This document shows positions 1 to 23,152 of a stretch of 23,152 nt of DNA, in pieces. Source of the stretch: a virus; the UHGV virus genome UHGV-0116223. One strand, written 5' to 3'. How positions within the stretch are numbered: position 1 is the first letter of the stretch; every line of letters starts with the position of its first letter. The notes under the pieces are model-generated. The model did no database searches. It was given only the letters and a program-made list of their open reading frames with translations, and was not told the DNA's origin. The position numbers were made by a program, and so were the translations under genes.

Positions 1-11
1 ACTAAACATAT

Positions 12-39
12 TATCTGCCCCGTTTTATCGGGGCAGATA
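12..39 (-). terminator. hairpin terminator downstream of the ygaQ-like gene (possibly bidirectional)
   Basis: Perfect 11-bp inverted repeat tatctgccccg (12-22) / cggggcagata (29-39) with 6-nt loop, 10 nt past the TAA stop (50-52, minus strand); A/T-rich flank. Confidence 0.45.
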
Positions 40-49
40 TAACATTAAA

Positions 50-2302
50 TTATAAATAGAGATAGTTCGGCGGTTCTCCTGTTTTCCCTAAAAGAAGAGC
101 GCTACGCCCAGGAATATTGATATTTAGAGTTCCGCCTCTAAGCGTAAATACTTTACCAGGGGGGATAATTTTTCGGGTATTATTAATAATAATGTTAACG
201 CTATTACTCCCCATGTTTTTGTATATTCCAGGTTGCAATTTGTTAGGCCAGGTACCTTCAACTTCTTCGTTTCCTTTATTTATTATAACTAGTCCATCAT
301 GAGGAGAGTGATTAATGTTCACAGAATCCCCACGACTAAAGGCCAGAACGTTTTTAGTTGCAGATATACCCTCAAATGCGCTCCATATTCCTGCTTTATC
401 TATATATAATGCGTGGAATTCATTGTAGAGCTGCTGATAGGTAGAGCAACCTTTATTAAGCTACGCCTCACCGCCGACACGCGTGGACCCATCATAATTT
501 TTAATTTCAGTCGTTGATTTTAATACTTGGCCATCCCAGTAAACTAAAGGCCTGCTGAACGGCAGAGCGGCTATATATGCCATTGCTAATTGTTCATCTT
601 GTTGATGGTTAAATAGAAAGTCATTGAAAAGATTACCATTGTTAGGAAAATCGTGGTTAATGTTAATCAATATCCGTCTTTCTGATGGGATACTTGAGAT
701 TGTGGAACCCGGTTTTGATGCAAGGGTTTGAAGATCTCCACCAAATGAAAAGGCTTTTATCGTTTTCATGAGCAATGAAAAATCAATGGCGCTTAAATCA
801 TCTCTTTCATAAAGCAGTGATGACATTTGTTGTTCATCCAACTGACAAGTTACCAGATATTCCATGTAATTCATAACGGCTTTTTTATGATATTTTGGGT
901 TAAATAAGTTAGTATTGTGTAACCGCTCATTATAATTTTTAAGCGGTGGGGTTATTGATCTTTCTATTTGTTCATGTTTTGAGTGTTTTGCCGCATCATA
1001 ACGTAAACCTCGTACGCCATATTTTCGCATTTCACGAACGTATTGATTTTGCAACATAATAACCTGGTCACTTTTGGGTGTTGTTTTAGGCATTCCATTT
1101 AAACGCTTTTCTTTTAATGCATGGAGGTTTTCCCATTCATCCTTAGAGATGTTATCTTTACTTGCTTCGAAGTCTTTTGCAGTGAGATGTATATCTTCTG
1201 GATGGATTTGTTTACGTTCTTTTGTTACTGGATCTTTAATGAATGGAATCAAAACCTGACCTTGCTAATAGCCAGGGATACCACCTTCTATATCTTTACT
1301 GATCTTCGCTCGTATATCAGCAGAGGGATAATCCAGGTCATTTTTACCACTACCCCCAATTCCCATAAAGTTAAAGGTATAATCAGGAATGATATCGATA
1401 CCAAATTTTTTAGCATCTTTAACCAATGCAATAAAATCCTGCAAATCTCCCATTGGATTATGGATGGTACAAAGATCTTCGGGTTGATAAGCATGAAACC
1501 AGTAACCCTTTTCTTCTTCGGGAGTTTCTGGTCCGTCGGCGCGGAAAGTTGTCACTGGAGGGATTTGTATATACCCATAATGACAACGTGCAAATTCAGA
1601 CATATTTTCTCTGATCTGCTGGTAGGTGGCATTAAAAGCATGAAGAATCGCTTCGCCAGGTTTTTTGGGGGTGATGATTTCACATTGTGATTTCTGAACA
1701 GCAGTAAGAGATTTACGCTCAAGTGTTTGCCGTAGATGTTCTAGATTGATTAATATTTTAAATGTTTCTTGCTGTCCGGAAGGTGACGTCACGTTAATAT
1801 TATATACATCGGCTGCCAGCTCATAGTCAGGAATGTTAATAGCATATGCAACATATTTATCTTTTGGGGAAGGTTTGTCAGATATAATGTGGGTGAAATG
1901 TTCAGCACGACCATACTGATAAACACCGCTGTTATCACCTCTTTCAATCATTGTATCTCGTTGATAAACCTATGTTTTTCTTTCTCCTATCCTGTCTGGC
2001 GCTGTAATGCTACGCTGTGCTGCTTTATTCAACTCTCGGTAAGTTGTATCTGGAGAAAGGGAAATTTTATAATCGTTTTTTAACAGATCATTAATAACTT
2101 TTTCTGCGTGAAAAGTTGATATAATTTCTCTGTCTTTTAATCCTTGAGGGTAAACTCCACAAGAATTAATAATATTTGTTATACAGTTTAGATATTCTAA
2201 TGTATTTAATTTGGAATTTAGATCCCCGTCAGTAATGTTCCATGATAACAATGTGGGGTTGTCGATAGGTAAATTTCTGGGTCCTGGTTTTATAGAAAAC
2301 AT
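50..2302 (-). pseudogene. ygaQ: glycoside hydrolase family 13 (alpha-amylase-like) gene interrupted by three in-frame TAG codons
   Basis: Four ORF fragments (1970-2302, 1265-1951, 461-1252, 50-322) all in one frame. Separating stops at 1970-1972, 1265-1267 and 461-463 each read cta on the plus strand (TAG). GH13 signatures in correct order: HAFN...GYIQIPP, DIIPDYTFNFMG, GVRGLRYDAAKH, then AFSRG/VIINKG domain-C-like tail. GAGGAA RBS only before the ATG at 2302. Gene symbol from recalled K-12 synteny with ileY. Confidence 0.8.
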
Positions 2303-2861
2303 AATAAAGTTCCTCTAATGGTAGAGTAATATGATGTATACGGAAACATAAAAATGTTTAATTGTTGTGAAAGTAATTGCAAACAGATGTCCTACTTTTA
2401 TCCAATATTTATATGGAAAAGGATAATGCTTAAATCTGTTTTATTAATTATCGATGTGGTCTGGAGAGGCAACTGTCAAAAATCGCTCATACGAAACTAA
2501 TGATTAGCAGAATAAGATCTATGAAAGAATATATTGCTATACGAAGTTTATTTTTATGGAGTGAAAAGTAACAGATATCATAATGATGCGAAAACTCTTC
2601 AGCTAATGTAATAAAGTTATATTATTAGATACAAAATCATTACAAAGTATCATTGAATCGATGATAACTATAGATAGTGCTAATTATTAACATTTGCTTG
2701 TTGACTGCGAGTATCGACTTTGCGAATGGAGGCGGTGTCGGGTTTTATGTCGCGTGTAATCACGACCCAAGGTGAATGGGAACGCATAAAAATCTGTTAT
2801 TTACATCATATGATCATCATGTTTATTGCGTGGTTTATAAGTATTGTTATTGCACACTCAA

Positions 2862-2937
2862 GGCCCTTTAGCTCAGTGGTTAGAGCAGGCGACTCATAAT
2901 CGCTTGGTCGCTGGTTCAAGTCCAGCAAGGGCCACCA
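2862..2937 (+). tRNA. ileY: tRNA-Ile2 (anticodon CAU, lysidine-modified minor isoleucine tRNA), CCA encoded
   Basis: 76-nt cloverleaf: acceptor GGCCCTT/AAGGGCC, D-arm GCTC-AGTGGTTA-GAGC, anticodon loop CTCATAA (CAT at 2895-2897), T-arm GCTGG-TTCAAGT-CCAGC, 3' ACCA. Matches the E. coli ileX/ileY tRNA as I recall it; the acceptor stem variant is the ileY type. Confidence 0.92.
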
Positions 2938-2939
2938 AA

Positions 2940-3173
2940 TCATTATTTACGTATCAGGAAGAGTTAAGGGTACAAGGGGTACTCGATGGCGGTCTATATT
3001 TCATGACTAACGCCATTTCAAGGAAGAAGTGCGGTGGGTGGTTTCGAATGAGGGCTGGTGTTTTGGTACGTGGCACGCCACTGCAATGTATTTATCCATC
3101 AGTACTCATTCAAAAGTACCTGGAAAAAATGCCTGCTATGCCAAGCGGGCAAATTGCTTACATGTGGAATTAA
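2940..3173 (+). pseudogene. degenerate remnant of a P4-family tyrosine integrase N-terminus, abutting the tRNA 3' end
   Basis: In-frame translation from the tRNA end reads SLFTYQEELRVQGVLDGGLYFMTNAISRKKCGGWFRMRAGVLVRGTPLQCIYPSVLIQ. It retains the spacing of P4-type integrase N-terminal hallmarks (L-T-x-T-Q, DGGGLYL, W-x-F-R-Y, G-x-YP-x-VSL). No start codon or catalytic domain remains. Confidence 0.4.
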
Positions 3174-3687
3174 GTAATTAACGATAAAGCCAGAGTATTA
3201 TCATTTATTATACCCCTTCATTTAATCAGGTTAATTACTCAAATCACTGAACTATTCTCTGTTCGCTCACTGATGATAAGTGAGTACCACAACCAATGTA
3301 TGTAGAACAATGCCGTAGAGTAAGGATGAAATGTCTCTGCCACGCCTTAAACATCTACTACTGACCAGAACACCCGCCGCAGGCAGATGAGTTTTGTGAG
3401 CGTTACAGGAGCGTGGCTATGCTCATTAACCAACGCTATTGAGATATAAATTTCTAACACTTGAAAAACGATTTTCACTAATAAATTATAACGGTTTTTT
3501 TTATCATACAGCGAAATAACCTTTTGTTTATTAAATTTAACATTCCTGTGCTAATTTAATTAAAAGTTCCATGCGTAGCAAGTGAAGCAGTTAATGTCAG
3601 TAATTGTCTCAAATGAGCGTTTTTTTATAGTGACAAACAGTAATAACATTAAAAATAGCCATGTAGACATTAATTGAGGAATAGACA

Positions 3688-4170
3688 ATGTTAGTTAGTA
3701 AAAGCAACGGATTTAACGCTAGCGCAGTTTTGGGTAGTGGAAGTTATAATGAAAATAAATCTTCTAAACACATGGAGCTACTAGCTCATAGTATTTTAAA
3801 ATTAATTTGTAAGGAAGCTGCATCAGAGACGTATCGCGGTGCTCTTGAAACTTTACAAAAAATGATGTCTGAATGTATATATCAAGAAGGCAACGCCTTT
3901 GTCATTATGGGAGCTGGAGAACAATTAAAACGTATTAAATATGAAGTTGGTGAAAATAACTTAAAGGTATTCAACGTACACTTTAATAATAATCACGAGT
4001 TAGTTAGTTCTGGTGAGCCTGACGTAATATGTTTAAGCAAGCAGGTCTGGGAAAATCTTCTCATTAAACTAAAGCTGGAAAACAATGAAAATGTGTTTTC
4101 TGAAACTAAAAAATTATCGAATAAAAATAATGCCGATCAGTTTTTTGAATGCGCTAAAAGAAATGAATAG
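3688..4170 (+). CDS. ypjC: hypothetical protein, low-GC island gene; N-terminal segment of a reading frame that continues through a TAG into 4270-5061
   Basis: ATG at 3688 preceded by GAGGAA RBS at 7-nt spacing; about 33% GC; ends at TAG 4168-4170. Gene symbol from recalled K-12 gene order. Confidence 0.6.
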   Translation: MLVSKSNGFNASAVLGSGSYNENKSSKHMELLAHSILKLICKEAASETYRGALETLQKMMSECIYQEGNAFVIMGAGEQLKRIKYEVGENNLKVFNVHFNNNHELVSSGEPDVICLSKQVWENLLIKLKLENNENVFSETKKLSNKNNADQFFECAKRNE

Positions 4171-4269
4171 AACCTTTTCGATAATATAAGAAAAAGTGAT
4201 TTTCATGTTGGTTTACTTAAGCCAAGTAGTACGCGTAGTGTTATTTTAGAAACGCCGCCAAATGTCTGT

Positions 4270-5061
4270 ATGGAATCACGTAATTCATATGAAAACAAAA
4301 TAGATGAGATTTCATCTTTGTCAGAGTCAAAGGAACACCCCATAGATATTCAAGAAAAAAAAGATGCGTTTGTGAATGAGTTCAAGGGGGTATTATTTGA
4401 TAAAAATACAAGGTCTTCAGAGCTTCTGTTTAATTTTTATGAGTGTTGCTATAAGTTTTTACCAAGAGCTCAGCCTCAAGATAAAATCGATAGCTATAAT
4501 TCAGCACTGCAAGCTTTTTCCATTTTTTGTTCATCTACGTTGACACATAATAATATAGGCTTTGATTTCAAATTATTTCCTGAAGTCAAGCTGTCTGGAG
4601 AACATCTTGAAACGGTATTCAAATACAAAAATGGCGATGATGTCCGGGAGATAGCCAAAATTAACATTACTCTCCAAAAAGAAGAGGGTGGTTTATATAA
4701 TTTACGTGGATTGGATTTTAAGGGGTGCTTCTTTTCTGGACAGAACTTCAGTAACTATGATATTCAATATGTGAACTGGGGAATGTCATTGTTTGATGTT
4801 GATACTCCGTGTATTTTTAATGCGCCTGCTTACAACAAGAGTAATGAAAAATCATTAAAACCTGTGAGCGAAAACGGTTTAAGTGGAGTATTGACTGATC
4901 GTAATAATAAAATAAAACTCATCACGGGCGTGGCACCATTCGATGATATTTTATTTATGGATGATGACTTTGATGATAGTTCCTCTGAGGATGATCCCGT
5001 TGAGAATAGTCCTGTTGTGACTAGTCCCGTTGTATCAAGTTCTAAAAGCAGTTTTCAATGA
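4270..5061 (+). CDS. ypjB: hypothetical protein (263 aa) with acidic Ser/Pro/Asp-rich C-terminal tail; same frame as 3688-4170 and lacks its own RBS
   Basis: ORF in the same phase as 3688 (offset 582 nt). The 99 nt between (4171-4269) are stop-free in frame. No Shine-Dalgarno before the ATG at 4270. Low GC. Confidence 0.6.
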   Translation: MESRNSYENKIDEISSLSESKEHPIDIQEKKDAFVNEFKGVLFDKNTRSSELLFNFYECCYKFLPRAQPQDKIDSYNSALQAFSIFCSSTLTHNNIGFDFKLFPEVKLSGEHLETVFKYKNGDDVREIAKINITLQKEEGGLYNLRGLDFKGCFFSGQNFSNYDIQYVNWGMSLFDVDTPCIFNAPAYNKSNEKSLKPVSENGLSGVLTDRNNKIKLITGVAPFDDILFMDDDFDDSSSEDDPVENSPVVTSPVVSSSKSSFQ

Positions 5062-5330
5062 TTAATAAATGGCAATTTTTACAAAGAGATAATAACGTAG
5101 ATTGAAACAATATGTATTATTGATTGAGTAAACGGGATTATTCTTCACACTACATCCATTTTAGTGTCACTACCAAAGAAAAAGGGGCTACGTTTTCATG
5201 TAACCCCTTGATTTATTTGGTGGGCTGGCAGTGACTGAATTGGTGCTGTAATTGGTTGAAATATTTCATCTAATGTCTGGTTCAACTTTCCTTAGCTGCC
5301 TGAAAGTTTTTTGATCTTACCCAGCAATAA

Positions 5331-5396
5331 CAGCGTTACGGTGCACCACGCCTGACTGAAGAACTGCGTGCTCAGGGTTACCACTTCAACGTAAAA
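5331..5396 (+). mobile_element. IS3-family transposase (OrfB/InsF-like) internal fragment
   Basis: Translates to [22 protein letters not shown], nearly identical to the recalled IS3 OrfB segment [22 protein letters not shown]; preceded by an in-frame stop and followed by unrelated sequence. Confidence 0.6.
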
Positions 5397-5397
5397 C

Positions 5398-5572
5398 CGT
5401 GGCAGGAGGTCCGGACTGAAAAAACTGGTCAGGACATCATCGGCAGGGAACGCACTGCTAGTCTGTAAACTGAACCGACTGGGGCGCAGTATGTGGCATC
5501 TTGTCGTGCTGTTGGAGGAGCTGTGCGAACGTGGTATTAACTTTCGTGCTCTGGCCCAATCTATATTTGCCC
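5398..5572 (+). pseudogene. pinH: serine DNA invertase (Pin/Hin/Gin family) fragment lacking the catalytic N-terminus
   Basis: Frame +1 translation [53 protein letters not shown] aligns with Pin [53 protein letters not shown]. Begins exactly where the IS3 fragment ends. Confidence 0.65.
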
Positions 5573-5972
5573 AACAATGGGGGGACGAATGCTGTAAAAG
5601 TAAAACAATCTGCGATCTCAAAGTTATTGTGTGATTTTTATGTGAGCAGAAGATATTCATCAGAAACGATTATGTAAATCATTTTATTTTGCCAACGGCC
5701 TCATTGTCGAAAGAAAAAAATACGCCCGTATTTCCTGAATGGATTGACTTTTTTATCCAACCACACTTCAGCGCACTGCGTTTAAAAAATGCCTCATTCT
5801 TATGCGGAATATCATCATTTCATCATGATGTCTTTGATGAGCGGTGAACACAATACACTTGCGCTGTCTCTTCAGGATGAATCCCCTGGTCTGGTGCCTG
5901 TGGGCTGATGTTGCAGCAAAGCTAAGGTCGCTTAAACGCTACTCAGTATTCACTTTTCAGAGGATGAAATTT

Positions 5973-8900
5973 ATGAACAGGACCAGTCCCTATTATTGTC
6001 GCCGCTCAGTACTTTCCTTATTGATATCTGCCTTGATATATGCCCCGCCCGGGATGGCTGCCTTCACTACTAATGTTATTGGTGTGGTAAACGATGAGAC
6101 TGTAGATGGCAACCAAAAAGTGGATGAACGAGGTACAACAAATAACACTCATATTATCAACCATGGCCAGCAGAATGTTCATGGCGGGGTATCTAATGGA
6201 AGTCTTATTGAATCTGGTGGATATCAAGATATAGGAAGTCATAACAATTTTGTGGGGCAGGCTAATAATACAACCATTAACGGTGGCAGACAGTCAATTC
6301 ATGACGGGGGTATTTCCACAGGTACGACAATCGAGAGTGGCAATCAGGACGTTTATAAAGGGGGTATCAGCAATGGAACGACAATTAAGGGCGGTGCTTC
6401 ACGCGTAGAGGGAGGGAGTGCGAATGGAATACTCATTGATGGTGGTAGCCAGATAGTAAAAGTTCAAGGGCATGCTGATGGTACAACGATAAATAAGTCT
6501 GGCTCTCAGGACGTAGTACAAGGAAGTCTGGCAACGAACACAACCATAAATGGTGGTCGACAGTATGTTGAACAGAGCACAGTAGAAACAACAACCATTA
6601 AAAATGGCGGTGAGCAAAGAGTATATGAGAGCCGTGCGCTGGACACGACGATTGAAGGCGGAACTCAGTCTCTGAATAGTAAGTCAACGGCAAAAAATAC
6701 GCATATCTATTCTGGTGGCACGCAAATTGTTGATAACACCAGCACCTCGGATGTTATTGAAGTTTATTCTGGTGGCGTGCTTGATGTTAGTGGTGGTACG
6801 GCAACAAATGTTACCCAGCACGATGGTGCAATTTTAAAAACTAACACTAACGGTACGACGGTGAGCGGTACGAATAGTGAAGGTGCATTCTCCATCCACA
6901 ATCACGTGGCAGACAATGTGTTGCTGGAAAACGGTGGTCATTTAGACATAAACGCATATGGTTCGGCAAACAAGACGATTATTAAAGATAAAGGAACAAT
7001 GTCAGTTTTAACCAATGCTAAAGCTGATGCGACCCGAATAGATAATGGCGGGGTTATGGATGTTGCAGGAAACGCGACAAATACCATAATTAATGGTGGC
7101 ACACAGAATATTAATAATTATGGCATAGCCACAGGCACCAATATCAACAGCGGAACGCAAAATATCAAAAGCGGCGGGAAAGCTGACACAACAATTATAT
7201 CCTCCGGGAGCCGGCAGGTTGTTGAGAAAGATGGTACGGCAATTGGCAGCAATATTAGCGCCGGAGGCTCGCTGATTGTCTATACCGGCGGTATTGCACA
7301 TGGGGTTAACCAGGAGACGGGCAGTGCTTTAGTTGCCAACACGGGTGCAGGGACTGATATCGAAGGATACAACAAGCTCTCTCACTTCACTATTACCGGA
7401 GGGGAGGCTAATTATGTTGTGCTGGAAAATACCGGCGAACTGACGGTAGTGGCTAAAACCTCGGCGAAAAATACTACCATTGATACTGGCGGTAAGCTGA
7501 TTGTCCAGAAGGAGGCTAAAACAGATAGCACCAGACTTAATAATGGCGGCGTTCTGGAGGTTCAGGACGGTGGTGAGGCTAAGCATGTTGAGCAACAATC
7601 CGGCGGCGCATTAATTGCTTCCACGACCTCCGGAACACTTATCGAAGGAACCAACAGTTATGGTGATGCTTTCTACATCAGGAATTCAGAAGCTAAAAAT
7701 GTAGTGCTGGAAAACGCTGGCTCATTAACAGTCGTCACTGGTTCCCGCGCAGTTGACACGATTATTAATGCCAACGGCAAAATGGATGTTTATGGAAAAG
7801 ATGTTGGCACTGTACTCAATAGTGCTGGCACCCAAACAATATATGCCAGTGCCACTTCTGATAAAGCAAATATCAAAGGTGGCAAGCAAACGGTATATGG
7901 TTTAGCCACTGAAGCAAATATCGAAAGTGGTGAACAAATTGTTGATGGTGGGTCAACAGAGAAAACACACATCAATGGTGGCACGCAAACCGTTCAGAAT
8001 TATGGTAAGGCAATCAATACCGATATCGTCTCTGGCCTACAACAAATTATGGCAAACGGGACAGCGGAAGGTTCCATTATTAATGGGGGTTCACAGGTAG
8101 TTAATGAGGGCGGTCTGGCTGAAAACTCGGTGCTTAATGACGGCGGCACACTCGATGTGCGGGAGAAAGGCAGCGCAACGGGGATACAGCAGAGTAGCCA
8201 GGGCGCTTTGGTTGCAACCACCAGGGCGACGCGGGTCACAGGAACACGCGCGGATGGCGTCGCGTTCAGCATCGAGCAGGGTGCGGCGAACAATATCCTG
8301 CTGGCAAATGGCGGCGTGTTAACCGTGGAGTCAGACACCTCTTCTGACAAAACACAGGTCAATATGGGCGGACGGGAGATCGTCAAAACAAAAGCCACTG
8401 CGACAGGCACGACGCTCACCGGCGGTGAACAAATTGTCGAGGGTGTGGCGAATGAGACAACAATTAACGACGGCGGAATACAAACAGTTTCAGCTAACGG
8501 AGAGGCAATAAAAACAAAGATCAATGAAGGCGGTACGCTGACAGTCAACGATAATGGCAAAGCGACAGATATCGTCCAGAACAGCGGTGCCGCTCTCCAG
8601 ACGAGCACGGCTAACGGTATTGAAATCAGCGGTACTCACCAGTACGGTACTTTTTCCATTTCCGGCAATTTAGCGACCAATATGTTGCTGGAAAATGGCG
8701 GTAATTTATTGGTATTAGCAGGTACCGAAGCTCGCGACTCCACGGTTGGCAAGGGTGGGGCAATGCAAAACCTGGGTCAGGACTCCGCCACAAAGGTTAA
8801 CTCTGGCGGGCAATATACCCTTGGGCGGTCAAAAGATGAGTTTCAGGCTCTGGCCCGGGCAGAAGATCTCCAGGTCGCTGGCGGTACGGCAATCGTCTAC

Positions 8901-10553
8901 GCAGGTACGCTGGCGGATGCATCGGTCAGTGGCGCGACAGGAAGCCTGTCGTTAATGACGCCACGGGATAATGTTACGCCAGTTAAACTCGAAGGGGCGG
9001 TCCGGATTACCGATAGCGCGACATTGACTCTGGGAAATGGCGTCGATACCACGCTTGCCGACCTGACGGCTGCCAGCCGGGGCAGTGTCTGGCTTAACAG
9101 CAATAATTCCTGTGCAGGTACCAGCAACTGCGAATATAGAGTAAACAGTTTGCTACTCAACGACGGTGATGTTTATTTGTCAGCACAAACAGCAGCGCCT
9201 GCCACAACTAACGGTATCTACAATACGCTGACAACCAATGAACTTTCCGGTAGCGGTAATTTCTACCTGCATACCAACGTTGCAGGCTCCCGGGGCGATC
9301 AACTGGTCGTCAACAACAACGCCACTGGTAATTTTAAAATCTTTGTTCAGGATACCGGCGTCAGCCCACAGTCTGACGACGCGATGACGCTGGTGAAAAC
9401 AGGGGGAGGGGATGCTTCGTTTACGCTGGGCAATACCGGCGGTTTCGTTGATCTTGGGACCTATGAGTATGTCCTGAAAAGTGACGGCAACAGCAACTGG
9501 AACCTGACCAATGATGTCAAACCCAACCCGGACCCCATCCCAAATCCAAAGCCAGACCCAAAACCCGATCCAAAGCCAGACCCAAATCCAAAACCAGACC
9601 CTACTCCCGATCCAACGCCGACACCCGTTCCGGAGAAACGCATTACGCCTTCTACGGCAGCCGTACTCAATATGGCAGCAACATTACCGTTGGTATTTGA
9701 TGCTGAGCTAAACAGTATTCGCGAGCGGTTGAACATAATGAAAGCGAGTCCACACAACAATAATGTCTGGGGGGCGACGTATAACACCCGTAATAATGTC
9801 ACCACCGATGCGGGTGCCGGGTTTGAGCAGACGCTGACCGGAATGACAGTGGGGATCGACAGCCGTAATGATATTCCTGAAGGAATTACCACGCTAGGCG
9901 CTTTTATGGGCTATTCCCATTCACATATCGGTTTTGATCGCGGAGGACATGGCAGTGTGGGCAGTTATTCTCTGGGCGGCTATGCCAGTTGGGAACATGA
10001 AAGTGGTTTCTATCTGGACGGTGTCGTGAAGCTGAACCGTTTTAAAAGTAACGTAGCAGGTAAAATGAGCAGCGGTGGAGCCGCCAATGGCAGTTACCAC
10101 AGCAACGGGCTGGGCGGTCACATTGAAACCGGGATGCGATTTACCGATGGTAACTGGAACCTGACGCCGTATGCATCGTTAACGGGGTTCACCGCTGATA
10201 ACCCCGAATATCATTTATCCAATGGCATGAAATCGAAATCAGTCGATACCCGCAGTATATATCGTGAACTGGGCGCAACGCTGAGTTACAACATGCGTCT
10301 GGGGAACGGTATGGAAGTTGAGCCGTGGCTGAAGGCGGCTGTGCGCAAAGAATTTGTCGATGATAACCGGGTGAAAGTGAATAGTGACGGTAATTTCGTC
10401 AATTATTTGTCGGGCAGACGTGGAATATACCAGGCAGGTATTAAAGCCTCATTCAGCAGTACGTTAAGCGGGCATCTTGGGGTGGGGTATAGCCATAGTG
10501 CCGGTGTGGAATCCCCGTGGAACGCGGTAGCTGGTGTGAACTGGTCGTTCTGA
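5973..10553 (+). CDS. ypjA: AIDA-I-type autotransporter adhesin (1526 aa): extended signal peptide, beta-helical passenger, Pro-rich linker, C-terminal beta-barrel
   Basis: MKF-MNRTSPYYCRRSVLSLLISALIYA extended signal peptide (ATGs at 5964 and 5973, GAGG upstream). About 19-aa degenerate repeats (TTINGGxQxV...GG). PNPDPIPNPKPDPKPDP linker. C-terminal aromatic-rich barrel ending ...AGVNWSF. TGA at 10551-10553. Length 1526 aa from 5973 matches recalled K-12 ypjA. Confidence 0.9.
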   Translation: MNRTSPYYCRRSVLSLLISALIYAPPGMAAFTTNVIGVVNDETVDGNQKVDERGTTNNTHIINHGQQNVHGGVSNGSLIESGGYQDIGSHNNFVGQANNTTINGGRQSIHDGGISTGTTIESGNQDVYKGGISNGTTIKGGASRVEGGSANGILIDGGSQIVKVQGHADGTTINKSGSQDVVQGSLATNTTINGGRQYVEQSTVETTTIKNGGEQRVYESRALDTTIEGGTQSLNSKSTAKNTHIYSGGTQIVDNTSTSDVIEVYSGGVLDVSGGTATNVTQHDGAILKTNTNGTTVSGTNSEGAFSIHNHVADNVLLENGGHLDINAYGSANKTIIKDKGTMSVLTNAKADATRIDNGGVMDVAGNATNTIINGGTQNINNYGIATGTNINSGTQNIKSGGKADTTIISSGSRQVVEKDGTAIGSNISAGGSLIVYTGGIAHGVNQETGSALVANTGAGTDIEGYNKLSHFTITGGEANYVVLENTGELTVVAKTSAKNTTIDTGGKLIVQKEAKTDSTRLNNGGVLEVQDGGEAKHVEQQSGGALIASTTSGTLIEGTNSYGDAFYIRNSEAKNVVLENAGSLTVVTGSRAVDTIINANGKMDVYGKDVGTVLNSAGTQTIYASATSDKANIKGGKQTVYGLATEANIESGEQIVDGGSTEKTHINGGTQTVQNYGKAINTDIVSGLQQIMANGTAEGSIINGGSQVVNEGGLAENSVLNDGGTLDVREKGSATGIQQSSQGALVATTRATRVTGTRADGVAFSIEQGAANNILLANGGVLTVESDTSSDKTQVNMGGREIVKTKATATGTTLTGGEQIVEGVANETTINDGGIQTVSANGEAIKTKINEGGTLTVNDNGKATDIVQNSGAALQTSTANGIEISGTHQYGTFSISGNLATNMLLENGGNLLVLAGTEARDSTVGKGGAMQNLGQDSATKVNSGGQYTLGRSKDEFQALARAEDLQVAGGTAIVYAGTLADASVSGATGSLSLMTPRDNVTPVKLEGAVRITDSATLTLGNGVDTTLADLTAASRGSVWLNSNNSCAGTSNCEYRVNSLLLNDGDVYLSAQTAAPATTNGIYNTLTTNELSGSGNFYLHTNVAGSRGDQLVVNNNATGNFKIFVQDTGVSPQSDDAMTLVKTGGGDASFTLGNTGGFVDLGTYEYVLKSDGNSNWNLTNDVKPNPDPIPNPKPDPKPDPKPDPNPKPDPTPDPTPTPVPEKRITPSTAAVLNMAATLPLVFDAELNSIRERLNIMKASPHNNNVWGATYNTRNNVTTDAGAGFEQTLTGMTVGIDSRNDIPEGITTLGAFMGYSHSHIGFDRGGHGSVGSYSLGGYASWEHESGFYLDGVVKLNRFKSNVAGKMSSGGAANGSYHSNGLGGHIETGMRFTDGNWNLTPYASLTGFTADNPEYHLSNGMKSKSVDTRSIYRELGATLSYNMRLGNGMEVEPWLKAAVRKEFVDDNRVKVNSDGNFVNYLSGRRGIYQAGIKASFSSTLSGHLGVGYSHSAGVESPWNAVAGVNWSF
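9520..9630 (+). repeat. imperfect tandem 12/24-bp repeats encoding the (P-x-P-D/K) autotransporter linker
   Basis: ccaaagccagacccaaa occurs at 9546-9562 and 9570-9586, embedded in a run of cc(a/c)(a/g)a(c/t)cc(a/g)ga(c/t) units. Confidence 0.6.
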
Positions 10554-10564
10554 CCATCAACGAA

Positions 10565-10611
10565 AAAGCCCACATCTGTGGGCTTTCATGTTACCAGGAG
10601 CCGCGGCTCCT
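10565..10611 (+). terminator. tandem hairpins downstream of the autotransporter gene
   Basis: Perfect 10-bp inverted repeat aaagcccaca/tgtgggcttt (10565-10586) followed by T-rich tract, then perfect 16-nt palindrome aggagccgcggctcct (10596-10611) followed by ttgcgtatcctttt. Confidence 0.55.
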
Positions 10612-10702
10612 TTGCGTATCCTTTTATGTCTCCTCACCGTCTGGTCGGTGTTTTGCTGAGACTTCTAACTTCCTGTTTTTGTTGGTGTTGTCCTTACACC
10701 GT

Positions 10703-10743
10703 CCAATCATGATTGGCTGGCGGGAGTTGAACCCGTGTCCGAA
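10703..10743 (-). other. attachment-site remnant: 28-nt ssrA (tmRNA) 3'-end-like core next to a 14-bp palindrome
   Basis: Minus strand 10743-10716 reads TTCGGACACGGGTTCAACTCCCGCCAGC, matching the recalled ssrA 3' region TTCGGACGCGGGTTCAACTCCCGCCAGC with 1 mismatch; the terminal TCCACCA is absent. Adjacent perfect palindrome ccaatcatgattgg (10703-10716). GC content and gene content change at this point. Confidence 0.55.
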
Positions 10744-10818
10744 TATTTGCAATGCGTTGATTTATAACGAATAAAATTTAAAGTTGGTTCTTACGGCTCT
10801 TTTGCGGATATTTTACTA

Positions 10819-11637
10819 TCAATTCGTAGTCCTGCCATATTTACGTTTTTTCTTGCGGTTTGTTTCTGGTTTCTTCTCTCGGTTATTGTCTACTTTTTCA
10901 TGTATATCCATATTGAACCAAGAAGCATGCGAAACCTCACTTAATGGAAATATGATACTGGTATCAACTCCATCAAGATCGTTGTAATCATTTGAAAACA
11001 GGACCCTTAGTGTGTCCTTGTCCCTGTAACCAGATATGATTGGGCTAATAGAAATTTCAAGGTTAGGGCCTTGTTTTTCGTTTGGCTCACTAATCATGTT
11101 AACTGTTCCGACATATACTTTGCGGCATTTCAGGCTTATCAGTACCGGTCTGTTTGTAGTCGCTGAATCAAAGAATAGCTGACCAAGTGAGCCATCAGAC
11201 AACAGTTTTTCCAACTCATTAAGCCTGATTAGTTGCTTTGCGAAATTGATAGAAATTGCATTATTGGATGCAGAACTAATAGTTTTTGCTGCCACAAACA
11301 TACGAAATTTGCATATCTGCAACCAAATAAAAGCAACTCCACAAGTCGCCACTGATAGCAGGATGAGCCATGATGTTATCCTGTTTTCTTTAGGGTCTGC
11401 ACTACCATCAATAAGATGTGATACCCATGTGACCAGTGTAAGGCTTGGTATAAAGTACTTGGTTGCATACGCCAGCACGACTGCAACAATGAACGAGTAC
11501 ACACCGTACGTGGCCACCTTCATATAGAGAAGCTGGCCGTCGTAACGGTGGAGTCGATAGAATAATTTGATGTTATGGGGCGATGTAACCAGTAAGGATC
11601 CACTTACTAAAAGTGGAATGATCAGCAATGCAAACAT
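10819..11637 (-). CDS. hypothetical membrane protein (272 aa): three N-terminal TM helices, soluble C-terminal domain, Lys/Arg-rich tail; second gene of cargo operon
   Basis: ATG at 11635-11637 lies 3 nt after the TAA of the upstream gene (translational coupling). About 38% GC versus about 55% in phage structural genes. Hydrophobic segments at residues 1-17, 40-62 and 85-107. No motif I can assign. Confidence 0.7.
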   Translation of the reverse strand: MFALLIIPLLVSGSLLVTSPHNIKLFYRLHRYDGQLLYMKVATYGVYSFIVAVVLAYATKYFIPSLTLVTWVSHLIDGSADPKENRITSWLILLSVATCGVAFIWLQICKFRMFVAAKTISSASNNAISINFAKQLIRLNELEKLLSDGSLGQLFFDSATTNRPVLISLKCRKVYVGTVNMISEPNEKQGPNLEISISPIISGYRDKDTLRVLFSNDYNDLDGVDTSIIFPLSEVSHASWFNMDIHEKVDNNREKKPETNRKKKRKYGRTTN

Positions 11638-11640
11638 TTG

Positions 11641-11889
11641 TTAGTCGTCATTGTCCATTGAGTTAGCTTTAGCGGCTGCAACAGCTTTTGCATCCTGCTC
11701 GACGAATTTTCTAGCTGCTTTCCTAAGCTGAGTGATTTTTTCTGGGTCAGTAGATGGGTCTACAATAACTGCACCACGCCCTACGACCTTGATGTTTTTA
11801 ACACCAGATTTGTTCAAACGATCGGCCATGGCTTGTCCGCCTTTGACCAAATCATTCAGCCCAAACATCTTCATGACTAGTTCTGACAT
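11641..11889 (-). CDS. hypothetical small soluble protein (82 aa); first gene of cargo operon
   Basis: ATG at 11887-11889 with AGGAGG RBS at 5-nt spacing (plus 11895-11900). Hydrophilic, Ala/Lys-rich, acidic C-terminus (MDNDD). No recognisable domain. Confidence 0.7.
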   Translation of the reverse strand: MSELVMKMFGLNDLVKGGQAMADRLNKSGVKNIKVVGRGAVIVDPSTDPEKITQLRKAARKFVEQDAKAVAAAKANSMDNDD

Positions 11890-12184
11890 AAAGACCTCCT
11901 TTCAGTCCCCCCAATGTATCCTTTTGAGGCATTTATTGCTCCCCGCAGAACGGGGCGCGGGATTTTACCATAATCTACGTACTGGCTCCAAGATTTCCCG
12001 CGTGTTCCTAGTACTAGGACAGCTGCCTGAGTACCAAGTTCACCTATAACATATATGCTTGGTTCGAATTTTTGCAAGGTAAAAAGTGCCTTATGTTTAA
12101 GTATGTATGATGTGGATATGACGAACATAACCACATCACAAATAACTTTTTATCAGGTTTCAGTGGCTATTTGTTCGGGCAGCA

Positions 12185-13360
12185 TCAAGCCTGTTTTGTA
12201 TCATTAGTATTTTTAGCGGTATGTCCGTCATATGCAGCAAGGTAACTGCCATAGTGACGAAATAGCATTTCTGGTCCCTTATGGCCCATCTGGCCTGCAA
12301 GCCAGAACAGGTTCGCACCACGGCTGATATGGCTGGTGGCGAATGTATGCCTGGTCTGATATGGGTTACGGTACCGGATACCTGCTTTACGTAAGGTTGG
12401 TATCCACGCTTTTTTCCTTATCGCATCGGCGCTGGCCCACGGTTTGTTTGTCTTTGGATCTTCAAAGACAGTAGCATCCTTCATGAATGTAAATGGCTTC
12501 TGATTTATCAGCGCCAACATTGCCTCTTCTGTCAGTTCAACTTTACGAGTACCGGCTTTTGTCTTTGTTCCTTTGATAACACCGACAACACTTGCGCTCT
12601 GGACATGGGCAGTTTTTCCAACAAAGTCGATATCACGCCATCGAAGGGCACATAATTCAGAACTACGCAGGCCTGTATGTATAGCGAACCGGAACAGATT
12701 TTCCCATTGTTTGTTTCCGGCTGCTGCTAGTAATGCATCAACTTCTGCTGGTGATAGCGGATCAACCACGTAGCTGCTTTCTGCTTCTGACTTATCACTT
12801 TGGTAGCGCGAAGCAGTTACCAACGATACGGGGTTAATTTGAAGTACCCCATCGGTTACGGCTTCATCAAGTGCTGACCGCAGGAAAGATAACTGGTTGC
12901 GAATTGTTTTTGAGGTCGTTTTCTGGCTTTGAATCCACGCTTTCAGGATTGCTGGTGTTAATTCACTTGCAGGGCAAATGTGGAGTGAGGCTAACGCACT
13001 ACGGCATTTTTTATAACCACCAATCGTAGAGGGTGAAAGTTTTCTCGTTTCGCAGATTTCAAGGTATTCGTCCAGGTACATTTTTACCGTTTTGCCTGCA
13101 GCAGCATTACCAAAAATTTTCAAACGAGCAGAACGGGGAAAATATTCCGCATAAATGAATGTTCCCCTTTCGATCTTATTATGAATTTCGCCGAGTGTGC
13201 GCTCGGCGTATTTTATGTTCTTTGGTATTACTTCCAGATTGGAAAGAGGCTCACGACATTTAACTCCTTTGTAGGTGAAAGTTATATTGATCGTTTCGCC
13301 CTGGCGGTGTTTCCTGATTGTTACGCCGCGCGGTAGTTTGAGCAGTTTTGTCTGGCCCAT
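12185..13360 (-). CDS. phage tyrosine integrase (site-specific recombinase)
   Basis: 391 aa. Catalytic-domain motifs TGLRSSELCALRWRDID, RHTFATSHISRG, LAGQMGH and RHYGSY (Arg-His-Arg-Tyr set). GAGG RBS before the ATG at 13360. Overlapped at its 5' end by the excisionase-like gene. Confidence 0.93.
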   Translation of the reverse strand: MGQTKLLKLPRGVTIRKHRQGETINITFTYKGVKCREPLSNLEVIPKNIKYAERTLGEIHNKIERGTFIYAEYFPRSARLKIFGNAAAGKTVKMYLDEYLEICETRKLSPSTIGGYKKCRSALASLHICPASELTPAILKAWIQSQKTTSKTIRNQLSFLRSALDEAVTDGVLQINPVSLVTASRYQSDKSEAESSYVVDPLSPAEVDALLAAAGNKQWENLFRFAIHTGLRSSELCALRWRDIDFVGKTAHVQSASVVGVIKGTKTKAGTRKVELTEEAMLALINQKPFTFMKDATVFEDPKTNKPWASADAIRKKAWIPTLRKAGIRYRNPYQTRHTFATSHISRGANLFWLAGQMGHKGPEMLFRHYGSYLAAYDGHTAKNTNDTKQA

Positions 13361-13527
13361 TTTGCAACCTCACTAAGATCAATCCACCTCTCCTTAACGC
13401 CTTCAACCTTTAAAACCTGAACACCTTCACGCCAAACACCGCGCTGTACACGTTTGTTTATTGCTTCAGGAGTTTCGCCAGTTTCTTTGCAATAAGTTGA
13501 GATTGGAACACAATCGAGGTTCAGCAT
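13321..13527 (-). CDS. putative excisionase / small DNA-binding protein (about 68 aa)
   Basis: Small basic ORF immediately upstream of int and overlapping its start by 40 nt. GGAG RBS 6 nt before the ATG at 13525-13527 (the table start at 13539 is a GTG further upstream). Call rests on position and size only. Confidence 0.5.
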   Translation of the reverse strand: MLNLDCVPISTYCKETGETPEAINKRVQRGVWREGVQVLKVEGVKERWIDLSEVAKWARQNCSNYRAA

Positions 13528-13586
13528 ATGTTTCTCCACTTAGCCCGCTGCACACGGGCAGTAATATCAAATTCCAGTCCTGATAA

Positions 13587-13802
13587 TTAATTTTGTTCCC
13601 TGGTTGCTACCTGTTTTATTGGCCTGATGCTGTCCAGTAGCAGACGGCGACGCATGTTAGGTGCCCCCCAACGGTAACCAGTCTTTTTGTCGTAGGATTC
13701 ACAACGTCCGGCAACCCAGGACGTTTCAGTGGAATGTAATTTCATCCGCTTTTCACCGTCTCGGGTGATAACAATTCCTGTATGAGTTTTTATCACGCTC
13801 AT
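13587..13802 (-). CDS. hypothetical phage early protein (71 aa)
   Basis: ATG overlaps the stop of the upstream gene (ATGA, 13799-13802), indicating translational coupling. Confidence 0.5.
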   Translation of the reverse strand: MSVIKTHTGIVITRDGEKRMKLHSTETSWVAGRCESYDKKTGYRWGAPNMRRRLLLDSIRPIKQVATREQN

Positions 13803-14161
13803 TTCTTAGTCTCTGGTGCTTTCGGCATTACTGCCCAGTGAGTGATATTGACGTTTTCAAGGTCCCCGACCTGAAATGTCCACTGCCATTCTCCGGTTTC
13901 TTTTTGTCCCCAGGTGTACCAGAGAGAACGCCAGCCAATCAGCCAGCCTTCTCCGTTAGCATCAAATAACAGAACACTTTCATTTGCTGGTGGCAGTTCA
14001 GCTGACACTGGTATTATTTTGCTTTCCAGTGCCGCACATTTAGCTTCAAGCGCGTCGAATTTACGTACCAGGTACTCAGCATTTGTTTCGTTCACTTTCA
14101 GATCTCGCGGTACACATTTCCCGCGAAGAAACCCTTCCATTTCGAAAACATTCATGCGCAT
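13799..14161 (-). CDS. phage protein with DUF551-like C-terminus (120 aa; YfdS-like)
   Basis: C-terminal WxxGxxxTGEWQW...THWAVMPKAPE resembles the DUF551 signature common in lambdoid early regions. GGAG RBS. Length matches recalled CPS-53 YfdS. Confidence 0.6.
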   Translation of the reverse strand: MRMNVFEMEGFLRGKCVPRDLKVNETNAEYLVRKFDALEAKCAALESKIIPVSAELPPANESVLLFDANGEGWLIGWRSLWYTWGQKETGEWQWTFQVGDLENVNITHWAVMPKAPETKK

Positions 14162-14688
14162 TTGCGTAACTCCGATAATTCGTTAAAGCGTTCCATAAAC
14201 ATCCCGTAGGCATGGCCTGGAGCCAGTGGAATCACGTTGAACATCTCTGTTGCCGGGATACCTTCCAGCACAGGCCAGAAAGAGCCATCATCAAGCCCGA
14301 GATCGCGGCGTTCGGTTGCCAGCATGATGAGATCGGCATATTTCACTGGCGTGCTCATAACAGGAGGTAACCCGTATTTCTCACGGATTACGGCGTCTAT
14401 TTTTTCTTCCATCCGTTTATAGTCAGGAAGAAGTCGTTTCAGTGGTGCGGGGATGTCTTGGCAATACGCTTCTGTTGCATCATGCATTAACGCTTCAAAA
14501 GCAAATTCCTGCGGCACCAGCTGGCTGCAAAGAACCGCATGTTGGGCGACGCTGTAGAAGTGCGAAAGATGACCGGCAAAGCGACAGATATTTGAAAGGG
14601 AAACCGCGATATCGTTAATATCGATGTCGTCTTTATTTATCCTGTCATAATAAAAATGCTTCCCGGAAAAAGTTTTAATAAATGACAT
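14152..14688 (-). CDS. HD-domain phosphohydrolase (YfdR/YfbR-like 5'-deoxynucleotidase family), about 178 aa
   Basis: H...HD metal-binding motifs (RFAGHLSHFYSVAQH, LMHDATEAY). Probable start is the ATG at 14686-14688 with GGAG RBS (the table ORF starts 9 codons earlier). Confidence 0.75.
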   Translation of the reverse strand: MSFIKTFSGKHFYYDRINKDDIDINDIAVSLSNICRFAGHLSHFYSVAQHAVLCSQLVPQEFAFEALMHDATEAYCQDIPAPLKRLLPDYKRMEEKIDAVIREKYGLPPVMSTPVKYADLIMLATERRDLGLDDGSFWPVLEGIPATEMFNVIPLAPGHAYGMFMERFNELSELRKCA

Positions 14689-14781
14689 TTTGTTCTCCAC
14701 GTATATGCGCTGCACCGCGCTGAATTCTGGTAAAAAGAATCCCTCACCATCCGGCGATTATTGAGTAAATTACGTTTCCAT

Positions 14782-14803
14782 AAATGCCCCCGCAGGGGCA
14801 TTT
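14782..14803 (-). terminator. hairpin between the YfdQ-like and HD genes
   Basis: Perfect 9-bp stem aaatgcccc/ggggcattt with 4-nt loop, 13 nt downstream of the stop at 14816; T-rich on the minus-strand 3' side. Confidence 0.45.
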
Positions 14804-14815
14804 GCAGTAATGAAA

Positions 14816-15640
14816 TCAGGCGGTGAAAGTACCAATAAAGGTTTCTACTTTGCTGTCCTTGAATTTCTCAACAAGCAGATCACGAAATTCGTTAGCCATT
14901 TCTTCCTGCACCGCCTCCAGCTGAATAATGCGCAGAACCAGTACAGGACGATCGCCAGTGATAATACTGAGGCGTAATTTAAACGGACGTTCTTTCAGAC
15001 CTTCAAACGGAACGCATTTAAATTCAAATGCCACTGGCATAATGTCTTTGGTCTTCGCTTCGACAGACTCCATCAGGGAGCGTTTGCCGCTGAAGTCATT
15101 ATCTTCAAAATCAGCGGTCTGGTTTGCTTCAATCGTGATTTTACGGACAGCCGCAGCCGCTTTTGTTGCCTGAATAGCGTCACCATTAGCATCAAAGCCC
15201 ACAAGATAGTCGGCCCAGTCTTCAATCCATTCTGCCAGTGACTTCTGGGAGTTACGCTCGCCGTTAACAGACAACAGAGCAGAGAACGGTGCTGTCTTTT
15301 TCAGTTTGAGTGTGGCGGTGTTATCTGCGTGACCTGGTTCATCAATAGTACCCAGGTTAAGCACACTGACGGCACGCATATTATCAGCATCGATAAAGCA
15401 GCGGGTGCCTTCATCTGCAAGATCTTTAGAATAACGGGTAAAGTCATCGATGCTGGCAGTGGAAAGCGCACCACGGAAACGGAAGCGATTTAAATTAAAT
15501 TTTTCCAGATCATGAATGCGGAAATTCTCAGGCAATGCCACAGCATCGGCACCAATCTTACTGATAATTTCATTAACACCCTGAGCAGAAATAAGGGCAT
15601 GGATTTGATTAATTGCGGTTGCGTCTAAGTTCTGAGACAT
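14816..15640 (-). CDS. phage early protein, YfdQ-like (274 aa)
   Basis: 274-aa ORF with GAGGA RBS. Same length and neighbourhood (next to the HD protein) as recalled CPS-53 YfdQ. Homology is recalled, not computed. Confidence 0.65.
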
Positions 15641-15705
15641 AATAAGTCCTCACTATATAAAGATATTCAGTGATGAGATAAATAATCAGTTAATTAAAAA
15701 CGATA

Positions 15706-16068
15706 TTAACGACCTGCTGCGCGGAGTTTTCCGTCAGGTTCACCGGCAAGAGTCAGTAACTGTCCCTGGTCTTCCTGCAGAATAGTCAGGCGACCACCGC
15801 GATTGACATACATCGGCGTTTCGGTGGTGTCTTCTTCGGAAATTTTCCCGCGGTTAGTCGGGCGAACATATGAGAGTTTGTGTTTGATTTTCACACGGTT
15901 CTCATCAAATGGTTCGATTTCCAGGTTGAGTGAGACCTTACCTTTGGTTTTCGTGTTCATCACACCGGAAGCGACTTCACTGAGAACTGCGCCGATTTTG
16001 GTTTCAAATACGCCGCCGTCCAGCTCCCCGATAAATGCCTGCACATCAGTACTGCGTTCGCTAGCCAT
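15706..16068 (-). CDS. phage early protein (120 aa from the ATG at 16068; YfdP-like)
   Basis: GAGGAG RBS 7 nt upstream of the ATG at 16066-16068 (MASERSTD...). Last early gene before the lysis cassette. Confidence 0.6.
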   Translation of the reverse strand: MASERSTDVQAFIGELDGGVFETKIGAVLSEVASGVMNTKTKGKVSLNLEIEPFDENRVKIKHKLSYVRPTNRGKISEEDTTETPMYVNRGGRLTILQEDQGQLLTLAGEPDGKLRAAGR

Positions 16069-16116
16069 TTTGCTGCTCCTCATCATATCGACCCTGCAAG
16101 GCCGATTAGTTTCTCC

Positions 16117-16205
16117 ACAAAACAGAGAAGAACACCTGCGGTGGCAGCCGCCCGGATGGATTGGGTTATGAGCCCGTCGTCCGGTGATGCTCTTCTCTGT
16201 TTTGT
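16117..16205 (+). promoter_or_regulatory. 15-bp perfect inverted repeat (59-nt spacer) bracketing the holin start codons
   Basis: acaaaacagagaaga (16117-16131) and tcttctctgttttgt (16191-16205) are exact reverse complements. Flanking cacc (16133-16136) / ggtg (16183-16186) extend the stem. Encloses the ATGs at 16156 and 16168. Confidence 0.45.
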
Positions 16206-16485
16206 AAAAAGGACGGTATTCTACATAGCAACAGCAGCAGATCTGAGTGCATCGCGCCGACTGGCATATTTTATCGTGTCATATATTGCCGGGATCCTTT
16301 GCTCTGGGTTGGTTGGCTCCAAGCTGGCGCACTTGACCGGATACAGTGATAAACCTCTGGATGCTATTGGTGCCGTAATCGTCTCTGCTTTAGCCGTTAA
16401 AATCCTGACGTTCCTGAATAATCAGGATATCGGCTCGCTGGTGGCGCTCATAACGCGCCGGGGAGGTTCAGGTGGAGCTAAATGA
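16156..16485 (+). CDS. holin (lambda S-like), possible dual-start motif M-D-W-V-M
   Basis: Small protein with 2-3 TM segments and charged C-terminus. C-terminal DIGSLVALITRRGG resembles lambda S DSIGSLIKRFAAKKAG. In-frame ATGs at 16156 and 16168. First gene of the lysis cassette. Confidence 0.7.
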   Translation: MDWVMSPSSGDALLCFVKRTVFYIATAADLSASRRLAYFIVSYIAGILCSGLVGSKLAHLTGYSDKPLDAIGAVIVSALAVKILTFLNNQDIGSLVALITRRGGSGGAK

Positions 16486-16753
16486 CCCGACAGCAACTAT
16501 AAATGCGCTGTTATGTGCTTGTGTTGTTATTACTCTGATGTTTTATCGTCGTGGTTATTCGCGGCATCGTCCTTGGGTTTCACGTTTAGCCTGGCTGATT
16601 ACTGTTACATACAGTGCTGTTCCGTTGGCCTATCTCTGTGGGATTTATCCCCATTCCTCATGGCCCATTATCGTGGCGAACACTATTTTTCTTTCCGTGC
16701 TGGTGGCCGTCAGAGGCAACGTTGCACGTCTGGTTGATCATCTGAGGCACTAA
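16472..16753 (+). CDS. lysis-cassette membrane protein (93 aa, 3 TM); possible second holin or antiholin
   Basis: GTG start with GGGAGG RBS at 6-nt spacing; overlaps the holin stop; ends 1 nt into the endolysin ATG. Three hydrophobic helices. Confidence 0.5.
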   Translation: MELNDPTATINALLCACVVITLMFYRRGYSRHRPWVSRLAWLITVTYSAVPLAYLCGIYPHSSWPIIVANTIFLSVLVAVRGNVARLVDHLRH

Positions 16754-17370
16754 TGAACCAACAATTATTTCAAAAGGCGGCTGGTATTAGCGCCGGGCTG
16801 GCTGCGCGCTGGTTTCCGCACATTGATGCTGCAATGAAAGAGTTTGGAATCACAGCAGTTAACGATCAGGCCATGTTCATTGCACAAGTTGGGCATGAAT
16901 CTGCTGGTTTTACCTCGCTGGTGGAAAGCTTCAACTACTCGGTAGACGGGCTGAAGAAAACCTTTAGTAAACGCCTGACGCCTTATCAGTGTGAAATGCT
17001 GGGGCGTGTCGATGGTAAGCAGGTAGCCCACCAGCCGCAAATAGCCAATCTGGTTTATGGTGACCGCATGGGGAATAACAGCCAGGGTGACGGCTGGAAA
17101 TATCGCGGTCGTGGCCTGCTTCAAATCACCGGCCGCGAGAACTACGCCAAATGCGGTGCGGCGCTGAAGTTGGATCTGATCAGCACACCAGAGTTGCTGA
17201 CACAGGAGAAACATGCAGCCCGTTCTGCTGCATGGTATTTCACATTACGTGGTTGTCTGATGTATTCAGGTGATGTTGTCCGTGTAACGCAGATCATCAA
17301 CGGTGGCCAGAATGGACTGGCTGACAGAAATAGTCGTTATAACAAAGCGCGGGCGGCGTTGCTGGTATGA
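16753..17370 (+). CDS. endolysin, glycoside hydrolase family 19 (chitinase-like lysozyme)
   Basis: [12 protein letters not shown] and [13 protein letters not shown] motifs typical of GH19 phage endolysins. GAGG RBS. Stop overlaps the Rz start (ATGA). Confidence 0.85.
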
Positions 17371-17903
17371 CAGCGGTCTTTGCTTTTGTTCAGGCGCGGT
17401 GGAAAACAATCATTGTTTTGCTGATGTTGGCTGGTGCATTTCTTGCCGGGAACATCTGGAGTGAGCGGGGCTGGCAAAAGAAGTGGGCTGACCACAATAG
17501 CATGGAATCTTCACAGGAAGCGAACGCGCAGACTGCCGCACGCTGGATTGAACAAGGGCGCATAATTGCCCGTGATGAGGCTGTAAAAGATGCACAAGCA
17601 CAAGCCGCTAAATCTGCTGCCACTGCTGCTGGCCTGTCTGCCACTGTTAGCCAGTTGCGTACCGAAGCAACAAAGCTTGCCGCACGCCTGGACGCCGCAA
17701 AGCACACCGCTGATCTTGCCGCTGCCGTCCGAAGCAAAACAACCGACGCCGACGCCGGAATGTTCGCCGACATGCTCGGAGATATTGCAGCAGAAGCTAA
17801 ACGTTATGCTGGAATCGCTGACGAACGCTACACCGCCGGGATGACGTGTGAACGTATTTACGACTCGTTGAGAGAGTCAAATAACGCTATCCCCCACAAT
17901 TGA
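17367..17903 (+). CDS. i-spanin (Rz-like)
   Basis: N-terminal TM helix ([17 protein letters not shown]) followed by Ala/Gln/Lys-rich coiled-coil-like region. Directly follows the endolysin gene. Confidence 0.75.
17590..17844 (+). CDS. o-spanin lipoprotein (Rz1-like) embedded in the +1 frame of Rz
   Basis: Signal peptide [23 protein letters not shown] with lipobox L-A-S-C, then Pro-rich mature region. Entirely nested within 17367-17903. Confidence 0.7.
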
Positions 17904-17969
17904 TTTTTTATCATATTCGAACGACTATGAAGGGTGTAAACAATTATAATCCAGTGATGAATTTTTCAA

Positions 17970-18245
17970 ATGTCAAAGCAAGGATATGCAGTGAGTGGTC
18001 ATAGTGATGGTTTAGCAGATATTTTGAGCATTGTAATTGTATTAGCAGTGGAACATTGGATTATCGCATCTCTCATAGTTGGTTTGATTATGTATCTAGT
18101 GGGGGCGAGCATAAACGAAAATGCTCAGACAAATGCCGGTGCCATTGCATCGGGAATCATAGGGGTATGTGGTCAATTTATTTTTGGTTTTGGCGTTCTG
18201 GCTAGCATTATTGGGATTGTTAAATTCATTTGGACCCACACCTGA
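17970..18245 (+). CDS. small glycine-zipper membrane protein (91 aa), moron
   Basis: Two hydrophobic helices with GxxxG-type repeats (GAIASGIIGVCGQFIFGFGVLASIIG). About 40% GC. Perfect TATAAT at 17945-17950 upstream; hairpin plus T5 terminator downstream. No clear SD (a GTG at 17991 is an alternative start). Confidence 0.55.
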   Translation: MSKQGYAVSGHSDGLADILSIVIVLAVEHWIIASLIVGLIMYLVGASINENAQTNAGAIASGIIGVCGQFIFGFGVLASIIGIVKFIWTHT

Positions 18246-18267
18246 CAGCATCACTTTAGTCAATCAT

Positions 18268-18291
18268 AGCCTCGCAATAGCGGGGCTTTTT
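18268..18291 (+). terminator. intrinsic terminator after the moron gene
   Basis: Stem agcctcgc / gcggggct (8 bp, one G-U pair), loop aata, followed by ttttt. Confidence 0.55.
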
Positions 18292-18309
18292 AACAACTGA
18301 GGTATGAGC

Positions 18310-18507
18310 ATGACAGTAGTTCTTACAGCTAAGCAGATTGAAGACCTAGCAGCATTCGCGAAAGAAGATGGTCAGCCCCAATACACCATCACCACTGGTA
18401 CAATCCCGGAATTCGAAGCGGATGATGGCGAGATTATCCCTGAATACACAGGGCTGATCGCTTACTCAGAGTCACTTGAGCACGGTGTATTGCAACTCGA
18501 CGATTAG
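18310..18507 (+). CDS. small strongly acidic protein (about 65 aa)
   Basis: GAGG at 18299-18302, 7 nt before the ATG at 18310. About 14 Asp/Glu against 2 Lys and 1 His (estimated net charge about -12). Confidence 0.55.
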   Translation: MTVVLTAKQIEDLAAFAKEDGQPQYTITTGTIPEFEADDGEIIPEYTGLIAYSESLEHGVLQLDD

Positions 18508-18570
18508 TGGCATTCAGCAGGCATTCATTAAGTGTCTGCGATAATGCTATACGTTTTTTGGGGAGTGAAT

Positions 18571-18921
18571 ATGCCACCGCGCACACCAAAGGCTTGCCGT
18601 GTTCGCGGCTGTCGCAACACCACAACAGACCCATCTGGCTACTGTGAAAATCACAAAGGTGAAGGCTGGAAGTCCTACAAGCCTGGTCAATCACGGCAGC
18701 AGCGAGGATACGGAACAAAGTGGGAAGTCATCCGGGAGCGGATACTTAAGCGCGACAAAGGGCTGTGTCAGAACCATCTACGGCAGGCGATAGTGAAGCA
18801 GGCGTCCTGCGTGGACCACATCAAGGCGAAGGCCCACGGCGGTACTGATGAAGACAGCAACCTTGAAAGCCTGTGCTGGTCGTGTCACGCAGCGAAGACC
18901 GCGCGTGAGCGGCTCAAGTGA
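18571..18921 (+). CDS. HNH homing-type endonuclease (terminase-associated)
   Basis: GGGGAG RBS before the ATG at 18571. Zinc-finger Cys pairs (CRVRGC...CENH; CWSCH) and the HNH motif region CVDHIKAKAHGG...N. Located immediately upstream of the small terminase. Confidence 0.85.
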   Translation: MPPRTPKACRVRGCRNTTTDPSGYCENHKGEGWKSYKPGQSRQQRGYGTKWEVIRERILKRDKGLCQNHLRQAIVKQASCVDHIKAKAHGGTDEDSNLESLCWSCHAAKTARERLK

Positions 18922-19047
18922 TAATTAATGTCATCATCAGACTGGGGAGGGGGAGGTCAAATCTCTGCGACCGCGCGCCTTCCGGACTGCCCGCCCCATC
19001 GTTTTTTTATACCCGCGAAAAATGAAATTTAACCAGGAGTGCCGCAT

Positions 19048-19542
19048 ATGGCTGGAACGGCGGGGCGTTCCGGGCGTCGCCCCAAGCCAACGGCGCGCAA
19101 GGCGCTGGCCGGAAACCCCGGCAAGCGAGCCCTGAATAAAGATGAACCTGTTTTTACGCCCATCAAAGGTGTTGAGCCACCGGAGTGGTTCACAGAAGAA
19201 GAGCTCCCTCTCGCCACGATCATGTGGCAACTGACAACCAAAGAACTCTGCGGTCAGGGCCTGCTGTGCGTGACTGACCTGGCGGTACTTGAGCGGTGGT
19301 GCGTGGCCTATGAGTTCTGGCGACGTGCCGTGAAAAATATTGCCAGACAGGGCAACACCATCACCGGTGCAATGGGCGGCATGGTCAAAAATCCGGAGCT
19401 GACCGCCAAAAAAGAACAGGAGTCCGAGATGAGCAGCACGGGTGCAATGCTCGGACTCGACCCCAGCAGCCGCCAGCGTCTGATTGGCCTGGCGGGGCAG
19501 AAGAAAGCCACTAACCCGTTTCTGAAAATCATCGAGTCATGA
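19048..19542 (+). CDS. terminase small subunit (P27-like family)
   Basis: AGGAG RBS 9 nt before the ATG at 19048. N-terminal GRSGRRPKP...LAGNPGKR motif. Stop overlaps the TerL start (ATGA). Confidence 0.85.
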
Positions 19543-21272
19543 GCCGGAAATCTTACCCCAACGTAAATGCTGCTAATCAGTATGCCCGTGATGTCGTGCG
19601 CGGAAAGATTGTGGCCTGCCAGTTTGTGATTCAGGCCTGCCAGCGCCATCTTGATGACCTGATGGCGGAAAAAAGTAAGTCGTTTCGTTACCGCTTCGAC
19701 AAGGACCTGGCTGAACGGGCCGCGAAATTTATTCAGCTGTTGCCACACACCAAGGGGGAGTGGGCATTCAAACGGATGCCCATCACGCTGGAGCCGTGGC
19801 AGCTCTTTGTGATCTGCTGTGCGTTTGGCTGGGTCAATAAAGGCTCCCGGCTGCGCCGCTTCCGGGAGGTGTATACCGAAATCCCCCGTAAGAACGGCAA
19901 ATCGGCAATCTCTGCCGGTGTTGCCCTGTATTGTTTTGCCTGTGATAACGAGTTTGGCGCGGAAGTGTATTCCGGTGCCACGACAGAGAAACAGGCGTGG
20001 GAAGTTTTTCGTCCGGCGCGACTGATGTGTAAACGCACACCCATGCTGACGGAAGCGTTCGGGATTGAGGTTAACGCCTCAAACATGAACCGTCCGGAGG
20101 ATGGCGCGCGGTTTGAACCGCTGATCGGCAACCCCGGTGATGGTTCATCACCCCACTGTGCCGTGGTTGATGAATATCACGAGCATGCCACCGATGCGCT
20201 TTATACCACAATGCTTACCGGGATGGGGGCGCGACGTCAGCCACTGATGTGGGCCATCACCACCGCCGGGTACAACATTGAGGGGCCGTGCTACGACAAG
20301 CGGCGGGAAGTCATCGAGATGCTCAACGGCTCGGTGCCTAACGATGAACTGTTCGGGATCATCTATACCGTTGATGAAGGTGACGACTGGATCGACCCGC
20401 AGGTGCTGGAAAAAGCCAATCCAAATATTGGCGTGTCGGTTTATCGCGAATTTTTGTTAAGTCAGCAGCAGCGTGCGAAAAATAACGCCCGTCTGGCAAA
20501 CGTCTTTAAAACAAAACACCTCAATATCTGGGTGTCGGCACGTTCGGCGTATTTCAACCTGGTGAGCTGGCAGAGCTGCGAGGATAAATCACTGTCCCTT
20601 GAGCAGTTCGAGGGGCAACCGTGCATCCTGGCCTTTGACCTGGCGCGTAAGCTGGATATGAACAGTATGGCGCGACTTTATACCCGCGAGATTGACGGTA
20701 AAACGCATTACTACAGTGTGGCTCCGCGCTTCTGGGTACCGTATGACACGGTGTACAGCGTCGAGAAAAATGAAGATCGCCGGACAGCCGAACGCTTTCA
20801 GAAATGGGTGGAGATGGGGGTTCTGACCGTTACCGATGGTGCGGAGGTGGATTATCGCTACATCCTCGAGGAGGCCAAAGCGGCGAACAAAATCAGCCCG
20901 GTCAGCGAGTCACCCATCGACCCCTTCGGGGCGACCGGGCTGTCACATGACCTTGCTGATGAAGACCTGAACCCCGTCACCATCATTCAGAACTACACCA
21001 ACATGTCCGACCCGATGAAAGAGCTGGAAGCGGCAATTGAATCGGGGCGCTTTCATCATGATGGCAATCCCATCATGACCTGGTGTATCGGCAACGTGGT
21101 CGGCAAAACCATTCCGGGTAACGATGATGTGGTGAAGCCTGTCAAGGAGCAGGCGGAAAACAAAATCGATGGTGCGGTTGCACTGATTATGGCGATCGGT
21201 CGGGCAATGCTCAAAGAACCCGACGATTTCCTCTCATCTCTTGATCCGGACGATGCTCTCTTAATTCTATGA
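19539..21272 (+). CDS. terminase large subunit (ATPase/nuclease)
   Basis: 577 aa. Walker-A-like EIPRKNGKS. Typical size and position after TerS. Confidence 0.93.
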
Positions 21273-21430
21273 AATCACTAATTGCTGATGTTATCGGGCT
21301 GGCTGGTTTTGGCCTGCTTACGTGCGGGTTTTACCTGCAGTTTGGTATGGCTCCGGCTCTGATGCTGTCCGGCGGTTTACTGCTGGTGGGTGCACTGGCT
21401 ATGGCCAGAAGGGGGACGCGTGCTGCTTGA
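21269..21430 (+). CDS. possible small membrane protein (53 aa) between terminase and portal
   Basis: ATG overlaps the TerL stop (ATGA at 21269-21272). Encodes [53 protein letters not shown], ending TGA at 21428-21430. Below the size cutoff of the ORF track. Confidence 0.3.
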
Positions 21431-22475
21431 TGCTCTGTTCAGAAGTAAATCACTGGAGAATCCTTCCACCCCGATAACCGGGGATGCCGTTGATACTGAT
21501 GGGCTGTTCCGGGCAGACGTTTATGTCAGTCCTGAAACTTCGATGAAACTGGCTGCGGTGTATTCCTGTATCTATGTCCTGTCTTCCAGCCTTGCCCAGA
21601 TGCCGTTGCATGTTATGCGCAGGCACAATGGGAAGGTTGAGCCCGCACGCGATCATCCGGCGTTTTATCTGGTTCATGATGAGCCCAATACCTGGCAAAC
21701 CAGTTACAAATGGCGCGAACTGAAGCAACGTCACATCCTTGGCTGGGGGAATGGGTATACCTGGGTGAAACGTAATCGTCGCGGTGAAGTCATATCCCTG
21801 GATTGCTGTATGCCGTGGGAAACGACGCTGATGAATACTGGTGGTCGATACACCTACGGTTTGTACAACGAATATGGGGCGTTTGCGATCAGCCCCGACG
21901 ATATGATCCACATCCGTGCGCTGGGTAATAATCAGAAGATGGGGCTGAGTCCGATTATGCAACATGCCGAAACAATAGGCATGGGGATGAGCGGTCAGAA
22001 ATACACAGAAAGCTTCTTCAGCGGTAATGCCCGTCCGGCGGGGATAGTATCCGTTAAAAGCGGACTCAATAAGGACAGCTGGGGCTGGCTTAAAGATCAG
22101 TGGCAGAAGGCATCGCAGGCGTTACGCAGCCAGGAAAACAAAACCATGCTGCTGCCAGCCGATCTGGATTACAAGGCACTGACTGTGTCGCCAGTTGACG
22201 CTCAGATCATTGACATGATGAAACTGAACCGTTCAATGATTGCCGGTATTTTCAATATTCCTGCGCACATGATTAATGACCTCGAAAAAGCCACCTTCTC
22301 CAATATTTCTGCGCAGGCGATTCAGTTTGTCCGCTACACGATGATGCCGTGGGTGACGAACTGGGAGCAGGAGCTTAACCGTCGCTTGTTTATCTGGGGC
22401 GACACCGTTGTCGAGTGCGTGCTTAACAAACTCTGCCCGTCGCATACCTACGTAATTTTTAAATATCCGGAGTAA
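21420..22475 (+). CDS. portal protein (HK97 family), probably C-terminally truncated
   Basis: GTG at 21420 with GGGGGA RBS gives an N-terminus LLDALF typical of HK97-type portals. Conserved central region ([26 protein letters not shown]). Ends after only 351 aa with an atypical tail ([21 protein letters not shown]), and the next gene is tail-fibre-like. Confidence 0.75.
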
Positions 22476-22478
22476 TCC

Positions 22479-23102
22479 ATGCATCGTATAGACACGAAAA
22501 CCGCGCAGAAGGATAAGTTCGGCGCGGGTAAAAACGGTTTTACCCGTGGTAACCCCCAGACAGGCACGCCTGCCACCGATCTGGATGATGACTACTTTGA
22601 CATGTTGCAGGAAGAGCTTTGCAGCGTGGTGGAGACATCCGGTGCCAGTCTGGAGAAGGCGCGGCACGACCAGTTGCTTACCGCGCTTCGTGCGCTGCTG
22701 TTAAGCCGCAAGAATCCGTTTGGCGATATCAAATCGGATGGCACAGTGAAAACGGCTCTCGAAAACCTTGGTTTGGGAGAAGCGGCAAAACGGAATGTGG
22801 GAACAGGAGAAAATCAGATACCTGATATGTCAGCTTATTCATCAGGATCTGGCTGGCAAAAATTGCCTGATGGTTCAATTGAGCAGTGGGGAAGAATTAA
22901 TTTCCCGAATAACGCCGCGGCGGTATCTACAAATGTGACTTTCACCATTCCTTTTACGCAGGAGCCAGACGTAGTGATTGTATATGACGGCGGTTTTGGT
23001 GGTGGGAATATGTGGGGCGCAACTAACTGGACGAAAACAGGTTTCGTTGCTCATTGTAACTATGGCTTTGAAGGTGGAGCCTTCTACGCGAAAGGGCGTT
23101 AA
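22479..23102 (+). CDS. tail-fibre-like protein (207 aa)
   Basis: GGAG RBS. N-terminus [48 protein letters not shown] resembles N-terminal domains I associate with phage tail fibres. Gly-rich C-terminus. Homology not computed. Confidence 0.45.
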
Positions 23103-23104
23103 TT

Positions 23105-23152
23105 ATGAAATATTTGTATGTTGATAATCTGGCGTACCCTTATGCCCTCCAG
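23105..23152 (+). CDS. 5' end of an ORF continuing past the window (possibly a tail-fibre assembly/chaperone gene)
   Basis: ATG at 23105, 2 nt after the tail-fibre stop; MKYLYVDNLAYPYAL... Only 16 codons visible. Confidence 0.25.
   Translation, partial: MKYLYVDNLAYPYALQ

Follow-up and report, generated by a model that had tools for sequence, protein, structure and literature searches.

When a long bacterial reading frame is interrupted by amber codons and by nothing else, is it an ordinary pseudogene, or is it a gene that has been tolerated through suppression or read-through of its stops? The question is raised by the minus strand of positions 50-2302 in the 23,152-nucleotide stretch of DNA analysed here (the window), where 751 codons lie in one frame, without a frameshift, and are interrupted only by TAG, at codons 111, 346 and 614. 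In-frame stops without other decay, it has been argued, can mark prokaryotic genes that are decoded by read-through (PMC7918605). A preliminary description of the window, made from its letters, recognised a GH13 alpha-amylase-like gene, considered both a young nonsense pseudogene and tolerance through amber suppression, and held three nonsense hits without a single indel to be statistically unusual.

In this paper we conclude, with a probability of about 0.9, that the frame is ygaQ, a pseudogene in decay, in its K-12-type allele, that it has taken three independent TGG to TAG hits, and that its all-amber appearance is mainly the product of mutation bias. The pseudogene status of ygaQ is already known and annotated, and the case is an ordinary one, such as a textbook might choose to illustrate how a gene of E. 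coli decays step by step. What is added here is the ancestral codon at each stop, which is Trp, the nested and recombined distribution of the stops in the population, and the result that an amber-only pattern needs no suppression to be explained.

Methods

The frame was retranslated from the window and ygaQ alleles were aligned (25 alleles). One contig allele, L025, was left out, as its 11 small indels suggest an error-prone assembly. Allele frequencies were obtained by scanning 5426 complete genomes with allele-specific 55-mers, in which a central mismatch blocks megablast seeding. The polarity of the changes was taken from the intact alleles and from the conservation of Trp in the E. albertii and 35%-identical homologues; a contig scan for a nucleotide-level outgroup gave E. 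coli and Shigella-level sequences only.

The ygaQ locus

By its position between glaH(csiD)-lhgO-gabD and the ileY tRNA, the locus is E. coli ygaQ, which RefSeq/PGAP annotates in K-12 and in CFS3292 as pseudo, 'alpha amylase C-terminal domain-containing protein; internal stop'. Over its first 10.7 kb the window is collinear with CFS3292 (99.9% identity); the match ends at position 10731, and the CFS3292 annotation carries over to the window no further than that. The 2.6 kb around ygaQ match 4127 of the 5426 complete E. coli genomes. The K-12 pseudogene, which was once split into ygaQ/ygaR and further fragments, lies in the same place and has the same three TAGs, and the K-12 record NZ_CP010439.1 is 3 nt apart from the window in ygaQ, with an identical pseudo/internal-stop annotation. 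There is no substantive difference from K-12 in ygaQ itself, whereas the window represents a non-K-12 strain with another prophage downstream. The stretch is AT-rich (37% GC) and adjoins the ileY tRNA; ygaQ has been viewed as a gene that came by horizontal transfer and is silenced by H-NS, with spurious promoters inside it (PMC7229825). The features of the region are as follows.

12..39, minus strand: terminator-like stem-loop of 11 pairs, just past the ygaQ stop codon (consensus match only)
50..52, minus strand: native TAA stop codon of ygaQ (translation)
50..2302, minus strand: ygaQ pseudogene, full-length 751-codon GH13-like frame, K-12-type triple-amber allele (translation, RefSeq/PGAP)
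461..463, minus strand: amber codon 614, formerly TGG (Trp), G to A; domain C lost (comparison with intact alleles)
1265..1267, minus strand: amber codon 346, formerly TGG (Trp), G to A (comparison with intact alleles)
1970..1972, minus strand: amber codon 111, formerly TGG (Trp), G to A (comparison with intact alleles)
2311..2315, minus strand: GAGGA Shine-Dalgarno, 8 nt upstream of the ATG at 2300-2302 (direct reading of the sequence)
2862..2937, plus strand: ileY tRNA, anticodon CAT, not a suppressor (ARAGORN; RefSeq tRNA-Ile)
3688..5061, plus strand: ypjC pseudogene (YpjCB family, DUF5507+DUF5508), with one amber (intact alleles, Pfam)

Retranslation agreed to the base with what had been described for positions 50-2302, that is, one phase, three TAGs and no frameshift. 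The four mechanical ORF fragments (1970..2302, 1265..1951, 461..1252 and 50..322) have a common phase, and the codons which join them (VYQRDT, QGQV and the 46 codons at 323-460) are free of stops, as had also been reported. At exactly 2253 nt the frame is equal in length to the intact alleles and therefore holds no indel. The first ATG (2302) had been singled out as the only start with a ribosome binding site, and this is so: GAGGA stands there, against weak AAGG/GAGA-like matches only at the internal starts. On the other side of ileY, the ypjC frame is broken solely by the TAG at 4168-4170 of the plus strand, a CAG to TAG change by C to T, which makes all four disruptions around ileY amber, as was first observed from the letters. 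The DUF5507/DUF5508 Pfam matches come from intact ypjC alleles, and the 55-mer specific to the ypjC TAG allele was found in 1435 genomes.

Intact alleles and ancestral codons

Intact ygaQ alleles of 750 aa (WP_000491427.1, WP_001521106.1) are present at the same position in other strains, with carriers that include EC17CM2, CUVET16-819, O145:H28 12E115, UID2309220009, 190693, 3347558 and a Shigella flexneri isolate, and the cluster of full-length YgaQ at 90% identity has 15,629 member sequences. Pairwise dN/dS between intact alleles is 0.08-0.25. Intact ygaQ is a real gene under purifying selection in some E. coli lineages.

The alignment of orthologues, which the preliminary description had proposed as a check, both yielded these intact alleles and identified the sense codon at each TAG position. 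All intact alleles have TGG (Trp) at codons 111, 346 and 614, and each stop therefore goes back to a G to A transition of the second base in a Trp codon. Trp111, Trp346 and Trp614 are conserved in the E. albertii homologue, and W614 is invariant as far as the 35%-identical homologue. Two routes to a nonsense pseudogene had been suggested; G to A at TGG accounts for three of three stops in ygaQ, and C to T at CAG applies to the stop in ypjC.

Among young singleton substitutions the ratio of nonsynonymous to synonymous changes (N:S) is 16:6 in pseudogene alleles and 23:22 in intact alleles (Fisher p = 0.12); the neutral ratio by sites is 3.7:1, and the pseudogene singletons are near to it. The contrast has the direction expected of decay but is suggestive only, with low power. 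The derived changes of the window allele are mostly synonymous (19 S : 9 N). Split at the TAGs they fall into segments of 4S:2N, 7S:4N, 6S:1N and 2S:2N, counts that are too few to inform, and most of them predate inactivation or came by recombination.

Distribution of the stops

TAG614 is present in 2403 of the 5426 complete genomes (44%), TAG346 in 1082 and TAG111 in 1041. By this spread in the population the pseudogene is not especially young, and the word 'young' in the preliminary description should be given up. The stops are combined in the following ways.

TAG614 as sole lesion: RM10466, PEC165, strain 361
TAG346 + TAG614: P50
TAG111 + TAG614: contig L021
TAG111 + TGA108 + 1-bp deletion, with Trp at 346 and 614: CAVP773
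TAG111 + TAG346 + TAG614: the window and K-12-type alleles, including contigs L001, L022 and L023

Sites 111 and 346 are found in all four combinations and so fail the four-gamete test, and the history of the gene is therefore not purely clonal. Over nt 1-620 CAVP773 has 2 differences from the window, and over nt 1101-2253 it has 38; L021 has 0 differences over nt 1-620 and from there on is nearer to PEC165. The failed four-gamete test together with these mosaic SNP blocks rules out purely clonal, one-by-one accumulation; intragenic recombination shuffled separately arisen stops among strains. TAG614, the most widespread stop, was probably the first inactivating event, W346* and W111* would have come later on TAG614-bearing alleles, and homologous recombination inside ygaQ has since redistributed the three stop sites, with the order of the mutations blurred by that recombination.

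Other lesions of ygaQ

The preliminary description had expected ordinary decay to show itself, at the same locus in other strains, in assorted indels and other kinds of stop, and this is what the population contains. O157:H7 and 26_141088 alleles have an independent CAG413 to TAG change at nt 1237. Three 1-bp frameshifts were found: +T after nt 1640, on a TAG614 background, in 4 of the 25 sampled alleles, +A after nt 1672 in one otherwise intact allele, and a deletion at nt 1193. CAVP773 has TGA at codon 108 along with a 1-bp deletion. Across E. coli there are IS903B and IS3 insertions at ygaQ and IS3-associated 5' truncations; the locus is less than 80% present in 767 of the 5426 genomes and absent from 1299. 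The sampled events come to 5 independent nonsense changes versus at least 6 indel or IS events, and the lack of an indel in the window allele is not remarkable.

Mutation spectrum and the chance of an all-amber allele

Intact ygaQ has 324 single-base routes to a stop, of which 52% give TAA, 23% TGA and 25% TAG. The window allele has 31 derived substitutions (on the coding strand, 13 G>A, 6 C>T, 7 A:T>G:C and 5 transversions), 19 of which are thus transitions of the G:C>A:T type. In the pseudogene-group alleles 3.5 nonsense changes are expected per 62 other derived substitutions and 4 were observed; the nonsense count fits neutral decay. With the strand-specific spectrum of the locus itself, the probability that a nonsense change is TAG is 0.30. 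That three of three are TAG has a probability of 0.016-0.053, according to the mutation model, and this spectrum gives 0.027; the probability of three TGG>TAG changes is approximately 0.0015 with the empirical spectrum, and that of any identical codon-to-stop triple is approximately 0.01, all of these values being post hoc. To call three nonsense hits without an indel statistically unusual was thus an overstatement, as the count is as expected and the TAG type is mildly unusual (P ~0.03).

On the plus strand of the window, each of the four ambers around ileY is a C>T change. GC skew is positive on this strand, and in K-12 the ygaQ region lies at ~2.78 Mb on the map, in the left replichore; from the two together the plus strand would be the leading replication strand. 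In a minus-strand gene, plus-strand C>T can give a stop only at TGG, with TAG or TGA at equal chance, and nine TGG>TGA routes are equally open beside TGG>TAG. If C>T were confined strictly to this strand, three TAGs in three would still have a probability of 0.125. The asymmetry between G>A and C>T is not significant (p = 0.06-0.08) and is suggestive only. We regard the all-amber look as a modest coincidence that follows mainly from a G:C>A:T, possibly strand-biased, spectrum, the rest being chance.

A Dcm hotspot was considered for the three TAGs of the window and rejected, since the mutated nt 332, 1037 and 1841 are outside CCWGG; the CCWGG sites in ygaQ start at nt 16, 643, 966, 1027, 1236, 1446, 2051, 2071, 2143 and 2191. 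In lacI, Coulondre and Miller reportedly found amber hotspots at Dcm (CCAGG) sites, which arise through 5-methylcytosine deamination. The CAG413>TAG change of O157:H7 and 26_141088, on the inner C of CCAGG, is of this kind and is the sole one here to fall on a Dcm site; unlike the lacI hotspots, the three ygaQ TAGs of the window and the ypjC TAG lie outside CCWGG.

Suppression and other explanations

Could ygaQ still be functional, its ambers being decoded, now or until recently, by a suppressor tRNA or by leaky termination, so that TAG alone is tolerated? That four of four disruptions around ileY are TAG, that the ygaQ frame has no indel and that an all-TAG outcome has a probability of only ~0.03 under neutral mutation all speak for this, as does the argument of PMC7918605, whose candidates the window allele resembles in having in-frame stops and no frameshift. 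It is unlike them in that related ygaQ alleles have frameshifts, IS elements and deletions, in that its young substitutions look neutral and in that its stops are three in series. The +T1640 frameshift stands on the TAG614 background, and IS insertions and truncations are common at ygaQ. Three serial read-throughs would also multiply three small probabilities, and W614 is invariant in the family, so Gln or Tyr inserted there would probably give no functional rescue. The check for suppressor tRNAs with anticodon CUA, proposed in the preliminary description and made here on the window and on the complete genomes, went against suppression as well. In the window, its prophage part included, ARAGORN found ileY as the only tRNA and no suppressor. 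Among the 5426 genomes a probe for the supE-type glnV(CTA) allele matched 158, and the 60 matches listed were all K-12 laboratory derivatives, while a probe for the supF-type tyrT allele matched one laboratory strain; the supE-type matches include C600, DH5alpha, DH1 and J53, which act as a positive control. These 158 genomes and 1 genome contrast with the 1041, 1082 and 2403 carriers of the three TAGs, and with 158 supE genomes against 1041 TAG111 genomes at least 880 TAG111 carriers must be without supE. With suppressor alleles so rare, a frameshift on the TAG614 background and assorted lesions at the locus, tolerance through suppression or read-through is unsupported, and we consider it very improbable.

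The K-12 'MG1655' record NZ_CP010439.1 was tried as an example of a suppressor-free carrier and was discarded, as it itself matches the supE-type probe.

The stops are probably real terminators, without read-through, so that at most a 110-aa N-terminal fragment would be made, and it may be asked whether the TAG111 allele is in fact a new small gene, in which this fragment is selected and the downstream stops are debris. When the 110-aa W3110 YgaQ fragment was over-expressed from an ASKA plasmid it reportedly gave mitomycin C resistance and had flap-ssDNA nuclease activity (PMC4725251), the fragment retains the GAGGA ribosome binding site, and TAG111, with its 1041 genomes, is common. However, the evidence on the fragment is from plasmid over-expression only, ygaQ is held to be silenced by H-NS and to have spurious intragenic promoters, and the first 215 residues contain no Pfam domain and are outside the GH13 catalytic region. 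Moreover, of the three stops TAG111 has spread least, and the allele in which it arose had probably lost its function by then, and in CAVP773 TGA108 falls within the fragment itself. A new small gene is therefore unlikely. Still less credence can be given to one clustered hypermutation event, of the cytosine-deaminase type and on a single strand, that made several ambers around ileY together. The four ambers are all C>T on the same plus strand, inside 3.7 kb, and the three ygaQ hits share a 5'-C[C]A context, but the CCA context is the mere complement of TGG, three of three TAGs are outside CCWGG Dcm sites, and neither the 5'-CC context (APOBEC-like or other deaminase) nor another context signature is enriched; for 5'-CC among 34 G:C>A:T changes p is 0.15, or 0.44 when the three TAGs are left out. 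The stops also differ in frequency and occur singly and paired across strains, and the ambers therefore arose at different times, so that a single event is most improbable.

Independent TGG to TAG hits on a gene in decay remain the preferred reading of the window. A bolder proposal, to which we give very little weight, is that wild E. coli might sporadically carry amber suppressors and that H-NS-silenced pseudogenes with TAG only, such as ygaQ and ypjC, form a re-expressible reservoir in which selection favours amber-only alleles. In a weaker variant, replication-strand-biased cytosine deamination might systematically kill lagging-strand genes via Trp to stop changes.

The intact YgaQ protein

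The 110-aa YgaQ that has been treated as a 'native protein' should be viewed with caution, as those residues are the N-terminal stub of a GH13-like enzyme of 750 aa which is intact and constrained elsewhere in E. coli. This intact enzyme, almost restricted to Escherichia, is the more interesting object. The YgaQ family is narrow and consists of E. coli/Shigella sequences, an E. albertii homologue (59% identity) and one metagenomic protein (35% identity), and the ancestral product is predicted to be a 750-aa, nearly Escherichia-specific and distant member of GH13, the alpha-amylase family.

The GH13 assignment made from the letters was right, though the similarity is distant. In Pfam, PF02806 (domain C) scores 27.6 bits, above its gathering cutoff of 21.2, and PF00128 (the catalytic domain) scores 21.0 bits, just under its cutoff of 22; the YgaQ family profile matches, with E = 2e-18, the alpha-amylase of Bacillus subtilis (PDB 1BAG/1UA7), which by sequence is its nearest GH13 relative of solved structure. 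The two have in common the beta1-beta3 region, a G-x-R-x-D-A-A-K-H nucleophile motif, N-H-D and a C-terminal all-beta domain, and YgaQ differs in its extra N-terminal ~215 aa, without a known domain or an obvious signal peptide. An AlphaFold2 model of intact YgaQ, made from a 4-sequence alignment, is poor, with a mean pLDDT of 44, and is confident only in domain C (~640-745) and not over the (beta/alpha)8 barrel expected of GH13.

Of the conserved regions of GH13, region I (D-x-x-x-N-H) was not found in YgaQ in its full form: D303 and N311 are kept, and the His is replaced by F312 (DIIPDYTFNF versus DAVINH). In region III the HMM alignment sets E208 of 1UA7 against N465, so that the position of the acid/base Glu is ambiguous; the invariant E481 (YMEYL) would be a plausible alternative by spacing, and an FGE motif is present in the 35%-identical homologue and absent from E. 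coli. Region IV (N-H-D, with the Asp that stabilises the transition state) is represented by N549-H550-D551, which are invariant and lie opposite ESHD of 1BAG, in a low-scoring stretch only. Region II (G-x-R-x-D-x-x-K-H, with the catalytic nucleophile Asp) is present as GLRYDAAKH, its Asp being D436; the motif does not vary within the family and lies opposite GFR(F/Y)DAAKH of PDB 1BAG and 3DC0.

Independent inactivation of ygaQ and its intact product

Among the other sequences carrying the ygaQ locus, L005 (strain 26_141088) and L013 (O157:H7) have a CAG to TAG change at codon 413 of the gene (nt 1237). The mutated base is precisely the inner C of a Dcm site (CCAGG), the classical amber hotspot through deamination of 5-methylcytosine. 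The window retains CAG at the equivalent site, and TAG413 in L005 and L013 is an independent inactivation event.

Intact YgaQ, as encoded by allele L003:3053-5302 (minus strand), is an orphan GH13-like enzyme. Its N-terminal region of about 215 aa (residues 1-215) has no match in Pfam or PDB and no evident signal peptide, and the whole family scarcely extends beyond Escherichia; a single metagenomic relative has 35% identity.

Features around ileY and the prophage

Features of the window other than ygaQ
1121-1690, plus strand: ATG ORF of 189 aa, antisense within ygaQ
2862-2937, plus strand: ileY tRNA (ARAGORN, Met with anticodon CAT; RefSeq, tRNA-Ile)
3688-5061, plus strand: ypjC pseudogene (YpjCB family, DUF5507 and DUF5508), with a single amber TAG at 4168-4170
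5398-5565, plus strand: recombinase (pin-like) gene fragment, from collinearity with the annotation of E. coli CFS3292
5973-10553, plus strand: ypjA/ehaD autotransporter adhesin gene, also from collinearity with CFS3292
10800-23152 (right half): prophage with integrase, yfdP/Q/R-like genes, small and large terminase subunits, portal, GH19 endolysin and DUF2514

The antisense ORF lies in AT-rich DNA and is probably spurious. The tRNA is ileY, which is read as Ile after lysidine modification. The ancestral codon at the ypjC amber is CAG; intact ypjC alleles of 449-484 aa are present in O157, O145 and several further strains, and the amber allele was found in 1435 of the 5426 complete E. coli genomes in the collection. 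By eye, the C-terminal half of ypjC looks pentapeptide-repeat-like. The pin-like fragment and ypjA/ehaD show more remnants of island decay beside ileY, and beyond them the prophage stands in place of the post-ypjA sequence of K-12 and CFS3292; at least 80% coverage of it in a single place was found in no complete genome of the collection.

Irregular database records

The supE-type glnV(CTA) allele, an amber suppressor, is present in three records labelled K-12 MG1655 (NZ_CP010438.1, NZ_CP010439.1 and NZ_CP010440.1; matches H69-H71); reference MG1655 is not known to carry it. None of the 60 supE-type matches listed has a PGAP feature under the suppressor tRNA. L021 (JAEWTL010000056.1) is a contig labelled 'MAG: Bacillota bacterium'; its sequence is ordinary ygaQ DNA of E. 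coli, pointing to contamination during binning. L025 (CP178302.1, E. coli ECMA0423) has 11 small indels within ygaQ alone, suggesting assembly errors rather than biology.

Follow-up and report, generated by a model that had tools for sequence, protein, structure and literature searches.

The open reading frames annotated as ypjC and ypjB in Escherichia coli K-12 are the two parts of a single gene, ypjCB, which is very probably an ordinary nonsense-mutation pseudogene of an orphan island gene. The one-gene reading is settled by uninterrupted full-length alleles, which align end to end across the internal TAG and the 33 codons that follow it. We worked with a stretch of DNA of 23,152 nucleotides (the window), which within its first 5.7 kb differs from the K-12 reference chromosome NC_000913.3 by four transitions only and is a segment of a K-12-like E. 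coli chromosome. The genes run in the order lhgO, glaH, ygaQ (a pseudogene on the minus strand), the tRNA gene ileY, the two open reading frames, the pinH recombinase remnant, ypjA and the end of the cryptic prophage CP4-57 (Table 1); ypjA is an autotransporter adhesin gene.

The split of ypjCB in K-12 is already recorded by NCBI annotation resources, though not by the K-12 reference record or Pfam. RefSeq/PGAP gives K-12 and other strains a single pseudogene over the identical 1,374 nucleotides (‘YpjCB family protein / DUF5507 domain-containing protein, internal stop’); in the PGAP-annotated genomes that we compared, the gene sequence equals that of the window except at position 4784. NC_000913.3 lists two coding sequences with protein accessions, ypjC (b2650, ‘DUF5507 domain-containing protein’) and ypjB (b2649, ‘DUF5508 domain-containing protein’). 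In a published table, ypjC is labelled ‘Pseudogene’ (PMC5811629).

Table 1 Features of the ypjCB locus and its surroundings, in window coordinates
Feature	Position	Strand	Remarks
ygaQ (b4462) pseudogene, alpha-amylase family	50–2302	−	Ambers at 1970–1972, 1265–1267 and 461–463, all TGG>TAG
tRNA ileY, tRNA-Ile(CAU)	2862–2937	+	Anticodon CAT; known island integration site
TTATCA-17-TTTAAT	3198–3226	+	Matches the reported constitutive sigma-70 promoter; hexamers located in the window
Shine–Dalgarno-like GAGGAA	3676–3681	+	Serves the ATG at 3688, 6 nt 5′ of it; read from the sequence
Codons 1–160 of ancestral ypjCB	3688–4167	+	K-12 ‘ypjC’ (b2650), Pfam DUF5507 part
(AGTT)x3 tandem	3998–4009	+	One unit deleted in E110019 and EC102; independent or secondary frameshift
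Premature amber codon TAG, codon 161	4168–4170	+	Ancestral CAG (Gln161), changed by the C>T transition at 4168; next base A
33 sense codons, residues 162–194	4171–4269	+	Unannotated in the two-gene model; align with intact alleles
Codons 195–457 and TGA	4270–5061	+	K-12 ‘ypjB’ (b2649), Pfam DUF5508 part; lacks a Shine–Dalgarno sequence; its ATG is internal Met195
A8 run, slippage site	4355–4362	+	One A lost in TAG-bearing 55989 and TBU0218_10-1CC; secondary lesion
T in the window, C in NC_000913.3 and every K-12-like complete genome	4784	+	Thr366 becomes Met, as in O157:H7 alleles

One reading frame interrupted by one amber codon

Translation of positions 3688 to 5061 gives 458 codons with a single internal stop, TAG, and a terminal TGA at 5059–5061. 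The original prediction, made from the sequence of this DNA, held that the two open reading frames (3688–4170, 160 amino acids, and 4270–5061, 263 amino acids, each opening with ATG) are one frame split by that TAG, and the intact alleles, which have Gln at the TAG position, bear this out. The two starts lie 582 nucleotides apart, which puts both open reading frames in one phase, and the 33 codons that separate the first open reading frame from the second (4171–4269) are free of stops, as the prediction had also stated and as both the translation and the list of open reading frames show. Its account of the initiation signals can be read directly from the sequence: GAGGAA precedes the first open reading frame, and the 20 nucleotides 5′ of the ATG at 4270 (ACGCCGCCAAATGTCTGT) contain no Shine–Dalgarno-like purine run. 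We estimate from composition alone that a same-frame pair separated by 33 stop-free codons would arise by chance at this GC content with a probability of roughly 0.03. The GC content of the span, put at about 33% beforehand, was measured at 34.1%, against 45.8% for the whole window. This value, the position beside the tRNA gene ileY and a recombinase remnant, the patchy occurrence of the gene in E. coli and its absence outside E. coli and Shigella all fit the further proposal that it is horizontally acquired, low-GC cargo.

When codon 161 is written as X, the conceptual fusion matches the NCBIfam family NF050179 (Ecoli_YpjCB) with 944.9 bits against a cut-off of 650, residues 1–449 falling on profile positions 1–465 of 465. 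The Pfam families DUF5507 (364.2 bits, residues 1–160) and DUF5508 (616.5 bits, residues 195–457), each with a gathering threshold of 27, have boundaries that are exactly those of the two K-12 halves, and both are present together in all listed full-length proteins. The window allele shares with the ‘YpjCB family protein’ of NF050179 (DUF5507 plus DUF5508) the full-length match and the locus, between ileY and the pinH remnant and ypjA. Unlike the intact members, it is broken by TAG at codon 161 (4168–4170) and has Met for Thr at residue 366, and it is not a functional (uninterrupted) member of the family.

Codon 161 was ancestrally a glutamine codon

A search of 5.8 billion proteins returned many uninterrupted E. 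coli alleles of 449, 457, 474 or 492 amino acids, named YpjCB or DUF5507, and intact coding sequences are annotated in O157:H7, O145, cq9, CE0021a, GF3-3, PSJ-42, 005008, S1-ZIM-01-A, 23CRST026 and 1604D011. The amber position is occupied by Gln in all 11 aligned full-length proteins. Because codon 161 is CAG in 12 of the 14 alleles without the amber codon (CAA in O157:H7 and AAG in 1604D011), the TAG is the derived state, a nonsense mutation by C>T; comparison with orthologues, which had been suggested together with the original prediction, thus yielded full-length alleles with mostly CAG at this codon. The supposed start of ypjB, Met195, is internal and invariant across the sampled full-length alleles.

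Estimated by the Nei–Gojobori method across 11 alleles (mean dS about 0.13), dN/dS is 0.71 overall, with 0.45 for residues 228–420, 0.69 for residues 29–130 and about 1 for both the indel-rich linker (residues 131–227) and the acidic tail. The part at 4270–5061 contains both the best-conserved domain (228–420) and the tail (417–457). That a frame of 1.35–1.48 kb has stayed open despite this divergence and a GC content of 34%, and that the C-terminal domain is constrained, indicate that intact ypjCB encodes a genuine, though weakly constrained and fast-evolving, protein.

Distribution and repeated decay in E. coli

We found ypjCB in 3,078 of 5,426 complete E. coli genomes (57%), chromosomal in every case. 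Of the 5,426 genomes, 1,236 contain the exact 61-mer with the TAG at its centre and 340 its CAG version; such exact probes miss more divergent alleles. The K-12-like clade, defined by at least 99% identity to the window, comprises 1,471 genomes, and the TAG is common to K-12, enteroaggregative E. coli (EAEC) 55989 and one Shigella flexneri strain. A sequencing error or a K-12 laboratory artefact is ruled out by the presence of the TAG in 1,236 complete genomes from many hosts.

Inactivation of ypjCB is not limited to the amber codon. Among TAG alleles, EC102 has in addition a 4-bp loss at 3998–4001, upstream of the TAG, and the S. flexneri allele has a 1-bp loss near 4386–4390, downstream of it, the exact placement of which differs between aligners; slippage in the A8 run affects others (Table 1). 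Alleles that keep CAG are also damaged. C4296 is lost in 19SZHZ803Rt, PSS-15 and E6474, and the 2 bp at 4295–4296 are lost in MEI7BO1-21; E110019 combines the AGTT loss with a nonsense change at E154 (GAA>TAA), and PSS-15 also has the E154 ochre. IS1, IS3, IS5, IS903B or ISVsa5 insertions lie within ypjCB in several genomes.

We sampled 60 genomes in even steps down the identity ranking. The K-12-like clade accounted for 28 of them; 7 were at 96–98% identity, 6 of these with a gene length not divisible by three, and 23 were at 88–93% identity, where all 9 of the alleles that were opened proved intact. As a rough estimate, about 40% of carriers keep the intact gene. A taxonomic scan of one genome per prokaryotic species returned only E. 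coli, S. flexneri and one obviously contaminated contig of a metagenome-assembled genome (MAG), and on this sampling the YpjCB family is confined to E. coli and Shigella.

An acidic orphan protein

The ancestral protein has about 457 amino acids, a mass of 51.6 kDa and an overall pI of 5.2. The acidic C terminus rich in Ser, Pro and Asp that had been described from the sequence is real: residues 417–457 contain 11 Asp and Glu residues against 1 Lys or Arg (pI 4.05). The N terminus is basic and rich in Ser and Asn, with 39% Ser, Thr, Asn and Gln in residues 1–28 and no acidic residue before position 22. YpjCB has no signal peptide or transmembrane segment (the highest 19-residue Kyte–Doolittle mean is 0.62), and the membrane localization of YpjB given in the gene tables of two papers is unsupported, as the protein has no hydrophobic segment. 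Intact YpjCB is best explained as a soluble, acidic accessory protein restricted to Escherichia, as judged from its predicted properties and distribution.

Searches for relatives with phmmer, Pfam and the PDB found no homology of YpjCB to any named family. Against 1.84 billion cluster representatives, phmmer returned only a single full-length cluster, fragments belonging to this family and a match to P0164, a repeat-rich protein of 799 amino acids with a GCYYSDQNF-like motif (E = 5.9e-4), which we judged to be spurious. Sequence and profile searches of the PDB gave no relative, no PADLOC defence family matched and tblastn found no match in 50,697 phage records; in PHROGs, the sole match was phrog_30093, of unknown function. 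There is no true plasmid copy, as the ‘plasmid’ matches are mislabelled chromosomes and one fragment. The structure of the fused product, predicted by AlphaFold2 from a shallow family alignment, had a pLDDT of 36 for the whole protein and of 53 for its C-terminal domain, and a Foldseek search of the PDB with the latter model gave uninformative TM scores of at most 0.20 and no fold match.

Residues at about 338–356 (NLRGLDFKGCFFSGQNFSNYD) resemble about four pentapeptide repeats, and the low-confidence model places short strands every five residues. In this stretch and in its Ser/Asn-rich N terminus, YpjCB is similar to pentapeptide-repeat proteins (PF00805), including type III effectors such as PipB2. 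Unlike members of PF00805, it has no fold match and scores below threshold, with 12.5–13.5 bits (E = 0.055–0.11, over one 19-residue stretch) against a gathering score of 20.2. As a lead only, the repeat-like stretch would fit a small beta-helical module for interactions, such as certain secreted effectors or DNA mimics contain. By its composition, the N terminus is suggestive of a type III effector.

Amber codons in the neighbouring ygaQ

The original prediction had pointed out that the interruption is of the same stop type as the three in the neighbouring amylase-like gene, and all three stops in ygaQ are indeed TAG. All four K-12 ambers are C>T changes on the plus strand of the window. Like ypjCB, ygaQ is low in GC, adjoins ileY, has intact alleles in some strains (S1-ZIM-01-A) and owes its inactivation in K-12 solely to ambers that arose through G:C>A:T transitions; unlike ypjCB, it encodes an unrelated protein on the opposite strand and has three TGG>TAG changes rather than one CAG>TAG. 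The ambers at W614 of ygaQ and Q161 of ypjCB are common to K-12, 55989 and S. flexneri, and those at W111 and W346 of ygaQ are found only in K-12-like genomes. By this distribution, two of the three ygaQ ambers will have arisen later, in the K-12-like sublineage only. In O157:H7, ygaQ has one in-frame stop, Q413 CAG>TAG (GAC CAG GTT), which lies within a CCAGG Dcm site.

In the lineages sampled, ypjCB and ygaQ together show six nonsense codons: five ambers (ygaQ W111, W346, W614 and Q413, and ypjCB Q161) and one ochre, E154 of ypjCB. Simple mutation models based on the codon content of intact alleles give a probability of 0.004–0.025 for the four K-12 ambers, and a hand binomial estimate gives p of about 0.01–0.03 for five of six, a nominal, post hoc value. 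We regard the excess as real yet only weakly beyond chance, and as a minor oddity. Two mutational explanations were ruled out: deamination of 5-methylcytosine at Dcm sites, as none of the four K-12 ambers lies in CCWGG, and a single clustered, strand-specific C>T event, as different lineages carry nested subsets of the mutations and the amber of O157 lies on the opposite strand. That the excess records past natural amber-suppressor tRNAs, or selection for leaky over tight stops, is highly doubtful. If it were true, these island genes would have kept part of their function in the amber alleles as these spread, and wild-type, full-length YpjCB would be made again in common supE44 cloning strains.

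Expression context

A constitutive sigma-70 promoter and an H-NS site have been mapped between ileY and ypjC (Shimada 2014, PMC3946193). The promoter spacer is printed as 18 nucleotides in that report, and we count 17 in the window. The expression of ypjC is induced about twofold in mixed commensal/pathogen biofilms, and deletion of ypjC in MG1655 F′ led to more colonization by 55989, whereas constitutive expression of ypjC was without effect (Da Re 2013, PMC3646849). That study treated ypjC as an 18-kDa protein, a size that corresponds to the truncated product, for which we compute 18.0 kDa.

A probable nonsense pseudogene and its alternatives

We propose that ancestral ypjCB encoded one protein from a low-GC island beside tRNA ileY, and that CAG (Gln) at codon 161 became TAG in the common ancestor of the K-12-like allele clade, which includes K-12, EAEC 55989 and a S. 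flexneri strain. Initiation would still occur at the ATG at 3688 through GAGGAA, and release factor 1 would act at UAG161 to leave an 18-kDa YpjC fragment. The remaining 296 codons would then be essentially untranslated in suppressor-free cells, background misreading apart, and the untranslated RNA would presumably be open to Rho-dependent polarity in addition to H-NS silencing. The supE44/glnV44 suppressor inserts Gln at UAG, and a UAG-A context favours suppression; strains that carry it would be predicted to restore wild-type Gln161, and hence exactly the full-length YpjCB. Among the genomes in the collection that we examined, C600 and TG1, both of which are presumably supE, have the TAG allele. 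Coulondre and Miller reportedly described lacI amber sites that are suppressible by supE (glnV44). The ypjCB amber resembles such classical supE-suppressible ambers in being CAG>TAG, with Gln insertion predicted to restore the wild type; unlike the lacI ambers, its site (GAA CAG AAC) is no Dcm CCWGG hotspot, and it is a natural polymorphism in more than 1,200 genomes rather than a laboratory mutation. Against the pseudogene model stand the two coding sequences of NC_000913.3 and the deletion phenotype of ypjC (PMC3646849). Given that phenotype in MG1655, truncated ypjC or its transcript may not be inert.

The truncation may not have been neutral, either because the 160-amino-acid YpjC fragment is functional or because loss of YpjCB was adaptive, and this is the alternative that fares best, although we consider it unlikely. 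The allele with TAG is very frequent, occurring in K-12 and 55989 as well as in Shigella. Across the 480 nucleotides upstream of the TAG, the alleles of the window, 55989 and S. flexneri show one synonymous difference, whereas downstream they differ by two frameshifts and one missense change; these numbers are, however, tiny. The fragment does not appear to be protected, because EC102 has the upstream 4-bp deletion together with the TAG, and N-terminal lesions occur in other lineages (the AGTT loss at 3998–4001 and the E154 ochre). The biofilm induction and the effect of the deletion on pathogen colonization both argue for a function, and the lack of effect of constitutive expression argues against one (PMC3646849). 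Repeated independent inactivation elsewhere could reflect selection for loss, but relaxed selection on an H-NS-silenced island gene explains recurrent loss equally well.

That ypjC and ypjB are two independent functional genes, the latter translated from its own ATG at 4270, is very improbable. The reading draws on the two coding sequences of NC_000913.3, on the separate Pfam families and on the stand-alone proteins of about 255–263 amino acids that gene callers output (P0122). The Pfam families, however, coincide with the K-12 halves and co-occur in the listed full-length proteins, the ATG at 4270 has no Shine–Dalgarno sequence and is the internal Met195 codon in every sampled full-length allele, and the 33 codons counted as ‘intergenic’ are conserved and coding. 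Nor did we encounter the counter-case raised with the original prediction, a downstream open reading frame conserved on its own: no sampled species or strain keeps the downstream half alone as a conserved gene, and in TAG alleles the ypjB part is frameshifted. These comparative data largely refute the two-gene reading.

Least probable of all is programmed or regulated UAG readthrough that yields short and long isoforms: in K-12 the frame runs on for 296 codons past the TAG, the base that follows this stop is A, which is known to favour suppression, and the native residue would be put back by a near-cognate or supE tRNA-Gln, but the TAG is derived and found in one allele clade only (other sampled clades have CAG, CAA or AAG), several TAG alleles have lost the downstream frame, and the hallmarks of a recoding site, a stop conserved across lineages and purifying selection downstream of it, are absent from ypjCB. 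An open frame after a recent mutation is in any case expected, given that any two K-12-like alleles share at least 99% identity.

Implications

The value of these results lies mainly in annotation hygiene, as NC_000913.3 and Pfam keep apart two halves of which the biological unit is one protein, YpjCB. Phenotypes of ‘ypjC’ and ‘ypjB’ in K-12 come from work on a pseudogene, perhaps one that is partly restored in supE strains. The locus is a clean natural case of the repeated decay of an H-NS-silenced, species-restricted orphan gene.

Relationship of the window to K-12

The window, a K-12-like segment of Escherichia coli, is not MG1655 itself; a handful of substitutions and two 1-bp insertions separate it from the MG1655 reference record, NC_000913.3. 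Against this record and other K-12-like genomes the substitutions are few and mostly transitions. One of them, the T at 4784, is absent on the K-12-like allele from every complete genome in the collection; it specifies Met366 in ypjCB, the ancestral single gene now split into ypjC and ypjB, and the O157:H7 allele likewise has Met366. The extra T lies 5' of the annotated K-12 start of the downstream autotransporter gene ypjA (window position 5972), from which the product would be 1,526 amino acids in length.

Features of the window discussed here.
Feature	Position(s)	Strand	Details
ypjA ORF as called	5844-10553		GTG start at 5844; 1,569 aa; from ORF list
Substitutions relative to NC_000913.3 and K-12-like genomes	367, 1583, 1718, 4784, 5718, 6791, 8114
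1-bp insertions relative to the same genomes	~5954; 10717		Extra T; extra C
In-frame ambers in ygaQ	1970-1972, 1265-1267, 461-463	-	Each TGG (Trp) to TAG (3/3)
Slippage-prone site in ypjCB	3998-4009		(AGTT)x3
Slippage-prone site in ypjCB	4296		C flanked by two A4 runs (GAAAACAAAA)
Slippage-prone site in ypjCB	4355-4362		A8 run

Copies of ypjCB in other records

A 2.8-kb contig (DEQI01000374.1) of the Firmicutes metagenome-assembled genome ‘Planococcaceae bacterium UBA3370’ is 99.96% identical to the K-12-like locus, TAG included, and is almost certainly E. coli contamination in the bin. The E. coli plasmid NZ_MN732922.1 (245 kb) carries a 120-amino-acid ypjCB fragment at 128161-128520 (residues 168-287, 98% identity). 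Three further ‘plasmid’ records with ypjCB, each 4.8-4.9 Mb, are evidently chromosomes; the alleles in two of them are only ~73% identical, a divergence beyond that of all alleles analysed.

Decay of the ygaQ–ypjCB locus

Amber accounts for five of the six nonsense codons seen at the locus (nominal p about 0.01-0.03), including Q161am, which splits ypjCB. In the neighbouring amylase-family pseudogene ygaQ, which occupies 50-2302 on the minus strand, W614am is common to the window, the enteroaggregative strain 55989 and S. flexneri, and W111am and W346am occur only in K-12-like strains. The single ygaQ amber of O157:H7 is a different one, a CAG-to-TAG change at Q413 within a CCAGG Dcm site.

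Loci homologous to 3400-5300, an AT-rich stretch, contain insertion sequences in many genomes (IS1A/B, the IS3 family, ISKpn26/IS5, IS903B and ISVsa5), the majority of which interrupt ypjCB itself. Some strains have a tyrosine integrase immediately 5' of ypjCB (for example, positions 1-55 of the locus in strain cq9, which has an intact allele), and tellurite-resistance islands have been reported to integrate at the ileY tRNA (PMC8193136), which lies between ygaQ and ypjC.

Identical frameshifts at all three slippage-prone sites recur in other strains. Because these occur across differing allelic backgrounds, the sequences suggest that these lesions arise by recurrent mutation or are shuffled by recombination.

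Follow-up and report, generated by a model that had tools for sequence, protein, structure and literature searches.

The minus-strand segment at 10716-10743 of the 23,152-nt stretch of DNA analysed here (hereafter the window) very probably represents a displaced 3' fragment of ssrA, the tmRNA gene, which forms the attR of a lambdoid prophage of the LLS/UTI89 integrase type integrated at ssrA. The window is E. coli DNA. To the left of the junction lie a tRNA gene with a CAT anticodon, ypjC/ypjB-type genes and the autotransporter gene ypjA; to the right follow two small ORFs, a tyrosine integrase, an excisionase and yfdP/Q/R-type early-left genes, after which plus-strand genes lead to the terminase, portal and protease at the right end of the window. 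The change in gene content and GC that the preliminary description had placed here is present, but the fall in GC is modest, from 0.50 at 10001-10500 to 0.43 and 0.41 in the following two 500-nt bins. The same description had taken the segment for the distal attachment-site remnant of an element integrated at ssrA, and this is supported by relatives sharing the junction, by the empty site of strain EC590, by the integrase and excisionase genes, and by the attP layout of phage LLS.

The ssrA fragment

Read on the minus strand from 10743 to 10716, the sequence is TTCGGACACGGGTTCAACTCCCGCCAGC, which matches nt 329-356 of E. coli ssrA (the reference being the 363-nt gene of the empty-site strain EC590) at 27 of 28 positions, which confirms the 28-nt copy of the preliminary description; the sole mismatch is G336->A, at 10736. 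With up to 3 mismatches allowed, the window still contains a single occurrence of the 19-mer GGGTTCAACTCCCGCCAGC, and shuffled sequences give an expectation of 0.01. The Rfam tmRNA model aligned its T-arm to 10721-10735 (15 nt, 12.9 bits, E=0.17, with a gathering score of 47), which is weak if taken alone, and neither ARAGORN nor Rfam found a full tmRNA gene in the window. Because of the extent of the match, the low chance expectation, the Rfam alignment limited to the T-arm and the null result with ARAGORN, the feature is a fragment of ssrA, and neither a functional tmRNA gene nor a chance similarity. The weak Rfam score could by itself be read as a fortuitous resemblance, or as a conserved intergenic motif that has nothing to do with integration, but the identity to ssrA and the 0.01 expectation make this practically negligible; moreover, the match runs on into more than 150 nt of native ssrA-downstream sequence, and the insertion-free strain EC590 has a single copy of the 28-mer sequence, inside ssrA itself, and not a conserved intergenic copy of the kind that the preliminary description had named as contrary evidence.

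The fragment can be divided into two parts. The phage-arm (P) part at 10736-10743 (minus strand) reads TTCGGACA and resembles ssrA nt 329-336, with the substitution at its last position. These bases are common to all genomes carrying this prophage and differ in the sibling phages UTI89, LLS and ETEC1730, each of which leaves ssrA just 5' of the T-stem. The attR core part at 10716-10735 (minus strand), CGGGTTCAACTCCCGCCAGC, equals nt 337-356 and is identical to the intact gene; the T-stem with its T-loop (10725-10731) lies within this part, as does the beginning of the 3' acceptor strand. Directly after it, at the junction 10715..10716 on the same strand, nt 357-361 (TCCAC) are missing, which gives the allele CGCCAGC-----CA: the window reads CCAGC^CAATC, against CCAGCTCCACCAATC in the intact gene. 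It had been stated that the copy lacks the terminal TCCACCA; this has to be corrected, as only TCCAC is gone.

The chromosomal side of the junction

Between the fragment and ypjA lies the chromosomal B' arm (10554-10715, minus strand), which alignment to EC590 and K-12 identifies as the native region between ssrA and ypjA. It contains the hairpin GGAGCCGCGGCTCC at 10607-10620 and a terminator hairpin at 10565-10586, and the latter, a native terminator, was the only signal found when arm-type repeats and promoter or terminator signals were sought around the att site. In strains where the flank is of the glaH type, homology to the window starts at 10563. The neighbouring gene, ypjA/ehaD (5844-10553, plus strand), codes for an adhesin-like autotransporter, from Pfam matches to AIDA, Pertactin and Autotransporter and from RefSeq annotation in relatives.

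The DNA further to the left has features of its own. Positions 1-5500, left of ypjA, are markedly AT-rich (GC 0.31-0.42), and this segment is missing from the glaH-flanked strains HS13-1, UTI89 and SA186, in which the ssrA-downstream flank abuts glaH; its composition and its absence from these strains suggest that ileY, ypjC, ypjB and ypjA form an old accessory block of their own. The tRNA gene at 2862-2937 is called tRNA Met (anticodon CAT) by ARAGORN. Its counterpart at the equivalent place in the relatives TA8571 and O157 F7508 carries the annotation tRNA-Ile, which is what one expects of a lysidine-modified tRNA of the ileY type. An Rfam Plastid-ycf2 match antisense to this tRNA (2862-2935) falls below the gathering threshold and was discarded as an artefact of the tRNA-like structure. 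An 85-aa ORF with a GTG start (10517-10774, plus strand) takes in the stop codon of ypjA, the flank downstream of ssrA and the fragment itself; none of the related RefSeq genomes has it annotated, and it is most likely spurious.

Occupied and empty sites in related genomes

The window ends 12.4 kb past the fragment, and none of the 5,426 complete E. coli genomes covers at least 80% of it; ssrA and attL were thus read in relatives having this junction. In strain PCP06173 it is retained at 99.9% identity over window 9800-13800, and an intact ssrA follows on the minus strand, 16.2 kb rightward of the fragment and behind a degraded prophage. In strains 4588 and SA186 the intact gene is found in the same orientation 45.5 and 46.6 kb to the right, respectively, with a complete lambdoid prophage in between that is bounded exactly by ssrA on one side and by the fragment on the other. 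The intact ssrA that had been predicted beyond the right end is therefore located in three relatives. A strain lacking the element, a comparison that had also been proposed, is available in EC590, an unoccupied site where ypjA is followed by 160 bp and an intact ssrA. The window flank after the palindrome is 100% identical, over the 112 nt compared, to that of EC590 and to that downstream of psaA in K-12, and the alignment runs unchanged on to ypjA; against EC590, window 10604-10702 and the stretch beyond it up to ypjA agree at 100%. When attB (EC590), attL and attR (4588), the window and the attP of phage LLS were aligned together, attR consisted of phage arm, core and the chromosomal flank of attB, and attL of ssrA followed by a phage-type flank. 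Of the pattern on which the Islander approach relies, the tyrosine integrase inside the element and an unoccupied site with a matching flank (EC590, over the same 112 nt) are present, and a same-orientation fragment downstream of the intact gene is seen in three relatives with an identical junction.

One might ask whether the fragment is the fossil of an earlier, lost element, the present prophage having arrived by homologous recombination or being bounded elsewhere. Tandem arrays and replacement are common at the ssrA locus, and the chromosomal half does look older than the phage, as identical flanks with 1-nt or 5-nt deletions accompany other elements. However, the phage half (10736-10818) is contiguous with the integrase and the cargo in every genome, it matches the LLS attP arm in position and orientation, and the attL and attR of the relatives bound a complete 45-47 kb prophage exactly, all of which renders a fossil very unlikely. 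The contiguity of the phage half and the exact bounds of the prophage in relatives argue instead for the hybrid P-core-B' structure of a true attR. The P arm proper, a non-coding AT-rich segment from the core to the first cargo gene (10744-10818, minus strand), is contiguous with the prophage in relatives: this holds for all 16 complete genomes that carry the prophage (16/16), whatever lies to the left.

The phage flank present at attL and attP is also similar to the chromosomal ssrA-downstream flank, at about 90-91% identity over some 112 nt beyond the 28-nt core (window 10590-10702 compared with L004 1250-1365, L012 ~3010-3120 and L005 ~3990-4140), and at 85% for LLS against the window. Both flanks hold the hairpin GGAGCCGCGGCTCC and then diverge into different terminators, which leaves attL and attR with imperfect homology over roughly 170 bp. 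A function in tmRNA 3' processing or termination, a past pick-up of host DNA, and a function as arm sites are candidate explanations for this copy of the ssrA trailer in the phage.

The palindrome and the site of strand exchange

A perfect 14-bp palindrome, CCAATCATGATTGG, occupies 10703-10716 and combines the CCA with which ssrA ends and the 11 nt that follow. The intact gene ends in ...CCAGCTCCACCAATCATGATTGG, where the palindrome overlaps the CCA end, and continues as ...CCAGCTCCACCAATCATGATTGGACGG... into the downstream flank, palindrome included. It also occurs at the empty site of EC590, at the attL of 4588, PCP06173 and SA186, and in the attP of LLS, and is therefore native sequence and not an insertion junction. 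The preliminary description, by which the copy lacks TCCACCA and instead runs into the palindrome, took this native sequence for a novel junction; the copy in the window is the native sequence short of the five nucleotides TCCAC. The palindrome is broken at the attR of SA186 (CCAAATAATGATTGG), which means that it is not required as the crossover site.

Strain SA186 was also the most informative for the core. Its chromosomal flank reads TCCACCAAATAATGATTGG and its attL has the canonical palindrome, so that the exact identity between its attL and attR is restricted to CGGGTTCAACTCCCGCCAGCTCCACCAA, 28 nt (CGGG...CCACCAA). Aligning the two copies, as had been suggested for defining the core, thus yields this block, and the comparison confines strand exchange to it, that is, to the equivalent of window 10716-10735 plus the next 8 nt; exchange at the centre of the palindrome is ruled out. 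A crossover in the palindrome, with the fragment as a decaying phage pseudogene, had been considered and was largely rejected, the identity between attL and attR of SA186 stopping before the palindrome centre.

Within the block, the borders of the phage arms are informative. The arm meets the stem as …GGACA|CGGG in the window, …GGACT|CGGG in UTI89 and …CAGGTG|CGGG in ETEC1730, while LLS has …ACGGGCG|CGGG against …TCGGACG|CGGG in ssrA, its last mismatch being three bases before the stem. All four of these different arms are perfectly conserved from the T-stem onward. With integrases that use tRNA genes, identity spans from the crossover to the 3' end of the gene, and the T-loop between its symmetric stem arms is a standard integration sub-site. 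Three such sub-sites are named in the Islander paper (PMC4383910). Since the four arms diverge just 5' of the T-stem and are conserved thereafter, strand exchange most likely takes place in the 7-nt T-loop (10725-10731), flanked by the inverted repeat of the T-stem.

The same observations bear on a different reading of the fragment, by which the whole 28-mer, 5-nt gap included, is phage-borne, a decaying pseudo-ssrA, and exchange occurs further 3', at TCCACCAA or in the palindrome. Under that reading the gap would represent either phage polymorphism or damage to the overlap region; ssrA would remain intact after excision, or excision would be blocked. The 5-nt deletion is indeed found with this integrase family in the window, in HS13-1 and other ST95 strains, and in UTI89, and a perfect 14-bp palindrome does resemble a recombinase core site. 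Against this, in SA186, where the arm is the same, the palindrome is disrupted at attR but canonical at attL, which places exchange 5' of the palindrome centre; the 1-nt and 5-nt deletions occur with unrelated elements on the same flank (CP4-57 of K-12 and OI-108 of O157); the arms are conserved from the T-stem and divergent 5' of it, as expected for exchange in the T-loop; and the attP of the free phage LLS has an intact TCCACCA. A wholly phage-borne fragment is thus improbable, and we retain a P-core-B' hybrid with a probable exchange point in the T-loop.

The integration module

The integrase gene (12185-13360, minus strand) codes for a tyrosine recombinase with Arm-DNA-bind_2 (E-value 1.4e-21), SAM-like and Phage_integrase (1.4e-15) domains and a match to PHROG 1 (integrase), 85% identical to LLS Int over 385 aa. 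The excisionase gene (13321-13527, minus strand; PHROG 2917) corresponds in position to WP_001331174 in relatives, and both int and xis are present at full length. Between int and the core lie two cargo genes on the minus strand, of 272 aa (10819-11637, PHROG 3630) and 82 aa (11641-11889, PHROG 35771), for which no PADLOC, Pfam or NCBIfam match was found. The structural model of the first has an N-terminal helical region, probably a membrane region, followed by a C-terminal Sm/WYL-like small beta-barrel, and the structure search returned only a generic Sm/WYL-like beta-barrel.

The integrase is accordingly distal and separated from the core by cargo, as had been described from the sequence. 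That this is opposite to the usual arrangement is accurate in relation to P4-like islands such as CP4-57 and the second element of TA8571, whose integrase is on the ssrA-proximal side, but not for this phage group, where it is the normal layout, common to LLS, 4588, SA186 and UTI89. The distal position follows from the orientation of the ssrA-like core in the attP of the group. With a distal integrase of the Arm-DNA-bind_2 type that is 85% identical to LLS Int, the element does not belong to the P4-like CP4-57 family; it has the properties of the LLS-type lambdoid ssrA integration module, namely this level of Int identity, the ssrA 3' end in attP and int at the fragment side.

The opposite, ssrA-proximal end of the sibling prophages carries genes for a type II restriction endonuclease, a DNA cytosine methyltransferase and a GIY-YIG (LEM-3-like) protein (L001 16202-18878; L009, ETEC1730, 44337-47013; L012 3232-5908). 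Strain 4588 has BRO-N, HTH and ImmA genes there instead, and the ssrA-proximal end of these prophages is a second variable cargo site; in the prophage studied here this end falls outside the window.

Known elements at the same locus

A close parallel at the same chromosomal position is psaA (b4645) of K-12, a pseudogene that is the attR of the cryptic prophage CP4-57 and, like the fragment described here, a displaced ssrA 3' fragment. The flank of the window (no difference in the 112 nt compared) follows directly, then ypjA, and psaA is damaged at nt 357 as well, by a deletion of 1 nt versus 5 nt in the window; the psaA fragment is shorter, its identity starting at ...ACTCCGCCAGC. [quoted passage not shown]

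The ssrA prophage of UTI89 is a second close case. It has a sibling integrase (annotated as 390 aa), an identical Xis, and int at the fragment end with cargo between int and the core. Its cargo differs (hypothetical, STAS-like and hypothetical), as do its phage-arm bases (TTTGGACT versus ATTCGGACA in the window) and its flank, which is of the glaH type whereas the flank of the window is ypjA. Eco48X of RS218, which from its table entry has the same 5-nt deletion allele as the window, CGCCAGC-----CA, would be the same element as the UTI89 ssrA prophage. Phage LLS (attP in PQ299149) shares the order and orientation of int, cargo and 'tmRNA pseudogene'/attP and, like this prophage group, has a look-alike of the ssrA downstream region of about 140 nt in its attP. 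Unlike the window, LLS is a free phage with an intact TCCACCA in attP; its arm mismatches to ssrA differ, and its one cargo gene is unrelated to those of the window. A prophage with 99.7%-identical Int occupies ssrA, LLS-type integrase prophages have their site in this gene, and LLS shares 29 identical bp with the 3' end of ssrA (PMC12315714). OI-108 of O157:H7 has the ypjA flank, the 5-nt deletion allele, 100% identity over window 10654-10722, and recombinase genes at the fragment end. It is nonetheless an unrelated element, with two adjacent tyrosine recombinases and a fragment without the T-arm (…ACAGGGACGCCAGC).

Distribution of the 5-nt deletion

The deletion is a catalogued allele. Among the entries of Table 1 in PMC10107115 (citing Williams 2003), CGCCAGC-----CA is given for E. 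coli RS218 Eco48X, O157:H7 EDL933 Oi108 and Salmonella LT2 Stm27X, and CGCCAGC-CCACCA for K-12 CP4-57. The same paper shows experimentally that excision of CP4-57 carries its 1-nt deletion into ssrA, and that catalogued fragment mutations, when put into E. coli tmRNA, abolish trans-translation (PMC10107115). The Islander paper applies the term 'damaged tDNA fragments' where a small deletion lies 3 bp upstream of the discriminator, and its count of damaged islands is 148 (PMC4383910); the window fits this definition, its deletion starting at ssrA nt 357, right after CCAGC.

Among the genomes compared, the 5-nt allele is also present in HS13-1, UTI89 and O157 F7508. An identical phage arm is joined to an intact TCCACCA in strains 4588, SA186, AR_0081 and TA8571, to a 1-nt deletion in PCP06173, and to the 5-nt deletion in HS13-1 and three other strains. 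The 1-nt deletion lies beside a ypjA-type flank both in CP4-57 (K-12) and in sibling phages (PCP06173, ETEC1730), and the 5-nt deletion accompanies three different elements, the phage of the window, its UTI89 sibling and the unrelated OI-108. Since both deletions go with the flank more closely than with the element, the deletion is probably a property of the chromosomal side; the occurrence of the same arm with intact, 1-nt-deleted and 5-nt-deleted fragments also fits independent decay.

A further fragment was seen in ETEC1730 (L009 ~47215-47265), where a second ssrA copy with a 4-nt gap, CTCCGCCAGC^CCAATCATG, is part of a tandem array and joins the arm of a P4-like element to the lambdoid phage's own flank. 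Recurrent damage at nt 357 is thereby shown to originate in fragments that P4-like elements have displaced.

Proposed course of integration and excision

In the proposed model, the phage would integrate into the 3' end of ssrA by site-specific recombination of the tyrosine-recombinase type, its attP bringing its own look-alike of the ssrA 3' end and the recombining core being the 28 nt CGGGTTCAACTCCCGCCAGCTCCACCAA. The gene would be rebuilt at attL, past the right end of the window, from chromosomal 5' DNA and phage 3' DNA, and the phage-type arm after ssrA at attL would read …CCACCAATCATGATTGGACGG…TTAGCAGTCTCAGCAGGACACC…GCCCGCTTATGCGGGC; the intact gene is predicted on the minus strand, some 35-50 kb rightward of 10743. 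The old chromosomal 3' end and its flank (10554-10715) would stay beside ypjA, joined to the arm with cargo, int and xis.

If exchange occurs in the T-loop, the 5-nt gap is on the chromosomal side of attR and excision would move it into ssrA. Precise excision is thus rather likely to leave an ssrA without nt 357-361, most of the 3' acceptor strand, the good copy leaving on the circle; with exchange 5' of nt 357 the attB scar would read CCAGCCAATC (lacking nt 357-361). Excision performed in silico gave a product with the 5-nt deletion that ARAGORN still called a tmRNA, with its 5' end shifted by 48 nt; as such a call does not speak to function, it was set aside. By analogy with CP4-57, excision that abolishes tmRNA function would make loss of the prophage costly to the host. 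If exchange were instead 3' of nt 356, the phage side or the overlap region would hold the deletion, and a different outcome for ssrA would have to be expected.

One might speculate that the deletion was not made by this phage and may be inherited from an earlier occupant of the site. An older element would have left a damaged fragment, the phage of the window would then have integrated into ssrA upstream of it, and the older element would have excised between the middle copy and the damaged copy. Such a three-step route is consistent with the tandem arrays that occur in TA8571 and ETEC1730. A bolder proposal, which we regard as doubtful, is that the 5-nt defect is more than simple decay and acts as a heritable chromosomal 'lock', handed on between occupants of ssrA through rounds of integration and excision, by which an otherwise intact prophage, proficient in int and xis, holds tmRNA hostage, the phage trailer of about 140 nt being kept for tmRNA 3' maturation or termination. 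Were this true, a cell from which the prophage had excised precisely would be defective in ssrA, and this would stabilise the prophage or serve as a switch for ribosome rescue.

A displaced tmRNA-gene fragment with a catalogued allele is already known, and since the allele is on record and the effect of excision has been demonstrated for CP4-57 in K-12, the present case confirms existing knowledge and does not extend it. The fragment marks the left end of the prophage and its target, ssrA, and so is of use for annotating the element and for predicting what its excision yields. Biologically, what matters is the 5-nt defect: precise excision would probably leave the host without a functional tmRNA.

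Follow-up and report, generated by a model that had tools for sequence, protein, structure and literature searches.

Within a window of 23,152 nucleotides, the whole stretch of DNA analyzed here, a short AT-rich segment lies between the lysis genes of a prophage and a small gene for an acidic protein. The features of the locus and of the DNA leading up to it, listed by window position, are as follows.

5844-10553: ypjA/EhaD autotransporter gene
12185-13360, minus strand: site-specific integrase gene
13799-16086: early-left genes yfdS, yfdR, yfdQ, and yfdP-like
17367-17903, plus strand: left flank, gene for a DUF2514 Rz-like i-spanin (Pfam DUF2514, E = 4e-42)
17590-17844, plus strand: lipoprotein ORF of 84 aa embedded in the +1 frame inside the DUF2514 gene, with the lipobox LLASC and a proline-rich body
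About 17886-18264, plus strand: inserted cargo cassette (a probable moron) of about 375 bp, delimited by comparison with the empty sites of L097 and L059 and by GC content
17921-17926, plus strand: weak -35-like hexamer ACGACT with three of six matches and an 18-nt spacer; the GAC core recurs in five of six group-A loci
17945-17950, plus strand: -10 hexamer TATAAT of a putative sigma-70 promoter, conserved across 13 distinct loci
17970-18245, plus strand: longest ORF, 91 aa from ATG 17970, a start that is not conserved
17980-17984, plus strand: Shine-Dalgarno sequence AAGGA, 6 nt before GTG 17991, with a purine-rich GGA core kept in all loci
17991-18245, plus strand: coding sequence of an 84-aa predicted two-helix protein of PHROG 28582, based on homologue starts, dN/dS, and an AlphaFold2 model
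18268-18291, plus strand: intrinsic terminator with stem AGCCTCGC / GCGGGGCT, loop AATA, and a T5 run, based on folding and conservation
18310-18507, plus strand: right flank, gene for a 65-aa acidic protein, phrog_9518 (annotated function unknown), between the cassette and an HNH gene

Judged from its lipobox and proline-rich body, the ORF embedded in the DUF2514 gene is likely an Rz1-type o-spanin.

The prophage carrying the locus

Comparison with the intact KSC1031 thrW prophage (L001) revealed that the prophage in the window is a deletion derivative of it. Window positions 13808-16218, 16216-21194, and 22391-22768 correspond to positions 6093-8503, 18367-23345, and 38583-38960 of the intact prophage, respectively. 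Approximately 9.9 kb is missing at 16216-16218, comprising immunity, replication, the antiterminator, the late promoter, and the first 39 holin codons, and approximately 15 kb holding most of the head and tail genes is missing at 21194/22391. The intact form encodes two holin-family genes, Phage_holin_8 and Phage_holin_3_7, the former of which is 5'-truncated in the window. The junction at 16216-16218 was sought in 5426 complete E. coli genomes and was absent from all of them, and it is therefore either strain-specific or an assembly join. Since both the antiterminator and the late promoter are deleted, a promoter of its own would be the sole expression route for the cassette gene here, absent read-through from unrelated upstream sequence.

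Positions 1-13800 of the window are not phage late-region DNA, and ypjC-like remnants are found within them in addition to the autotransporter gene.

The cassette, its insertion site, and the hairpin behind it

The segment stands out in base composition. Positions 17904-18296 have a GC content of 38.7%, against 51.8% for the lysis genes (16141-17903) and 54.6% for positions 18304-21272, so that the first-pass annotation, made from the sequence alone, came close in estimating about 40%, and flanks of 52-55% set the segment apart as AT-rich. That annotation also held the segment to be an insertion, and this was borne out by two viral contigs that share its flanks, L097 and L059, in which the site is empty: the DUF2514 spanin gene is followed by the identical hairpin and then by the 65-aa gene, without the cassette. 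In both of these contigs the spanin ends ...YDSVRESNNNPIASQ*, with the TAG stop codon inside the hairpin loop, whereas in the window the left end of the cassette has altered the end of the spanin to ...ESNNAIPHN*. The insertion had been placed between the spanin genes and the HNH gene, which holds for the spanin side but not for the other, where the 65-aa ORF comes next. Microhomology (CAAT / CATA) leaves the ends of the cassette uncertain by about 6 nt; when they were examined for terminal repeats or target-site duplications, only these unconvincing microhomologies of 4-5 nt were found.

Presence of the segment varies among phages and prophages that share the flanks. Only 10 of the 5426 complete E. 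coli genomes contain it, and a further 23 match only from about position 18257 onward, that is, over the hairpin and the 65-aa gene. Strains KSC1031 and ECZP248 of E. coli are carriers. A search of deposited phage genomes, both for the DNA of the segment and for its protein, returned no carrier. The same slot is occupied in E. coli Nissle 1917 by approximately 170 bp of unrelated sequence, in strain EC2641 by a 76-aa gene together with a reverse-strand YnfU gene, and by other small genes in two phages, SKA5 and the Salmonella phage 118970_sal3, that share about 91% identity with the window in their lysis genes. The phrog_9518 gene is kept behind the same hairpin in Nissle 1917 and in other lambdoid prophages having differing lysis and packaging modules. 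Cargo is found recurrently in the space between the spanin gene and the hairpin.

The hairpin and T5 run reported in the first-pass annotation are present. Positions 18268-18275 pair with 18280-18287, the T5 run occupies 18287-18291, and the structure folds at -16.1 kcal/mol (z = -4.5), with none of 200 shuffled sequences folding as well. When 15 sequences were aligned, 98.3% of cells paired, and three pairs were changed on both sides. A consensus scan of the window called neither a promoter nor a terminator at the cassette, and we therefore relied on conservation and folding; the scan presumably passed over the hairpin because only four T's are left after the full stem.

The hairpin had also been described as the cassette's own terminator, and this attribution did not hold up. 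In exact form, the 23-mer GCCTCGCAATAGCGGGGCTTTTT is found in more than 120 IMG/VR contigs (loci L035-L154), many of them from phages free of the cassette, and it has 77 different flanks on each side. The gene upstream of the 23-mer is a same-strand lysis gene in 90 of the 92 copies that were identifiable with a protein panel, and in 57 of 122 copies the hairpin overlaps the stop codon of the last lysis-cassette ORF (at least 50 codons long), the 5' arm supplying its final residues ASQ* and the loop containing the TAG. Since the identical 23-mer ends lysis cassettes in phages that do not have the gene, the terminator is not the cassette's own. It is instead shared backbone, a resident end-of-lysis-cassette terminator with the cassette lying directly upstream. 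The shared 23-nt hairpin could also serve as a docking or recombination junction for cargo exchange, a reading less likely than the one given below for PHROG 28582 as a new family.

The copies of the gene in Enterobacter (group B) are followed by a different hairpin in the same register, which shows compensatory changes, is enclosed by a long outer stem, and travels with the gene. In seven loci (L007, L009, L017, L019, L020, L032, and L033) this hairpin reads AGCTCACC-TGCT-GGTGGGCT, is located within about 1-50 nt past the stop codon, and lies inside a 10-bp outer stem in which AUC/GAU in some copies corresponds to ACC/GGU in others. Its tail is a poor U-tract (UUGAUAAU), and the structure may therefore be a stabilizing 3' stem as opposed to a canonical terminator. 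Matches to the Rfam families STnc100 and isrJ were sub-threshold and driven by the terminator, and were rejected as evidence of an sRNA.

The promoter region, the gene, and the predicted protein

The hexamer TATAAT is found at 17945-17950 exactly as first annotated. A single such hexamer is not above chance, as 18 occur in the window against 15.3 expected, and the case for a promoter therefore rests on conservation across homologous loci. Among the 13 distinct loci the hexamer is TATAAT in 11 and TATACT in two, 29-40 nt before the start codon, and T-A-T-A-x-T together with the following C is invariant in their upstream regions, which average 63% column identity. The box is kept in all of these loci although the synonymous sites of the gene are saturated. 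The upstream regions of the enterobacterial groups share little besides this box, and TATAAT occurs in only 2 of 33 other cargo segments of the same slot. An invariant box amid diverged upstream sequence, and its rarity in other cargo, are good evidence that the -10 box would be functional. The earlier proposal that the segment has its own promoter is supported in part: the -10 box is kept in 13 of 13 loci, but an extended -10 is lacking, the -35 (only three of six matches in the window) is weak throughout the loci, and the site was not called as a promoter by the consensus scan.

The -10 box lies within the palindrome ATTATAAT (window positions 17943-17950), and TATAAT is consequently readable on the minus strand as well. 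Two Enterobacter loci, L032 and L033, have CTATACT as their -10 region, 33 nt before the start codon; a C at -13 is found in the remaining group-B copies. We speculate that the CTATACT form may resemble a -10 of the sigma-S type.

The ORF from ATG 17970 to 18245 is open for the 91 aa originally assigned to the protein, but the conserved start gives a shorter product. GTG 17991 is the aligned start of all of the 84-85-aa homologues and is preceded by AAGGA, while ATG 17970 is replaced by ATT in a locus that is 98% identical (L030). On these grounds the protein is probably 84 aa in length and not 91. A search of 5.8 billion proteins yielded 21 homologous protein clusters from E. coli and Enterobacter, most of them of 84 aa. 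When 1.84 billion representative proteins were searched with a profile, seven matches were returned, five of which were true relatives, two of these being frameshifted copies; the remaining two were long repetitive proteins and were discarded as spurious. With 21 clusters and only three more distant members added by the profile search, the family is very small. The window copy was compared with nine other copies, spanning E. coli and Enterobacter, and dN/dS was 0.02-0.11 where dS was estimable, with synonymous differences saturated (pS about 0.7). The gene is under strong purifying selection and is a real coding sequence.

In some prophages the gene is frameshifted (P0018/L034 at 6001-6309, P0020, and P0021), and one such copy has a 102-aa product extending through the hairpin. 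Some copies are thus in decay.

Three distant family members, P0022, P0023, and P0026 (loci L156 5001-5264, L157 5001-5222, and L160 5001-5228), are found on other phage-like contigs in tight operons with neither TATAAT nor a hairpin nearby. One distant member is flanked by the baseplate-hub and spike genes within a myovirus-type tail module. As these members are in operons without such signals and away from lysis genes, the family is not always found as a moron.

The sole PHROG match of the protein is phrog_28582, whose annotated function is unknown. A Pfam search returned no family of any kind at E ≤ 1, an NCBIfam search with the 84- and 91-aa forms gave only noise far below the family cut-offs, and a PADLOC search for anti-phage defense proteins gave no match. 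A literature search with the RefSeq protein accession found nothing. In a sequence search of the PDB, a match to alpha-synuclein was dismissed as noise. A Foldseek search of the AlphaFold2 model against the PDB and BFVD returned nothing below E = 0.1, the matches being generic helical hairpins. Across Pfam, PHROG, NCBIfam, PADLOC, PDB, and BFVD, no sequence or fold similarity was detected to a characterized exclusion, defense, holin, or toxin family.

The first-pass description of a two-helix membrane protein agrees with both predictions made here. The AlphaFold2 model has two long helices, residues 4-44 and 48-83, at a mean pLDDT of 86.7, and hydrophobicity analysis likewise gives two helices with 19-residue Kyte-Doolittle means of up to 2.4. 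The conserved residues include E21-H22-W23-I-I-A-S-L in helix 1, a loop of I41-N-E-N-A-Q-T-N-x-G-A, a small and polar face of helix 2 formed by G50, S54, G58, Q62, and G66, and K78-F-I-W at the C-terminus. Because lysines are confined to positions near the two termini, the positive-inside rule would put the two ends on the cytoplasmic side and the loop on the periplasmic side. The model and the charge distribution together suggest an inner-membrane protein of N-in/C-in topology with a periplasmic loop.

The label of glycine-zipper protein is apt only as to motif. G50-S54-G58 is present, along with the further small-xxx-small motifs A51-G55, G68-S72, and A71-G75, but no glycine-zipper, YmgE/YeaQ, or holin family of Pfam matched at E ≤ 1, and the kinship with holins or YmgE/YeaQ-like proteins that had been raised for the protein was not upheld. 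Glycine-zipper and YmgE-YeaQ-GlsB profiles were likewise without a match in NCBIfam. The YmgE/YeaQ/GlsB (PF04226) and Pfam glycine-zipper families resemble the cassette protein in being membrane proteins of about 80 aa with small-xxx-small motifs, but YmgE-type proteins have three short helices in place of its two long ones.

Interpretation of the cassette

The insertion, the constraint on the coding sequence, and the conservation of the -10 box and the hairpin are all shown by the present analysis. We take the locus, with a probability of approximately 0.7, to have moron architecture, that is, to be an accessory gene cassette in the late operon of an SfV/e14-like temperate phage. Some 375 bp of foreign AT-rich DNA separates the final codons of the DUF2514 spanin gene from the terminator that closes this gene in cassette-free relatives. 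The cassette brings a putative sigma-70 -10 box, a weak -35, a short 5' untranslated region with a ribosome-binding site, and the 84-residue protein. Transcripts from the cassette promoter would end at the resident hairpin and T5 run, and a stop at this terminator would mean no run-on into the packaging genes. We infer that transcription from the -10 box may take place in the lysogen. The product would be a hairpin of two hydrophobic helices with both ends cytoplasmic, presenting the polar and strictly conserved loop I-N-E-N-A-Q-T-N-x-G-A to the periplasm.

Morons were reportedly defined for HK97 and HK022 by Juhala et al. in 2000 and Hendrix et al. in 2000. The definition for these lambdoid phages is restated in PMC2629481. 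Like the HK97 and HK022 morons, the gene studied here is an extra one that some related phages have and others lack at a single position of the late operon; a putative sigma-70 promoter precedes it and a factor-independent terminator follows it; and its base composition is unlike that of its neighbors. It differs from them in that its terminator, as resident backbone and not part of the insert, pre-existed at the site and is common to many cassette-free phages, and in that its promoter, from which the prophage may express the gene, consists of a -10 box only. An ordinary phage moron, real but unsurprising, is a well-supported description of the locus. The architecture, in which a small gene with a promoter and a terminator lies in a late operon, is a textbook one that leaves current understanding unchallenged, while the comparison of filled and empty sites provides a clean example of cargo slotted between a lysis gene and its terminator.

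HK97 gp15, the product of a moron, and T4 Imm are small inner-membrane superinfection-exclusion proteins. The cassette protein is like them by description, being small, encoded by a phage, predicted to lie in the inner membrane, devoid of an enzymatic domain, and carried as accessory cargo. Tail and baseplate gene clusters are a common place for exclusion genes, and one distant homologue within PHROG 28582 is located in such a cluster. The difference is that no similarity of sequence or fold to annotated exclusion or defense families was detected with PHROG, PADLOC, or BFVD. As the likeliest specific function we suggest, tentatively and speculatively, that the protein might be a prophage-expressed inner-membrane factor acting through its periplasmic loop, for example in superinfection exclusion by blocking DNA entry. 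Were it an exclusion or defense factor, a small and easily tested family would join the membrane proteins through which prophages shape phage-host range in E. coli and Enterobacter. The broader proposition, that PHROG 28582 is a new prophage inner-membrane family whose INENAQTNxGA loop blocks incoming phage DNA or otherwise protects the lysogen, with its own promoter active even in degraded prophages, is somewhat doubtful. A function other than exclusion, lysis accessory, or toxin is equally a matter of speculation, and we consider its chances to be appreciable though short of even.

The location of the gene raises the possibility that it belongs to lysis. In the enterobacterial prophages it is always found directly after the spanin or lysis genes and on the same strand, an orientation which indicates that in the intact phage it would also be transcribed late. 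The product could accordingly be a lysis accessory (an antiholin, a holin helper, or a membrane weakener) that modulates the timing of lysis and is made from a Q-antiterminated transcript together with the holin, endolysin, and spanins, the TATAAT then being incidental. Class II holins or pinholins, such as S21 of phage 21, have two transmembrane helices and N-in/C-in topology, and the cassette protein resembles them in its two hydrophobic helices, its inferred topology, its glycine- and alanine-rich second helix, and its position at the lysis cassette. It departs from them in having no charged, hydrophilic C-terminal cytoplasmic tail, as the sequence ends ...IIGIVKFIWTHT with a single lysine (the last residues being ...VKFIWTHT), and in matching no holin family of Pfam at E ≤ 1 or of PHROG. 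Nor does the gene keep to one set of lysis partners: it follows at least three unrelated lysis-cassette types (Holin_8 with Holin_3_7 and GH19; another holin with Phage_lysozyme and DUF2514; Phage_holin_2 with lysozyme), and it is absent from SKA5 and 118970_sal3, despite their closely similar lysis genes, and from L097, which has the same spanin. The intact prophage, moreover, already has its two holin-family genes. Downstream, the gene precedes at least three packaging modules, with the neighboring gene varying by locus, and upstream 66-460 nt of non-coding DNA, with the conserved -10 box, lies between it and the spanin. The varied lysis cassettes and packaging modules and the non-coding gap argue against a partner-specific lysis role and for portable cargo, and the distant homologues are not near lysis genes. 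We therefore regard a lysis accessory as unlikely.

Still less probable is a membrane-depolarizing toxin or abortive-infection effector, by which is meant a small pore-forming hairpin made at low level from the weak promoter that kills or arrests the cell under phage attack or stress. Polar residues conserved within the hydrophobic helices (E21, H22, S27, S54, and Q62) and the small-residue face are compatible with such an activity, and the best structural matches include the membrane-inserting hairpins of alpha-pore-forming toxins; these matches are non-significant, however, all having E > 0.1 and being the generic helical hairpins described above. The gene adjoins neither a conserved antisense promoter nor a partner gene, the PADLOC search was silent, and at 84 aa the protein is larger than typical type I toxins. 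Finally, the segment might be junk DNA in a degraded prophage, its ORF decaying or non-functional and its promoter- and terminator-like signals due to chance. The heavy deletion of the prophage in the window and the frameshifted copies elsewhere could be read in this way. That explanation has very little to recommend it and is contradicted by the selection analysis, in which the low dN/dS with saturated synonymous sites extends from the E. coli copies to those of Enterobacter. The window also keeps the 84-aa reading frame intact, and both the -10 box and the hairpin are conserved.

Follow-up and report, generated by a model that had tools for sequence, protein, structure and literature searches.

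A gene of 198 nt on the plus strand of a prophage remnant (positions 18310-18507), set between the lysis genes and the HNH-terminase block, encodes a strongly acidic protein of 65 residues. The gene is real, conserved, and dispensable, and it sits in a bounded cargo slot. The DNA in which it lies, hereafter the window, is the 23,152-nt virus genome UHGV-0116223. In our preferred reading, to which we give a probability of roughly one in three, the protein acts late in infection and inhibits a host or rival-element protein by binding it one-to-one. Four other readings, in which it is a DNA mimic, a lysis factor, an anti-repressor, or a packaging helper, are each more weakly supported than this one. 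If the protein does neutralize a host or rival system at that stage, it would represent a new class of phage counter-measures.

Sequence, family, and predicted structure

The reading frame offers two in-frame start codons, an ATG at 18304 that would give 67 residues and the ATG at 18310 that gives 65. We assign the start to 18310 because the Shine-Dalgarno sequence GAGG (18299-18302, plus strand) lies 7 nt before it, because several alleles have either no ATG or an in-frame TAA at the upstream position, and because PGAP annotates a 198-nt gene in an identical prophage copy. The GAGG is conserved across loci, in keeping with the good ribosome-binding site described in the initial annotation. 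On recount, the composition reported there proved exact, with 14 acidic residues (6 Asp and 8 Glu) against 2 Lys and 1 His, and no Arg; both acidic clusters that it singled out, EFEADDGEIIPEY and LQLDD, are found in the protein. The calculated pI is ≈4.05 and the net charge is ≈−12, which ranks the product first in acidity among the 116 open reading frames of at least 50 residues in the window (−0.18 charges per residue versus −0.057 for the runner-up). Strong acidity is a genuine property of the whole family as well: across 38 diverse members, the domain of ≈60 residues carries a median net charge of −8. Composition, domain scans, and inspection revealed no membrane segment, signal sequence, lipobox, or muralytic domain.

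The protein is a genuine member of phrog_9518, the uncharacterized phage family that includes N15 gp56; residues 2-67 match profile positions 1-66 of 66 with an E value of 1.7e-40. A large protein collection holds 295 homologs, all of them labeled either "hypothetical" or "phage protein." The family is small. When 1.8 billion cluster representatives were searched exhaustively with a profile, 64 matched at E ≤0.001; some of these matches are spurious, and we discarded the long LRR and Ig-like repeat proteins among them as low-complexity matches. Scans of Pfam, NCBIfam, and PADLOC gave no match to the protein, and literature searches by peptide, accession, PHROG identifier, and hairpin sequence found no mention of the protein or of the hairpins described below.

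Among isolated phages, tblastn recovered homologs in mEp390 (gp53, 95% identity), SaltyDalty, a Klebsiella phage, an Enterobacter phage, and N15 (gp56, 54% identity). Relatives are known from E. coli Nissle 1917, Citrobacter, Enterobacter, and Klebsiella, and the exact protein sequence is present on 771 Enterobacteriaceae contigs. The gene is carried by 34 of 5,426 complete E. coli genomes, Nissle 1917 among them. Myovirus-like, N15-like, and Mu-like phages all carry the protein at 90-100% identity. Across 52 distinct alleles, dN/dS is ≈0.06-0.10 at a dS of ≈0.75, and the gene is thus under strongly purifying selection.

The residues that are invariant in the family occupy hydrophobic core positions (L7, I12, L15, Y48, G50, and A53), and acidic residues are conserved at alignment columns 21-22, 38, 47, 58-59, and 66. 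The family alignment contains no conserved catalytic pattern. An invariant hydrophobic core combined with conserved acidic columns agrees better with a binding protein than with an enzyme. The acidic hairpin EFEADDGEI, which the initial annotation had stressed, is deleted in the N15 subgroup.

AlphaFold2, run on the 38-sequence alignment, gave a model of moderate confidence (pLDDT 76.7, pTM 0.51) with a helix at residues 9-22, strands at 28-34, 48-54, and 62-64, and, between the first and second of these strands, a small hairpin. The protein is predicted to be soluble, with an alpha+beta arrangement in which one helix packs on a small antiparallel sheet. A Foldseek comparison of this model with the PDB identified no structural relative (best E 0.58), and the best hit in BFVD was an uncharacterized Aeromonas phage protein at E 0.15, which we do not count as a relative. 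A sequence-profile search of the PDB gave no match either. The comparison of folds with DNA mimics proposed in the initial annotation thus revealed no similarity to the solved mimics.

Some distant relatives carry N- or C-terminal extensions, which we considered as a clue to function and set aside, as they match only other PHROG families without known function. One fusion protein of 217 aa (P0185, encoded at 5001-5654 of locus L093) combines the acidic domain with one of phrog_8618/1935, itself found as an alternative cargo gene of the same slot, which suggests that adjacent cargo genes can fuse.

Neighbors and boundaries of the cargo slot

The lysis cassette of the window (16472-17903, plus strand) consists of genes for a holin (16472-16753), a GH19 endolysin (16753-17370), and a DUF2514 i-spanin (17367-17903), in which that of an o-spanin (17590-17844) is embedded, all on the plus strand. 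Between the spanin and a first hairpin, hairpin 1, lies the gene of a 91-aa predicted membrane protein of phrog_28582, a family of unknown function (17970-18245, plus strand). This gene is an extra insert, present at this place in 10 of the 84 close loci; it is A+T-rich (GC 0.41) and has a perfect TATAAT ≈20 nt upstream. Past the acidic gene and a second hairpin, the HNH endonuclease gene (18571-18921) precedes those of a P27-type small terminase (19048-19542) and the large terminase (19539-21272), again on the plus strand. The large terminase of the window departs from the usual allele in its last 26 residues.

In all 84 close loci, the acidic gene lies just 3' of the lysis cassette, often 24 nt past the spanin stop codon, and the post-lysis position is kept in most distant relatives, with M15, GH24, or GH108 endolysins. 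Gene orders in these relatives include two holins and a GH108 endolysin before the acidic gene, a holin and an M15 peptidase, a holin and a 69-aa gene, and a holin, lysozyme, and 100-aa gene, the last of these at a prophage end with the terminase far off. This persistence, and with it the separation of lysis cassette and terminase in one such prophage, would be in keeping with a lysis accessory or regulator that, for example, tunes lysis timing through a host factor. Several observations nevertheless make such a role improbable. The closely related SfV, which shares its HNH and terminase block with the window, lyses without the acidic gene; its Rz1 gene is followed after 26 nt by HNH, and the 91-aa membrane gene, the acidic gene, and both hairpins are absent. 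The acidic protein itself has none of the membrane segments or export signals of lysis proteins, and near-identical versions of it are found beside unrelated holins, endolysins, and spanins. As we describe below, hairpin 1 is a generic mark of the slot and explains the link in position.

Because SfV manages without it, the gene is dispensable for lysis and for packaging. Neighbors of the near-identical protein comprise at least three spanin families, at least four endolysin families, and several terminase types, and this mixture, together with the absence from SfV, identifies the gene as optional cargo rather than as part of either module. The occurrence of the same protein beside unrelated modules also makes it unlikely that its binding partner is a phage module. 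The initial annotation had placed the gene in an accessory slot, and this placement holds, given that the gene is missing from SfV and that many alternative genes fill the slot.

A role as a helper of HNH-terminase DNA packaging is suggested by adjacency. The gene adjoins HNH and terminase in the window, HNH is the downstream gene in 28 of the 84 loci, and in a Mu-like phage the gene lies between a small-terminase-like DUF1804 gene and the large terminase. At most loci, however, other genes intervene or the terminase is of another type (a cold-shock-like gene is next in 16 of the 84, with glycosyltransferases, various terminases, and others elsewhere), the relative at a prophage end is far from any terminase, and SfV packages its DNA without the protein. 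We therefore regard this as the least probable of the roles considered, and very improbable in its own right.

The left boundary of the slot is hairpin 1 (18268-18291, plus strand), a terminator-like element with an 8-bp G+C-rich stem, an AATA loop, and a T-run (AGCCTCGC-AATA-GCGGGGCT-TTTT) that folds at −17.3 kcal/mol (z −3.3). Homology between loci begins at this hairpin, which precedes the acidic gene in nearly all 84 loci, the exception being a Klebsiella phage locus (L004), and which is identical in sequence in N15 despite the 54% protein identity. More than 120 viral-contig copies contain its exact 22-mer, and 68 of the 81 copies examined precede genes other than the acidic gene. Hairpin 1 (GCCTCGCAATAGCGGGGCTTTT) can be described more generally as a widespread, almost invariant element located where prophage lysis cassettes end (loci L099-L178). 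Since it marks a generic slot, the post-lysis position of the acidic gene is best read as occupancy of a cargo slot and not as a lysis function. The initial annotation had also taken the upstream neighbor for a terminated moron; the terminator-like hairpin is indeed present, but it belongs to the slot and not to the 91-aa gene, which only 10 of the 84 loci possess.

The cargo seen most often in the slot consists of Rha-like, Ant, or KilA-N-type regulators (24 of 78 genes), and the others include small genes of phrog_6978, 1453, 17079, 3909, 322, 774, 717, and 1935. This company raises the idea that the acidic protein is an anti-repressor or regulator that acts on a resident prophage or satellite by binding the DNA-binding surface of a repressor, and small protein anti-repressors such as P1 Coi and CarS are known. 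The argument is one of guilt by position, however; profile scans detected no homology to any anti-repressor, and the acidic gene is without the structured leader of the ant-type cargo. We find this role improbable as well, and a little more so than one in lysis. The leader in question is a conserved stretch of ≈130 nt that directly follows hairpin 1 at loci with Ant, Rha, or KilA-N-type cargo (L099, L100, L101, L105, and others). Its sequence (ttatgcgcatcgcacgcgcacatc...agcctgag...ggctcac...aaaagg) looks structured, and it may be a regulatory RNA.

Three nucleotides past the stop codon of the acidic gene, a two-tier stem-loop, hairpin 2 (18510-18547, plus strand), pairs GCATT with AATGC in its outer stem and CAGCAGGCA with TGTCTGCG in its inner stem, with a folding energy of −20.5 kcal/mol (z −4.1). 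Across 33 loci, 92.8% of the aligned cells are paired, versus 28-40% when the partners are slid; 10 of the 14 pairs show compensatory changes, and the inner stem exists in at least five different sequences. Hairpin 2 usually has no T-run, and 108 of 117 further copies come after the stop codons of different genes. It could be an mRNA 3' stabilizer, a processing site, or a recombination linker. A simple pattern scan for this two-tier hairpin (outer stem GCATTA/TAATGC, inner stem variable) counted 141 copies in the 2.8 Mb of loci fetched, versus 24 in shuffled sequence; these copies, at loci L219-L292, are sometimes 220-700 nt apart and directly follow the stop codons of many unrelated small prophage genes. 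An Rfam scan of positions 17800-19100 assigned neither hairpin to a known RNA family.

We had considered that both hairpins might be the acidic gene's own, and we rejected this idea when scans of the collection showed that most copies flank other cargo. Of all the results of the analysis, these generic "punctuation" hairpins were the least expected, and they may account for the movement of such cargo genes from phage to phage. The homologs N15 gp56 and mEp390 gp53 share full-length homology, the post-spanin position, and the upstream hairpin with the window gene, whereas N15 differs from the window in lacking both the acidic beta-hairpin insert and hairpin 2.

Expression timing and state of the prophage

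In an intact E. coli prophage, that of strain ECZP248, Q, the holins, endolysin, spanin, membrane gene, acidic gene, HNH, and terminase follow one another on one strand. We found no promoter-like site for the acidic gene, and the T-run of hairpin 1 ends ≈7 nt before the ribosome-binding site and ≈18 nt before the ATG at 18310. Because the slot opens with a terminator-like hairpin, it is probably transcribed only by the antiterminated polymerase of the late operon. By its position, then, the acidic gene is probably expressed through antiterminated late transcription and at no other time. Such late-only timing argues against a conversion or defense gene expressed from the prophage, and also against an early anti-restriction role of the Ocr type.

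Among described concepts, the nearest is the variable "ant moron" in the late operons of P22-like phages, a slot in which antirepressor genes and genes without known function are frequent (PMC2629481). The slot of the acidic gene is likewise fast-changing and part of the late operon, and, as with this element and the morons of HK97 and HK022, the gene is inserted between genes that adjoin each other in a relative, here SfV. Insertion of this kind is one trait of morons in the sense of Juhala and Hendrix; the other, a promoter of its own with a terminator downstream, is not seen, as we found no promoter. In this the acidic gene differs from typical morons, with the terminator-like hairpin in front rather than behind, so that, unlike them, it is probably not expressed from the prophage. 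The 91-aa membrane gene is the better candidate for a prophage-expressed moron.

The prophage remnant spans positions 12185-23152 of the window and is decayed. Relative to ECZP248, it is missing two segments. One, of ≈9 kb with its junction near 16216, comprises the immunity and replication regions, Q, and the first holin gene's 5' end; the other, of ≈15 kb, runs from portal to baseplate, and its loss falls between ≈21194 and ≈22391. None of the complete E. coli genomes of the collection has this arrangement. The acidic gene of the window is identical in sequence to the intact copies, and it may be silent here because the prophage has decayed and the Q region is gone. To the left of the prophage integrase gene (12185-13360, minus strand) lies a host gene (5844-10553) for an autotransporter adhesin of the AIDA type, whose 1,569 residues include 11 AIDA repeats as well as a pertactin and a beta-barrel domain.

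A possible late inhibitor and the question of DNA mimicry

The acidic gene is optional cargo in a variable post-lysis slot of temperate phages of Enterobacterales, and in the reading that we prefer, its product would bind a partner one-to-one through a conserved acidic patch. This patch would be formed by E21-D22-G-Q-P, which follows the helix, and S57-E58-E59-H60-G61, which precedes the last strand (67-aa numbering), a contact site suggested by the alignment and the predicted secondary structure. Its partner would probably be a basic nucleic-acid-binding surface on a host or rival-element protein, which the acidic protein would neutralize late in infection as a decoy-type, counter-defense-like inhibitor. 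We favor an inhibitor because the protein is near-identical beside unrelated modules and in different host genera, because its acidity is conserved, because it bears no enzyme signature, and because it is dispensable. Searches of Pfam, NCBIfam, PADLOC, PDB, and BFVD revealed no kinship in sequence or fold to known mimics or anti-defense proteins. A point on the other side is the persistence of the post-lysis position, distant relatives included, which could reflect a lysis-linked role.

A wider version of this reading, which we hold to be rather unlikely, combines a new fold family of late decoy inhibitors that shield unrelated temperate phages with a hairpin-marked cassette exchange of cargo genes. 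The host or rival-element system countered by the decoy would then be one that is triggered late in infection, and small cargo genes would be swapped between enterobacterial prophages at the structured "punctuation" sites.

T7 Ocr, ArdA, T4 Arn, PBS2 Ugi, phi29 p56, and T7 gp5.9 are small, soluble, strongly acidic proteins without enzyme motifs that are encoded at accessory positions, and the acidic protein resembles these inhibitors in all of these respects. It could accordingly be thought a classical DNA mimic, which like Ocr or ArdA would imitate DNA and so block restriction enzymes of type I or of other types. Its family-wide negative charge and small size are in line with this idea, and its own charge density is high (−12 in 65 residues, a figure taken from composition). 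In N15, moreover, the stop codon of gp56 overlaps the start of the next gene, unlike in the window, and this next gene, of the DUF4406 type, is followed by a cytosine methyltransferase gene. Against mimicry, neither profile nor fold searches of the PDB linked the protein to Ocr, ArdA, Arn, Ugi, p56, Gam, or gp5.9, and Pfam, NCBIfam, and PDB sequence searches gave no match that would place the protein in the Ocr or ArdA families. Where Ocr and ArdA are made first on entry, the acidic gene lies late, behind a terminator-like hairpin, a difference in timing that follows from its late-operon position. The N15 subgroup does without the most acidic hairpin, and no counterpart to the DNA-like charge array of the mimics is evident in the sequence of the acidic protein. 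Charge is the sole support for DNA mimicry or anti-restriction, and we consider a classical mimic decidedly improbable. A late-acting counter-defense role, as in our preferred reading, may be compatible with the results that argue against early anti-restriction.

The gene is not enriched beside methyltransferases. A methyltransferase occurs near it in 5 of 56 loci versus 1 of 66, and we rejected on this ground the idea that the protein shields the products of a phage methyltransferase from type IV restriction. The locus also differs from a typical anti-CRISPR locus in that no aca-type HTH gene adjoins it; the genes downstream are HNH, cold-shock-like, and small unknown genes.

On plasmids, the acidic gene is intact only on N15-like phage-plasmids, and it shows no link to plasmid leading regions. 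A role in such regions was considered and rejected, as the only IncF copy that was read, at 7990-8190 of locus L333 (the large Klebsiella IncF plasmid pHNGS471-3), is a pseudogene among unrelated genes. This copy has no start codon and contains an internal stop, it does not lie in a leading region, and it is probably what remains of a prophage fragment. On about 20 similar IncF plasmids, a match of the same identity is present but unannotated.
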